Origin: Planctomycetota bacterium
Lineage (GTDB): Bacteria > Planctomycetota > UBA1135 > GCA-002686595
Direction of reading: 5' to 3'
DNA length: 64,000 bases
Assembly: GCA_046155895.1 (NCBI GenBank)
Contig: JBJXFB010000080.1
Coordinates: 23,350-87,349, forward strand
Shown: positions 1-64,000 of the stretch, piece after piece
How the letters are laid out: each line of letters begins with the position of its first letter
How positions within the stretch are numbered: position 1 is the first letter of the stretch
The notes under the pieces: model-generated
Seen by the model: only the letters and a program-made list of their open reading frames with translations
Told to the model about the DNA's origin: nothing
Databases searched by the model: none
Translations under genes and position numbers: made by a program

Positions 1-195
1 GAAGGCACCGAGAACCGGATCACGACGGCGCGGCGCGACTACATCGAGGCGGTCGGCGCCTACAACACGACCGTCGAGACCTTCCCGGGCAACCTCGTGG
101 CGGGCTTCGCGGGCATGGAGAAGCTGGCCCAGCTCTCGATCGCTCCCGAAGAGCGCGCGGTGCCGAAGGTCGACTTCGGCACGGGGGCGAAGTAG
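1..195 (+). CDS. lemA: LemA family protein, C-terminal fragment (5' end lies outside the window)
   Basis: Frame-1 translation EGTENRITTARRDYIEAVGAYNTTVETFPGNLVAGFAGMEKL... ends at TAG 193-195. This is the conserved LemA C-terminus, followed by two TPM-domain genes (the usual LemA-TPM-TPM arrangement). Confidence 0.8.
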   Translation, partial: EGTENRITTARRDYIEAVGAYNTTVETFPGNLVAGFAGMEKLAQLSIAPEERAVPKVDFGTGAK

Positions 196-200
196 CGCCG

Positions 201-956
201 GTGGGCGCGTTCCCCCGCATCCTCTCCGCGCTCTTCCTCGCGTTCGCGGCGACGACGTCGAAGGCGCAGGAGGGCCGTCTCGAGGTCCCGAAGCACGACG
301 GCTGGGTCACCGATCTCGCCGGGCTGCTTTCGGCAGCCAAGGAGAGGGAGCTCGAGGCCCGGATGGAGTCGTACCGGACCGGGACGAGCCACGAGATCGC
401 CTTGCTGACGATCCCGAGCCTCCAGGGTGAGCCCATCGAGCGCTTCGCCCTCGAGGTCGGACGCAGCTGGGGCCTCGGGACGAAGGAGAAGAACAACGGG
501 GCCCTGCTCGTGGTCTCGAAGGCGGACCGCAAGATCCGGATCGAGGTCGGACGCGGGCTCGAGGGGAATCTGACCGACTCGATCTCCGGCCGGATCATCC
601 GCGACGTGATCGCTCCCGAGTTCAAGCGCGGCGATTACGAAGCCGGGCTCGAGAAGGGGATCGTGGCGATGCACGAGGCGATCGGAGGCAACTACGCGAG
701 GGTGAAGCGCGCCGAGCGCTCTCCCTCGAGCGGCCTCGCCGGGATCATCCCGGCGTTCGTGATCCTCGCCATCCTGCTCGTCGTCCTCTCGCGCCGGCGG
801 GGGGGCGGGCGCAGCCACGGCGGATCCGCGCTCCCCTGGCTCCTCATGGGCTCGCTGGGCGGTTCGGGCGGCGGCCGGTCGTTCGGGGGCGGCGGCTTCT
901 CCGGTTTCGGAGGAGGGGGCGGTTTCTCCGGCGGCGGCGCCTCGGGAGGCTGGTGA
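201..956 (+). CDS. TPM domain-containing protein (YgcG-like), secreted, with a Gly-rich C-terminal tail
   Basis: Signal peptide ILSALFLAFAATTSKAQ. TPM/TLP18.3 core WVTDLAGLLS...EIALLTIPSL...GALLVVSKADRKIRIEVGRGLEG. One TM helix, then a GGSGGGRSFGGGGFSGFGGGGGFSGGG tail. Confidence 0.85.
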   Translation: MGAFPRILSALFLAFAATTSKAQEGRLEVPKHDGWVTDLAGLLSAAKERELEARMESYRTGTSHEIALLTIPSLQGEPIERFALEVGRSWGLGTKEKNNGALLVVSKADRKIRIEVGRGLEGNLTDSISGRIIRDVIAPEFKRGDYEAGLEKGIVAMHEAIGGNYARVKRAERSPSSGLAGIIPAFVILAILLVVLSRRRGGGRSHGGSALPWLLMGSLGGSGGGRSFGGGGFSGFGGGGGFSGGGASGGW

Positions 957-1738
957 TGATCCCGCTCGTCCAATCCGGCGTCAGCGACGCGTGGGAGCGC
1001 GGTGCGCATCCTCTCCTGTACTTCGTCGCGGAGTACGGGCCATGGGTCTTCCTCGCCCTCGCCGTGGTCCTGGTCCTCCGCGCGATCGCGCGATCGAGGC
1101 GCTACCGCGCCGTCTCGGTGCTCGACGCGGGCGCCCAGGAGACCTTGCGCAAGGAGATCCGCGACGCCGAGAACCGCACGGTCGGCGAGATCGTGCCGGT
1201 CGTCCTCGAGCGCTCCGACCACTATCCCGGCGCCACATGGCTCGCTGCGCTGTGCACGATGCTCCTCGGGAGCGCGCTGCTCGAGAGGCACCTGCCCTGG
1301 GGCGAACCTCACTGGCTCCTCCTGTGCCAGCTGGGCCTGGGAGCGTTCGGTTTCCTTCTCGCGAGCCTCCTGCCCGATCTCCAGCGCCTCTTCGTCACGG
1401 AAGCCCGCGCGACCGAGATGGCGAGCGAGCAGGCGATCCAGGAGTTCCAGCTCCTCGGGTTGCGCGACACGCGCGAGCGAACGGGCGTCCTCATCTTCGT
1501 CAGCCTCTTCGAGCACCGAGTCGTGGTCCTCGGCGACGCCGGGATCCACGCGAAGGTGGGCGACGCGCACTGGGAGAAGACGCGCGACGCCGTGCTCCAG
1601 GGCATCGTGCGCGGATCGCTGGCCGAAGGGCTCGGCGCGGGAGTCCGCGCGTGCGGCGGAGTCCTCGCGGAGCACTTCCCGAAGAGTCCGGGCGACCGGA
1701 ACGAGATCGTCGATCGGCTGATCGTGCGCAGGCGATAG
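953..1738 (+). CDS. TPM domain-containing membrane protein (second TPM gene of the LemA cluster)
   Basis: Start GTG 953 / ATG 956 overlaps the upstream stop (GTGATG). N-terminal TM helices, then GVLIFVSLFEHRVVVLGDAGIHAKVGDAHWE, which is typical of TPM/DUF477-type proteins. Confidence 0.75.
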   Translation: MMIPLVQSGVSDAWERGAHPLLYFVAEYGPWVFLALAVVLVLRAIARSRRYRAVSVLDAGAQETLRKEIRDAENRTVGEIVPVVLERSDHYPGATWLAALCTMLLGSALLERHLPWGEPHWLLLCQLGLGAFGFLLASLLPDLQRLFVTEARATEMASEQAIQEFQLLGLRDTRERTGVLIFVSLFEHRVVVLGDAGIHAKVGDAHWEKTRDAVLQGIVRGSLAEGLGAGVRACGGVLAEHFPKSPGDRNEIVDRLIVRRR

Positions 1739-1740
1739 CG

Positions 1741-2478
1741 TCAGGATCGGACCGCGCGGCGGCTCGAGCGGAGCTCCCGAGCCGCCTCCCGGTCGAGCCA
1801 GATCCGCAGGTCGGCGTGGTCGCGCAGGAAGGAAGCGGGAACTTCCGGATCGATCGGGCCCTCCAGCGCGCGCCGCACGATCTCGGCCTTGCGCGGTCCG
1901 AAGGCGAGCACGCGGATCCTCTTCGCGTCGAGGATCGTGCCGATCCCCATCGTCACGGCGCGCGTAGGAACCTCCGCGAGGCCTCCGAACATCGGTACGG
2001 CGTCCTCGCGCGTCCACGCGTGCAGCCGAACCTCTCGCGTCCGGCTGTCGCGGAAGGACGGCGGCTCGTTGAAGGCGATGTGGCCGTTGCGTCCGATGCC
2101 CAGGATCTGGAGATCGATCCCGCCGGCTTCCCGGATGGACCGCTCGTAGGCGGCGCAGTCGGCCGCCGGGACATGGCGGTTCGCTCCCGCAATCCCGAGC
2201 GGCTCGAACACGCGCTCCAGCATCCATCGGGAAAAGCTCGCGGGATGACCGGAAGGAAGATCCAGGTACTCGTCGAGGTTGAAGGTGACGACCTCGGCGA
2301 AGTCGAGGCCTTCCTCGCGGCGCTGGCGCGCGAGCTCCCGATAGAGCCCCGAAGGCGTGTCGCCCGTCGCGAGTCCGAGGACGACGCGCCGGCGTTCGCG
2401 CACGAGGGCCGCGACTTCCCGGGCGAGCTCGGCTTCCGCCTCTTCGCGGCGCTCGACGACCACCAAGGAAGTCGTCAA
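1741..2478 (-). CDS. nagB: glucosamine-6-phosphate deaminase
   Basis: Only the C-terminal 245 codons of track ORF 1741..4161 look protein-like: VVLGLATGDTPSGLY...FNLDEYLDLP...LQILGIGRNGHIAFNEP...TMGIGTILDAKRI. TTG start at 2478 overlaps the kinase stop. Confidence 0.85.
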   Translation of the reverse strand: MTTSLVVVERREEAEAELAREVAALVRERRRVVLGLATGDTPSGLYRELARQRREEGLDFAEVVTFNLDEYLDLPSGHPASFSRWMLERVFEPLGIAGANRHVPAADCAAYERSIREAGGIDLQILGIGRNGHIAFNEPPSFRDSRTREVRLHAWTREDAVPMFGGLAEVPTRAVTMGIGTILDAKRIRVLAFGPRKAEIVRRALEGPIDPEVPASFLRDHADLRIWLDREAARELRSSRRAVRS

Positions 2479-4454
2479 ACAGCGCCCCCCGCGGCGGGCA
2501 GATCGATCCAGAACCGGCTGCCTTCGCCCGGTCGCGACTCGACGCCGGTCGCGCCTCCCATGCGGTCTGCGGCGCGGCGAACGATCGCGAGCCCGATTCC
2601 CGTGCCCGGGTAGGCGCCCACTCCGTTCAGGCGTTCGAACACGCGGAAGATCTTCTCGTGGTACTCCGGGGCGATCCCGATGCCGTTGTCCTCGACCCAC
2701 AGGCGCACGAGGTCCCCGCGCTTCTCGGTCCGGACGCGGATGCGAGGCTGGACCCCCGCCGCGACGAACTTCGCGGCATTCGAGAGGAGATTGGCGACCG
2801 CTTGGACGAGGGTCGAATGGTGTCCGGCCACCGGCAGGAGGGGCTCGCCGATGTCGAGGACGGCCCGCCGCTCTTCGAGCTCGCCCTGGAGCATGTCCTG
2901 GGCCTCGCGGACGACGAGCTGCAGGTCGAGCGGCCGGATGTCGACTTCCTCGCGCGCGAGCCGGCTGTACGCGAGCAGATCGCGCATCAGCGCCTCCATG
3001 CGCTGCGAGGCCGACACCATCCGTTGAAGATACTCGCGCTCGGTCGGCTGCAAGCGGTTCCCGACCTCTTCGATCAGGAGGTTTCCGAAGCCCCGCACGG
3101 CGCGCAGCGGCGCTCGGAGATCGTGGGACACGGAGTGGACGTACCCTTCGAGCTCGGCGTTCACCTCGGAGAGCTGTCGCGTGCGCTCGGCGACTCGCTG
3201 CTCGAGATCGGCGGCCTGCACGCGGAGTTCCTCGCGGAGCTGCGCCTGAACGACCGCGACCGCGAGCACGTCGGCCACCTCGCCGGCGAGCTCGATCTCC
3301 TCCGCGGCCGGTTCCCCGATGTGATCGAAGCTGACGTTGAGCGTGCCGATCAACGCGCCGCGGGAGATGAGAGGCGCCTTGAGGTAGGAGCGGATGCCTT
3401 CCTCGCGGAGCTGGTCGAAGAAGCCCTTCATCGACGTCCGGACATGCGTGTCGGGCGTGCAGTGAACGCGCCCCGCGCGGAGCGTGTCGAGCACGTCCTG
3501 GCCGATGTCCGAGAAGGAGACGACCGTGTCCGGACCGGCGCTCATCCTCGCCGCCCCCTCCACGGCGAGCAGGCGGCTCTCCTGCTTCGGCTCGTCGATG
3601 AGGGCGACGCTCGCGCGGATGCAAGGGATCAGGACGCGGATCCGGGCGAGCGCAGCCTGCGCGATCTCCTGGACGGATCCTCCGCCGAGGATCGCGCGAT
3701 CGATCTCGCGCAGTGTTCGCAGATGCTCGTTCGCCCGGCGCTCCGACTCCCGCGCGCGCCGCGCCGCTCGATCCGTCTCGGCGTAGGCCTTGGATAGTCC
3801 CCAGAGGGAGAAGGGCCCCGCCAGGAGGACGATCAATCCGAAACCGAGGGCCCAGGGGAGTGTGGCGGAGTTCAGGCGGCGCTCCACGGAGTCCCAAGGC
3901 ACGTGCGTCGCGACCAGGGCATTCACGCTGGGCACGTAGGCGAAAGCCGCCATCTGGAGCTTCCCTTCCAGGGATTCGTACCGGCCGCTCCAGTTCCGGT
4001 GCGTGTGAATGAGCTCGAGGAGGTTCCCGGGAACCCAGCCCTCCTCGTCCTGGCCGCGGAACTTCCAGTGGCCGACGACCACTCCCTCCTTCTCGGGACT
4101 CCCGGTGTGAAGCACGAGCCGGCCGTGCTGATCCACGACGCACAGGTACGCCCCCGGCCACTGCTCTGGCTGGTCCTGGAAATTGCCTCGCAGAGCCTCG
4201 AGCACCTCGCGATCAAGCGACCGGGGGTTGCTTCCCTCGAGGATCTCGACGTACTTCCGCGTGATGGTCAGCGTGTCGTCGTAGTAGCCGTGGACGAGCG
4301 CTTCACGGCTGACCGTGTAGGAGAACCAGCCGACCAGGACCGCCGCGAGCACCGAGATCGATCCCAGGATGACCGCCAGGCGTTGCAGGCGGCGGATGTC
4401 CTCGGGCTCATGGAGAGGAGAGGAGCGGGAGACCTCCTGTGACCGTGCTTCCAT
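2475..4454 (-). CDS. sensor histidine kinase (periplasmic sensor - TM - GAF - HisKA - HATPase_c)
   Basis: ATG at 4454 (MEARSQEV...). Two TM helices flank a ~180-aa sensor domain. GAF-like region, H-box YVHSVSHDLRAPLRAV, N/G boxes LLSNAAKF and DNGIGI...GTGIGLAIV. No response regulator gene occurs anywhere in the window. Confidence 0.85.
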   Translation of the reverse strand: MEARSQEVSRSSPLHEPEDIRRLQRLAVILGSISVLAAVLVGWFSYTVSREALVHGYYDDTLTITRKYVEILEGSNPRSLDREVLEALRGNFQDQPEQWPGAYLCVVDQHGRLVLHTGSPEKEGVVVGHWKFRGQDEEGWVPGNLLELIHTHRNWSGRYESLEGKLQMAAFAYVPSVNALVATHVPWDSVERRLNSATLPWALGFGLIVLLAGPFSLWGLSKAYAETDRAARRARESERRANEHLRTLREIDRAILGGGSVQEIAQAALARIRVLIPCIRASVALIDEPKQESRLLAVEGAARMSAGPDTVVSFSDIGQDVLDTLRAGRVHCTPDTHVRTSMKGFFDQLREEGIRSYLKAPLISRGALIGTLNVSFDHIGEPAAEEIELAGEVADVLAVAVVQAQLREELRVQAADLEQRVAERTRQLSEVNAELEGYVHSVSHDLRAPLRAVRGFGNLLIEEVGNRLQPTEREYLQRMVSASQRMEALMRDLLAYSRLAREEVDIRPLDLQLVVREAQDMLQGELEERRAVLDIGEPLLPVAGHHSTLVQAVANLLSNAAKFVAAGVQPRIRVRTEKRGDLVRLWVEDNGIGIAPEYHEKIFRVFERLNGVGAYPGTGIGLAIVRRAADRMGGATGVESRPGEGSRFWIDLPAAGGAV

Positions 4455-4471
4455 GGAGAGCGAGGGATCGA

Positions 4472-6823
4472 TCAGTCTCCACCGAGCCGGAAGGGCTTCC
4501 GCTCCAGCTTCCTCGGAGCGGCCGCATCCTCGGTCACTTCGTAGTGCGAGTTCAACTCCAGGTCCGTGAACTTCTGCCGCAGTCCGCTCGCGGGCCACCA
4601 GATCTCGACCGACTCGATCGCTTCCGCGTCTCCCAGGCCGATCTCCTGCCGGGACGGGGAGCCTCCGAAGCTGCTGACCGATCCCACGGCGCGGTGAAGG
4701 CTGCGCCGGCGGGTGGGTGTGCGGACGATGACGTGGATCCGCGCGCCGTAGGCGAGGCGGTTCGTGCGCGTCCCGATCAGCTTGAGCGTGAGGAAGCCGT
4801 TGGAGTTCCCGGGATTCTCGAAGAGGGAGTTGTAGAACACGTCGCCCTTGTAGAACCCGCCCAGGTCGTTGAACACGTCCTGGTCGCCATCGTCGTCGAA
4901 GTCCGCGAAGGCGACGCCGTGGCCCTTCTGGAGACTCCCGAAGCCGCCGGCGATCGTGACGTCCTCGAAGTGCGTTCCGCCGCAGTTCCGGAGCATCACG
5001 TTGGGCATCAAGGCTTCGTATTCCGGATTGCCCGTGGTCAGGTACATGTCCAGCCAGCCGTCGTTGTCGAGGTCGCCGAAGTTGGCTCCCATGGGCTGCA
5101 TGGGCCGCCACAATCTCGCCGCCTGCGTGATGTCCTCGAAGGTCCCGTCGCCCTTGTTGCGGTACAGACGCGGCGGAGCCGACTTGAACGGCAGGCCGAG
5201 GTACCAGGCGGGGATGTCCGCGAGGATCCGGTCGTAGGCCGCCACGAAGATGTCCAGGTTGCCGTCGTTGTCGAAATCGAAGAACCAAGGGACGAAGCTG
5301 TTGCGCACGGGCTCCGCCACTCCGAGCGTTTCGGCCACGTCGGAGAAGGTGCCGTCGCGGTTGTTGCGGTAGAGGCGGTTGGCGCCGATGTTCGAGACGT
5401 ACAGATCCGGCCAACCGTCGTTGTCGTAGTCCCCAGCAGTCGCGCCCTTGCAGTACCGGTCGTTCAGGACTCCGGCCTGCCGAGCGACGTCCGTGAACGT
5501 GCCATCGCCGTTGTTCCGGAAGAGGTTGCACGGGTAGTCGCTTCCTTGGGCGCCCCGCTTCGGGAACACGACGGGATCCGCACGGGATTCGTTGCCGAAG
5601 AACACGTCGAGATCGCCGTCGTTGTCGTAGTCGAACCACACGCTCGTCTGCATGGGGCACTTCGACTCGGCCAGCCCCGCCGCATGGGTCACGTCGGTGA
5701 AGGAGCCGTCCCCGTTGTTCCGCAGCAGCGACTTGCGGATGCGGCCTTCGTCGAAGAGCCATCCGCCGCGCTGGACGAGGATGTCGAGATCGCCGTCGTT
5801 GTCGTGGTCGGTCGAGACGAGGTTTAGCCCCCCGAGCTGATTGGAGAGCCCGGCCACGTCCTCGAACTCCTCGAAGGTGCCGTCGCCGCGGTTGTGGTAG
5901 AAGGCCAAAGGGACGTCCGGGCAATTGCTGGAAAGGACGATGTCGAGGAGCCCGTCGCCGTCCATGTCGTCGGCAATGACGCCTCCCGCATGGTTCAGGC
6001 GGTCGAGGCCGCACTCCCGGGCGACGTCGCGAAAGCGCGGAAAGTCGTCGGAGCTGTTGGGACTCTTCTCAGGGATCAGGAACTCCTTGGGCACCGCATC
6101 GGGATACCCGCCCTGGGCCATGTAAACGATGTTCAAGAGCCAACGCACCTCGAGATCCTCCGGCTGCGCGCGCAAGAACGCGAAAAGGCTGGAGGCGGCC
6201 TGGGCCGCCGGCGACTTCTCGGTATGGATGCCGTCGCCCTTCAGGGGAAACACGCAGCAGTCCCTGTTGTGGCGCGTGATGCAGTTCTGGACTTCGGCGA
6301 GGCGCAGGTAGGCCAGCGCGCGCAGCCGATGGAATTTCGGTTCGTTGTGGAGCACAGCTGGCTGGCTCGCCAAGAGCCGGAAGATCGTCTCGACCGCCTC
6401 GACCGCCTGCTCCGTCTCGTCTTCCTTCAGCAGGGCGATGACGAGATCGCAGCGTGCGAGCATGTTCTGGGCCCAGTCGCTCCCGGGACGATCGATCGCT
6501 GCGCGGAGGACCTTCGAACCTGTGCGGTCCATCAGGCCGCCGGGTGTCGTGAAGAGCTTTTCCGCGACGGCCAGGAACTCCGCGCGGATGGGATCCTCCG
6601 ACGCCGCGGCTTCCTTGCCCGCCGGTCGAACGAGCGGCGGGCTCGAGCCGCCGTTCTCGCCGCCGGAAACCCACTTCCAGCCCAGGAAGGCCGCCGCGAC
6701 CAGAGCACACGCGATGAGGATCGCCGGCCAGCTCTTCCTCGGGCGGCGAGCTTCCGCCGCCGGCTCCACGTTCAGCGTCGCCCTCGAGGCGGCTCTCCCC
6801 GCACGTTGGTTCTTCTTGGCCAT
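4472..6823 (-). CDS. CRTAC1/ASPIC-UnbV family protein with FG-GAP/VCBS repeats, N-terminal membrane anchor
   Basis: Repeated DxDxDGxxD calcium-type loops (DMDGDGLLDIVL, DHDNDGDLDILV, DYDNDGDLDVFF, DYDNDGWPDLYV, DFDNDGNLDIFV, DLDNDGWLDMYL, DFDDDGDQDVF). UnbV/ASPIC-like C-terminus GARIHV...QKFTDLELNSHYEVTE. N-terminal TM helix WPAILIACALVAAAFLGW. Confidence 0.8.
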   Translation of the reverse strand: MAKKNQRAGRAASRATLNVEPAAEARRPRKSWPAILIACALVAAAFLGWKWVSGGENGGSSPPLVRPAGKEAAASEDPIRAEFLAVAEKLFTTPGGLMDRTGSKVLRAAIDRPGSDWAQNMLARCDLVIALLKEDETEQAVEAVETIFRLLASQPAVLHNEPKFHRLRALAYLRLAEVQNCITRHNRDCCVFPLKGDGIHTEKSPAAQAASSLFAFLRAQPEDLEVRWLLNIVYMAQGGYPDAVPKEFLIPEKSPNSSDDFPRFRDVARECGLDRLNHAGGVIADDMDGDGLLDIVLSSNCPDVPLAFYHNRGDGTFEEFEDVAGLSNQLGGLNLVSTDHDNDGDLDILVQRGGWLFDEGRIRKSLLRNNGDGSFTDVTHAAGLAESKCPMQTSVWFDYDNDGDLDVFFGNESRADPVVFPKRGAQGSDYPCNLFRNNGDGTFTDVARQAGVLNDRYCKGATAGDYDNDGWPDLYVSNIGANRLYRNNRDGTFSDVAETLGVAEPVRNSFVPWFFDFDNDGNLDIFVAAYDRILADIPAWYLGLPFKSAPPRLYRNKGDGTFEDITQAARLWRPMQPMGANFGDLDNDGWLDMYLTTGNPEYEALMPNVMLRNCGGTHFEDVTIAGGFGSLQKGHGVAFADFDDDGDQDVFNDLGGFYKGDVFYNSLFENPGNSNGFLTLKLIGTRTNRLAYGARIHVIVRTPTRRRSLHRAVGSVSSFGGSPSRQEIGLGDAEAIESVEIWWPASGLRQKFTDLELNSHYEVTEDAAAPRKLERKPFRLGGD

Positions 6824-7010
6824 GGCATCAGACCCGCAGGCCCGACGGCGGCCAGAGGCAAGTCGTGAGGATAGCAGACGATGAGGAGCGCACCGGGGTT
6901 CCGGCGCGGGCTATCGCGCCTTGACAGATCCGCGGGATTCGCGGAATCTCTTGGGCGGATTTGGGCGCGCGGTCGATGCCTTTTTGGCCTTGGCACCTGG
7001 GCCTGCTGTC

Positions 7011-8675
7011 ATGATCCAATGCTCCTCTAGCCTGACTCGTGCTGCCGCGATCTCGCTCTGCTCCGGCATCCTCCTCCTCCCGGCTCGGGCCTCCGCGGAC
7101 GGAAAACCGGTCGAGTGGAACGCCCGCAACGCCGAGCACCTGGTGAATCGCGCCGGCTTCGGCGCCTCGACGGAGGAAGTCGCGCGCTACGTCGCGATGG
7201 GTCAGGACGCGGCGATCGAGAGCCTTTTCCCCGACCCTTCGCGGATCCCGCAGCCCGACATCCTCGGCGAGGCCGAGCTGCCGGGCGATCTCGTCGACCC
7301 CGCCGAGATGCATGCGACGGTCGAGGGCCGGCGCGAGGGCTTCGTGCGCCTGCAAGCCAACCTGATCGCCGCCCTCAACCACTTCGGCGATTGGTGGATC
7401 GAGCGGATGATCGCCTCCGACGATCCCCTGCGCGATCACATGACGATCTTCTGGCACGGACACTTCGTGTCCTCGGTCAAGGAGGTCGGCAATTCCCACG
7501 CGATCATCGGCCAGATCCGCTTCCTGCGCGAGAACGCGCTGGGCGACTTCGAGGTGCTGGCCCGCGGCATGGGAAGAGACGGAGCCATGCTCCGGTACCT
7601 GAACAACGACAACAACGTCAAGGGGCACCCCAACGAGAACTGGGCGCGCGAGCTCATGGAGCTCTTCACGCTCGGCGACGGCAACTACACCGAGAACGAC
7701 ATCAAGGAGTCCGCGCGCGCGTTCACGGGCTGGAGCCAGGAGCGGAGCCGGTTCTTGTACCGCCGGCTCAACCACGATTTCGAGCAGAAGACCGTGCTCG
7801 GCGTGACGGGGAACTTCGACGGCGACCACATCGTCGACATCATCTTCGAGCAGCCGGCCTGCGGGCGATTCATCGCGGGCAAGCTGATCGCCTATTTCGA
7901 GGGCTTCCCACCCGCACCGGAGCGCGTCGAGGACTACGCGGCTTTCCTGCGCTCGAACGACTACCACATCGGCAAGCTGCTGCGCCGGCTGTTCCACGAC
8001 CCCGCCTTCTACAGGGACGAGATCGTCGGCAACCGCGTCGCCGGCCCGATCGAGTACCTCGTCGGCGCGTCGCGGCGTCTCGGCATGCATCCTCCCGGCC
8101 AGCTGGTCCTCGCCGGCGGCGACCTGCTCGGCCAACGGATCTTCTGGCCCCCGAGCGTGAAGGGCTGGGAGGGCGACATGAGCTGGATCAACACCGCCTC
8201 GATCATGCACCGCAGCAACGTCATCGGAACGATGCTCGGGACGGTCGAGACGGCGAAGCTCCTCTCCGATCCCGAAGCCGAGCGCACCGATCCCATGGCC
8301 GGCGATTCGATGGCCAAGCCGGCGAGCTCGCCGCAGACCGCCCCGAAGAAGATCACGGCGGGAACCGGGATTGGGCTCCTCAATTTCATCCAGGAGTCCG
8401 GGTGGCAACCCGACCTCGACCTGCGCAAGTCCTTGGCGCCGCTCGGAGCGAAGCCGAGCGACTCCGCGATCGCCGGCCGGATGATCGAGAACCTCCTCGC
8501 GGCCCCGGCGGCCCCCGGAACGCTCGAGGAAGTCGTGCGGTTCCTGGGCAGCGAGCGTGAAGCGCTCGGGATCCGCGAGGGCGAGCTGCTCGCTTCGGCC
8601 GACGCGCGGTCCGAGGCGCTCCTGCGGCGTACCGCGCACCTGATCTTGAGCCTTCCCGAAGCGCAATTGAATTGA
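7011..8675 (+). CDS. DUF1800 domain-containing protein (secreted)
   Basis: I prefer ATG 7011 (MIQCSSSLTRAAAISLCSGILLLPARASA, a signal peptide) over TTG 6921. DUF1800 hallmarks are WWIERMIASDDPLRDHMTIFWHGHF...NENWARELMELFTLGDGNYTENDIKE.ARAFTGW. Followed by its usual DUF1501 partner. Confidence 0.8.
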   Translation: MIQCSSSLTRAAAISLCSGILLLPARASADGKPVEWNARNAEHLVNRAGFGASTEEVARYVAMGQDAAIESLFPDPSRIPQPDILGEAELPGDLVDPAEMHATVEGRREGFVRLQANLIAALNHFGDWWIERMIASDDPLRDHMTIFWHGHFVSSVKEVGNSHAIIGQIRFLRENALGDFEVLARGMGRDGAMLRYLNNDNNVKGHPNENWARELMELFTLGDGNYTENDIKESARAFTGWSQERSRFLYRRLNHDFEQKTVLGVTGNFDGDHIVDIIFEQPACGRFIAGKLIAYFEGFPPAPERVEDYAAFLRSNDYHIGKLLRRLFHDPAFYRDEIVGNRVAGPIEYLVGASRRLGMHPPGQLVLAGGDLLGQRIFWPPSVKGWEGDMSWINTASIMHRSNVIGTMLGTVETAKLLSDPEAERTDPMAGDSMAKPASSPQTAPKKITAGTGIGLLNFIQESGWQPDLDLRKSLAPLGAKPSDSAIAGRMIENLLAAPAAPGTLEEVVRFLGSEREALGIREGELLASADARSEALLRRTAHLILSLPEAQLN

Positions 8676-8698
8676 GACCTGTCGAACCGAGCCCTGTC

Positions 8699-9937
8699 AT
8701 GGAAGCCAACCGATTCACTCTCGACCGCCGCCGGATGCTCCGCGGCGGCGTCACCGTCTTCGGCGGACTCACCCTGATCTCGAACCACGCGCGAGCCGCG
8801 GCGGGCCTCTCCAAGCGGGCGCTCGAATGGACCGAGCCGGACCGGACGCTGCTCGTCCTCGAACTCTCCGGCGGCAACGACGGCTTGGCCACGATCGTCC
8901 CCTACCCCGAGGACGACCTCTACAAGGTGCGGACGCACACCGGCCTCAACCCGAAGAAGGATCTTCTTCGCATCGACGACTACCGCGGGCTGCATCCGAA
9001 TCTCGGCGAGCTCCACAAGATCTACCAGGATGGCGGCCTGGCGATCGTCGAGGGCGCCGGGTATCCGCAGCCCAACCATTCGCACTTCACGTCGCAGGAC
9101 ATCTGGCACACGGCCAGCCCGAGAGGACGCGCGGCGGGCGACGGCTGGCTCGGCAGTCTCCTGCGAGCCCTCTACCCCGACGACGCGAAGGTCCCGCACG
9201 CCGTCTGCATGGGCAAGACGATGGCCTACGCGCTGCAGTCGAGCACGCATCCGGTCGTCTGCTTCGAGTCGCCCTCGCTGTACCAGTTCGGGGCGGACGG
9301 CAAGGCGATCGTGAACTGCGGCGTCGGCGCGGAGATGAAGGCCGAGCCGGATTCGATGCTGGCGCGGATCCGGAGCGCCATGCGCAATGCGAGCAGCACC
9401 TCGGAAGAGGTGCGGCGGGCGGCCGCAACCTACGAGCCCCGCGTCGCCTACCCCCCCACGGGACTCGGCCGCGATCTCAAGCTCGCCGCCGCTCTCATCC
9501 AGTCGCGCATCGGCTGTCGCGTCGTCCAAGTGACGCAGCCGGGCTACGACACGCACGACAACCAGAAAGCCCGCCACGACGAGCTGATGACGGAACTCTC
9601 CCAGGGCCTCGCCGCATTCCTGCAGGACGTGCGCGGCACGGAGACCGGCGACCGCGTCCTCGTCCTGGCATTCTCCGAGTTCGGGCGCCGCGTTCCGGAC
9701 AACGCCTCGATGGGAACCGACCACGGCACCGCGGGACCCATGTTCCTGGCGGGGACTCCCGCCCAGGGCGGCCTGTTCGGCAAGCACCCCTCGGTCCAGG
9801 ACCTCGAGGCCGGCGACCTGAAGTTCACGACGGACTTCCGTCGCGTCTACGCGAGCGTCCTCCAGGACTGGTTCCACGTCGATTCCGAGCGCGTCCTCAA
9901 CGCGAAGTACGAGACGCTGCCCGTCGTCAAGGCCTGA
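8699..9937 (+). CDS. DUF1501 domain-containing protein (Tat-exported, sulfatase/alkaline-phosphatase superfamily)
   Basis: Twin-arginine signal LDRRRMLRGGVTVFGGL. LVVLELSGGNDGL...GYDTHDNQ...VLAFSEFGRRV.DN...GTDHGTAGPMFLAG are the conserved DUF1501 blocks. Confidence 0.85.
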   Translation: MEANRFTLDRRRMLRGGVTVFGGLTLISNHARAAAGLSKRALEWTEPDRTLLVLELSGGNDGLATIVPYPEDDLYKVRTHTGLNPKKDLLRIDDYRGLHPNLGELHKIYQDGGLAIVEGAGYPQPNHSHFTSQDIWHTASPRGRAAGDGWLGSLLRALYPDDAKVPHAVCMGKTMAYALQSSTHPVVCFESPSLYQFGADGKAIVNCGVGAEMKAEPDSMLARIRSAMRNASSTSEEVRRAAATYEPRVAYPPTGLGRDLKLAAALIQSRIGCRVVQVTQPGYDTHDNQKARHDELMTELSQGLAAFLQDVRGTETGDRVLVLAFSEFGRRVPDNASMGTDHGTAGPMFLAGTPAQGGLFGKHPSVQDLEAGDLKFTTDFRRVYASVLQDWFHVDSERVLNAKYETLPVVKA

Positions 9938-9941
9938 TCTC

Positions 9942-10934
9942 ATGACGAGAAGCCTGATTCTCTGGGCCTTCCTCGCCACCTCCGCAGCGGCTCATCCAAC
10001 AACGGCGCCGCAGGCGGAAAGGACTCCGGGCACGCGCATCGATCGCGAGAACTACCGGGACGGCAGCCCGAGGACGTCGAAGCAGATGCGCGAGGTCGCT
10101 CCCGGCCGCTGGGTCGCCGACGGACCGTCGACGACTTGGTATCTGAACGAGGTGAAGGACTCCGAGGGCGCGTGGCGCGACGGGAAGAAGGAAGGCCCCT
10201 GGAAGTACTGGTACCCGAACGGCGGCAAGGAAGCCGAGGGTGAGTACAAGCAGGGCGTCCCGGAAGGTCCATGGACTTTCTGGAGGGAACGCGGGGACAA
10301 GCTGCAGGAAGGCAGCTTCAAGGCCGGCAAGCCGGAAGGCAGATGGACCTGCTGGTGGTTCACGAGCCAGTACGGAGAGAGAGGACGCGCCGAGGGCGAG
10401 TTCGTCGCCGGCGACATGCACGGGCAGTGGACCTACTTCGACGGCGAGAGCCGCAAGACCGAGGAGGGTCGGCTCGAGCACGGCAAGAAGGTGGGAACCT
10501 GGACGACCTGGAATCCGAACGGGCAGAAGACTGCCGAGGGTGCGTGGCGCAACGGTCTCCAGGATGGCCCGTGGAAGTTCTGGGACGAGAAGGGCAATCC
10601 GACGAAGTCGGGAGCGTTCAGGGAAGGACGCGAAGAGGGCCCGTGGACCTTCTGGTATCCGAACGGGAAGAAGAACCAGGAGGGCGAGTTCCGCGCCGGA
10701 GCCGAGGAAGGCCGCTGGACGTTCTGGTACGAGAGCGGACAGAAGTCGGACGAGGGCGACTACGTCGCCGGCAAGGCGCACGGAAGCTGGACGACCTGGT
10801 ACTCCAACGGCCAGAAGAAGGCCGAAGGGACCTACGCCGCGGGGCTGTCGAGCGGCGTCTGGAAGTACTGGAACGAGGACGGCTCCGAAAAGCCGAACGT
10901 CGAGTTCGCCGACGGACGTCTGGCGAAGCGGTGA
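9942..10934 (+). CDS. secreted MORN-variant / YwqK-family repeat protein (about 11 tandem ~23-aa repeats)
   Basis: Signal peptide MTRSLILWAFLATSAAA. Repeats of the form G.W..WY.NG.K..EG.Y..G...G.W..W (GPWKYWYPNGGKEAEGEYKQG, GPWTFWYPNGKKNQEGEFRAG, GSWTTWYSNGQKKAEGTYAAG, and others). Confidence 0.75.
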   Translation: MTRSLILWAFLATSAAAHPTTAPQAERTPGTRIDRENYRDGSPRTSKQMREVAPGRWVADGPSTTWYLNEVKDSEGAWRDGKKEGPWKYWYPNGGKEAEGEYKQGVPEGPWTFWRERGDKLQEGSFKAGKPEGRWTCWWFTSQYGERGRAEGEFVAGDMHGQWTYFDGESRKTEEGRLEHGKKVGTWTTWNPNGQKTAEGAWRNGLQDGPWKFWDEKGNPTKSGAFREGREEGPWTFWYPNGKKNQEGEFRAGAEEGRWTFWYESGQKSDEGDYVAGKAHGSWTTWYSNGQKKAEGTYAAGLSSGVWKYWNEDGSEKPNVEFADGRLAKR

Positions 10935-10967
10935 TCGCAGAGCGGCGGCTGCCGCGCGGATCCCGGC

Positions 10968-12170
10968 CTACGGCAGGTTGAGGTAGATCATGTAGTTGGA
11001 CACGTGCGGCCCGCCGATCCTGGGCGCCGGATTGGTCGTCGAGTTGTTGCACGTCCCTAGATCCTCGAACTCGGGGAGGATCGCCGCTCCGGCGAGATCG
11101 AAGGCCGGGAAGCCTCCGACGGTCTCGCCTCCCTCGACCCATTCGGTGGTGTTCACCATCGTGCAGCCGTTGGCGTAGGTGAGCCAGCCGAAGTCGAAGA
11201 GCGCGAACTCGAGGCCCGGGAACGTGCCCGGGGCCGTCCAGCTTCCGATGCGCTTCTGCGTGTACGTGCCGAAAGGGGTGTTCGAGATCGCGTGGCTGTT
11301 GCAGGCGCCCCGGATGTCCACCATGGTCGAGATGTACTGGTTCGGTCCTCCGGCCGTGCAGAAGCAGGACTCGGTCGTCGCGAAGAACCCTCCGCCCGCC
11401 GGCTCCTCGAAGGTGCAGGCCGGACTAGCCGGCCAGTTGTTCCACCGGAACCCCTCGCCGGTGACCTGGCCGTCGCTCCTCGGGCCCGTGACGGCCGGAA
11501 CGAACGTCGATCCGGGGCCGACGATCGAGAAGGAGCGCGACGCGTGGAAGACGCCGGGCCGGACCGTCCCCGGCTGGTGGTGGACGCCGTCGCAACCGTG
11601 GGTGATCGCGAAGGCGACGCTCCAGACGCCGGACGCGCAGTCGAATGCGTAGTCCATGTGGCCGCTGAAGTAGACCCGCGTGTAGTTCGAGGTGCAGGAC
11701 GGCTTGCGGCACGGTCCCGTGGGCAGGAGAGCGGTAGGCAGCAGGTCGCCGTTCACGACGAAGCGCCAGACTTGGAGCGGGTTCGCGCCGACCGCGGGGA
11801 TCTCCTGCCAAGTGCGCGTGTAGTGGGCCTTGAGGACGCCGTTCCAGAGGAAGTTGGCCGTCCCGCAGGTCTTGACGCGGAAGCGGAGGTCGTAGACGCC
11901 GCACAGCGTCACGCCGCCCGAGGTCGCCGGAACCAGCGCGCCGAGGTTGACGCAGTCGAGGAATTGCTGCGACACGTTGCAGCCGTTGAAGCAGATCGAG
12001 CGGCAGTCTAGTTGCAGCGCCGGGATGGCGGGGATGTTGGCGGTGGCGAGCGCGCAGCACGGGCCAGTGAGTCCGTCGGGGGCGCAGACTTGCGCCTGCG
12101 CGGGCGGAGCCGCCAGGGCAAGGATCGCGAAGAGGGCGAGCGAACCGAAGCGGCGCGGAAGCGCGAACAT
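10968..12170 (-). CDS. secreted cysteine-rich hypothetical protein (400 aa, more than 20 Cys)
   Basis: ATG at 12170 is preceded by AAGGAG. Signal peptide MFALPRRFGSLALFAILALAAPPAQA. The mature protein starts QVCAPDGLTGPCCALATANIP..DCRSICFNGCNV. I recognise no family. Protein-like composition and codon bias support that it is coding. Confidence 0.6.
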   Translation of the reverse strand: MFALPRRFGSLALFAILALAAPPAQAQVCAPDGLTGPCCALATANIPAIPALQLDCRSICFNGCNVSQQFLDCVNLGALVPATSGGVTLCGVYDLRFRVKTCGTANFLWNGVLKAHYTRTWQEIPAVGANPLQVWRFVVNGDLLPTALLPTGPCRKPSCTSNYTRVYFSGHMDYAFDCASGVWSVAFAITHGCDGVHHQPGTVRPGVFHASRSFSIVGPGSTFVPAVTGPRSDGQVTGEGFRWNNWPASPACTFEEPAGGGFFATTESCFCTAGGPNQYISTMVDIRGACNSHAISNTPFGTYTQKRIGSWTAPGTFPGLEFALFDFGWLTYANGCTMVNTTEWVEGGETVGGFPAFDLAGAAILPEFEDLGTCNNSTTNPAPRIGGPHVSNYMIYLNLP

Positions 12171-12424
12171 GGGAGTTCTCCTTCTTGCTCCCGCCGCACC
12201 CGGCAGCGAGAAAACTCCCGCGGCGCGGCGGACGATAGGCAAGGCTATGCCGGAAGGCGGAATCCCGCAATGAAAGCCGTCGCGGGCTCGCCCGCGCAGC
12301 TCCTGCGAGAGACTCCCAGGCTCAAGATGTCGAGTCGCGAGAACTCGACTCGTGGGGCGGCTCGCCACGGCGCGACCACCGCCGGCGAGCCCGGCAGAGC
12401 GCGTCTCCACCCCATCACGGCGAC

Positions 12425-12453
12425 TTGCTCCACGACTACGTGGGCGCTATTAA
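12425..12453 (+). promoter_or_regulatory. candidate sigma70-type promoter for the ACIII/cytochrome oxidase operon
   Basis: TTGCTC (12425-12430), a 17-nt spacer, then TATTAA(T) (12448-12453). This is the only AT-rich hexamer in the 420-bp gap upstream of actA, and it lies about 135 nt before the actA ATG. Confidence 0.4.
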
Positions 12454-12588
12454 TTCGGCCCGGTTTCCGACTCGGGGTCGACGTCCTGGTCGAAACGATC
12501 CTTCGCGGCACCGCTGCGGAGCACCAAGGCCGTCCCCGTGACCGCCGGCGCGCTCGCAGGGCAATCGAGGGTCGGTAGGAACCCCTCG

Positions 12589-13250
12589 ATGGCCCAGGTC
12601 TTCCACCCCAGCGCGAACACGATCTCGAAGGTCACGATCTTCGGGGGGGTGTTCGTCGTTGGGATCGTCGGTTGGGCCGTCCGGGAGATCAACCGATCGC
12701 CGTGGATCACGGATGCACAGGTCGCGCGCGAGCAGCCGGTGCAGTTCAGCCACAAGCACCACGTGCAAGGGCTCGGGATCGACTGCCGATTCTGCCACTC
12801 GGGGGTGGAGGACGGAGCGTTCGCGGGGATTCCGCCGACGAAGACGTGCATGGGCTGCCACGCGGAGGTGTGGAAGGACGCGCCGTTGCTGGAACCGGTG
12901 CGCGAGAGTTTCCGCAGCGACCGCTCGATCGAGTGGGTGCGGGTGCACGACCTGCCGGACTACGTGTACTTCGACCACTCGATCCACCTGAAGAAGGGCG
13001 TGGGCTGCGAGAGCTGCCACGGGCGCGTGGACGAGATGCCGCTGACGTGGCGGGAGCACTCGCTCAACATGGAGTGGTGCTTGGCCTGCCACCGCGATCC
13101 GGCGGCGTTCCTGCGACCGAAGGACAAGTTGTTCGAGATGGGATGGGATCCTTCGAGCGCGAATCCGCCGCGGACGCAGCGGGAGATCGGCGAGGAGCTC
13201 GTGCGGGAGAACCACGTGCACGGCGTGACGAACTGTTCGGTGTGCCACCG

Positions 13251-13254
<4 letters not shown>
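12589..13254 (+). CDS. actA: Alternative Complex III subunit ActA, pentaheme cytochrome c
   Basis: ATG 12589 (MAQVFHPS..) after GGTAGGA. N-terminal TM anchor. Five CXXCH motifs: CRFCH, CMGCH, CESCH, CLACH, CSVCH. First gene of an actABCDEF series. Confidence 0.85.
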
Positions 13255-16226
<2,972 letters not shown>

Positions 16227-16240
16227 CCGCCCGTCTGGAC

Positions 16241-17635
16241 ATGGCCACCGAGACGACAGGCTCCGCGCGCTTCCCCGTGATCGCTCCGGGACACTCGTTG
16301 TCCACGGTCACCGATCACATCAGCTCGATCGTCCTCCGCCGACGCACGCCGATCGCCTGGTGGATCGCCATCGGCATCACCGGACTCATGTCGGCGATGC
16401 TCCTCGTCTCGATCGTCAAGCTCCTCTTCACAGGCGTCGGCATCTGGGGCAACAACCAGCCCGTCGGCTGGGGCTTCGACATCATCAATTTCGTCTGGTG
16501 GATCGGCATCGGACACGCGGGAACGCTCATCTCCGCGATCCTCCTCCTCCTGCGGCAGACCTGGCGCACGTCCATCAATCGCTTCGCGGAGGCGATGACG
16601 CTCTTCGCGGTCGCCTGCGCCGGCCTCTACCCGCTCCTCCACATGGGGAGGCCTTGGCTGGCCTACTGGCTGCTCCCCTACCCGAACACGATGGGCATGT
16701 GGCCGCAGTTCCGCAGCCCGCTCGTCTGGGACGTCTTCGCGGTCTCGACGTATGCCACCGTCTCGCTGCTCTTCTGGTACGTCGGCCTCATCCCCGACCT
16801 CGCGACGCTCCGCGACCGCGCCAAGCGACCGCTCGCGAAGATCCTCTACGGCATCGGCGCCATGGGCTGGCGCGGAGCAGCGCGGCACTGGGAGCGCTAC
16901 GAGACGTCCTACCTGCTCCTCGCGGGCCTCGCGACGCCGCTCGTGATCTCCGTCCACACGGTCGTGTCGTTCGACTTCGCGGCCGGGATCATCCCGGGCT
17001 GGCACACGACGGTCTTCCCGCCCTACTTCGTCGCCGGCGCGATCTTCGCGGGCTTCGCGATGGTCCTCACGCTCGCGATCCCGCTGCGCAAACTCTACGC
17101 GCTCGAGGATTTCATCACCGCGCGCCACCTCGACAACATGGCGAAGGTGATGCTCGCGACGGGGCTGATCGTCACCTACGGCTACGCGATCGAGGCGTTC
17201 ACGGCCTGGTACTCGGGGAATCCGTACGAGTCCTACATGCTCCAGAATCGGCTGACGGGGCCGTATGCGTTCCAGTACTGGGCGCTCCTCGCGTGCAACG
17301 TGCTCGTCCCGCAGCTCCTCTGGTTCCGCGAGGCTCGCCGCAACATCTACGTCCTCTTCTTCGTCGCGATGGCTGTGAACGTCGGCATGTGGCTCGAGCG
17401 CTTCGTCATCATCGTCACGAGCCTCCACCGCGACTTCCTCCCGTCCTCCTGGGGCATGTACAGCGGAACGCGCTGGGACTGGGCGATGTTCCTCGGGACG
17501 ATCGGTTTCTTCCTCTTCCTGATGCTCCTGTTCATCCGCTTCCTGCCGGTGATCTCGATCTTCGAGATGCGCACGCTCGTGCCGACCGGCGACAAGCACG
17601 CCCAAGGCGCGGACGCGCGAAAGGGACACGGCTGA
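16241..17635 (+). CDS. actC: Alternative Complex III subunit ActC (NrfD/PsrC-like quinol-binding membrane subunit)
   Basis: 464-aa polytopic membrane protein with NrfD-type blocks (WGFDIINFVWWIGIGHAGTLISAILLL, HTVVSFDFA..IPGWHTT.FPPYFVAGAIFAGFAM), positioned after actB. Confidence 0.9.
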   Translation: MATETTGSARFPVIAPGHSLSTVTDHISSIVLRRRTPIAWWIAIGITGLMSAMLLVSIVKLLFTGVGIWGNNQPVGWGFDIINFVWWIGIGHAGTLISAILLLLRQTWRTSINRFAEAMTLFAVACAGLYPLLHMGRPWLAYWLLPYPNTMGMWPQFRSPLVWDVFAVSTYATVSLLFWYVGLIPDLATLRDRAKRPLAKILYGIGAMGWRGAARHWERYETSYLLLAGLATPLVISVHTVVSFDFAAGIIPGWHTTVFPPYFVAGAIFAGFAMVLTLAIPLRKLYALEDFITARHLDNMAKVMLATGLIVTYGYAIEAFTAWYSGNPYESYMLQNRLTGPYAFQYWALLACNVLVPQLLWFREARRNIYVLFFVAMAVNVGMWLERFVIIVTSLHRDFLPSSWGMYSGTRWDWAMFLGTIGFFLFLMLLFIRFLPVISIFEMRTLVPTGDKHAQGADARKGHG

Positions 17636-17639
17636 TCGC

Positions 17640-18188
17640 ATGGCGACACCCTTGGTCCGAGCGCAACCGATCTACGGCTACCTGGTCGAGTTCGACGACC
17701 AGGGCAGTCTCCTCGCGGCCGCGCGGACCGTGAAAGACAAGGGCTACCAGGTCGTCGAAGCCTACAGCCCGCTTCCGATCCACGGTCTCGCCGACATCCT
17801 CGGCTGGAAGAACCATCTCCCCGCGATCGTGTTCGCGGGCGGGCTCGTCGGAGCATGCGTCGGCTTCGGGCTGCAGTACTGGGCCTCGGTGATCGAGTAC
17901 CCGATGAGCGTCGGCGGCAAGCCCCTCAACTCGTGGCCCGCGTTCATCGTGCCGACCTTCGAGTGCACGATCCTCTTCGCTGCCGCGTCGGCGGTGTTCG
18001 GGATGCTCTGGTTGAACGGCCTGCCGCAACCCTACCACCCGGTCTTCAACGTCCCGCACTTCGTCGAGGCCTCACGCGACAAGTTCTTCCTGATGATCCT
18101 GTCGCGCGACCCGAGCTTCGACATGGCGGGGACGAAGAAGTTCCTCGAGTCGCTCGCGCCCGTCTCGCTGGAGGAGGTGCCGCATTGA
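17640..18188 (+). CDS. actD: Alternative Complex III subunit ActD (DUF3341)
   Basis: YGYLVEFDDQGSLLAAARTVKDKGYQVVEAYSPLPIHGL followed by two TM helices. Conserved position in the cluster. Confidence 0.85.
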   Translation: MATPLVRAQPIYGYLVEFDDQGSLLAAARTVKDKGYQVVEAYSPLPIHGLADILGWKNHLPAIVFAGGLVGACVGFGLQYWASVIEYPMSVGGKPLNSWPAFIVPTFECTILFAAASAVFGMLWLNGLPQPYHPVFNVPHFVEASRDKFFLMILSRDPSFDMAGTKKFLESLAPVSLEEVPH

Positions 18189-18751
18189 AGGTGCTTCCCG
18201 CGATCCTCGCCCTCGCGTGCCTGGCCTCCGGGTGCCGCCGCGACATGCAGGACCAGCCGCGCTACGGGCCCCTCCGGCCGTCTGCGTTCTTCGCGGACGG
18301 CCGCTCGGCGCGGCCGCTCGTGCCCGGCACGATCGCACGCGGGCACCTCGACGAGGACGACCACCTCCACCGCGGCCGGATCGACGGCGAACTCGCCGCG
18401 ACGTTCCCCTTCCCGGTCACCGCCGAGGTCCTCGAGCGCGGCCGGGAGCGCTTCGACATCTCCTGCTCGCCATGCCACGGCCGTGTCGGCGACGGCGACG
18501 GGATGATCGTGCGGCGCGGCTTGCGCCGACCGCCCTCGTACCACATCGAGCGTCTCCGCAAGTCGCCTCCGGGCTATTTCTTCGACGTGATGACCAACGG
18601 TTTCGGCGCCATGGTCGACGTCTCCGACCGCGTGAGCGTCGAGGACCGCTGGGCGATCGCCGCGTACATCCGCGCGCTCCAGCGGAGCCAGGGCGCGACT
18701 CTCGACGACGTCCCGCCCGAAGAGCGCGAGCGCCTGCGGAGGTCGCCGTGA
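18185..18751 (+). CDS. actE: Alternative Complex III subunit ActE, monoheme cytochrome c lipoprotein
   Basis: TTG 18185 overlaps the actD stop (GTG 18191 is an alternative). Lipobox LALACLASGC. Single CSPCH heme motif. Conserved PSYHIERLRKSPPGYFFDVMTNGFGAM. Confidence 0.85.
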   Translation: MKVLPAILALACLASGCRRDMQDQPRYGPLRPSAFFADGRSARPLVPGTIARGHLDEDDHLHRGRIDGELAATFPFPVTAEVLERGRERFDISCSPCHGRVGDGDGMIVRRGLRRPPSYHIERLRKSPPGYFFDVMTNGFGAMVDVSDRVSVEDRWAIAAYIRALQRSQGATLDDVPPEERERLRRSP

Positions 18752-19923
18752 AGCCGACCCTTCGCCACGAGCTCGATTCGATCCAGAAGCGGGCGCTGCT
18801 CGTCGGCGCCGTCGCGTCTGTCGCCGCGGTCGCCGGACTCCTCGCCGACCCGCTCCAGTTCCACCGCTCCTACCTCGTCGCCTGGCTCTTCTGGCTCGGC
18901 CTCGGCCTCGGCAGCCTCGCGATCGTGATGCTCCATCACATGACGGGAGGTTCGTGGGGCTTCGCGATCCGGCGGCTGCTCGAGGCGGGCATGCGCACGC
19001 TGCCTCTGCTCGCGGTGCTCTTCGTGCCGATCGCGCTCGGGCTCGAGAGGCTGTATCCGTGGACGGACGAGGCGAAGGTCGCGAGCGATCACCTGCTGCA
19101 GCACAAGCAGCCGTACCTGAATGCGCCGTTCTTCCTGGCGCGGACCGCCGGCTTCTTCGTCCTGTGGATCGGCGCGGCCGCGATCATCCTCCGCCTGGCG
19201 TGGAAGTCCGACCGCACGGGCGACAAGAAGCACGAGAAACGCGCGCGGCTGCTCTCCGGTCCGATCCTCGCGATGTACGGCGTCACGATGACGTTCGCGG
19301 CGATCGACTGGGCGATGTCGCTCGAGCCGCACTGGTTCTCGACGATGTACGGCGTGATCTTCGTCGTCGGCCAGGTGCTCTCCACTCTGGCGTTCGCGAT
19401 CATCGCCTCGTCCTGGCTCGGCCGGCACGACCCGTTCAAGCGCTTCCTCACGGCCGATCACTTCCAAGACCTCGGCAACCTGATGTTCGCGTTCGTCCTC
19501 CTGTGGGCGTACACGAGCTTCTCCCAGTTCCTGATCATCTGGTCGGCGAACGTTTCGGAGGAGACGCCGTGGTATCTGGCTCGCACGCACGGCGGCTGGC
19601 AGGTCCTCGCGCTCTCGCTGGCGCTCCTGCACTTCGCGGTGCCCTTCCTCCTGCTCCTGTGGCGCCGCATCAAACGCGACACGCGCGTTCTCCCCTTCGT
19701 CGCGCTCCTGATCCTCGGCATGCGCTTCGTCGACGTCACGTGGCTCGTCGGGCCGTCCTTCCATCCCGAGGGTCTCTCGCTCCACTGGCTCGATCTCGCG
19801 ATCCCGGTCGCGATCGGCGGCCTGTGGCTCGCATTCTTCGTGCACAACCTGAAGGGCCGTCCGCTGATCTCGCTGCAGGACGCGAAGCTCGAGACGATGC
19901 TCGAGCAACCCAGTCGAGGCTGA
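18748..19923 (+). CDS. actF: Alternative Complex III subunit ActF (second NrfD-like membrane subunit)
   Basis: GTG 18748 overlaps the actE stop (GTGA). 391-aa polytopic membrane protein: HHMTGGSWGFAIRRLLEAG..., FSQFLIIWSANVSEETPWY. Confidence 0.85.
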   Translation: MKPTLRHELDSIQKRALLVGAVASVAAVAGLLADPLQFHRSYLVAWLFWLGLGLGSLAIVMLHHMTGGSWGFAIRRLLEAGMRTLPLLAVLFVPIALGLERLYPWTDEAKVASDHLLQHKQPYLNAPFFLARTAGFFVLWIGAAAIILRLAWKSDRTGDKKHEKRARLLSGPILAMYGVTMTFAAIDWAMSLEPHWFSTMYGVIFVVGQVLSTLAFAIIASSWLGRHDPFKRFLTADHFQDLGNLMFAFVLLWAYTSFSQFLIIWSANVSEETPWYLARTHGGWQVLALSLALLHFAVPFLLLLWRRIKRDTRVLPFVALLILGMRFVDVTWLVGPSFHPEGLSLHWLDLAIPVAIGGLWLAFFVHNLKGRPLISLQDAKLETMLEQPSRG

Positions 19924-19924
19924 C

Positions 19925-20317
19925 ATGGCGCGGCACGAAGCGAACGACCACTTGAGCGGTTACCAGCCCTACGAGGAGCGCGTGCGCCCCGTCGTAATCT
20001 TCACGCTCGTGCTCACGGTCGGGACCCTCGCCGTTCTCGGACTGATGAAGCTCGCGCACGACTCGTTCGAAAAGGAGATCCGCGAGGCGTCCAAGCCCAT
20101 CCATCCGCTCGCCGCCGAGCGCGAGACGCCGCCCGAGCCCCGCCTCCAGGCGAATCCCGCGATCGACCTCGACGCGTTCCGCGCCAGGGAGAGCGATCGC
20201 CTCTCGACCTACGGCTGGGTCGACCGCCAGGCCGGAGTCGTCCACGTGCCAATCGAGCGCGCGATGGAGCTCGTCGCGAAGGACGGCCTGCCGGTCAGGG
20301 AAGGAGGCGGAAGGTAG
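19925..20317 (+). CDS. single-pass membrane protein in the ACIII/oxidase operon (possible accessory ActG/ActH-like subunit)
   Basis: ATG lies 1 nt after the actF stop, and the next gene starts immediately after this gene's stop. One TM helix VVIFTLVLTVGTLAVLGLM. I cannot assign a family. Confidence 0.55.
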   Translation: MARHEANDHLSGYQPYEERVRPVVIFTLVLTVGTLAVLGLMKLAHDSFEKEIREASKPIHPLAAERETPPEPRLQANPAIDLDAFRARESDRLSTYGWVDRQAGVVHVPIERAMELVAKDGLPVREGGGR

Positions 20318-21130
20318 ATGGGACCGCGCTGCGCACTCGTCCTGCTCCTCGCCGCGCTCGCCGGGCCCGCGGTCGCGCAGGCACAGGAGGCGTCGAGAAT
20401 CGTCCGCGAGGTCGGGATCGACCAGCGGCTCGGCGAGGAAGTCTCCCTCGACCTGCCCTTCGTCGACGAGTCAGGGCGCGACGTGCGGATCGGCGACTAC
20501 TTCGACGACCGGCCGGTCATCCTCGTCTTCGTCTACAACCGCTGTCCGATGCTCTGCTCGCAGGTCCTGAACGGCCTCGTGCACTCGCTGCGGCCGATCG
20601 ACCTCGATCCTGGAGAGGACTTCGAGATCGTGACCGTCAGCATCGACCCGCGCGAGTCGACCGAACTGGCGGCGCGGAAGAAGTCGGCCTACGTGGAGGA
20701 GTACGGGCGCGCGGGAGCCGAGAAGGGCTGGCACTTCCTCGTCGGGGGCGAGGACTCGATCCGACGCCTCACGGAAGAGGTCGGCTTCCGCTACGTCTAC
20801 GACCCCGCGACGGACGAGTTCGCGCACGCGAGTGGTTTCGTCGTGCTGACGCCAGGAGGCGTGCTCTCGCGCTACTTCTACGGGCTCGAGAACCCGGCGG
20901 GAGACCTGCGCCTGGCGCTCATCGAATCCTCGGAGGGCCGCATCGGGTCGCTCGTCGACCAGGTGCTGCTGCTCTGCTACCACTACGACCCGACGACCGG
21001 GCGGTACGGCTTCGCGATCATGAGCGCGCTGCGCGCCCTCGGCGTGCTGACGGTACTCGCGATCGCCGCATTCGTCGGGCTCATGCTCCATCGCGGCCGC
21101 AGGACGCCGCGGCTCCAGGCGGGAGGCTGA
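20318..21130 (+). CDS. SCO family copper chaperone (SCO1/SenC)
   Basis: Signal or anchor sequence, thioredoxin fold with CPMLC (CxxxC) and a downstream His (FAHASGFVVLTPGG). C-terminal TM helix. Located just before the CuA subunit gene. Confidence 0.85.
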   Translation: MGPRCALVLLLAALAGPAVAQAQEASRIVREVGIDQRLGEEVSLDLPFVDESGRDVRIGDYFDDRPVILVFVYNRCPMLCSQVLNGLVHSLRPIDLDPGEDFEIVTVSIDPRESTELAARKKSAYVEEYGRAGAEKGWHFLVGGEDSIRRLTEEVGFRYVYDPATDEFAHASGFVVLTPGGVLSRYFYGLENPAGDLRLALIESSEGRIGSLVDQVLLLCYHYDPTTGRYGFAIMSALRALGVLTVLAIAAFVGLMLHRGRRTPRLQAGG

Positions 21131-21137
21131 GGCGGGC

Positions 21138-23744
<2,607 letters not shown>

Positions 23745-23755
<11 letters not shown>

Positions 23756-24443
23756 CGCGACCAACGCCGCCGGCGCGGCTCACGCCGCCCATGAGCAGCA
23801 CGTCGAAGGGCTCGCGCACCACTTCGTGAGCCTCGAGCAGCAGCACGAGGCATCGCGACTGGGGATGTGGGCGTTCCTCGCGACCGAAGTGATGTTCTTC
23901 GGCGGGTTGTTCACGGGCTACGCCGTGTACCGGAACATGTATCCCGAAGCGTTCCGGCTCGCGAGCCACCATCTCGACATCGGGTTGGGCGCGACGAACA
24001 CGGTGATCCTGATCGGATCGAGCTTGACGATGGCGCTGGCGATCCGCGCCGCGCAGGTGGGGAAGCGGAATGCGCAGGTCGGCCACCTGATCGCGACGAT
24101 GGTGCTCGGAACGGCGTTCCTCGTGATCAAGGGCTTCGAGTACCACCACAAGTGGGTCGATCACCTGATGCCCGGCCCGAGCTTCGACGTCGCCCAGTTC
24201 GGCGCGGAAGGCGGCCACGCGCGGATCTTCTTCTCGTTCTACTTCGTCATGACGGGCCTGCACGCCTTCCACATGGTGGTGGGCTTCGGCCTGCTCGCGT
24301 GGGTCGCCGCGCGCGCGCGGCGAGGCGAGTTCACGCCGCAGCACCACTCCGCGCTCGAGATGACGGGCCTCTACTGGCACTTCGTGGACCTCGTGTGGAT
24401 CTTCCTGTTCCCGTTGCTGTACCTGATCGGACGCCACCATTGA
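23745..24443 (+). CDS. ctaE: cytochrome c oxidase subunit III
   Basis: TTG start overlaps the ctaD 3' end. [18 protein letters not shown]..., [34 protein letters not shown]. Confidence 0.9.
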
Positions 24444-24456
24444 GCGAGGACGACGG

Positions 24457-24741
24457 ATGAGCGAGCACATCGTTCCGCTGAAGACCTACTACGCGATCTT
24501 CGCCGCGCTGCTCGTGGGGACCGCCGTGACGGTGGGAGTCGCGTTCCTCGACCTGGGCCCGATGAACACCGTGGTCGCGATCACGATCGCGGTGATCAAG
24601 GCGCTGCTGGTGATCCTCTACTTCATGCACGTGAAGTATTCGAGCCGGCTGACGTGGGTGTTCGCCGGCGCAGGCTTCGCTTGGCTCGTGCTGATGATCG
24701 GCTTGACGATCGCGGACTTCGATACGCGCGGGTGGATCTAG
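24457..24741 (+). CDS. cytochrome c oxidase subunit IV family small membrane protein
   Basis: 94 aa with three TM helices. YYAIFAALLVGTAVTV...KALLVILYFMHVKY is the bacterial subunit IV signature. Confidence 0.85.
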   Translation: MSEHIVPLKTYYAIFAALLVGTAVTVGVAFLDLGPMNTVVAITIAVIKALLVILYFMHVKYSSRLTWVFAGAGFAWLVLMIGLTIADFDTRGWI

Positions 24742-26528
24742 GGCGACCAGAGCACCCGCCCGGTCTGCGTGTTGTTGAAATTGCTCGTCGGGGGGCAGCC
24801 CCCCAGCGCCACGTTGTCGCGATAGAACACGAAGTACCAACGGGACTGGGCAACCTGGATGGTGTCTCCGAGGGCGGCCGAGCGGACCGAAACGGGCTGA
24901 TCGCCGGCGACGAAATCCGGAGCGGTGATTCTGCCCCCCGACGCACTCTTCGCGTACAGGCGCTTGAACGTGCCCGAAGTGCAGCGCACACCCATTCCGA
25001 AGGCGATTCCCGAAAGGCCCCCGCCCGTCCACTGACTCACGATGCTGAGGGCCGTCGGGCGCTGTCCGCTCGTCGTGAAGACGAGCGAGTCCGAGGAAAG
25101 GTACGTCCCGCCCGAGGCGGAAAGGACGGCGCCGCCCGTCGACGAGGAGTTGTCGCAGCCCCGGCCGGGTCCGCTCGGCGGATTCCCGCACGGACATGGG
25201 ATCACTCCGCCCGCGCCCGGGTCGCAGAGGCTCTCGAAGTTCGTTCCCCCGAACCGGTCGACCACAAAGACATCGTCGTGTCCATTCCAGTCGCCGTACA
25301 CCAGGTTGCCGTAACCGCTCGTGATGCCCACGAATCGTCCATCTCGGGTGATCGTCGACGTCGTGCAGTCCCAACCCGGCGGCGGGACACCGAGAGGCAC
25401 GGTCACGAGCTCCGTGGTGCCGCTCAGGCGGTCGCGGAGGTAGACGTTGGCCCCGATGAGCGCCCCGGGAACGAGGTTCGTCGCGTAGCTGGCGAAGGCC
25501 ACATAGCGACCGTCCCCGGAGATCTGGGCAGCGCTGCTGTAGTAGTCCCCCTCCACCCCGCCCCCACCGATGCTCACCCGTTCGGTCGTGTCGGTCTGGA
25601 GGTCGCGGACGAAGACGTCCACGGCTGCGTTCGTGTCGCCGGGGACGAGGTTCGTGGCGGTGCTCGTGAACGCCACATGACGGCCGTCGGCGGAGAACCC
25701 GAGGCCCCAGTACCCCGACTCGAGATTGGCCTCAACGCCGTTCGAGTCCACGCTCGCTCGCTCGGTCGTCCCGAGTTGCATGTCGCGGACGAAGATGTCG
25801 AAGGTGCCGTTCGTGTCGCCGGGCACCAGGTTGCTCGCCGAGCTGTAGAACGCCACGAATCGGCCGTCGTCGGAGAGGTAGGGGCGCCTGCACTGCGCAT
25901 TCGCCTCCTCTCCCGTGGAACTCACGCTTACCCGCACCGTCGTTCCGAGCTGGCGATCGCGGAGGAAGATGTCGAACGTGTCGTTCGTGTCCGCGGGAAC
26001 GAGGTTGTCCGCGAAGCTGCTGAACACGACCCAGCGCCCGTCGGCGGAGATGGAACCACCCGAGCACGAGCCCTCGCCTCCCACCTCGTTCGAATCGACG
26101 CTGATCTGCTCGGTGGTCGAGAGCTGCCGGTCCCGGAGAAAGATGTCGGTGTTGGAGCCGCTGGCGTCTGTGGGAGCGAGATTCGATGCCGCGCTCTCAA
26201 ACGTCACGAACCGGCCATCGGCGGAGATCCTCGGCGAGTAGCTCCCCCCGTTGCCGGGGACTCCATTGGTGTTTTGGCTGACGTACTCCGTGGTGCCGTT
26301 CACCCGGTCGCGAACATAGATGTGGTTGCCCACGAGCCCGGGAATGAAGTTGGTCGCCTTGCTCTGGAACGCAACGAATCGGCCGTCCACGGAGAGTCGA
26401 GCACCGACGCTCCCGTGGTTCCCCTGCAGTCCGGCCGTAGAAAGGCTCACCCGCTGCGTCACCTGCGCCCACGCCGTGCTTCCCAGGACTAGCGCCGGAA
26501 CCAGTACTCCAGATCGCAGGCGGCTCAT
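24738..26528 (-). CDS. secreted 7-bladed PD40/TolB-like beta-propeller protein with a Cys-rich C-terminal domain
   Basis: Signal peptide LVPALVLGSTAWAQ. Seven ~47-aa repeats centred on DGR[FWHY]V[AVTG]F.S.A.NLVPGDTN...D[IV]F[VL]RD. C-terminal ~185 aa begin CDPGAGGVIPCPCGNPPSGPGRGCDNSSSTGGA and end WYFVFYRDNVALGGC. Confidence 0.75.
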   Translation of the reverse strand: MSRLRSGVLVPALVLGSTAWAQVTQRVSLSTAGLQGNHGSVGARLSVDGRFVAFQSKATNFIPGLVGNHIYVRDRVNGTTEYVSQNTNGVPGNGGSYSPRISADGRFVTFESAASNLAPTDASGSNTDIFLRDRQLSTTEQISVDSNEVGGEGSCSGGSISADGRWVVFSSFADNLVPADTNDTFDIFLRDRQLGTTVRVSVSSTGEEANAQCRRPYLSDDGRFVAFYSSASNLVPGDTNGTFDIFVRDMQLGTTERASVDSNGVEANLESGYWGLGFSADGRHVAFTSTATNLVPGDTNAAVDVFVRDLQTDTTERVSIGGGGVEGDYYSSAAQISGDGRYVAFASYATNLVPGALIGANVYLRDRLSGTTELVTVPLGVPPPGWDCTTSTITRDGRFVGITSGYGNLVYGDWNGHDDVFVVDRFGGTNFESLCDPGAGGVIPCPCGNPPSGPGRGCDNSSSTGGAVLSASGGTYLSSDSLVFTTSGQRPTALSIVSQWTGGGLSGIAFGMGVRCTSGTFKRLYAKSASGGRITAPDFVAGDQPVSVRSAALGDTIQVAQSRWYFVFYRDNVALGGCPPTSNFNNTQTGRVLWSP

Positions 26529-26570
26529 GTTCGCTGTCTCCTCAGTGAGGGTGGCTTGCCAAGCCCTATC

Positions 26571-27209
26571 CTAGCGGCCGATCTCGGTTCTCGCGCCGGC
26601 TGCCTGCAGGTGCTCGCGGTACCAGCCGACCCCCTCGCTGGCGCGTCCGGGGAGAGACCGGGTGCCCCAGACCACGGAAAGGGTTCGACGCGTCCCGGCG
26701 TGCGTTTTCGTGCGCTGCGAGTCCTTCACCGCGTTCGCGCACGGGCCCTCGGCGTCGAAGAGGCACAAGAGCCCCTCGAGATCAATCGTCTGCCCCGTCC
26801 GGTTGAACACGTAGCTCGCGCCCGCAGACGCGATTCCGATCCGGAACGGCTCGCGCGCGAGAACGAGGTCGACCACGCTGATCGGCAGCCCCGAATGCAG
26901 CGACACCGCGTTGCACGCGTCGACCGCGAGATTGATCGGCTCGAGCGTCCCCGCGGCCGCCGCGCCGATCAGGTACTCGCTCGCGGGCTTTCCGCGGCCC
27001 GTCGGCTTGTATCCGCCGTGCCGCAGCAGGTCGCGCACGGCCTTCCGCACGGCATCGTCGCTCGTCATCGGCGCCGGCGCTCCGGCCCGCAGCAGCGCGA
27101 GACACTCCGGAGGCGTCACCATCTCCCTTAGCGTTCGGGGAAACTCTGTGACGAACACGCCTGCCTCGAGCGTCGGGTGGTCGTCGATCGTGATCGGCGG
27201 GAGCTTCAT
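26571..27209 (-). CDS. B3/B4 domain-containing protein (PheT B3/4-like tRNA-binding fold)
   Basis: VRDLLRHGGYKPTGRGKPASEYL...INLAVDACNAVSLHSGLPISVVDL...IGIASAG.YVFN..GQ.IDL.GL is the standalone B3_4 family pattern. Confidence 0.7.
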   Translation of the reverse strand: MKLPPITIDDHPTLEAGVFVTEFPRTLREMVTPPECLALLRAGAPAPMTSDDAVRKAVRDLLRHGGYKPTGRGKPASEYLIGAAAAGTLEPINLAVDACNAVSLHSGLPISVVDLVLAREPFRIGIASAGASYVFNRTGQTIDLEGLLCLFDAEGPCANAVKDSQRTKTHAGTRRTLSVVWGTRSLPGRASEGVGWYREHLQAAGARTEIGR

Positions 27210-27259
27210 CGGCTACACTCGGCGTCGAATCGCCGCAGGCACATCGTACGGAGGAAGCC

Positions 27260-28117
27260 ATGATCACCGCACTCGTCTCTCTCGCTCTCTTGTTCGCCGC
27301 CCCGCTCCAGGAGAAGGCCGCGCAGGACAAGGCGCCGCAGGAGAAGAAGCCGGCCGGAGAGATCACGGAGGAGGAGTTCAAGAAGCTCCACGAGCTCAAG
27401 CAGGAGGCCGCGCCGCCGTCGAAGGGCACGATGGTCGAGATCGCGAAATCGAAGGCCTACCTCTCGCTCCCTGAAGGCGCGAAGGCCCCGATGCCCGCCG
27501 TCGTCGTCATCCACGAGTGGTGGGGACTCAACGACCACGTCAAGCACTGGGCGGACCGCCTCGCGGCCGACGGCTACGCCGCCGTCGCCGTCGACCTCTA
27601 CGGCGGCACGGTCGCGACAACGCCCGACGAGGCGAACGCGGAGATGAAGAAGGTCGACCCGGCGCGCTCGAAGGAGATCCTGCTCGCTGCCCTCGCGTTC
27701 CTGAAGGACGATCCGCGCGTCCAGGCGACGAAGCGCGGCTCGATCGGCTGGTGCTTCGGCGGCAAGATGTCGCTCCAGCTCGCGCTCGCGGCGCCGGATC
27801 TCGACGCGGCGGTGATGTACTACGGCCATCCCGAGCTGGATCCCATGAAGCTCGAACCCATGATGGCGCCGCTGCTCGGCATCTTCGGCACGAAGGACTC
27901 GAGCATTCCTCCGAAGATGGTGGAGAAGTTCCAGAACGCGCTCACGGAGGCGAAGAAGGAGCACACGATCTTCTCGTACGAAGCCCAGCACGCCTTCGCC
28001 AACCCGAGCAATCCGAAGTACGACGAGGAGAACGCGGGCAAGGCTTGGATCGAGGTGCGGAAGTTCCTCGAGAAGCACCTCAAGGCACCAGCGGAGGCCA
28101 GGGTCGAGCCGAAGTAG
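27260..28117 (+). CDS. dienelactone hydrolase family protein (secreted)
   Basis: Signal peptide MITALVSLALLFAAPLQ. PAVVVIHEWWGLNDHVKHWADRLAADGYAAVAVDLYGG...IGWCFGG (nucleophile elbow)...AQHAFANP. Confidence 0.85.
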   Translation: MITALVSLALLFAAPLQEKAAQDKAPQEKKPAGEITEEEFKKLHELKQEAAPPSKGTMVEIAKSKAYLSLPEGAKAPMPAVVVIHEWWGLNDHVKHWADRLAADGYAAVAVDLYGGTVATTPDEANAEMKKVDPARSKEILLAALAFLKDDPRVQATKRGSIGWCFGGKMSLQLALAAPDLDAAVMYYGHPELDPMKLEPMMAPLLGIFGTKDSSIPPKMVEKFQNALTEAKKEHTIFSYEAQHAFANPSNPKYDEENAGKAWIEVRKFLEKHLKAPAEARVEPK

Positions 28118-28135
28118 CTCGACTTCGTCGGCGAC

Positions 28136-28888
28136 CTACTCGATGCGCTTCGGGTTCCAGACGACGACGTCCTGCCTGCGCGCGAAGTGCAACAGCGGCG
28201 GCTCGCCGGGGAGCTCGAACCCGTGCGCGCGGGCCATCGTGTTGCGCTCGAACGCCGCGGCGGCGGACTGGAGCGGCCACGGCGGATGGTGGATGTCGGC
28301 GCGCCACGTTCGGCCGTCGGGCCGAGCCGCGTAGAGGCAGTAACGCTCGGTCAGCCAGTGATCGAGGGTCCCTGAACGGGCTCGGAAGACGTCTCCAGTA
28401 GGACGGTAGGAGCCCGTGAGCTCGGCGGAGGGAGCGCCGGAGTGCGTCCGAACGCTGGAGTAGCGGATGCCGTCGGGGTCAGAGGCCTCACGCTCGCACG
28501 ACATCCGCGCGCGGTAGTACCGCAAGTTGAACCACGCGCGCGCGATCGCGACGGCGAGCGAATTGTGCGCGTCGAGCGAGAAGAAGTAGACGCCCGGCTT
28601 CCCCTCGCGCGTCACGTACGTCCGCACGTTGAGCTCCGGGAACGCCGAGAGCCCCGGCACCGGCGGCATCCAGCGCGGACGGACGCCGCTCATCCGGAAC
28701 GGAACGATCCCGAGCCACGCCCGATCCTCGAACAGGTCGAGCTCGAGCTGCTCTGGCACCGCCGCACGCATCGCCGCGACCGGAATCCGCCAGTGCGCGA
28801 ACAGCAGATCGTGCCAGACCTGCGTCATCGTCCAGGGCGCGCGAGGCAGCGGCCACGGCCGGTGCGCGATGTCCGTCAAGTCGCTCAT
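28136..28888 (-). CDS. DUF2071 (YqjF-like) domain-containing protein
   Basis: ATG 28888 (MSDLTDIAHRPWPLP). W.MTQVWHDLLFAHW......LELDLFEDRAWLGIVPFRMSGVRPR...ELNVRTYV...GKPGVYFFSLDA is the DUF2071 pattern. Confidence 0.8.
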   Translation of the reverse strand: MSDLTDIAHRPWPLPRAPWTMTQVWHDLLFAHWRIPVAAMRAAVPEQLELDLFEDRAWLGIVPFRMSGVRPRWMPPVPGLSAFPELNVRTYVTREGKPGVYFFSLDAHNSLAVAIARAWFNLRYYRARMSCEREASDPDGIRYSSVRTHSGAPSAELTGSYRPTGDVFRARSGTLDHWLTERYCLYAARPDGRTWRADIHHPPWPLQSAAAAFERNTMARAHGFELPGEPPLLHFARRQDVVVWNPKRIE

Positions 28889-30260
28889 GGTCCCGCTCGA
28901 AGCGGCTGCTAGCCTGACGCCCGTGCTACGCGTCGTCGCCAAGAATCCCCAGCTCGCGCGCCTCTGGCTCGCCCAGTTCGTCAGCCAGACCGGCGACTGG
29001 CTCAACCGCGTCGCGAGCCTCGTCCTGATCGGCAACCTCGGAGGAACGGGTCCCGTCCTCGGCGTCGGAGCGCTTTTCGGAGCGGAATTGGCGCTGCGCC
29101 TGCTCCCCTCCGCGGCGCTCGGGCCGCTCGCGGGCCCCGTCGCCGACCGTCTGCCGCGGCGCATGCTGATGGTCGTCGCGGACCTCTCGCGCGCGGTCAT
29201 CGTCCTCGGGTTCCTGCTCGTGCGCGAGCCCGCGCACCTGCCGCTTCTCTACGTCCTCATCGTCCTCCAGATGGCGATCGGCATCTTCTTCGACGCCGCC
29301 CGGACCGCCGCGCTGCCCGACACGGTCGCGAAGGACGACCTCCACGACGCCTACGCGCTCTCCGCGATGACGTGGAGCATCACGCTCTGCTTCGGCGCGC
29401 TCGCCGGAGGCTGGCTCGTGCAGTGGGTCGGCGTCGGAGGAGCCTTCGTCATCGACGCCGCGACCTACGTCGTGAGCGCCGTGTTCCTGATCGGCGTGCG
29501 CCTGCCGCCCGTTCCCAAGCAGGAGCAGCCATTCCGCTGGCGTGATATCGTGCTGATGACCGACCTCAAGCGCGGCCTCACGCACGTGCGCTCGCTCGGA
29601 ATCGCGCCGATCCTGTGGACGAAGACCTACTGGGGCGCGGCAGGCGGGTACCTCGTGCTGCTCTCGCTCGCGGGCCGCGACCGCTTCGGCGAGGTCCCGG
29701 AAGCGACGAGCTCCGCTTCCGAGTTGGCCGCAGCGGCCGGGGCGACGGCCGTCGCCACCGGGGCGCTCTACACCGCGCGCGGAGTCGGCACGGGCCTCGG
29801 GCCGCTCGTCGCGAACTTCGTGTTCGGGAAGAGCGACGCCGCCCTGCGGCGCCAGATCAGCGCGGGTTTCGTCGTCGCCGCGGTCGGGTACGCCCTCTTC
29901 GGATTCACGACGAGCCTCTGGGCTGCTTGCGTCTTCGTCGCGGTCGCGCACGTCGGAGGGTGCGCCCTGTGGGTCGCGTCGACGGTCTTGTGGCAGAAGC
30001 GCGTCGAGCCAGCCTACCGCGGACGAGTCTTCGCGCTCGAGTTCCTGGCCCTGGACATCTCCTTCGCTCTCGGCGGCCTCGTCGCCGGGGCGATCTACGA
30101 CGCGACCGAATCGCTGGCGCAGACCGCCTGGATCGTCTCCGGGATGGTGCTGGCGCTCGGGATGGCCTGGACCTGGTCCTCCCGCGGGGTTCTCGCCCCC
30201 GGACCCGGCGCCGAGGTTTTCCCGACCGCGAAGCCGCTGGTCGAGGAGGACGACGGATGA
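28887..30260 (+). CDS. MFS transporter
   Basis: Twelve predicted TM segments, including LARLWLAQFVSQTGDWLNRVA and GPLAGPVADRLPRRMLMV (MFS motif A-like). Start is uncertain (28869 or 28887); it abuts the divergent DUF2071 start (CATG). Confidence 0.75.
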   Translation: MVPLEAAASLTPVLRVVAKNPQLARLWLAQFVSQTGDWLNRVASLVLIGNLGGTGPVLGVGALFGAELALRLLPSAALGPLAGPVADRLPRRMLMVVADLSRAVIVLGFLLVREPAHLPLLYVLIVLQMAIGIFFDAARTAALPDTVAKDDLHDAYALSAMTWSITLCFGALAGGWLVQWVGVGGAFVIDAATYVVSAVFLIGVRLPPVPKQEQPFRWRDIVLMTDLKRGLTHVRSLGIAPILWTKTYWGAAGGYLVLLSLAGRDRFGEVPEATSSASELAAAAGATAVATGALYTARGVGTGLGPLVANFVFGKSDAALRRQISAGFVVAAVGYALFGFTTSLWAACVFVAVAHVGGCALWVASTVLWQKRVEPAYRGRVFALEFLALDISFALGGLVAGAIYDATESLAQTAWIVSGMVLALGMAWTWSSRGVLAPGPGAEVFPTAKPLVEEDDG

Positions 30261-30305
30261 CTCTCCGATGGTAGATTCCCGCGCTCTCCCACCGCCGGAT
30301 CCCGC

Positions 30306-32533
<2,228 letters not shown>

Positions 32534-32537
<4 letters not shown>

Positions 32538-33535
32538 AGCGCGTCGCGATCCTCTGCCCCGGCCGCGGCTCGTACACCGAGAAGTCGCTCGGATCTCTGC
32601 CCCGCGATCACGCGTGGGTGCGGCGCGCCGACGAGCTGCGCGCGGAGCGCGGGCTGTCGTCGCTCGCCGAGCTCGACGGCGCCAGGAAGTTCGAGCCCGA
32701 GCGCCACCTCGCCCCCGCGGACGTCTCGCCGATGATCTGGCTGGTCTCGATGCTCGACGCGGCGGCCGCGGCGCCGGAGTACCGCGTCGTGTGCGTCGCC
32801 GGGAACTCGATGGGCTGGTACACGGCGCTCTCGGTAGCGGGCGCCCTCGACTTCGACGATGGGTTCCGCCTCGTGCAGGAGATGTCGATGCTGCAGCACA
32901 AGCAGCAGAAGTCCGAAGGCGGCGGGCAGATCATCTTTCCCGTGATCGACGAGAGCTGGAGAGGCGACTCGAAGCTCGAAACGGCCGTCGAGGAAGCGCT
33001 CGTGAGCTCGAACGGCGAAGCGATGTCCTCGATCCGCCTCGGCGGCTACGCCGTGCTCGCCGGGACCGAGGCCGGGATCGCGCACCTGATGAAGTCGCTC
33101 CCGCGCGTGAAGCTCGGACAGAACCTGTACCCCTTCCGCCTGATGCAGCACGGCGCCTACCACACGCCGCTCGTCGAGGGAGTCGCCGAGGAAGCGCGGC
33201 GGCGCCTCGCCGATCTCCGTTTCACCGCGCCGAAGGTGACGCTCGTCGACGGCCGCGGCGGCCGATTCACGCCCTGGTCGACGGATCCGGCGGAGCTCGC
33301 GGCGTACACGCTCGGGCAACAGGTCTCGTCGCCCTTCGACTTCACCTCGAGCGTGCGCGTCGCCTTGCGCGAGCACGCGCCCGACCGCCTCGTGTGTCCT
33401 GGCCCCGGCAATTCGCTCGGCGGCGTGTGCGGCCAAATCCTCGTCGAGGAGGGTTGGCGCGGGATCCGTTCGCGCGAGGACTTCGACCGCGTCCAGGCAA
33501 GCGAGGAGCCGATCCTCGTCTCGATGCGGCGCTAG
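32534..33535 (+). CDS. FabD-like (malonyl-CoA:ACP transacylase superfamily) acyltransferase
   Basis: The ATG overlaps the E1 stop (ATGA). ILCPGRGSY, nucleophile elbow VAGNSMGWYTAL, His motif HGAYHTPL. Overall length and order match the MCAT fold. Confidence 0.65.
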
Positions 33536-34395
33536 ACGAGCCGCGGCGGATCCTGCGGGGCCCTGGCTTCCAGCTTCGGCGGCGCGAGAAGACGCTGCCG
33601 AGCCGCCGCGGCGGCCGCGTCGAGGTCGGCGTACGCGCGTCGGACTTCCTCCAGCCCGTGCGCGCGCTCCAGGCGCCGGACGATGAAGTGCCCGGTCGCC
33701 ATGTCCTGGAAGTGACTGACGAAGATCGCGTTGATCGTCGCGCCGCCGACGGCGCCGACGACGGGCACGGCCTGGGCCGCGAGCTTCTCCGAGACCGCGA
33801 CGCTGAAGCGCGAGGCGATCTGCGCGACGAGCCGCACGAGGACGGGCGCTCCTTCCTCGACGATCCCCTTCTTCGCGATGAACTCGGCGGCTTCCGCGAC
33901 GGCGAACGTCAGCGCGCTGCGCACCGCGAAGTATCCCGTCTCGGCCGCGTCGTCGCCCTTTCCGCGGCCGCCGAAGGCGAAGACCTCGATGCACGCCAGG
34001 CGCGATTCCGGGCGCGAGAGATCCTCGCCCTCGCTCCGCGCGATGTCCGCTACCGAGCGGAGGATGATCGTTGTCGAGACGGGGAGCTCGATCGCGAGCG
34101 CGGGCAGCCCGAAGAAGCCTCCGGCGGCGCCGCTTCCGACCGCGAGGATCTTGTGCGAGAAGCGCGAGGCCTTTCTGGGCTTCTTCCGCATCGTCGCGGT
34201 GGCGACCCGCAGCGCGGCGCGCAGCGACTTCGTCGTCGCGTCATTCACGAGCGCCGAGGCGCGCTTCGGCAGGAGCGCCATCCCCTTCTCGACCGGCGTC
34301 CCGATCAGGTTCGTGAGCTTGATGGCAATGCCGGGATGCTCGAGGAGCTGCTGCGCCCGGCGCAGGTCCTCGATCTCGGCGACGGAGAGCGGCAT
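33532..34395 (-). CDS. EcsC family protein
   Basis: ATG 34395 (MPLSVAEIEDL..). GGFFGLPALAIELPVSTTIILRSVADIARSEGEDL...AVGGATINAIFVSHFQDMA. Matches the EcsC pattern. Confidence 0.75.
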   Translation of the reverse strand: MPLSVAEIEDLRRAQQLLEHPGIAIKLTNLIGTPVEKGMALLPKRASALVNDATTKSLRAALRVATATMRKKPRKASRFSHKILAVGSGAAGGFFGLPALAIELPVSTTIILRSVADIARSEGEDLSRPESRLACIEVFAFGGRGKGDDAAETGYFAVRSALTFAVAEAAEFIAKKGIVEEGAPVLVRLVAQIASRFSVAVSEKLAAQAVPVVGAVGGATINAIFVSHFQDMATGHFIVRRLERAHGLEEVRRAYADLDAAAAAARQRLLAPPKLEARAPQDPPRLV

Positions 34396-34427
34396 CGGAG
34401 GTCCTTCGGCCCGAGCATACGCGGCCG

Positions 34428-35663
34428 CTAGAGGCGGATCGACCGCGCTCCGTCGGAAGGCTCGGCTACGAAGAGCGCATCCCGTGCGAACGGATCGATC
34501 CCGCGGGACCCGTAGAACGCGCCCCGGAGACCCGTCAGGAACCCCGCGAGACTCTCTGCGCGCGTCAAGAGGACTGCGCAACCGCCGAAGCCGGCGCCGG
34601 TGAGGCGGGCCCCCGCCGCTCCGTGCTCGCGCGCGGCCGCCACGAGCTCGTCGAGCTCGGGACAACTGACCTCGTAGTCGTCGCGCAGGCTCGCGTGGGA
34701 CGCGTCGAGGAGCCGCCCGAAGGACTCGAGGCTGCCCGAGCGCATCGCCGCGACGGCTTTCGCGACACGGAGCCCTTCGCCGACGACGTGGCGGAAGCGC
34801 CGATCGAGCGGATCGGGCAGCGTCCTGGCGAGATCCAGCAGCTCCCCCTCGGGAAGATCGGCGATCAGCGAACGATACGGCCGTCGCTTCGCCAGGATCT
34901 CGAGAGCCCGCCTGGTTTCCAGGACGCGGGCGTTGTAGCCGGCTTGGGCTTCGCCCGTCTTCTTCGCCTCGACCAGCGAGTTGGCGATCACGAACCGCCA
35001 ATCGGACGGGACGGGCACGGGATCGAGGCGGATCGGATCGAAATCGATCGCCACCGCGTGTCCCGCGCGGCCACCGAGCGAGATGGCCTGGTCCATGCCT
35101 CCGCTGTGCGTGCCGACGTAGCGCTCCGCGCGAGCGGTGAGTTCCATGAGCTCCTTCAGGTCGATCTCGATCTCGTTCGCGGCGAGCAGCGCGAGCGCGG
35201 ACGCGACCACGAGTGCCGACGAGGATGCCAGTCCCGCCGCGGCGGGGATGTCTCCCGAGACGAACCCGTCGAAGCCGCGAACGAGCGGCTCACGCCGATG
35301 CAGAGCCTGCGCCGCCGCCTTGGCGTAGTTGATCCACGACCCAGCCGGAGACGGATCGATCGCGCCGGAGATCTCGAACTGCGCAGCCTCGAAGCGCGGA
35401 TCCGGGTTGGCGAGGCACACCCGAGTATCGTCGCGCGGGCGCAGCTCGATCCGGACGGACCGCTGGATCGCCATGGGGAACACGGGCAGCCCGTTGTAGT
35501 CCGTGTGCTCGCCGATCAGGTTCACACGGCCCGGAGCGCGGACGGAATGCGTCGGGGAGGAGGTCGGCACGTCGGGAGGCCATGCTACCTGGGCGCTCCC
35601 CGGCCTCCGTGAGTACCATGGGCGCCGCCCGCCGTCTGAATCGTTCGGCGGTTCCGCTCCCAA
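34428..35663 (-). CDS. galK: galactokinase (GHMP kinase family)
   Basis: RAPGRVNLIGEHTDYNGLPVFPMAI, the GHMP motif PAAAGLASSSALVVA, and C-terminal GARLTGAGFGGCAVLL. Start is uncertain (TTG 35663 or an internal GTG near 35588). No galT or galE nearby. Confidence 0.85.
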   Translation of the reverse strand: MGAEPPNDSDGGRRPWYSRRPGSAQVAWPPDVPTSSPTHSVRAPGRVNLIGEHTDYNGLPVFPMAIQRSVRIELRPRDDTRVCLANPDPRFEAAQFEISGAIDPSPAGSWINYAKAAAQALHRREPLVRGFDGFVSGDIPAAAGLASSSALVVASALALLAANEIEIDLKELMELTARAERYVGTHSGGMDQAISLGGRAGHAVAIDFDPIRLDPVPVPSDWRFVIANSLVEAKKTGEAQAGYNARVLETRRALEILAKRRPYRSLIADLPEGELLDLARTLPDPLDRRFRHVVGEGLRVAKAVAAMRSGSLESFGRLLDASHASLRDDYEVSCPELDELVAAAREHGAAGARLTGAGFGGCAVLLTRAESLAGFLTGLRGAFYGSRGIDPFARDALFVAEPSDGARSIRL

Positions 35664-35695
35664 CCACAGACTCCATTCCTTCCCGCAGGAACTCC

Positions 35696-36310
35696 ATGAA
35701 TACCGCCCTGAAGCTGTCTCTCGCCGCCGTCGCGCTCGTCGGAGGAACCGTTCTCGTCACCGCAGCCGCTCTCCGCCCTCAGGACAAGGGCGAGGGAGCG
35801 CCGCCGGACATGGATCCCGCGATGATGATGAAGATGATGGAGCTCGCGACGCCCGGCGAGCCCCACAAGGAGCTCGCGAAGCTGGTCGGCACTTGGGAGA
35901 TCGATTACAAGATGCGCTGGGGACCCGACATGCCCTGGATGGACACGAAGGGCACGGGCGAAGTGAAGCCTCTCCTCGGCGGACGCTACGTGATGGAGAC
36001 GGTCCAGTTCGAGGTGATGGGCATGCCGATGGAGGGCCTGCACATCCTCGGGTACGACAACATGAAGAAGGAGTACATCTCCCTCTGGGCCGATTCGATG
36101 AGCACGTGGTGGGTCACCTCGCGCGGAAAGGAGAGCGCGGATGGGACGATCGAGTACAAGGGCACGATGATCGACGTCGCCGGCGAGCGGCCCTACCGGA
36201 TGGTGATCCACCCGAAGAGCGATGACCTCCACGAGGCCGAGATGTACGACACGATCCCGCCTGCCGGGGAAGTCAAGGTGATGACGATCACCTCGAAGCG
36301 GAAGAAGTAG
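35696..36310 (+). CDS. DUF1579 domain-containing secreted protein
   Basis: ATG 35696 with signal peptide MNTALKLSLAAVALVGGTVLVTAAA. HKELAKLVGTWEIDYKM......LLGGRYVMETV....GMPMEGLHILGYDNMKKEYISLWADSMST. Confidence 0.65.
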   Translation: MNTALKLSLAAVALVGGTVLVTAAALRPQDKGEGAPPDMDPAMMMKMMELATPGEPHKELAKLVGTWEIDYKMRWGPDMPWMDTKGTGEVKPLLGGRYVMETVQFEVMGMPMEGLHILGYDNMKKEYISLWADSMSTWWVTSRGKESADGTIEYKGTMIDVAGERPYRMVIHPKSDDLHEAEMYDTIPPAGEVKVMTITSKRKK

Positions 36311-36474
36311 CCGTCCGGCTGCCCAGAGCCTCGATGCGCAAGTCAGGAACTCGAGCGGACGGCCAGTGATTCCGCTCGGAGACGCCTAGACAGAGCAGCG
36401 GCCCCGGCTCGAGGGCCGGGACCGCCGCTTCGCCAACGGTTACGCGGGACGCCCATCACGCCCCGCGCTGCCTC

Positions 36475-36570
36475 TCACGGCAGGACGATGGGGATCAGCA
36501 CCCGGTCAACCGTGTGGATGCGTCCGTTGGCTGCCGGCACGTTGAGCGGCCATGTGACGCGCGGGTTCTT
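36475..36570 (-). pseudogene. possible remnant of a fasciclin (FAS1) domain C-terminus
   Basis: The minus-strand translation ...NPRVTWPLNVPAANGRIHTVDRVLIPIVLP* mirrors the C-terminal FAS1 motif of the intact neighbour ([19 protein letters not shown]). There is no credible upstream coding sequence or start. Confidence 0.35.
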
Positions 36571-36890
36571 CAACTCCGGCTCGGGTTCGCGCGAGGCGCC
36601 CCCTGGATGCGGAGCAGGCGGGGTGGTGGTTATCCCCCATCGCCTGGACGAACGGGTGCACACCCACGGAGCTTCGCAAGGCCGGGTACCGGAGCCGCCC
36701 GTGCCGCGAGGGCCTGCAGGTCGTCTACCCGATGCACCGCGAGCCAGGCATGGGAACCCCCTGGCGGGTCGGCATTCCAGCGGTTGGCGATCGATCCCAG
36801 CCTGCGGGATTCTGCTGGGCGACCTGCATCCATCGGGGCGGCAGAGGCGAAGAGCAGGCGGTCCACTGAAACCCCAAAGGAACCCTCCCC

Positions 36891-37829
36891 ATGCACTCTC
36901 TCCTCCACGGCGGCCTTCTCATGGCCGTCGCCACGACTCTCAACTTCTCCACCGGCGAAGGCAGCTCCGCGACCTGCGCGGATCGAACCGCGTCCGCTTC
37001 GTCCGTCGAGACCAAGACGATCGTCGAGACCGCCATCGGCGCCGGGAGCTTCAAGACCCTGGTCAAGGCCCTCGAAGCGGCCAATTTGGTCGATGCGCTG
37101 AAGGGACCGGGCCCCTTCACCGTCTTCGCGCCCAGCGATGAGGCCTTCGCCAAGCTCCCCAAGGGAACGCTCGAGAACCTGCTCAAGCCCGAGAACGCGG
37201 AGACCCTTTCGACCATCCTCACCTATCACGTCGTCTCCGGCGATGTTCGTGCCGAGAAGGTCGTCAAGCTGAATTCGGCCACCGCCCTCAACGGTCAACG
37301 CATCGCCGTGAACGTCGACAAGGCCGGCGTGCGAGTGGCCGGGTCTGGCGTGGTCAAGACCGACATCGCCTGCAGCAATGGCGTCATCCACATCGTGGAT
37401 CAAGTGATGATGCCCGCCACGAAGAACCTCGTGACGACCGCGGTCGACGCGGGCCAGTTCAAGATCCTCGCCAAGGCTCTGGGCGCGGCCGGCCTGGTCG
37501 AGGCGCTCTCCGGCAAGGGTCCGTTCACGGTCTTCGCGCCCACGGACGAGGCCTTCGGCAAGCTGCCGAAGGGCACCCTCGAGAGTCTCCTCGAACCCGC
37601 CAACAAGGAGAAACTCGTCGAGATCCTCCAGCTCCACGTGGTTGGCAGCCGCGTGTACGCCGACCAGCTTTCGAACTCGGTCATCGAGACCCTGGGCGGT
37701 GGCAAGGTGAAGATCGAGGTTGGCGAGGACGGTGTGATGGTCGGCGAGGCGAACGTGAAGAAGGCTGACCTGGAGACCACCAACGGCGTGATCCACGTGA
37801 TCGATCGCGTGCTCCTTCCTGGAGCGTGA
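36891..37829 (+). CDS. fasciclin domain-containing protein (two FAS1 domains)
   Basis: Two copies of the pattern TIVETA...[40 protein letters not shown]...L..IL.YHVV......NGVIH.VD.V..P. Confidence 0.9.
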
Positions 37830-37866
37830 CCTTCCTCTCCTCTTCTCTCCCCTCCTCTTCTGTCAG

Positions 37867-37903
37867 CCCCGGCTCCACCCGCTGGAGTCGGGGCTTTTCT
37901 TTC
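37867..37903 (+). terminator. rho-independent terminator after the fasciclin gene
   Basis: CCCCGGCTCCA (37867-37877) pairs with TGGAGTCGGGG (37883-37893). This gives an 11-bp stem with one G-U and a 5-nt loop, followed by CTTTTCTTTC. Confidence 0.7.
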
Positions 37904-38363
37904 ACCCCGAGCCGATTCCCCTCACCACGTCTGCCCGAAAAAAAGCCCAAGCGCTGATCTTCGCCGCCGCCGGGTTGTCGTTCTTCCTGTCGGTCTACCT
38001 CTGGTTCCTGGTCGATCGTGAGCAAGGGCTGTTCGTCGGAGTCTGGGTTCCCTCCATCCTCTCCTTCGGCGCCCTGTCGCTGATGGGGGGAGGTGAGACC
38101 CGTGAGCAATCTCTTCCTCTTCGACGACTCCGCCGCCGAACCTGCCAACCCGAACTCGCCGCCGATCCGCGTCTGCGAGGGCTGGCGCTCGGTGGACGAG
38201 GTGTGACTGTCCTGCTTCACGCTGGTCCCCGATCAACCGCAGCACCTTCCGGACCTCTGGCGATTCGCGCCTCCTCCACGCGCTCGGGCGCGCTGGAGTC
38301 GGGCGCCGGATCACGCGGGCGTCTGGCGTGGACCCTGGGGCACATCGATACGAATCGTCCGGG

Positions 38364-39830
38364 CTAGCCGTTCCCCGGCGAGGCCCCGGCTGTTCCCGGG
38401 GACGACTCTTCGCCGAAGCCGCCGCCCAGCGCCGCATAGAGGGCGACAAGGTCGGCGAGCAGATCCGCGTCGCTCGTGGCCACCTGGTCGTCGAGCTCGG
38501 CTCCCACGCGCTCCGAGTCGAGCACGACCTGGAAATCGGCGAGGCCCTCGCGGTACTGCGTGCGCGCCAGCCCGACCGCGCGGCGCGCCTGGGCGGCGCC
38601 GGCCTCGACCGAGCGGCGACGTTCGTGCCCGCGGACGTAGGAGGTCAAGCTGTTCTCCGCCTCCTCGAGCGCCCTGAGCACGGTGTGCTCCCATGCGATC
38701 ATGGCCTCCTCGGCGCGCGCGTCCTGCGCCTCGACGCGAGCGCGCAGGCGACCGCCGTCGAACAGGCTCCAGCGCAGCGAGGGCCCCAGTCCCCACGCGC
38801 CGCTGTCGCTCTCGAACAAGTCGCCGACGCGGGTGGTGGCGAGGCCCAGGTCGCCAGCCAGCGTGAGCCGCGGGTACAGGTCAGCCTGCGCGACGCCGAT
38901 GCGGGCGACCTCGGCGGCGAGCGCGCGCTCGGCCCGTCGGACGTCCGGCCGCCGCCGCAGCAGGTCGGCGGGAACGCCGACGGCTACCCGCTCGGGCGCC
39001 CGCGGCAGTGCCCTCAGCTCCTGGAGCGCCTGTCCTAGGTAGCCCGGAGCGCGGCCCACCAGGACCGCCAGGCGGTTCTCGGCGCGGCGCGTGCCGATCT
39101 CGAGCGCAGGGACGCGAGCGCGGGTCGCCTCGACGTTCGTCGCAGCCTGGGCCACGTCTCGCTCGTCGACGAGTCCAGCTTCGTAGCGCGAGCGCACCAG
39201 GGCCAACGAATCCTCCTGCAGCGCGAGGTGGGTGCGGGCGATCGCGAGACGGTTCTGGAATGCGCGCAGGTCCACGTACGCGGTCGCCGTCTCGGCTGCG
39301 ACCAGCACCGCCACGGCCCGCGCGTCCTCGAGGGTGGCGTCGAGGTCGGCCTCGACGGCCTCGATCGAGCGCCGCACGCGGCCCCAGAGATCCACCTCCC
39401 ACGACGCGGCCAAACCGAACCTGTGGGTGGTCGCCTCGGGCGCGAACGCGCCGAACGGAGTGCTGTCGCTCTCGTCGCGGCGCACGACGGAGGCTTCGAG
39501 GTCGAGCGCGGGCCGCAGCTCGCCTTCCACGATGCCCGCGACCGCGCGTGCGCGGCGCACGCGGGCCAGGGCCTCGCGCAGATCCGGCCCGCGCGTCAGT
39601 GCCTGCTCGATCAGGTCGTCGAGCAGCGGTTCGTCGAGCTGCCGCCACCAGCGCGCAAGCGCGGGCGCGTCCGGTGCCAGCCACTGACTCTCCAGCCCGC
39701 TCCACGTGTCGGGCACGTCGATGACGGGCGGTTCGTAGTCGCGACCGAGGGTCGTGCAGCTCGCGAGCAGGATGGGAACGATCGCGCTGAAGATGCGTCC
39801 CCGGAGCGCGTTCAGGTTGATGTAGGTCAT
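38364..39830 (-). CDS. RND efflux outer-membrane factor lipoprotein (NodT family)
   Basis: Lipobox PILLASC. Two-repeat OMF pattern with LDLEASV, DLWGRVRR and QADLYPRLTL. Last gene of the MFP-RND-OMF series. Confidence 0.9.
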   Translation of the reverse strand: MTYINLNALRGRIFSAIVPILLASCTTLGRDYEPPVIDVPDTWSGLESQWLAPDAPALARWWRQLDEPLLDDLIEQALTRGPDLREALARVRRARAVAGIVEGELRPALDLEASVVRRDESDSTPFGAFAPEATTHRFGLAASWEVDLWGRVRRSIEAVEADLDATLEDARAVAVLVAAETATAYVDLRAFQNRLAIARTHLALQEDSLALVRSRYEAGLVDERDVAQAATNVEATRARVPALEIGTRRAENRLAVLVGRAPGYLGQALQELRALPRAPERVAVGVPADLLRRRPDVRRAERALAAEVARIGVAQADLYPRLTLAGDLGLATTRVGDLFESDSGAWGLGPSLRWSLFDGGRLRARVEAQDARAEEAMIAWEHTVLRALEEAENSLTSYVRGHERRRSVEAGAAQARRAVGLARTQYREGLADFQVVLDSERVGAELDDQVATSDADLLADLVALYAALGGGFGEESSPGTAGASPGNG

Positions 39831-39832
39831 GA

Positions 39833-42800
39833 CTACGCCACAGCCGGCGCGGCCGGAACGGGAGCCGCGGCAGCGGGCTCCGTGGAGGTCGAGGTCGCGC
39901 CGCGTTCGGCCGCGATCAGGGAGTAGAAGACGGGAACGACGAAGAGGGTGAAGAGGGTCCCGAGGGTCACGCCGGTCACGAGCACCGTGCCTATGCTGTT
40001 GCGCGCCTCTGCCCCGGGTCCGGTGACGAACACGAGCGGCAGGTGGCCGAACACCGTCGCCGCGGTCGTCATCAGGACCGGGCGCAGGCGCGTCGAGGCG
40101 GCCTCGCGCAGGGCGGCGAGCTTCGCGAGCCCCTCCTCCTGCAGCTTGTTGGCGAACTCGACGATCAGGATGCCGTTCTTCGCGACCAGCCCCACGAGGG
40201 TGATGAGACCCACCTGCGAATAGATGTTGATCGTCGTGAGCTCGAGGTAGGCGAAGACCAACGCGCCCGAGATTGCGAGGGGCACGGAGCCGAGCAGCAC
40301 GATCAGCGGGTCTCGGAAGCTGTGGAACTGCGCCGCCAGCACCAGGTAGATCATGGCGATGGCGAAGGCCAAGGAGACCGTCAACGCCGCGCCCTCGCGG
40401 CGGATCTGACGCGACTCGCCGGCGTGGTCGATCGACATGCCGGTCGGAAAGGCCGCACGGGCGGCCTCCTCGAGCACGCTCAGGGCCTCTTCCTTGGTGA
40501 CGCCCGGCAGGACGCCGCCGAAGATGCGCACGGCGTTGCGCTGCTGGAAGCGGTTGAGGGAGCGCGGGCCCGTGCTCGACTCGACCCGTGTGAACGTCGA
40601 GACTGGGACCAGGCGGCCGTCGGGGGTCTTGATCTTCAGGTCGAGCAGGGGCCCTAGGTCACCGCGCCGCTCCGTCGCGAGCTGCGGGATGACCTTGTAG
40701 CTGCGGTCGTGGTAGTTGAAGCGGTTGACGTAGCCGCCGCCGAGGAGCGTGCCGAGCTCGCCGCCGACCGACGCCAAGTCGATGCCGAGGTCGGCGACGC
40801 GATCGCGGTCGACGACGACGCGCGACTCCGGGCGGTCGATCTTGAGGTCGGTGTCGACGTACAGGAACTTGCCGCTCGCCCAGCCCGCTCCGACGACGGC
40901 GCCGACCGTCTCGAGGAACTCCTCGGGCGGCGCCTCGCTCTGCAGGACCAACTCCACGTCGTACTGGCCCGGCGTTGGGAGAGGGGGATCGAGGCGCGGG
41001 AACACCCGCAGGCCGGGGACCTTCGAGACCGCGGCGAACAGCTCGCCGTACAGCTCTTGCGTCGAGCGCTTGCGCGAGCGCCAGTCCTCGGTGGCCATGC
41101 CGCCGAAGCCCCCCCACGCGCCGACCAGGGACCACATGAAGCGCGCCTCCGGTAGCGCGGTGACGGCCTCGACGACTCGAAGGGACTCGCGGTCGACGGC
41201 CTCGAGGGTCGCGTCAGGCGCGGCCTCGAAGAACAGGCTCACGTGACTCTGGTCCTCCACCGGGGCGAGCTCGCGCCGCGCGCCGCCGTACAGCGGCCAG
41301 GCTGCAGCGGTCACCAGCGTGGCCGCGACGACAAGCCCCCATCGCATGCCGAGGGCCTTGTCGAGCAGCCGCTCATAGCCGGAGCGCACCGACTCGAAGC
41401 CGCGGTTGACGAAACGGGTCAGGCGGCCTTGCCGTCCGCTGGGGTGCACGAATCGCGAGCTCATCAGCGGGGAGAGGGTCAGGGCGACGATGCCCGAGAC
41501 CACGACCGCGGCTGCCAGCGTGATGGCGAACTCGAGGAACAGCGAACCCGTCAGCCCGCCTTGGAAAGCGAGTGGCGTGTACACGGCAGCCAGCGTGATC
41601 GTCATCGCGACGATCGGCCCGAACAGCTCGCGCCCGGCGACGAGTGCGGCATCGCGGCGGCTCTTGCCCAGGCGGACGTGACGCTCCACGTTTTCGACGA
41701 CGACGATCGCGTCGTCGACGACGAGCCCGACCGCGAGCACGATGGCGAGGATCGTCAGCAGGTTGAGGCTGAACCCGAGGGCGACCATCACGATCGTCGC
41801 GCCGATCAGCGACACGGGCATCGCGACGAGGGGCACGAGGGCCGTGCGCAGCGAGCCGAGGAACAGGTACACGACCAGGCCGACGATCAGGATCGTCTCG
41901 ACCAGGGTCTTCGTGATCTCGGACAGCGCGTCGCTCATGAAGAGGGTGCCGTCCCAGACCAGGCGCATCTCGACGTCCGCGGGCAGCGTCGGCCGGATCC
42001 GGTCGAGCTCCGCGCGCAGTCGACTGGCAACGTCCAGTTCGTTCGTGCCGATGACCGTCCAGACACCGAGGTAGACGCTCTGCTCGTCGTTGTACTTCGC
42101 GACCAGGTCCGCGTCCTCGGCGCCGAGCTCCACGCGCGCGACGTCGCGCAGGCGCACAATCGCTCCGTCGCCGTGGGCTACGATCAAGTCCTCGAACTCC
42201 GCGGTCGTGCGCAAGTCGGTGTCCGCGAGCAGGTCGACCTGCACGGCGTTGCCTTTGATCTGTCCGACCGCGGCCAGGTAGTTGTTGCGCCACAGCGCCT
42301 CGTGAACGTCGCCCGGGGACAGGTTGTAGGCCGCGAGCGCGTCGGGATCGATCCAGACGCGCATCGCGATCTGCCGGCCGCCCTCGTGGCTCGTGACGCG
42401 CTGGACGCCTTCGAGCGTCGAGAGCTGCGGTTTGACCGTGCGCACGAGCAGGTCGGTCAGGATCGACGTGCTGCGCTCCTGCGACGTGAAGCTGACGTAG
42501 AACGTGGCGTAGGGGCGGTCGGCGCGCTGGATCTCGATACGCGGCGGCTCGGCCTCGCTCGGCAGCTCGGAAAGCACTCCTTGCAGCCGCGCGCTGACCT
42601 CCGCGAGAGCGGCCGTCGAGCTGTGGTCGAGTTTCAGGCGCACGTTCACGGTGCTGAGACCGGCGCGGCTCGAGGACTCGACGTGGTCGACGCCGCTGAT
42701 CGCGGAGACGGCGTTCTCGATGGGTGTGGTCAGGAAACCCGCAACCGTCTCTGCGCTGGCGCCCGTGTAGACGGTCGTGATCACGATCGAGGAACTCTCG

Positions 42801-42922
42801 ATCTGCGGGAATTGCTGCACCGGGAGCGCGGAGACCGCGCGCCATCCGACCAGGAGCAGGACCAGGTTGACGACCACCGCGAGGACGGGGTGGCGTACGA
42901 AGACGTCGGTCAAGGATCGCAT
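39833..42922 (-). CDS. efflux RND transporter permease subunit (AcrB/HAE1-like)
   Basis: 1029 aa. FVRHPVLAVVVNL..., 12 TM helices with two large periplasmic loops. LAIVLAVGLVVDDAIVVVENVERH and GLVAKNGILIVEFAN. Confidence 0.95.
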   Translation of the reverse strand: MRSLTDVFVRHPVLAVVVNLVLLLVGWRAVSALPVQQFPQIESSSIVITTVYTGASAETVAGFLTTPIENAVSAISGVDHVESSSRAGLSTVNVRLKLDHSSTAALAEVSARLQGVLSELPSEAEPPRIEIQRADRPYATFYVSFTSQERSTSILTDLLVRTVKPQLSTLEGVQRVTSHEGGRQIAMRVWIDPDALAAYNLSPGDVHEALWRNNYLAAVGQIKGNAVQVDLLADTDLRTTAEFEDLIVAHGDGAIVRLRDVARVELGAEDADLVAKYNDEQSVYLGVWTVIGTNELDVASRLRAELDRIRPTLPADVEMRLVWDGTLFMSDALSEITKTLVETILIVGLVVYLFLGSLRTALVPLVAMPVSLIGATIVMVALGFSLNLLTILAIVLAVGLVVDDAIVVVENVERHVRLGKSRRDAALVAGRELFGPIVAMTITLAAVYTPLAFQGGLTGSLFLEFAITLAAAVVVSGIVALTLSPLMSSRFVHPSGRQGRLTRFVNRGFESVRSGYERLLDKALGMRWGLVVAATLVTAAAWPLYGGARRELAPVEDQSHVSLFFEAAPDATLEAVDRESLRVVEAVTALPEARFMWSLVGAWGGFGGMATEDWRSRKRSTQELYGELFAAVSKVPGLRVFPRLDPPLPTPGQYDVELVLQSEAPPEEFLETVGAVVGAGWASGKFLYVDTDLKIDRPESRVVVDRDRVADLGIDLASVGGELGTLLGGGYVNRFNYHDRSYKVIPQLATERRGDLGPLLDLKIKTPDGRLVPVSTFTRVESSTGPRSLNRFQQRNAVRIFGGVLPGVTKEEALSVLEEAARAAFPTGMSIDHAGESRQIRREGAALTVSLAFAIAMIYLVLAAQFHSFRDPLIVLLGSVPLAISGALVFAYLELTTINIYSQVGLITLVGLVAKNGILIVEFANKLQEEGLAKLAALREAASTRLRPVLMTTAATVFGHLPLVFVTGPGAEARNSIGTVLVTGVTLGTLFTLFVVPVFYSLIAAERGATSTSTEPAAAAPVPAAPAVA

Positions 42923-42933
42923 GGTGGGATTCC

Positions 42934-44187
42934 TCAGCGGGCGGCTTGGGCCGCGTGATCGTGTCGATCCGTCAGCGCGACGCGCGCGCCGTCGAAGAGC
43001 TTGAACGAGCCTGCGGCGGCGACGCGTTCGCCGGCGGCAAGGCCCTGTGCAATGACGACCTCGTCGCCAAGGAGGGGACCGCTGACGACGTCGCGGCGCG
43101 CGGCGCGCAGCACGTCCGCCGCGTCGGGCGCGACGACGAACACGTATTCGCCCGCCGGGCCGCGGCGCAGCGCACTGTTCGGAAGCACGACGGCCGTCAT
43201 CGGTGCGCTGAGCGGCACGCGCAGCACGACGGAGGAGCCCGGCACGAGCCGGTGTTGCGGGTCCTCGACCCGCGCCCGGACCCCGATGCTGCGGGTCGCG
43301 GAATCCACGCGTGCGTCGAGCGCTAGGACCTCGGCCGTCAGGCGCTGCTCCCCTTCGGTGAGCAGCGCCGCCAGGCGTGAACCGACGGGCAGTTTCTCGG
43401 CCTGGTGCTGGGGCAAGGCGAAGTCGACGTGCACCGCATCGTCGACGCCCTGCAACGTCGTCAGCAGCGTGCCGCTCTCGAGGAACTGGCCGGGGTGGAC
43501 GTCGGCCAGGCCGACCCGCGCCCGGAAAGGCGCGCGGATCGTCTTGCGCTCGATCAAGGACTCGTGGCGCTCGACCCGGGCGAGTGCGATCTCGAGCTGC
43601 GAGCGCGCTCGATCGAGGTCCGCGGCGGCTGCGCCGTTGCCCTCGTGCGCGCGCTGCACACGACCGAGCAGAGTCTGGGCCAGGCTGGCGTCGGCACGCA
43701 GGGAACGCAGCTCGGCCTGCTCGACGTCGACGTCGAGGGCGACCAGGAGGGCGCCCTCCTCGACGACATCACCCGCCTGCAGATGCACCTCGCGGACGGT
43801 GCCGGGCAATTCGTTGCGCAGGCTGACGGAGCGCAGGGCGCGCACCGTGCCGATCGCGGTCGTGGTCGGCACCTGTTCGCGCGTCCCCGAGATCGCAGTC
43901 TCGATCACCTGTTCGAGCTCGGGCTTCGCGGCGAGCGTGCGGTCGGCCGCCGCGGTCGCGGCTTGCTTCCAGGCGCTGAGACCGAAGCCGCTCGCGAGGA
44001 CGGCCGCGACGAGGCAGAGCGACGCGATCGTTCCCTTTCTGCCAGGCCGCGCTGCGGGGGGCGGGGGTGCGCCCGGCAACCTGGGCGAGGCTCCGGGAAG
44101 ACCCTCGCGCACGATCGGCGCCGGCGAGTCGTCCCGCGTGAAGTCGGTGACCGTGGGATGGGAACCGTTGGTTAGGTGCGGATGCAT
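42934..44187 (-). CDS. efflux RND transporter periplasmic adaptor (MFP/HlyD_D23 family)
   Basis: TM anchor IASLCLVAAVLASGF, then alpha-hairpin, lipoyl and beta-barrel order (GTVREVHLQAGDVVEEGALLVALD...IRAPFRARVG...). The exact start is uncertain. Confidence 0.85.
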   Translation of the reverse strand: MHPHLTNGSHPTVTDFTRDDSPAPIVREGLPGASPRLPGAPPPPAARPGRKGTIASLCLVAAVLASGFGLSAWKQAATAAADRTLAAKPELEQVIETAISGTREQVPTTTAIGTVRALRSVSLRNELPGTVREVHLQAGDVVEEGALLVALDVDVEQAELRSLRADASLAQTLLGRVQRAHEGNGAAAADLDRARSQLEIALARVERHESLIERKTIRAPFRARVGLADVHPGQFLESGTLLTTLQGVDDAVHVDFALPQHQAEKLPVGSRLAALLTEGEQRLTAEVLALDARVDSATRSIGVRARVEDPQHRLVPGSSVVLRVPLSAPMTAVVLPNSALRRGPAGEYVFVVAPDAADVLRAARRDVVSGPLLGDEVVIAQGLAAGERVAAAGSFKLFDGARVALTDRHDHAAQAAR

Positions 44188-44352
44188 GTTTCGAATCTTC
44201 GGAGAAGGAGTGGATCGGTTCGTGGACTTGCTCGGTGCCCCCGGAGTTGGGAGAGCAGACGTAGGCGGCGCCGGGCCCTTACACCGATTCGGGCGCCCTT
44301 CACGTCGGGCGCGCGGTTCCGTGTGGAGTGCCCGGTCGAGGGTCGCGTCGGA

Positions 44353-44793
44353 TCACGACTGCCGGTGTTGGGACAGGCGACGGTCGAGGGACAGGCGTCC
44401 ACCGCCCATGACGACGAGGACCGCGGCGAGTGTCGCGAGCAGGATGTGGAACTCGAAGCCCTCCCCCGCCTGTGCGCCGGACCAGTTCATGAAGAACCCG
44501 TGGGCGAGGTGCTCGTTCCAGACCGCGCCGGCCATGATCGCCACGAAAGCGCCCGCGATCGGGCGCGTCGCCAGCCCGGCGATCAGGAGCAGCGGCCCGA
44601 AGAATTCGAGAAGGATGATCGCGACCCCGGCGAACGCCGGAAGCCCGATGCTCCCGGTGAAGTACCCGAGCGTCCCCTCGAATCCGTAGCCGCCGAACCA
44701 GCCGAGGAGTTTCTGGGCGCCGTGAGCGAACATGACGACGCTGAGCCCAGCGCGCGCGATCAGAGGAGCGACGTTGTCCGAGGTCGCGAGCAT
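44353..44793 (-). CDS. DoxX family membrane protein
   Basis: I prefer ATG 44793 (MLATSDNVAPLIARAGLSVVMFAHGAQKLLGWFGGYGFEG). Four TM helices. The 29-codon extension from 44880 is low-complexity (STSTSTS) and covers a palindromic operator. Confidence 0.8.
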   Translation of the reverse strand: MLATSDNVAPLIARAGLSVVMFAHGAQKLLGWFGGYGFEGTLGYFTGSIGLPAFAGVAIILLEFFGPLLLIAGLATRPIAGAFVAIMAGAVWNEHLAHGFFMNWSGAQAGEGFEFHILLATLAAVLVVMGGGRLSLDRRLSQHRQS

Positions 44794-44826
44794 CGCGTGG
44801 AGACGAGATGCACGCCCAGGCAACTG

Positions 44827-44838
44827 TTGACTAGTCAA
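44827..44838. promoter_or_regulatory. perfect 12-bp palindrome TTGACTAGTCAA between marR and doxX (candidate MarR operator)
   Basis: It is self-complementary by direct reading. It shares TTGAC/GTCAA half-sites with the palindromes upstream of marR (45409-45428). Confidence 0.5.
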
Positions 44839-44846
44839 TGAAATGG

Positions 44847-44873
44847 TGGAAGAAGTGGAAGTGGAAGTGGAAG
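44847..44873. repeat. hexanucleotide tandem repeat (GTGGAA)n, four copies (one offset by GAA)
   Basis: GTGGAA at 44847, 44856, 44862 and 44868, in the marR-doxX intergenic region. On the minus strand it reads TTCCAC repeats. Confidence 0.8.
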
Positions 44874-44899
44874 AGTTCATGGGACGGTTTCTCTCTGGG

Positions 44900-45382
44900 T
44901 CAGGGTTGGTGGATCCGAACCTTGTTCAGTAGGCGGATCCAGGTCGCCACCTCACCGGGGGTGAGGCAGTCGAGACACATGTCGTCGAGGCCATCCATGG
45001 CCTCGTCGAGTTCCTCGAGTTCCCGCAGGCCCGCTTTCGTGATCTTGCAGACCACTTGGCGGCGGTCCTCGGGACTGCGGTCGCGCTCCACCAGCCCTTT
45101 CGAGGCAAGGCGGTCGATCAGTCGCGTGATGCCTGGTGCGCGCTCCACCAAGCGATCGGGAATCGCGAGCGTCGGGAGACCGGCAACACCAGCGCCGCGC
45201 AGGATCCGCAGCACGTTGTACTGCTGCAGCGTGAGGTCGCCGCGTGCGCCCAGGATGTCCGCGAAGCGGCGCCGCACGGCGTCCGTCGTGAGCAGCAAGG
45301 CCAGGATGGCCTCTTGCCTGCGCGAACGAAACGGCTTGGTCTGGTGGAGGGCTTCGCTCACGGTTCGGGGCTTGGGCCGCAT
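44900..45382 (-). CDS. MarR family transcriptional regulator
   Basis: ATG 45382 (MRPKPRTVSEAL). Winged-helix LTLQQYNVLRILRGAG..GLPTLAIPDRLVERAPGITRLIDRLASKGLVERDRSPEDRRQV. Confidence 0.85.
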   Translation of the reverse strand: MRPKPRTVSEALHQTKPFRSRRQEAILALLLTTDAVRRRFADILGARGDLTLQQYNVLRILRGAGVAGLPTLAIPDRLVERAPGITRLIDRLASKGLVERDRSPEDRRQVVCKITKAGLRELEELDEAMDGLDDMCLDCLTPGEVATWIRLLNKVRIHQP

Positions 45383-45391
45383 GCTGGCTGC

Positions 45392-45428
45392 ATTCTGGTG
45401 GGGAATAGTTGATGTGTCAAGTATTGAC
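45392..45428 (-). promoter_or_regulatory. marR promoter with overlapping palindromic operators
   Basis: On the minus strand: TTGACA (plus 45415-45420), a 17-nt spacer, then CAGAAT (plus 45392-45397), only 9 nt before the ATG. Overlapping inverted repeats are TTGAtgtgTCAA (45409-45420) and GTCAAgtaTTGAC (45416-45428). Confidence 0.5.
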
Positions 45429-45632
45429 TTGGAGATCATCATGCGGGCGCGCCTCCCCGCGTTTCGCCTCGGCCTGGGCCCAGGCGCAGGGACGTGACCT
45501 GCTCCGCCCCGCCAGAGCGGGCGTGGCAGGTCGGCTCCCCGGGCGCCAACCCCGGCGCTTGGGAGCACCACGCTCCGACGGCCGGGCTGCAGCTGGGAGC
45601 ACCACGCCCCGACGGCCGGGCACCAGCGCGGC

Positions 45633-48047
45633 TCACAGCGTCACCTTGCGCAGACGCAGCGCATTGAGAACGACCGAGATCGAGCTCAGGCTCATGGCAG
45701 CGCTCGCGAGCATGGGGTCGAGCAGCAGGCCGAAGAAGGGATAGAGTGCGCCGGCCGCGACCGGCACGCCGAGCGCGTTGTAGAGGAAGGCGAAGACCAG
45801 GTTCTGCCGGACATTGCCCATGGTTGCGCGCGACAGCTTGCGGGCGCGCACGATGCCCATTAGGTCGCCCTTGACCAAGGTCACGCCGGCGCTCTCCAGG
45901 GCGATGTCTGTCCCGGTCCCCATGGCGATGCCGACGTCCGCCCGTGCCAGTGCCGGTGCATCGTTGACTCCGTCCCCGGCCATGGCCACCACATAGCCCC
46001 GGGCCTGCAGCCGGCGCACGAACTCGTCCTTCTCCGCGGGCAGTACGCCGGCGGTGACGTCGACGATGCCCAGATCGCGGCCGACGGCTGCGGCGGTCGC
46101 CGGTTCGTCGCCGCTGAGCATGACGACTTGCAGACCTTCCTCGCGCAGGAGCCGCAGGGCCTCGGGAGTCGTGGCCTTGATCGGATCGGCCACTCCCATG
46201 GCCCCTGCCAGGGCGCCGTCGACGAGCGCATAGATAACCGTGGAACCGCTCTCCCGGAGCGCCGCGACCTGCCGCTCGAGTCCCATCGGGCGGACGCCGA
46301 GCTCCGCCAGCAGGGCCTCGTTGCCCAGGGCCACCGCGCGCTCCCCCACGCGACCTTGCACGCCCTTCCCGGGCACTGACGTGAAGTCCGCCAGGGGCAA
46401 CAGCTCGAGACCGCGCTCGTGCGCGGCGGCCAGGACTGCGCCGGCGAGAGGGTGTTCGCTGCCGCGCTCCAGACTGGCGGCCAGCGTGAGCAGCTCGGCT
46501 TCGCCGTACTCGCCGGTCGTAAGCACGCGCTTGAGCCGCGGCTTGCCTTCGGTCAGCGTTCCGGTCTTGTCCACCACGAGCACCTGCACACGCTCGAGCG
46601 CCTGCAACGCCTCGGCATCCCGGATCAGGACGCCGGCGGCCGCTCCTCGGCCGGTGCCGACCAGGATCGACATCGGAGTGGCCAGTCCGAGGGCGCACGG
46701 GCAGGCGATGATCAGCACCGCCACGGCGTTCGCGAGCGCGAAGCTGAAGGCCGGCGCGGGGCCGAAGATGAGCCAGGCTCCCAAGGTCAGGAGGGCGATG
46801 ACGATCACGACCGGCACGAACCAGCTGGCCACCACGTCCGCCAGGCGCTGAATCGGCGCGCGGCTGCGCTGAGCCTCCGCCACCAGGCCCACGATGCGAC
46901 TCAACAGGGTCTCGCTACCCACCCGTTCGGCGCGCAGGATCAGGCTCCCCGCGCCATTCAGCGTCCCGCCGGAGACCGCGTCGCCGGCCTGCTTGGTCAC
47001 GGGCAGGGCCTCACCGGTGAGCATCGACTCGTCCACGTGGCTGCGTCCCTCGAGCACGACGCCGTCGACGGGCACGCGCTCCCCGGGACGCACGCGCAAC
47101 CAGTCCCCCACGTGCACGCGCTCGAGCGGCACGTCTTGCTCGCGGCCGTCGACGCTCACGATCCGCGCGCTTGGAGGGGCCAAGTCGAGCAGCGCGCGCA
47201 GCGCGCTCGAAGTGCGGCTGCGGGCCCGCAGCTCGAAGAATTGTCCCAGCAGGACCAGCGCGGTGATCACGGCCGCGGCCTCGAAGTAGACGGGCACTGC
47301 GCCCTCGGGCCCACGCAGGGACTCCGGGAAAAGCCCCGGTGCTACCGTCGCCGCCACGCTGTAGGCGAAGGCCGCGCCGACGCCCAGCGCGATCAACGTG
47401 TACATGTTGAGGTGGCGCGTCGCGAGCGAGGCCCAGCCCTTGCGGAAAAACGGCAGGCCGCCCCACATCACGACCGGCGTCGCGAGCGCGAGCTGCAACC
47501 AGGCTTGGGCCTGGACGGACAGGACCCGGCTCACGGGCCGACCCGGAATCATCTCGGCCATCGCCAGGGCGAAGACCGGCAGGCCGAGAGCCAGGCTCCA
47601 TCCGAGGCGCCGGCGCGTGTCGACCAGCTCGTGACTCTCACCCTCGACGGGAATCCCGCGCGGCTCCAGGGCCATCCCGCAGATGGGGCAGTCGCCCGGG
47701 TGACCCTGTGCGATTTCGGGGTGCATCGGGCAGGTGTATTCCGTCCCGCGCGGGACCTGGGATGTCTCCGAGTGGGGCTCCGCATGCTCCGTGTCCCCCA
47801 CCACGTGACCGGCGGCGCCGGGGTCGCGAGTTCGCCCTGCGCTGGGACCTTCGTCCCGGCCCGAGAGGTATCGCCCGGGTTCGGCCTCGAAACGCTCCCG
47901 GCACCCCGCGCTGCAGAAGGCAAACGTCGCGCCCCGGTGCTCGAGGACCCTTCCGCTGGCCCTGGCGGGATCGACCCGCATGCCGCAGACGGGGTCAGGT
48001 AGCAGGCTGGCTCGCTCGGGTGCGGCGGTGTGTCCGATCGTCGTCAT
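45633..48047 (-). CDS. heavy-metal (Cu-type) translocating P1B-type ATPase with N-terminal YHS/TRASH and Cys-rich metal-binding domains
   Basis: ATG 48047 after GGAG. YHS-like DPVCGMRVD...[19 protein letters not shown]...[15 protein letters not shown] motif [18 protein letters not shown] phosphorylation site and [10 protein letters not shown]. Confidence 0.9.
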
Positions 48048-48224
48048 GGGGAAAGCTCCGGTTTGGGGACACCCGCAGAGACGAACGACACTGGGCGGCA
48101 TAACACCCCTTCTTTCAGGCCCTCCTCCGGTTGCGAAAGAGCCCGCAGGCCAGCGCTGGCCGTCACGCAGCGCAATCACCGCCCGCGGCGGAAGCGCGGG
48201 TTCCCCGCCTTCGACTGCGAGCGG

Positions 48225-48824
48225 TCAGTCGCAGGAACCGCCCGAGGCCGCGCAGGTGCAATCCACGCACCCGTGGACGGCACAGGTTCCGCAGGCCGAC
48301 TCGACGCGCTTGCGCAGGGCTTCGCGTGCCCGGAACAGGCGCACCGCTGCGTTGCCGGGAGTGATTCCGGCCTCTCGGGCGTAGTCCTTGACCGAAGCGC
48401 CCTCGACCTCCATTCGCAGAACGGCCTGGGCGTACTCGGGCTTCAGGCTGCCAGCAAGCTCGACCACGCACTGGCAGATCACCCGCTCGGCCTCGGGATC
48501 GGGACCCGCCTCGGGCAGCTCCGCGCCGAGCTGGTCGAGCACGCGCTGCCCCGTGGCGCGCCGGCGCTGGTGATCCACCACGGCGTTGCGCAGAACCCGG
48601 TAGAACCAGGCGGTCAGGGCTTCCCGTTCTCGCAGAGTCGCGCCTCGCTGCAGGCCGCGCACGAACGCATCCTGCAGGATGTCCTCGGCCAGCGCCCGGT
48701 CGCCGACCTTGCTCACGAGGAAGTCGAGGAAGCGCCGGTGCTGCTGGACCAGCAGCTCGGCCACCTCCGAGTCCGGCGGAGCGACGGGGGCCATGTCCTC
48801 CCGACTTGCATCAGGGCCCGGCAT
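48225..48824 (-). CDS. ECF RNA polymerase sigma factor with C-terminal Cys-rich extension (CorE-like)
   Basis: Sigma2 region (FLDFLVSKVGDRALAEDILQDAFVRGL) and sigma4 region (VKDYAREAGITPGNAAVRLFRAREALRKR). CQC motif (RVICQCVVE). 6-Cys tail ACGTCAVHGCVDCTCAASGGSCD. No anti-sigma gene is adjacent. Confidence 0.8.
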   Translation of the reverse strand: MPGPDASREDMAPVAPPDSEVAELLVQQHRRFLDFLVSKVGDRALAEDILQDAFVRGLQRGATLREREALTAWFYRVLRNAVVDHQRRRATGQRVLDQLGAELPEAGPDPEAERVICQCVVELAGSLKPEYAQAVLRMEVEGASVKDYAREAGITPGNAAVRLFRAREALRKRVESACGTCAVHGCVDCTCAASGGSCD

Positions 48825-49119
48825 GGTCTCATGCTAAAGACAAGCATCGCTGAGAGGCAGTCGAAAAGCGGCTTTCACCTCGACCACGAGGCCGAGCTTT
48901 GCGAGCCGGCGGATGAGGTGCGCGGCGACTTGTCTTTGTCGCGGCTGGCACGAGGTCTTCGCGCAGGACGCCCCGCTGCAGCATGTGATCGACGACTGCC
49001 GCCATCCACAACGAAGTCAGCACAGCCGCCCAGCGCTCAGCGCATCGGCAGCACGAGCTCGCCCCGGTGCGGCGCTGCACAGCGCCGCGCGGGCCCCCTG
49101 CGGTCCGCATCCGGATGCG

Positions 49120-49320
49120 GAGAGCCTCGCCGCGGTGATCGACGACCTCGGGCCGATCCTCGTGATCGCACTCTTCTACCCGAGCGGAATCCAGCTCGCC
49201 GGCATGCCCGTGGTGGCGAGCAGCGTGCTCGGCATGCAGTGGGTCGGGGTGCGCTCGCCGTGGGCCTGCGTGCGGCCGACACTGGCGGGCGTGATCGTCG
49301 GGCTGATGACGCCCGTGCGC
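49120..49320 (+). pseudogene. Na+/H+ antiporter NhaA remnant
   Basis: LAAVIDDLGPILVIALFYPSGIQL...TLAGVIVGLMTP matches the NhaA core (compare the E. coli sequence as I recall it: LAIIDDLGAIIIIALFYTNDL...HATLAGVIVGFFIP). The segment between the two blocks is shortened, and both the N- and C-terminal parts of the antiporter are missing. Confidence 0.5.
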
Positions 49321-49592
49321 GCTTGGTACGCGGGCGAGAGCTTCGTGGAACGCGCGAGCCGGCACATCGAGCGTTTCCGCGCCAGCGCGGACGGCTACAC
49401 ACGCCTGGGGGAGCTCGATCGCCTCCAGCTCTTCCTGGTCCGAGAACCGCACTCCGCCATGCGGCTCCTGCGCACACCGGCTACCGTATCGCCCGCGAGG
49501 AGATCCTATACTGGGCCCTATGCCCGGCTTGCTACCTCGAGGCTTCCGAGTCGGGAAATAGAGGGCCGGCGAGGACCGCGGCACCTCCCTGA

Positions 49593-52028
<2,436 letters not shown>

Positions 52029-52061
52029 CCTGAGCACCTCCAACGGGTCACTGGCAACGGG

Positions 52062-52355
52062 TCAATTGCGCGGCACACCAGGCTTGCCCGCGGGGGCGGG
52101 GTTCGCGAGCGAGGCAACGACCGAGCCCGCGAGGATCGCGAGCACGACGACGAGCGAAACGCCCGGATGCATCTTGTAGACGTCCACGAGCGTCATCTTC
52201 GCACCGACGAAGACCAGCACGCCGGCCAGGCCGACGTCGAGGTAGCGGAACTTGTCCTCCAGTCCTCCCAGTAGGAAGAACAGGAAGCCGCCCCACAGGA
52301 GCGGGGTGGCGCCGCCCGTGGTGGGCTCGGTGAGGGGCAGGAAAGCGGGGATCAT
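52062..52355 (-). pseudogene. TerC family membrane protein, C-terminal remnant (last ~2 TM helices only)
   Basis: LEDKFRYLDVGLAGVLVFVGAKMTLVDVY...VSLVVVLAILAGSVVASL matches TerC C-termini. Only about 98 codons fit between the photolyase stop (52435) and this stop, whereas TerC proteins are about 300 aa. Confidence 0.5.
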
Positions 52356-52434
52356 CGCCGTAGTCTTCGCTGACGGGGCCCGCCCGGATTCCCCAGGTTT
52401 CGATTCACGCCGGATTTCTCGCCCGCGGGTCGGA

Positions 52435-53955
52435 TCAGGCTCGCGCACTCCGCCTCGAGGAAGCGGACGGGAGCTCCCATTTCTCCCAGCGCTCGATGTA
52501 CGCGTCCACGCTCAGCTTTCTGCGCGTGTTCTCGCTCGACATGTAGCGGATCTTGCCGAAGACCTCGCGCTCAGGGCCCCATGCACGGTCGTAGCGCCCC
52601 AGCACCCAGAAGATGCCGCTGTAGGAGTTGGGGTCGCGGCCGTCGAGCGCGTACTTGTTGTTGAGCTCGATCATGGTCGCGAGCGCGTCGCGCGGACTCT
52701 CGCTCCAGTGCAGGATCTTCTTGCCCCACAGCATGCGCAGATAGTTGTGGATGCGGCCCTCGATGCGGAGCTGGTTCTGGGCCGCGTTCCACAGATCGTC
52801 GTGGGTCTCGGCGCGCTCGAATTGCGCGAGCGTGTACAGGTGCGGGCGCCGGTCGCCGGCGTGTTCCTCGAGCGTGGTCCGGGCCCAGTCGGGCAACGAT
52901 TCGTAGCGGTCGTAGTCGTCGCGCTGCGCGCAGAAGTTCAGGCCGAGTTCCCGCCAGGTCACGAGCTCGTCCAGGAACGATTCGGCCGCGCCGCTCATGC
53001 CCCACCAGCCCGTGCGCTTGCCCTTGCGCGCCCCCGTCACCTCGCTCGGTGACCAGCCTTCGCGCCGGGCCAGGGCCTGCAACACCTCGTGCGGCGAGAC
53101 GTGGCCGAAGTGCAGGTAGGGCGACAGGCCGGAGGAAGCATCGGACTCGGGCTGGCTGCGCTCCGCGCCGTAGCGTTCCAGGCCGTCCGCGAGGAATCGC
53201 TTCAACGCGCGGCTCCCGGCCTGCGAGCCGCCGGCAAGAGGTGCGGGAGGAACGCCGTGGTCGATGGGCAGCTCGGCCAGGGCCCCGTCTGCGCCGCCGA
53301 GCAGGGACTCGCTGGCGCGCGGCCAGCGCGCGGCCACGCCATCGGGCAGCCGCCGGCACGGACGCAGCTCGGTGCGCAGGGGGTCACTGCGCGGTGCCGC
53401 CGCGAGGTGCGGCGCGAGCTCGCGCTGCAGGAAGCGGCGGAAGTCGAAGGCGCGTGCGAACGACTTGTCGGCCGCGCGAAGCGGAAGAAGGCCGTTCGAG
53501 TCCACGGCCTCGAGCCGCACGGATACCTTCCGGGCCGCGGCCGAGACCATGTGGGGCAGGAAGAAGGCCGGGTATTCGTCGGTCACCACCGCGCAAGCGT
53601 CCGCGGCCAGTCGCTCGACGAGTCCGCGTCCGGCGCCGGCCCGAGGCTCGACGTAGGGGTGGTAGCAGACGCCGCCGCGCTCGAACGCGCGCGCATTGTC
53701 GGCCATCCCGTCGAGGACGAACCGGTGCAGGCGCTCGCTGGCCCAGGGGTAGCCCGCGCGCAGCGCCTCGAGCACGATCAGCGGGCGGTCCAGATCGCGC
53801 GCCAGCTCGACCGCGCGGTCGAGGGCGAAGTTCCAACGCGCGCGGCGAGCGGCGGTCATCCAATACAGGACGTATCTGCCGTCCGTGCGGAACGGCGCCG
53901 CGTTCATGGCGCGAATGCGGATCGCCGGTACGGAACCCGGGTTGTGGGTGCCCAT
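52435..53955 (-). CDS. phr: class II CPD deoxyribodipyrimidine photolyase
   Basis: YVLYWMTAARRARWNFAL. FLDELVTWRELGLNFC. LWNAAQNQLRIEGRIHNYLRMLWGKKILHWS...LNNKYALDGRDPNSYSGIFWVLGRYDRAWGPEREVFGKIRYMS. ATG 53955 overlaps the ybgA stop (TGATG); ATG 53907 is an alternative. Confidence 0.85.
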   Translation of the reverse strand: MGTHNPGSVPAIRIRAMNAAPFRTDGRYVLYWMTAARRARWNFALDRAVELARDLDRPLIVLEALRAGYPWASERLHRFVLDGMADNARAFERGGVCYHPYVEPRAGAGRGLVERLAADACAVVTDEYPAFFLPHMVSAAARKVSVRLEAVDSNGLLPLRAADKSFARAFDFRRFLQRELAPHLAAAPRSDPLRTELRPCRRLPDGVAARWPRASESLLGGADGALAELPIDHGVPPAPLAGGSQAGSRALKRFLADGLERYGAERSQPESDASSGLSPYLHFGHVSPHEVLQALARREGWSPSEVTGARKGKRTGWWGMSGAAESFLDELVTWRELGLNFCAQRDDYDRYESLPDWARTTLEEHAGDRRPHLYTLAQFERAETHDDLWNAAQNQLRIEGRIHNYLRMLWGKKILHWSESPRDALATMIELNNKYALDGRDPNSYSGIFWVLGRYDRAWGPEREVFGKIRYMSSENTRRKLSVDAYIERWEKWELPSASSRRSARA

Positions 53956-54959
53956 CAGGCGTGGTTTCGGAGCATCAGCTCCTTCGGATGCGGGTCGAAG
54001 TAGAGCTGAGCCGCCAGGTAATCGATTTGATGGCGGCGGATGTCGTAGCGCAGGAGCGTCAGCGGCACGACCAGGGGCAGGAGGCCGCGCCGGTAGTCCT
54101 CGATGGCCGACAGGATCTCGCGCTTCTCGAGCGCGCTCAGCTCGGTCTTCATGTAACCCAGCGCGTGCTGCAGCACGTTGGCGTGCCGCTTGTTCGTGGC
54201 TCGCGTGCAGAGCGCCGCCTGGAGCTCGGTCTCGTAGGCCTCGAACAGTTCACGGTTGCCGGTCTTCCCGATGCTGCCCACCAGCCGGCCGAGACGCTGG
54301 TAGGCGGCCTCGTTGTGGGCGCGGATCAAGAGCTTGTGCGCGGTATGGAACTCGACCAGCCGCCGCCGCGTCAGGCCGCGGCTGACCAGCACGCGCCAGC
54401 GATTCCGGCAGAACACGCGTTCGATGAAGTTCTCGCGCAGGTGGGGATCGTTGAGGCGCCCTTCCTCCTCCACCGGCAGCCCCGGCCAGCGGCGCAGCAG
54501 TTCCGCTGCGAAGAGCCCCCTCTCGTCGCGCCGCATCGGCATGCCCTTCTGGTAGACGCGAATGCGTTCCAGACCGCAGGACGGGGAGGACTTCTTCAGC
54601 ACGTAACCGTCGAGGTCTTGTTTCGCCAGCTCTCCGATCCGGCTCGCGGAGTAGGCCTGCATCCGCTGGGTGAAGTCCTCGCCCGTGGAAGGCGCGACCA
54701 TGCGCAGGCCCTGGCCCTCGTCCACCAGGCGCACGGTGGGGCGCGGGGTCCCCATGCCGATCTCCATCTCTGGACAGACCGGGATGAACTCGAACCACTG
54801 GCCGAGGGTCTCGACCACGAAGCGATCGCGCGCGTGACCGCCGTCGAAGCGGACGTTCTCCCCCAGGAGACAGCTGGAGACGCCTATGCGCAGCGGTATC
54901 TCTTTCGAGTGCCAGTGGTTCCAGCAGCCCAGGTCGATGGCGGCCGATTCGACCATCAC
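53955..54959 (-). CDS. ybgA: YbgA family protein (DUF523 + DUF1722)
   Basis: IGVSSCLLGENVRFDGGH...IPVCPEMEIGMGTPRP (DUF523), followed by a DUF1722-type helical C-half. Upstream of the photolyase, as in the E. coli ybgA-phr arrangement. Confidence 0.8.
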   Translation of the reverse strand: MMVESAAIDLGCWNHWHSKEIPLRIGVSSCLLGENVRFDGGHARDRFVVETLGQWFEFIPVCPEMEIGMGTPRPTVRLVDEGQGLRMVAPSTGEDFTQRMQAYSASRIGELAKQDLDGYVLKKSSPSCGLERIRVYQKGMPMRRDERGLFAAELLRRWPGLPVEEEGRLNDPHLRENFIERVFCRNRWRVLVSRGLTRRRLVEFHTAHKLLIRAHNEAAYQRLGRLVGSIGKTGNRELFEAYETELQAALCTRATNKRHANVLQHALGYMKTELSALEKREILSAIEDYRRGLLPLVVPLTLLRYDIRRHQIDYLAAQLYFDPHPKELMLRNHA

Positions 54960-56434
54960 GCAGCCTCCGCCGCGTTCGGCCGAGCTCCGGCCTCCGCCGC
55001 GCGCGCGACGCTCTCGAGCATGCTGGAAAAGATCATGCGGTGCAGAGGGTAGACAAGGTACCAGTAGGCGAGGCCCGCCAACCCGACGGGGTCGAAGATC
55101 GCGGTTTGGCGGATCGTCGCGCCGCCCTCGCGCGGCTCGACTTCGAACTCGAGCCAGGCGCGTCCAGGCAGCCTCATCTCGGCCCGCAGACGCAAGCGGC
55201 GGTCGGGCTCATAGGCTTCCACGCGCCAGAAGTCGAGCGCGTCGCCGACACGGAGCCGATCGGGGTGAGGGCGTCCGCGACGGACTCCCACCCCGCCCAC
55301 CAGGAGGTCGAGGAGGCCGCGCAGCCGCCAGAGCCAGTCGAACGCGTACCAGCCCGCCTCGCCGCCGATGCGGCGGATGGGCGCGAAGGCGCGCCCGGGA
55401 GCCACGGCCACCGTGCGCGCGCGCGCGTCGATCATCCGGTTGCCAAAGCGAACGCCGGCCCAGCTGCGAGCATCGCCACCGGACGAGAAGGCGTCCGACC
55501 AGCGGCTCTCGGCGAACTCGCGCTCCTCGTTGCGCACCGCGGCAGCTACGGCCGCGCGCATTCCGCGCGGGCGCACCGCGAAGGCCTCGAGTGCCGCCAG
55601 GTCGCGCACCACGGATGGATGTTTGATCGACTCGATCAGCTTCCGGCCCACGCGCGCGTAGAGCGGAGTCACGAGACCCAGCCACAGGCTCGAGAGACGC
55701 GGCGTGAGCACCGGCACGCGGATCATGATCCGCCGCAACCCGCGCTGCCGCGCGTACTCGCGCATCAGATCACCGTAGGAGACCCGGTCGGCACCGCCGA
55801 TCTCGAACACACGGCTCGCCTCGAGTGGCACATTCAGCGCCTCGACCAGGTAGTCCAGCAGGTCCTCGATGGCGATGGGCTGCGCTTCCACGGCCACCCA
55901 GCGGGGCGTGATCATGACCGGGAGGCGCTCGACCAGCGCGCGGATCATCTCGAACGACAGGCTGCCCGAGCCGAGCACGATCGAGGCCCGCAGCTCGAGC
56001 ACGGGCACGCCCGACTCGTGCAGGACCCTACCCACCTCCTGCCGGCTGTGCAGGTGCGGCGAGAGCTCGTCGCCGTGCCCCAGCCCGCCGAGGTAGATGA
56101 TGCGCTCCACCCCTGCGCGACGCGCGGCCTGCGCGAAGTTGTGTGCCGCTGTGCGGTCGCGTTCCTCGAAGTCCTGGCCCGAGCCCATCGAGTGGATCAA
56201 GTAGTAGGCGCTCTGCACGCCCTCCAACGCGCGATCCAGGCTCCCCGGTTCGAGAACGTCACCGCCGACCACCTCGGTCTTGGGCCCGACGCGTGCCGCC
56301 AGGTCCTGGGGCCTGCGAGCCAGGCAGCGCACGGAGTGGCCGCTCTCCTCGAGGCGGCGGCGCAGACGGCCGCCGACATACCCGGTGGCGCCCGTGATCA
56401 GAACGAGGCCGGTCATGGACTCCTGTCGACGCAA
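54956..56434 (-). CDS. NAD(P)-binding SDR-family protein fused to DUF2867
   Basis: VLITGATGYVGGRLRRRLEESGHSVRCLARRP Rossmann motif. C-terminal ~170 aa (WYAFDWLWRLRGLLDLLVGGVG.RRGR...DALDFWRVE) match DUF2867. Confidence 0.75.
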   Translation of the reverse strand: MRRQESMTGLVLITGATGYVGGRLRRRLEESGHSVRCLARRPQDLAARVGPKTEVVGGDVLEPGSLDRALEGVQSAYYLIHSMGSGQDFEERDRTAAHNFAQAARRAGVERIIYLGGLGHGDELSPHLHSRQEVGRVLHESGVPVLELRASIVLGSGSLSFEMIRALVERLPVMITPRWVAVEAQPIAIEDLLDYLVEALNVPLEASRVFEIGGADRVSYGDLMREYARQRGLRRIMIRVPVLTPRLSSLWLGLVTPLYARVGRKLIESIKHPSVVRDLAALEAFAVRPRGMRAAVAAAVRNEEREFAESRWSDAFSSGGDARSWAGVRFGNRMIDARARTVAVAPGRAFAPIRRIGGEAGWYAFDWLWRLRGLLDLLVGGVGVRRGRPHPDRLRVGDALDFWRVEAYEPDRRLRLRAEMRLPGRAWLEFEVEPREGGATIRQTAIFDPVGLAGLAYWYLVYPLHRMIFSSMLESVARAAEAGARPNAAEAA

Positions 56435-56438
56435 CGCC

Positions 56439-57044
56439 TCAGCCGCCCGTCACCGGCCGGGATCGGGCCGGCTCGCCACCCGGAGAGGCGGCCGCGAGGG
56501 AGCGAACCTCTCGATCGAGCTCCAGCAGCTTGCCCGCGGAGAACCCTCGATCATGGAACCAGCGGATCTCGCCGTGCGCGTCGATCAACAACACGCGCAT
56601 GTTCCGGCCACCTTCGTTGCCGGTCAGCGTGCGCATGACCCGTGCACTCTCGCCGTAGAGCGTGAGGACCGCGCCCCAATCTTCGTGGGGAATGCCGGAA
56701 CGCATTCCCGAATCGATGAAGCGTGCGAAAGCTCCCGCAATCCTGCCGGGGATCGTGGGCAACTCGAGGACGCGCGCGGGAGTCTCGGATTGCAGCAGCC
56801 CGAACAGCCAGCGGTCCGCGTCGAACTGGGCGTCTTGCTCGAAGCCCACGAGGAGCACCGCGGGTTCCCCGCGGAGGTCCTCGGGCAGGCGCAGCTCCTC
56901 GCCCTCCAGCGTCTTGCCGGCCAGCGGCGGGAGCTCCTCCCCCGTCGGATCGCGGTTGGGATTCGGGGAGCTGCAGCCGGCCAGCATGCTGGCGAGGAAG
57001 CACACCGCCAGGACCGCCGTGTCTTTGCGCTTCGTTCGGGTCAT
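56439..57044 (-). CDS. lipoprotein, thioredoxin-fold-like without CxxC
   Basis: ATG 57044. Lipobox FLASMLAGC. GKTLEGEELRLPEDLRGEPAVLLVGF resembles AhpC/TSA-like proteins, but no redox Cys pair is present. Its stop lies 4 nt upstream (on the minus strand) of the SDR gene start. Confidence 0.5.
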   Translation of the reverse strand: MTRTKRKDTAVLAVCFLASMLAGCSSPNPNRDPTGEELPPLAGKTLEGEELRLPEDLRGEPAVLLVGFEQDAQFDADRWLFGLLQSETPARVLELPTIPGRIAGAFARFIDSGMRSGIPHEDWGAVLTLYGESARVMRTLTGNEGGRNMRVLLIDAHGEIRWFHDRGFSAGKLLELDREVRSLAAASPGGEPARSRPVTGG

Positions 57045-57177
57045 GAAGGTCTTTCGAGCCAAACCCGGCAGTGGATGCGACTCCCTGGATGCATCCAGGG
57101 GGAAGTCAGGGTCGAAGGTAGGGATGCCGTTCGGCTGCCTGAACAGCGCTGCGGCGGAGTCGCCCCCGAACGTGAGC

Positions 57178-57558
57178 ATGTCCACCCACTTGTACCTCGC
57201 CTTCAATGCACTGATGTACGCGGTTTTCGCCGCGTGGTGCACCATGGCCCCGCGACAGACCGCGGAGTTCGTGGGCCTGCGGACGGCCAGCTCGGGAGGC
57301 GAGTCGGAATACCTGGCCGTCTACGGCGGGCTGCAGGCGGGCCTGGCGCTCTTCTTCGGACTGGCGTCCGTCTCCGAGAGCCAGCAGCGCTCGGCGCTCT
57401 GGCTGTCGGTGTTGCTGTACGGGGGCATCTCGGCCTTCAGGACCATCGCGGTCGTTCGGCTCGGATTCGGGCAGCTCGGCAACGCGCGCTTCTTCTACTG
57501 TGCCGAGATCGTGCTCTTCCTGATCGCGGCGCTCCTGCTCGCACGGCGTCCGGCTTGA
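57178..57558 (+). CDS. small 4-TM membrane protein (DUF4345-like)
   Basis: ATG 57178 (MSTHLYLAFNALMYAVFAAWC...). 126 aa with four hydrophobic helices. The family assignment is from memory only. Confidence 0.5.
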   Translation: MSTHLYLAFNALMYAVFAAWCTMAPRQTAEFVGLRTASSGGESEYLAVYGGLQAGLALFFGLASVSESQQRSALWLSVLLYGGISAFRTIAVVRLGFGQLGNARFFYCAEIVLFLIAALLLARRPA

Positions 57559-57741
57559 ATGCGAGGAAGGGAATGCCCGTCGGCGATGCTCGATCCGAAC
57601 AGGCCCGCCTCGCGCTGGCGCCCTCGACACGCCTTCAGGGACCCGGTGCTTCCTACCGGAGCTTGCCTGCCCCCACTCACGCCTGACGCGGGCCGCCAGC
57701 AGGCCCATGAAGTACGATGGCGATCCGAGCGCGCGTACCTC

Positions 57742-58302
57742 ATGCCCGAGTTCAACCCGGACAGCCTGCTACAGCGCATCGCACGCGGCGAGGCCGCGGC
57801 CGTGGAAGCCTGCATGGAGCGCCATGCGCCCCTCGTGTGGTCCCTGGCGAAACGGATGACGCGCGACGTGGGCACGATCGAGGAGCTGGTGCAGGAGATC
57901 TTCGTCGACATCTGGCGCAGCGCGAGCCGCTACGATCCGGCCGTAGCCTCCGAGGCCACTTACATCGCGACCATCGCGAGGCGCAGGATCATCGACCGGC
58001 AGCGGCGCGCCGCGCGGGCTCCGACGGTGGAATTGCCCGAGGAATCGCTGGCCGCCGAGCCCGAGCCCGACTTGTCCTCGGTCGACGACCGCGACGAAGC
58101 CCAGCGGGCCATGCGCGCCCTGGAGTTGATCAAGCCGGAGCAACGCCGTCTGATCCTGATGGCCGTGGTGGAAGGGCTCACGCATCAGGAAATCGCGGCT
58201 CGAACCCAACTGCCGCTCGGAACGGTCAAGAGCCACATCCGCCGCGGACTGGACCGGACGGCTCAGATCCTGCGCGCGCCGCGCACGGAGACTCGCCCGT
58301 GA
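57742..58302 (+). CDS. ECF RNA polymerase sigma factor
   Basis: ATG 57742. Sigma2 LVQEIFVDIWRSASRYDP and sigma4 RLILMAVVEGLTHQEIAARTQLPLGTVKSHIRRGL. Translationally coupled to the downstream anti-sigma gene. Confidence 0.85.
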   Translation: MPEFNPDSLLQRIARGEAAAVEACMERHAPLVWSLAKRMTRDVGTIEELVQEIFVDIWRSASRYDPAVASEATYIATIARRRIIDRQRRAARAPTVELPEESLAAEPEPDLSSVDDRDEAQRAMRALELIKPEQRRLILMAVVEGLTHQEIAARTQLPLGTVKSHIRRGLDRTAQILRAPRTETRP

Positions 58303-59078
58303 TTGCCCACTTCTCCGGCTGGGACCAGCGCACGCTGGAGCTTGCCCTGGACGAAGTCACCTTCGGCCTCGATCCTCTGGATCGCGAGGAACTCCTGGAG
58401 CGCGTCGACCCGCGAGCACTGCAGGAGCTCGAGTTCGCCGTAGCGTCGCTGAACGTCGCGGCGCTGGGAGAGCTGGAATCCCCGCCCGCCGAGCTGACCC
58501 GGCGTATCGCGGCCGCCGGTCGCGCCCGGCTCGCCACGACGGCCTCCACGCCGCCCGCGTCGCAGCGTCCCGCGCCGATCCCGAGTGCGCGCCGCCGCGG
58601 CTGGGTCGCAGCCGCCCTGCTCGCGGCCGCGCTCGTCCTGGCTGTCTTCGTGCTGGATCGTGTCCGCGAGCGTCGCCTGGCTCCGGTCGAGCGGCGCGAG
58701 CAGCTCCTCGCCAGCGCATCCGACCTCGTGCGCGCGGCCTGGAAGGCGAGCGACGATCCGTTCGCCGGCGGCGTGAGCGGCGACGTCGTCTGGAGCTCCG
58801 CGCGCCAGGAGGGCTACATGACCCTGCGCTCCCTTCCCGCCAACGACCCCGCGCGGAACCAGTATCAGCTCTGGATCTTCGATTCGACGCGCGCGGAATG
58901 GCAGGCGAAGCCGGTCGATGGCGGCGTGTTCGACGTCGTTTCCGGCACGGAAGTGATCGTCCCAATCGACGCCAAGCTCGAGGTCCGCCGGGCCGCCATG
59001 TTCGCGCTCACGCTCGAGGCTCCCGGAGGCGTCGTCGTGTCCGCGCGCGAGCACCTGCTCGCGATTGCGACGCCTTGA
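58299..59078 (+). CDS. anti-sigma factor with RskA-type (anti-sigma-K) extracytoplasmic domain
   Basis: GTG overlaps the sigma stop (GTGA). Single TM WVAAALLAAALVLAVFVL. C-terminal YQLWIFDS......KPVDGGVFDV.......VPIDAKL......FALTLEAPGGVVVS is the RskA pattern. Confidence 0.75.
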   Translation: MIAHFSGWDQRTLELALDEVTFGLDPLDREELLERVDPRALQELEFAVASLNVAALGELESPPAELTRRIAAAGRARLATTASTPPASQRPAPIPSARRRGWVAAALLAAALVLAVFVLDRVRERRLAPVERREQLLASASDLVRAAWKASDDPFAGGVSGDVVWSSARQEGYMTLRSLPANDPARNQYQLWIFDSTRAEWQAKPVDGGVFDVVSGTEVIVPIDAKLEVRRAAMFALTLEAPGGVVVSAREHLLAIATP

Positions 59079-59105
59079 ACCGGACGCGCCAGGCGAGCGC
59101 CCCGG

Positions 59106-60182
59106 CTAGGAACCGACCAGCCCGAGCCCTTTTCGAACGGCCTCCGCGGCGTCGGCGGCATGCCCATCGGCTCCGGAGCGCCGCCACAGCTCGGGTCGTC
59201 CCGCGTATGCGGCGCCCCCCACCAGGATGCGCAGGCCAGGTCTGCCCGCGCGCAGGGCCCGGATCGCTTCCGCCGTCCTGACGCGCTGCTCGTCGAGCGT
59301 CGCGCCCAACGCGACCAGATCGGGCTGATGGCGCAGGACGAAGGTCACCAAGTCCGCGACCGGCGTGTCGGCTCCCAGCAGCAGGGTGCGCCAACCGTCG
59401 AGCTCGAAGTGCGCCGCCACGAACGCCAGTCCGAGGTCGTGCGCGTCGCCGGCCACCGCGGCGACCACCACGGTGCGCTCTCGAGGACGAGCACGGGGAG
59501 CCTTCGACAGCGCGAGCGTGAGCACCTTGCGCGTGGTCTGCGTTGCGTAGTGCTCCTCGCCGACGCCCACCGCGCCGAGATGCCAGCGCCGGCCGAGCTC
59601 GCGCTGGGCGGGAACGAGGACCGAGTCGACGAGCGCCTGCACCGTGAGCCGGCCCTCGTCGAGTGCCTCGCGAACCAGGCTCGTGGCGCGGACCTCGTCC
59701 CCGGCGACCAGCGCGTCGACGTAGCTCTGCGCGAGTGTTCCTGCCGGCGAGGCCGGGCCGGGCGGCGCCGGCTCCGCGGCGACTCCGCTATCGAGTTCGT
59801 GGCGGGCATGCCGGAAGTACTCGCCGAGGGGGGACCACGCCTCGCCCGGCAGGGATTCCTCGAGCACGGATTCGAGACACGTCAGGGCCAGAGCGAGACC
59901 GTCGGAAGGCATGGCGCGTGCGGCGAAAGCGTCGCGAGACCAGGCGACTCCTGCCGAGAAAAGCTCGGGAGCCTCGTCCTCGACCGCCGAAGCCAGCGCG
60001 AGGACTTGCCGGCTCAAGTAATCCTGCCACGCAGCGAAACCGGTCGACTCGACGACATCGGGCGCGCGCTCGAACATCTTCGCCGCCGCCAAGCCGGCGA
60101 AGCCTCTCGTGCTGGCGCGCAGAAGTGATGCCGTGAGCGAGGTAGCTTCCACGCATTGAACACCATGCCCGCAATCTGGCAC
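59106..60182 (-). CDS. cobalamin (B12)-binding protein: unknown helical N-terminal domain + CarH-like four-helix bundle + B12 Rossmann domain
   Basis: DxHxxG motif GDAHDLG. GG motif ILVGGAA. W-X9-E-H motif in the preceding helical module (RRW-HLGAVGVGE-EH). No MerR-type HTH is recognisable in the first ~165 aa. Confidence 0.75.
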   Translation of the reverse strand: MPDCGHGVQCVEATSLTASLLRASTRGFAGLAAAKMFERAPDVVESTGFAAWQDYLSRQVLALASAVEDEAPELFSAGVAWSRDAFAARAMPSDGLALALTCLESVLEESLPGEAWSPLGEYFRHARHELDSGVAAEPAPPGPASPAGTLAQSYVDALVAGDEVRATSLVREALDEGRLTVQALVDSVLVPAQRELGRRWHLGAVGVGEEHYATQTTRKVLTLALSKAPRARPRERTVVVAAVAGDAHDLGLAFVAAHFELDGWRTLLLGADTPVADLVTFVLRHQPDLVALGATLDEQRVRTAEAIRALRAGRPGLRILVGGAAYAGRPELWRRSGADGHAADAAEAVRKGLGLVGS

Positions 60183-60293
60183 CGCGTCAATGCCCGTCGG
60201 CGCAGGGTCGTCGGGCGCGGGTCCTGTCGGGGGGGCGACGAGCGACGCGAGTCGTGATCCGCAGCGGACGGAAAGTCAGCTCGCCCCGCTCGG

Positions 60294-60974
60294 TCATTTC
60301 GCTTTCGCATCCTCCTCGATCGTCTCGAGGTAGTGCTGGAGGAAGAACTTCTTCTCCGGATCGAAGTACCGATCCGATCTCCCGACCAGCGGGCGCAAGG
60401 TCGTCATCATCTGGCAGCAGGTCAGGAGGAAGATCAGGGCCCAGACCAGAGTGAGCTCGGGGTGTTTCGACTTCCAGCGCTTGAGGGACGCATGGAGGAC
60501 GCGCACGCTCACGAGGATCGACAAGCCCCAGACGATGAGGTGGATCGCGCCGATGAAGAAGACGAGCGTCGAGGACTGGGAGAACACCCAGGCGACGGGC
60601 GCGAATCCGACCAGGAAAACTGCGGTCAGGGCGAGGAGGCCCAGCAGGAGTCCGAGCACGTGCTTCGCCCGCACCTCCGCGCCGGACAGCGTCGAGAAGA
60701 TGTAGAGGCTCGGGTAGCAGATCGCCCCGCACAGAACCGTCCCGAGCACGATCTTCGAGGGGGCCGCCCACCACTGCGCGCCGCCGGAGAAGCTACCGAC
60801 GACGAGGCCGTACGCGAGATGTCCGGCGATCGCGGTCAGGGCGAGCATCGCGAGCAGGCGCGCCGCGCCCGGGCCGTCGAGCTCGGCGAGAAGTAGATCC
60901 GGGCTTCGGATCAGCCGATCGAGGGGATTGCCGCGGGCGGAGGTGGGAGGATCGGAATCGGCTCGCTCGTTCAT
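60294..60974 (-). CDS. hypothetical 5-TM membrane protein (paralog of 60984..61733)
   Basis: Five hydrophobic helices. After TM5 there is a TTLRPLVG motif and an amphipathic tail (KKFFLQHYLETIEE). Same architecture as the upstream gene (WNLRPWFG...QGTLYESVYRMV). Confidence 0.6.
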   Translation of the reverse strand: MNERADSDPPTSARGNPLDRLIRSPDLLLAELDGPGAARLLAMLALTAIAGHLAYGLVVGSFSGGAQWWAAPSKIVLGTVLCGAICYPSLYIFSTLSGAEVRAKHVLGLLLGLLALTAVFLVGFAPVAWVFSQSSTLVFFIGAIHLIVWGLSILVSVRVLHASLKRWKSKHPELTLVWALIFLLTCCQMMTTLRPLVGRSDRYFDPEKKFFLQHYLETIEEDAKAK

Positions 60975-60983
60975 CGGCTCAGC

Positions 60984-61733
60984 TCAGAAGTGGTAAAGGA
61001 CCATGCGGTAGACGGACTCGTAGAGCGTCCCTTGGAACGCGTCCTCGCGGAGGAACTCGACCTCCATGCCGGGCGTGCCGAACCAGGGCCGCAGGTTCCA
61101 CGACAGCTGCGCGCCCACGATCAGGTTGACGGCGAGCCAGGAGAGGACGACTCGGTCATCGTGCGCGGCGGAGGGACATGCCTCCCGCAGCCAACGCTGC
61201 TGGCGTCGAACGGCCGCGATGCCGGCGACCGCGATCGCGAGGACGTGCGAGAGGGCCAGAACGTCGTGCCCGACGCGCGCGCCGACGGATTCGGGCCCCG
61301 GCAGCGTGAGGTCGAAGAGCAAGATCACGAGCGCGAAGGACCCGAGGACGATTCCAGCGACTCCGAAGGCGAGGAGCACGGCTCGCAGCGACTGCGCGAA
61401 CGTCAGGTCGAGTCCCAGACGCCTCGCCCACAGTCCGTTCAGCACGGCATTCGTGAGCGCCGTGAGCACGAGGAGCAGGGGCAGCTTGATCGCGACGTAG
61501 GCGGCGAGAAGGGGATCGCGCCACAGGCCCATGGCCGCGCCGTAGGCGCTGCCGCCGACCGTGAGGAGGAGGACGGGCTCCAGGAAGCCCGCGGCGTTCC
61601 GGGAGAAGATCCACCCGCTCGCCATGGAGGGCTCGCTCCTCAACAGGGCCGAAGCGCGTGACGCGAGCGAGGCAGAGGTCATGGGATCCCAGAGGAGGCC
61701 GGCGGGAAGGAGGCCGTTCACTTTGTACCGCAA
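60984..61733 (-). CDS. hypothetical 5-TM membrane protein (paralog of 60294..60974)
   Basis: Five hydrophobic helices and a conserved LRPxxG after TM5. 9-nt gap to the downstream paralog. The exact start is uncertain. Confidence 0.6.
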   Translation of the reverse strand: MRYKVNGLLPAGLLWDPMTSASLASRASALLRSEPSMASGWIFSRNAAGFLEPVLLLTVGGSAYGAAMGLWRDPLLAAYVAIKLPLLLVLTALTNAVLNGLWARRLGLDLTFAQSLRAVLLAFGVAGIVLGSFALVILLFDLTLPGPESVGARVGHDVLALSHVLAIAVAGIAAVRRQQRWLREACPSAAHDDRVVLSWLAVNLIVGAQLSWNLRPWFGTPGMEVEFLREDAFQGTLYESVYRMVLYHF

Positions 61734-61843
61734 AGTGCACGTCTCAGCCAGGCCCCCCTCCCTCGATCCCCCGAATCAGGGACGGCGCGGCCGTGGCGAG
61801 GACCCTGCGGCGGCTCCAGGCGTGATCGCCGCGCCCGCCGCGC

Positions 61844-62998
61844 TCAGCGAGCGGCCTCGAGCCGGGTCCATGCGAGCGTCGACCCCACGTTGGGATCGAA
61901 GCCGGCCTCGTTGGAGAACACGTACTCGCCGCTCCGGTTCGTCCACACGTCTCGATAGCCCGAGGGAAGCTGGACCTCGCGTCCCTCGTAGGGATGGTCA
62001 TAGGTCTCCACGCCGCGGACGTACTCGCTGAATTCCCGCGACGTGCGGTCTTGAGAGGCCTGGCGCTCCTCCCAGGACGAGCGCATCCCGGCCAGGATCT
62101 CGTCGTTGTTGCGCGAGATCCGCCGGGAGAGCTCTCCGGCGTCGCGAATCGACTGCATCTGGCCCTGGCGCCAGAGATCCAGGACCTGCGCGTAGCCGGC
62201 GTACCAGGCGAGCTCGAGGCGCAGCGAGGAGATCATCGCCTGCAAGAGCGGAGCGAGCGTGTCGATGCGGTCCTTCTCGGCTCGAAACGAGTACTGGTGC
62301 TCGAGGCTCCAGATCGTCATCGTCGGGACGAGGGGAGAGCGCGAGAGGACGATCGTGATGTACACGTCCTCCGCGACCGCCTTCCCGCGGTCCACGTATT
62401 CGAGCCGGACTTTTCCGGCGCTGACGCGCTTCTCGACGCCCGCTTCCTGCACGCCCTTCTGGACGGCGCGCGAGACTTCGGGGAGCTCCGTCGCGGCCCC
62501 GATCTTCAGGCCCTGGACGCTCTTGCGGTGCAGGGGAACGAACACGTCACGCACGTAGCCGAGCACGTCGCGCGGGGGCGGGTACACCACGCTGCCCATG
62601 TAGTTCTGCCCCGTCTGGAAGAAGCCCACGCTTCCGCTGTCGTCCCAGCAGGCGGGGATGATGGGGAAGGACTCCAAGGCGGCCGCGCTCTTCGGGTCAC
62701 GAACGACGAACTGTCCGGTGGCGAGATTGGAGTACTGCATCTGCCACAGGACGCCGCCCTGGATCGTCCATTCCGCGGGGATGAGCATCGTGAATGCTGT
62801 GCACCCGATGCCGGGATCGGCGACCTCGATCCTGCGCAGTTTCAGATTCTGGCTCGCCGCGATCGCCGGCTTCTCGTTCTTCGCCGGAGCTTGCCCGTCG
62901 GAGGAAGCGATCGCGGCCTCGCCGCAGGCGGCGATCAGAGCGGGGCCGATCCAGGCCCATCGACCGAGCGAAAAGCGGTCTCCAGGAAAGACGCTCAC
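61844..62998 (-). CDS. hypothetical lipoprotein (384 aa)
   Basis: GTG 62998. Lipobox-like GPALIAAC. Globular region followed by a charged helical C-terminus (RRISRNNDEILAGMRSSWEERQASQDRTSREFSEYVRG). I recognise no family. Confidence 0.6.
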   Translation of the reverse strand: MSVFPGDRFSLGRWAWIGPALIAACGEAAIASSDGQAPAKNEKPAIAASQNLKLRRIEVADPGIGCTAFTMLIPAEWTIQGGVLWQMQYSNLATGQFVVRDPKSAAALESFPIIPACWDDSGSVGFFQTGQNYMGSVVYPPPRDVLGYVRDVFVPLHRKSVQGLKIGAATELPEVSRAVQKGVQEAGVEKRVSAGKVRLEYVDRGKAVAEDVYITIVLSRSPLVPTMTIWSLEHQYSFRAEKDRIDTLAPLLQAMISSLRLELAWYAGYAQVLDLWRQGQMQSIRDAGELSRRISRNNDEILAGMRSSWEERQASQDRTSREFSEYVRGVETYDHPYEGREVQLPSGYRDVWTNRSGEYVFSNEAGFDPNVGSTLAWTRLEAAR

Positions 62999-63066
62999 GG
63001 CGAGTCTCGATGCGGGAACGGGGCTTTGGCCCGCGGGGAATACGTTACCGTATTCCGGTCCCCGGC

Positions 63067-64000
63067 ATGCGACGAAGGAAGCGATCCGCGCCCCAGAGCC
63101 AGCCCGAGCCTCCTCCCCCTCCCCGCGAGACCCCCGCGGCTGCGGAATCCGCGAGGCGGGGGGATCGGCTCGATCTCGGACTGAAGATCATCACGACCCT
63201 GGCCGGAATCACCGGCGCCGTCCTGGGTCTGATCGGGTATCGCAACGCGAACCGGGTCGCCGACGAGCAACGTGCCCAGCGTGCGAGTTTCGATTGCCTC
63301 ACGGCCCAGAGCAAGCTCGATCGCGCCTGGGACGACCTGGGCGGCTCGCCGCTCTCGACGGTCATCCAGCGGTACACGAACGAGTCGCGACGACTCGAGG
63401 AAGCGACGGAGTTGAGCCGAGAGGCCGAGCTCCTGTGTCCTGAAGTGCGCGCCCGGGCGATCCGGATCCGAGCGCACGTGCTGCGCGCGCAACGGCGTTT
63501 CCAGGACGGCTTGCAGATGTTCCAGCAGGCGCTGCAAGTCGATCCGGAGGACGTCCTCTCCCAGGCGGGGATCGGCCATGCCCTGCTGGATCTCGGCCGT
63601 GCCGAAGAGGCGCTCGCCGCGTTCCGACGCGCACTCGAGCTCGACTCGCGAGACGCCTTGATCCATCAGAATGTCGGCTGGGTCTTGATCATGCTCGGCA
63701 GGCACGCAGAGGCGTTGTCGGCCTACGATCGCGCGCTCGAGCTCACGCCGGAAGACGCGTCGGCCCACAACGGACGCGGGAACGCGCTGGCGGGACTCGG
63801 ACGGGCGGAGGAGGCGCTCGCGGCCTACGAACGCTCCATGGAGCTCGACCCGGCCGACGCGCAGGCCCCGAACGGCAAAGGCATCGTCCTGCGCGAGATG
63901 CATCGGCTCGAGGAGGCGCTCGCGGCCTACGACCTGGCGATCGAGCGCGATCCCTCCGACGCGCTCCCCCGCAACGGCCGGGGGAACGCGCTGTACGACC
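63067..64000 (+). CDS. membrane-anchored TPR repeat protein (3' end outside the window)
   Basis: Not in the ORF track because no stop is reached. My own translation from ATG 63067 is MRRRKRSAPQSQPEPPPPP...LKIITTLAGITGAVLGLIGY (TM), then at least five 34-aa TPR units (ALELDSRDALIHQNVGWVLIMLGRHAEALSAYDRALELTPEDASAHNGRGNALAGLGRAEEALAAYERSMELDP...). Confidence 0.8.
   Translation, partial: MRRRKRSAPQSQPEPPPPPRETPAAAESARRGDRLDLGLKIITTLAGITGAVLGLIGYRNANRVADEQRAQRASFDCLTAQSKLDRAWDDLGGSPLSTVIQRYTNESRRLEEATELSREAELLCPEVRARAIRIRAHVLRAQRRFQDGLQMFQQALQVDPEDVLSQAGIGHALLDLGRAEEALAAFRRALELDSRDALIHQNVGWVLIMLGRHAEALSAYDRALELTPEDASAHNGRGNALAGLGRAEEALAAYERSMELDPADAQAPNGKGIVLREMHRLEEALAAYDLAIERDPSDALPRNGRGNALYD

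Follow-up and report, generated by a model that had tools for sequence, protein, structure and literature searches.

The window analysed here is a stretch of 64,000 nucleotides from a Planctomycetota bacterium. A gene on its reverse strand encodes a protein that joins a globin-like N-terminal domain to a B12-binding module, and this gene converges on those of an ECF sigma factor and an anti-sigma factor:

59106..60152, reverse strand: photocobilin gene with its probable start at GTG 60152 (348 aa; the listed ORF runs on to GTG 60182)
60162..60190, reverse strand: candidate sigma70-like promoter of the photocobilin gene (TTGACG 60185-60190, 17 nt spacer, CATGGT 60162-60167)
59787..60152, reverse strand: photoglobin domain, a phycobiliprotein-like globin, residues 11-132 in the 358-aa numbering (profile search and AF2 model)
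59505..59747, reverse strand: four-helix-bundle cap, B12-binding_2, residues 146-226 (Pfam PF02607 at residues 151-222, E=1.1e-14)
59115..59474, reverse strand: Rossmann-type B12-binding domain, residues 237-356 (Pfam PF02310 at residues 237-349, E=6.2e-20)
57742..58302, forward strand: SigK-like ECF sigma factor (Pfam Sigma70_r2 and r4_2; best NCBIfam model SigK)
58299..59078, forward strand: RskA-type anti-sigma factor (Pfam RskA_C with 39.6 bits, cut-off 29.4; NCBIfam anti-sigma model)

Start codon and promoter of the photocobilin gene

The 358-aa ORF at 59106..60182 of the reverse strand is present as the original prediction had given it. Because homologs are about 348 aa long (coverage 96-97%) and a promoter-like element, TTGACG-N17-CAYGGT, is conserved just upstream of GTG 60152, this codon rather than GTG 60182 is probably the true start. 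Codon GTG 60182 itself falls within the candidate promoter, the 3' edge of which lies about 10 nt ahead of the GTG start. When aligned starts were compared, the element occupied the same position in the window and in five related loci (L010, L011, L013, L014 and L015), and it is on this conservation only that we put it forward as a candidate sigma70-like promoter. A simple sigma70 consensus scan of positions 56900-60400 detected no sigma70 promoter, the conserved TTGACG-N17-CAYGGT included, and a consensus scan of the same interval gave no intrinsic terminator. Rfam elements were not found in the window. Three same-strand ORFs further upstream (60294-62998) were considered as members of the system and rejected, as they have no family matches and are not kept beside the photocobilin gene elsewhere.

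The C-terminal part is a CarH-type B12 module

By direct reading of the translation, the W-x9-EH motif (W200-HLGAVGVGE-E210-H211) is located at 59550-59585 within the more extended G197-x-x-W200-H201...E210-H211. The DxHxxG motif (D246-x-H248-x-x-G251), in which His248 is the lower axial ligand, is located at 59430-59447 within G245-D246-A-H248-D-L-G251, and G270-x-x-x-P274 is found in the Rossmann-type domain. Residues W200, E210, H248, G197, G270 and P274 are invariant in 71 family members, while H201 and H211 are kept in 70 of them. All the signatures published for light-responsive cobalamin domains (GxxW, EH, GxxH and GxxxP) are carried by the protein, as G197xxW200, E210-H211, G245xxH248 and G270xxxP274, and are conserved across the 71 relatives.

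Foldseek comparisons related the module to CarH-type cobalamin-binding domains and to photocobilins (TMt about 0.8, rmsd 1.8-2.8 Å), with an rmsd of 1.8-1.9 Å to photocobilin 8j2w. CarH was also the best-scoring NCBIfam model for the protein, but it aligned to residues 149-338 only and reached 69 bits where the cut-off is 400. Pfam matches, motifs and their near-invariance bear out the CarH-type light-sensing module of the original prediction. Its second observation, that a MerR DNA-binding domain is absent, also stands: no HTH family matched, and the CarH model is limited to the residues given above.

The N-terminal domain is a photoglobin

Residues 1-150 gave no match to any Pfam or NCBIfam family, MerR and other HTH families included. 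In the AF2 model of the full-length protein (pLDDT 93.4, pTM 0.89) the N-terminal ~140 residues form helices only, in agreement with the original prediction. Since neither database has a model for this domain, it was identified by structure and by a search of PDB sequences with a family profile. The N-terminal profile A2 matched the biliverdin-binding globin domain of SasPcob (E=9.5e-8) and, more weakly, allophycocyanin beta (E=0.016). Foldseek with the full-length model aligned the B12 half only, because the domain order is permuted, and the N-terminal domain was hence modelled alone (pLDDT 93.9). The best matches of this second model were allophycocyanins and smURFP (TMq 0.77-0.82), with SasPcob at 0.68. 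The fold search and the AlphaFold model proposed in the original prediction thus reveal a globin and not a MerR/HTH domain, and the description of this region as unrecognised no longer holds.

Three photoglobin residues, W52, W81 and R89, are conserved in the 71 relatives. W81 is invariant and is the equivalent of SasPcob Trp296, which contacts bilin ring D; in the same pocket of SasPcob, the bilin ligand Asp270 serves pyrrole rings A-C. The Asp270 position is occupied by Tyr55 in the window protein, by His in 48 of the 71 relatives and by Asp in none. AbPcob also has His at this position and binds biliverdin weakly. The photoglobin is probably a second, bilin-type sensor domain rather than an output domain, and the new output domain that had been proposed is accordingly not retained. 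Whether the globin domain holds a second chromophore is uncertain, since the Asp of SasPcob is missing throughout the subfamily and no heme oxygenase is present among the window ORFs scanned.

The protein belongs to a described group of photocobilins

Profile A1 matched photocobilins 8j2w and 8j2x with E=2.7e-46 in two stretches, corresponding to the B12 module and to the globin domain (i-E 3.8e-6). The gene product is a stand-alone photocobilin, in which an N-terminal photoglobin is packed on a CarH-type AdoCbl-binding module and which has neither a DNA-binding nor an enzymatic output domain. Schneider et al. 2021 (PMC8717448) described the photoglobin domain, in fusions where B12-binding domains precede or follow the globin. 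Crystal structures of photocobilins followed in 2024 (PDB 8J2W, 8J2X, 8J2Y; Zhang et al. 2024, PMC10979010), and photocobilins were grouped by the N- or C-terminal position of the AdoCbl domain (PMC10979010). The window protein falls in the already described group with a C-terminal B12 domain, and its N-terminal domain is a known one. As far as the literature consulted shows, this globin-N-terminal group has been predicted but not yet characterised.

The protein shares with SasPcob and AbPcob the photoglobin and the CarH-like AdoCbl domain (W-x9/10-EH, His lower ligand). SasPcob is likewise a stand-alone protein, and the His of AbPcob at the Asp270 position is that of most relatives of the window protein, which itself has Tyr. 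The domain order, however, is permuted with respect to both, the globin being N-terminal in the window protein, and SasPcob has Gln after the Trp where the window protein has His201, as in CarH. Moreover, STAS/SpoIIE partner-switching genes are reported as the genomic partner in Saccharothrix (PMC10979010), whereas in the window this place is taken by an ECF sigma/anti-sigma pair.

Thermus thermophilus CarH (PDB 5C8D) and the CarH/LitR family resemble the protein in the fold of the B12 module (TMt about 0.8), W-x9-EH, a His adjoining the Trp and a His lower ligand, as well as in the control of photoprotective genes, which is predicted for the window protein. They differ by their MerR HTH, in place of which the window protein has its globin domain. 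It is therefore not a DNA-binding repressor, and its output must pass through another protein. A Rosetta-stone search of the long family members (P0028, P0053, P0078, P0136, P0137, P0173 and P0198) found no fusion to a sigma or anti-sigma factor; P0078 is a GGDEF fusion. The extra N-terminus of P0028 looks like a miscalled start.

A SigK/RskA-like pair adjoins the photocobilin gene

The sigma factor scored 123.5 bits with the SigK NCBIfam model, which is under the 226-bit cut-off. Direct reading of its sequence shows a single Cys, hence it lacks the Cys pair of SigK (C133 and C183 of M. tuberculosis SigK). The start of the anti-sigma gene overlaps the sigma stop by 4 nt, and its end lies 27 bp from the stop of the convergent photocobilin gene. 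The anti-sigma factor is composed of a cytoplasmic N-terminal domain, one transmembrane segment and an extracytoplasmic RskA_C domain. A related locus (L003) encodes a soluble 82-aa anti-sigma factor with 54% identity over the first 63 residues.

These features recall the SigK-RskA systems (ECF18/ECF19) of Mycobacterium and Yersinia (PMC7509140): the best sigma model is SigK, the anti-sigma factor has RskA_C, a fasciclin (mpt83-like) gene with the promoter motif in front lies beside the sigma gene in relatives of the window, and naturally truncated, N-terminal-only RskA variants exist. SigK proteins without the two cysteines are more often paired with an absent, altered or truncated RskA (PMC7509140). 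The window system differs in that its sigma factor is under the SigK cut-off and lacks both conserved cysteines, in its predicted regulon, which is photoprotective (photolyase, furan fatty acids), and in the attached B12 photoreceptor gene, none being mentioned in the SigK literature consulted. In that literature the signal that activates SigK-RskA is called "still unknown", and in M. kansasii light induces the fasciclin genes linked to SigK.

Linkage of photocobilin and sigma genes is conserved

In 9 of 10 loci of the closest clade, the photocobilin gene lies tail-to-tail with a SigK/RskA-like ECF sigma/anti-sigma pair. Five distant loci have the order photocobilin-sigma, with 8-47 bp between the genes and no recognisable anti-sigma gene, and one (L069) has the order sigma-anti-sigma-photocobilin. 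At least three independent gene orders thus tie photocobilin to sigma or anti-sigma in several phyla, at 8-70 bp or with overlap. This conserved linkage to a SigK/RskA-type pair suggests that light may be an input to the sigma system. A fasciclin gene adjoins the sigma gene in L014, L016, L018 and L019. In many gammaproteobacterial loci no sigma gene was found within 10 kb and the photocobilin gene stands behind an ECF-type promoter; most gammaproteobacterial loci have an NmrA-like gene directly upstream of the photocobilin gene.

An ECF-type promoter motif delineates a predicted photoprotection regulon

The motif TGCATCC-N15-(G/T)CGAA, a purely computational prediction of the ECF promoter, marks the predicted regulon of the system. 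The features concerned in the window are:

57090..57116, forward strand: predicted ECF-type promoter TGCATCC-N15-TCGAA, an exact motif match, upstream of DUF4345 (57178-57558), sigma and anti-sigma
57053..57078, reverse strand: predicted ECF-type promoter GCATCC-N15-TCGAA, 9 nt upstream of operon ATG 57044
52435..57044, reverse strand: predicted light-stress operon of four genes (Pfam and promoter motif)
56439-57044, reverse strand: lipoprotein gene, first gene of this operon
54956-56434, reverse strand: SDR+DUF2867 gene of this operon (Pfam)
53955-54959, reverse strand: 2-thiouracil-desulfurase/DUF1722 (YbgA-like) gene of this operon (Pfam)
52435-53955, reverse strand: class II CPD photolyase (E=2.9e-77 to 8oet and 1.3e-76 to 2xry, solved class II photolyases)
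36825..37829, forward strand: fasciclin-domain gene 36891-37829 with a third exact ECF motif at 36825-36851, a distant member of the predicted regulon

Three exact matches were counted in the window for 0.16 expected, a number reached in none of 100 shuffles, and 31 in the clade for 0.22 expected. Of 79 loci, 26 have a motif variant immediately in front of the photocobilin gene (about 0.33 expected), and the photocobilin gene of L021 is also placed directly behind an ECF-type promoter. The motif precedes DUF4345 in L012 and L017 as in the window; its position upstream of the sigma operon predicts autoregulation of the sigma factor. Fasciclin genes carry it in the four loci where they adjoin the sigma gene. 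Besides the operon of the class II photolyase, the predicted regulon comprises the sigma operon and fasciclin; relatives add to it UfaM, UfaD and UfaO, furan-fatty-acid genes that are members of the singlet-oxygen sigmaE-ChrR regulon. The motif is missing from the photocobilin-sigma loci of Chromatiales, whose sigma factors may have another promoter specificity. The ECF pair converging on the photocobilin gene and the nearby photolyase operon, both noted in the original prediction, are confirmed, and conserved synteny together with the shared promoter motif supports their relevance.

Discussion

We judge it somewhat more probable than its opposite that this stand-alone photocobilin, made of a photoglobin and a CarH-type module, and with a gene repeatedly linked to a SigK/RskA-like system, is the light input of that system. 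More tentatively, members of this subfamily could bind sigma, or the anti-sigma factor by its cytoplasmic domain, and thereby gate the photoprotection regulon post-translationally. In such a scheme, green light, or possibly red light absorbed through a tetrapyrrole in the globin pocket, would cleave the Co-C bond, and His201 would then take the upper axial position. The photoreceptor, changed in shape or oligomeric state, would then bind the sigma factor, or the cytoplasmic N-terminal domain of the RskA-like protein, differently, such that sigma would be freed or activated and the regulon turned on. Stand-alone photocobilins regulate a partner enzyme by protein-protein interaction in vitro, and action through protein-protein contacts, already suggested in the original prediction, is the most plausible mode here.

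Two known systems offer partial parallels. In Streptomyces, the B12 photoreceptor LitR lies upstream of the ECF sigma factor LitS and controls litS transcriptionally via its MerR domain. The window photoreceptor, in contrast, has no DNA-binding domain, and control would therefore be post-translational. In Rhodobacter sphaeroides, the ECF sigma factor of the SigmaE-ChrR system drives photolyase and furan-fatty-acid genes on light stress, as is predicted here, but ChrR senses singlet oxygen and no photoreceptor is involved.

Two alternatives concern the identity of the protein. Many homologs bear the JGI name "methanogenic corrinoid protein MtbC1", and weak NCBIfam matches to MtgC, MtbC and MtaC would likewise make it the corrinoid methyl-carrier of a methyltransferase system. 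This is hardly credible: the three models score 33-54 bits against cut-offs of 215-450, photocobilins and CarH are the best matches in both sequence and structure, the W-x9-EH and GxxW of light-responsive domains are invariant, a bilin-type globin domain is present at the N-terminus, and methyltransferase genes adjoin the photocobilin gene in none of the loci examined. An ordinary CarH/LitR repressor whose DNA-binding domain is cryptic, or an AerR-type antirepressor of PpsR/CrtJ, is very improbable as well, even if CarH provides the best NCBIfam model and AerR was matched. The CarH model spans the B12 part only, with 69 of the 400 bits required, and the N-terminal domain has a globin fold without HTH. 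Like the window protein, AerR/PpaA of Rhodobacter (PDB 7TE2) binds B12 without a DNA-binding domain, and AerR acts on a transcription regulator by protein-protein contact, a logic that the original prediction had proposed for the window protein; the N-terminal domain of AerR is nevertheless a different one and the sequence match is far weaker (E=9e-9 vs 2.7e-46 for photocobilins). Its partner gene is not near the window gene either: no CrtJ/PpsR gene occurs among the neighbours scanned in the window and nine related loci; no MerR gene adjoins the window gene, and no MerR-B12 regulator matched anywhere in the window.

The other two accept a photocobilin and assign it another role. It could act as an effector within the light-stress regulon: the ECF sigma factor would induce it, and it would sequester or shield AdoCbl, which is photolabile, and/or a tetrapyrrole, so as to limit photosensitised damage or save cofactor, with no control over sigma. 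The 26 loci with an ECF-type promoter directly ahead of the gene, and L021, give it the appearance of a regulon member, and the gammaproteobacterial loci that have such a promoter and no sigma gene within 10 kb would also fit. Clustering with protective enzymes (furan-fatty-acid genes, SDRs, photolyase) and the absence of sigma or anti-sigma fusions among the long family members point the same way. We nonetheless regard this role as unlikely, since residues that serve light signalling specifically and not mere B12 binding, namely W-x9-EH and His201, which matches the upper-ligand His of CarH, are essentially invariant, and the characterised photocobilins are regulators. Regulators such as anti-sigma factors commonly sit in their own regulon, the gene in the window's clade has a candidate sigma70-like promoter and not the ECF motif, and in some loci the photocobilin gene is co-directional with sigma, 8-10 bp away, with no anti-sigma gene. 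Alternatively, the photocobilin could sense light for an unlinked partner (a diguanylate cyclase, an NmrA-like protein or another regulator), its proximity to sigma reflecting only a shared light-response island. Stand-alone photocobilins activate a diguanylate cyclase in trans in vitro, the GGDEF fusion and the NmrA-like gene of the gammaproteobacterial loci are consistent with such partners, and the layout in the window is convergent rather than operonic. This second role is rather unlikely too: photocobilin is coupled to sigma/anti-sigma in at least three independent orders, more tightly than co-residence in an island would imply, and there is no diguanylate cyclase among the window ORFs scanned.

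A photocobilin acting as light input to an ECF sigma switch, the reading we prefer, was not encountered as a report in the literature searched. B12 is not mentioned in the main text of the ECF reclassification paper.

The protein adds one member to a photoreceptor family that was described recently, and there is no new domain to claim. Published work has called the function of stand-alone photocobilins "less clear", and the conserved linkage connects this question with that of the SigK-RskA signal; together with the sharply defined motif and the predicted photoprotective regulon, it provides for both a concrete hypothesis that is cheap to test. N-terminal-globin photocobilins, whose bilin pocket is unlike that of the crystallised examples, also represent an untried scaffold for optogenetic tools. 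If the proposal is true, direct control of an ECF sigma/anti-sigma pair would, as far as we have found, be shown for a photoreceptor for the first time; stand-alone photocobilins would gain a physiological role, and light would become a candidate for the activating signal of the SigK-RskA family.

A photocobilin with a predicted N-terminal photoglobin domain

The photocobilin gene was examined in its longest reading frame, on which residues are numbered:

59106..60182, minus strand: photocobilin ORF, 358 aa

Its translation reads W200-HLGAVGVGE-E210-H211 and G245-D-A-H248-D-L-G251, the W-X9-E-H and DxHxxG motifs on which the original prediction of a CarH-type module was based. Pfam assigned residues 151-222 to B12-binding_2 (E=1.1e-14) and 237-349 to B12-binding (E=6.2e-20), with no match in residues 1-150; the best NCBIfam match was the CarH model, over residues 149-338 only (69 bits vs a cut-off of 400). 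Among 71 relatives taken from the fetched loci, G197, W200, E210, H248, G270 and P274 show no variation, and H201 and H211 are each kept in 70, so that the motifs are not due to chance. These residues match the GxxW, EH, GxxH and GxxxP signatures published for light-responsive cobalamin domains. His201 directly follows Trp200, while the photocobilin SasPcob has Gln at this position. T. thermophilus CarH has the same arrangement, Trp131-His132, from which the upper axial ligand comes once the cofactor is photolysed; the Foldseek matches include PDB entries named 'H132A variant', in agreement with this numbering. Because homologs found by homology search are ~348 aa, shorter than the ORF, and a conserved TTGACG-N17-CAYGGT element ends ~10 nt before GTG 60152, we moved the start codon to this GTG as the most likely one, which would place GTG 60182 inside the promoter.

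The N-terminal half had been described as an unrecognised all-helical region without HTH, possibly a new output domain. The homology search returned ~50 clusters of full-length ~348-aa relatives, mostly from Planctomycetota metagenome assemblies, all with the two B12 domains and nothing more in Pfam; their N-terminal half is as conserved as the C-terminal half (L63, W81 and R89 invariant). When the family profile was compared with all PDB sequences, photocobilins came out on top (8j2w and 8j2x, E=2.7e-46; 8j2y, E=2.5e-39). The match consists of two stretches: the B12 module aligns to the N-terminal part of these chains and residues ~37-99 to their C-terminal biliverdin-binding globin domain (i-E 3.8e-6). 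With the N-terminal-domain profile alone, the best match was the SasPcob globin (E=9.5e-8), ahead of allophycocyanin beta (0.016) and the photocobilin AbPcob (0.045). AlphaFold2 gave confident models of the full-length protein (pLDDT 93.4, pTM 0.89) and of the N-terminal domain alone (pLDDT 93.9). Nearly all Foldseek matches of the latter are allophycocyanins, phycocyanins or smURFP, which binds biliverdin (TMq 0.77-0.82, rmsd ~2-2.6 A over ~125 columns); SasPcob was also matched, with TMq 0.68 and 24% identity. Owing to the permuted domain order, the full-length model matched CarH-type domains and photocobilins in its B12 half alone. Together, the profile matches and model superpositions assign the predicted domain to the photoglobins of Schneider et al. 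2021. The lack of an HTH was borne out, but the domain has a phycobiliprotein-like fold that is already described, and the idea of a new output domain was dropped.

Schneider et al. 2021 (PMC8717448), whose set includes a Planctomycetaceae sequence, found photoglobins fused to B12-binding_2 + B12-binding domains that come 'either before or after' them. Zhang et al. 2024 (PMC10979010) grouped photocobilins by the N- or C-terminal position of the AdoCbl domain and by whether they carry a fused output domain. The window protein is a photocobilin in the latter sense, of the predicted group with a C-terminal B12 domain. In a set of 1.84 billion cluster representatives, the N-terminal profile matched 840 with E<=1e-3, of which 386 reach E<=1e-10; the best 150 are mostly ~345-365 aa long, with the globin at or near the N-terminus in nearly all. 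Judged from these matches, N-terminal-globin proteins form a large, coherent subfamily. One long family member, P0078 (560 aa, metagenomic), is a photoglobin-B12-GGDEF protein with N-terminal globin, that is, the module order of the window protein followed by a diguanylate cyclase output.

Pocket residues were placed by ungapped HMMER alignment to SasPcob in the numbering of Zhang et al. 2024. In SasPcob, Trp296 packs on the bilin D ring and Asp270 holds pyrrole rings A-C (PMC10979010). The equivalent of Trp296 is W81, invariant in the subfamily, and a nearby Arg corresponds to R89, kept in 68/71 relatives. The Asp270 position is Tyr55 in the window protein, His in 48/71 relatives and Asp in none, making the predicted bilin pocket atypical, with Tyr or His replacing Asp. 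AbPcob also has His here; it binds biliverdin weakly and responds to red light nonetheless (PMC10979010). None of the scanned window ORFs was identified as a heme oxygenase.

Genomic neighbourhood of the photocobilin gene

Genes around the photocobilin gene

56439-57044, minus strand: lipoprotein, divergent from the DUF4345 gene
After the lipoprotein, minus strand: SDR+DUF2867 protein and YbgA-like protein (2-thiouracil desulfurase + DUF1722) (Pfam)
Same operon, minus strand: class II CPD photolyase (E=2.9e-77 to 8oet)
57178-57558, plus strand: DUF4345-like gene (Pfam/NCBIfam)
57742-58302, plus strand: ECF sigma (Pfam/NCBIfam; best model SigK, below cut-off; single cysteine)
58299-59078, plus strand: anti-sigma (RskA_C, 39.6 bits vs cut-off 29.4)

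Only 27 bp separate the end of the anti-sigma gene from the photocobilin stop codon, the genes lying tail to tail. The convergent ECF sigma/anti-sigma pair and the nearby photolyase operon are thus both as originally predicted. Neither a MerR-B12 regulator nor an Rfam element was found in the window. Directly upstream of the photocobilin gene lie three minus-strand ORFs (60294-60974, 60984-61733 and 61844-62998) without Pfam/NCBIfam match, the first two resembling membrane proteins in their long hydrophobic stretches; none adjoins the photocobilin gene in any other locus. A KatG-type catalase-peroxidase gene (49629-52028, +) adjoins the photolyase operon, and a second ECF sigma gene (48225-48824, -) lies beside a copper P-type ATPase gene with YHS + HMBD domains (45633-48179, -). 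Regions 12672-24443 and 6921-9937 hold alternative complex III (ActB-like FeS subunit, NrfD-like, ActD) beside cytochrome c oxidase subunits and SCO1, as well as a DUF1800/DUF1501 gene pair, a content that fits a Planctomycetota chromosome.

Linkage to sigma and anti-sigma genes across relatives

Contigs were looked up for seven homologs, then 80 loci were fetched from species-representative genomes of Planctomycetota (including Phycisphaerales), Gammaproteobacteria (Chromatiales, Thioalkalivibrio), Acidobacteriota and Krumholzibacteriota, and the positions of marker proteins were mapped in each. In the closest clade (at least 45% identity), the sigma gene is convergent with the photocobilin gene in 9/10 loci having enough flank, and a full-length RskA-like anti-sigma is present in the window and in six of those loci. 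Locus L003 (9057-9305; same contig as L013) encodes an anti-sigma of 82 aa, in which residues 1-63 share 54% identity with the cytoplasmic N-terminus of the window anti-sigma. This naturally short, soluble protein, consisting of the cytoplasmic N-terminal domain only, resembles the truncated RskA(1-81) reported for Nocardia; a shorter distance to the sigma gene points to a short anti-sigma in locus L017 too.

In five distant loci (L020, L027, L029, L043 and L062), the photocobilin gene is followed on its own strand, after 8-47 bp, by an ECF sigma gene behind which no anti-sigma is recognisable, and locus L069 has the order sigma, anti-sigma, photocobilin on a single strand. The four Chromatiales loci among these (L027, L029, L043 and L062) share the order secreted SnoaL-like/DUF4440, photocobilin, ECF sigma, with 8-10 bp gaps; a cupin/JmjC-like gene follows the sigma gene in L062, and the TG[AC]ATCC motif is absent from all four. 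In many loci, genes for DUF1295, two CMAS-type methylases, an amine-oxidase-like protein and DUF1365 adjoin the photocobilin gene. The CMAS-type methylase, amine-oxidase-like and DUF1365 types correspond to UfaM, UfaD and UfaO of the furan-fatty-acid pathway, which belongs to the singlet-oxygen sigmaE-ChrR regulon of Rhodobacter. Fasciclin genes adjoin the sigma gene in several loci.

An ECF-type promoter motif and its predicted regulon

The motif TGCATCC-N15-(G/T)CGAA is common to the upstream regions of DUF1295 clusters and of SDR-DUF2867, DUF4345 and fasciclin genes of different genomes. The 64-kb window contains three exact copies vs 0.16 expected, a number reached in 0/100 shuffles, and all three are in promoter positions:

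57090-57116, plus strand: ECF-type promoter motif before DUF4345-sigma-anti-sigma
57053-57078, minus strand: ECF-type promoter motif 9 nt upstream of the photolyase-operon ATG
36825-36851, plus strand: ECF-type promoter motif before a fasciclin gene

The close clade has 31 exact matches vs 0.22 expected from base composition, and the other loci 9 vs 1.19. In the window's clade, the photocobilin gene has no ECF motif and carries the sigma70-like element instead, as would be expected of a constitutively made sensor. In 26/79 loci (~0.33 expected by chance), all in a branch 34-42% identical and mainly gammaproteobacterial, the 200 nt preceding the photocobilin gene contain the variant TGAATCC-N15-GCGAA in the same orientation as the gene. 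Outside that branch, the Acidobacteriota locus L021 has an exact GCATCC-N15-GCGAA directly upstream of the photocobilin gene (~6182, +). Adjacency in some loci and an upstream motif in others indicate that the photocobilin gene is coupled to the ECF system in one of two ways, by position beside sigma/anti-sigma or by predicted regulon membership.

The two promoters at 57053-57116 stand back to back, their -35 boxes 12 bp apart, and the plus-strand -35 box lies inside a perfect 18-bp palindrome, CCCTGGATGCATCCAGGG (57083-57100). As the minus-strand -10 ends 9 nt before ATG 57044, its mRNA may be nearly leaderless. Weaker variants of the motif, with N16 and N14 spacers, occur at 53966-53991 (-) and 36586-36610 (-). 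The former falls within the YbgA-like gene, at its 3' end and shortly before the photolyase start, and could serve as an internal promoter; the latter is divergent from the fasciclin promoter. No exact match lies upstream of the window katG; an influence of SigK on katG is noted in the SigK literature. Loci L011, L012, L016, L017, L018 and L019 have a sigma70-like -10 box (TAGAGT, TACAGT or TAGGAT) ~40-60 bp upstream of the sigma start, which implies a second, putatively ECF-independent sigma promoter in the clade. The inverted repeat that follows this box in L012, L016 and L018 could serve as an operator or form a hairpin in the 5' UTR.

Possible function of the photocobilin

CarH-type modules form AdoCbl-bound oligomers in the dark that rearrange after Co-C photolysis. 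Because it has no DNA-binding or catalytic domain, the photocobilin would have to act on another protein. A fused photocobilin activates its own diguanylate cyclase >10-fold in light, and stand-alone photocobilins modulate that cyclase in trans by protein-protein interaction, although their natural role is 'less clear'. The best candidate for a partner is either sigma itself or the RskA-like anti-sigma, in its cytoplasmic N-terminal domain, because some loci encode only a soluble stub, others no anti-sigma, and RskA needs no more than its N-terminal portion to inhibit SigK. In that case light would free or activate sigma, and active sigma would induce the photolyase and furan-fatty-acid genes and the sigma operon itself.

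The placement of the gene behind an ECF promoter in many loci could also mean that the photocobilin is an induced effector, sequestering B12 or a tetrapyrrole for example, rather than a sensor. We consider this unlikely, since signalling-specific residues are invariant, the photocobilin promoter in the window's clade is of sigma70 type and the sigma gene is tightly adjacent. Light signalling to an unlinked partner, suggested by the GGDEF fusion P0078 and the in vitro cyclase data, is quite unlikely given that sigma-coupled gene orders are of three independent kinds. That the protein is an ordinary regulator of the CarH/LitR or AerR type is very improbable, as it lacks an HTH and has no PpsR/CrtJ gene nearby, and a corrinoid methyl-carrier can practically be dismissed: scores are far below cut-offs, no methyltransferase genes are nearby and the signatures are CarH-type. 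Many members bear the JGI name 'MerR family ... light-induced transcriptional regulator' or 'methanogenic corrinoid protein MtbC1', either of which misleads about the photoglobin-B12 architecture.

The photoglobin domain and the photocobilin family are already described, and the window protein is a further photocobilin. In the literature searched, including the photoglobin, photocobilin, SignatureFinder and ECF reclassification papers, nothing was found that connects ECF sigma factors with photoglobins or photocobilins; the Myxococcus and Rhodobacter systems, the sole matches of targeted searches, work differently. In the SigK-RskA field the activating signal is stated to be unknown, and in an M. 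kansasii transcriptome fasciclin genes with putative SigK sites are light-induced. With these observations, the photocobilin-ECF linkage seen by comparative genomics provides a specific, testable hypothesis. The interest of this protein lies in its conserved coupling to a SigK/RskA-like switch and a predicted photoprotective regulon, not in its domain architecture.
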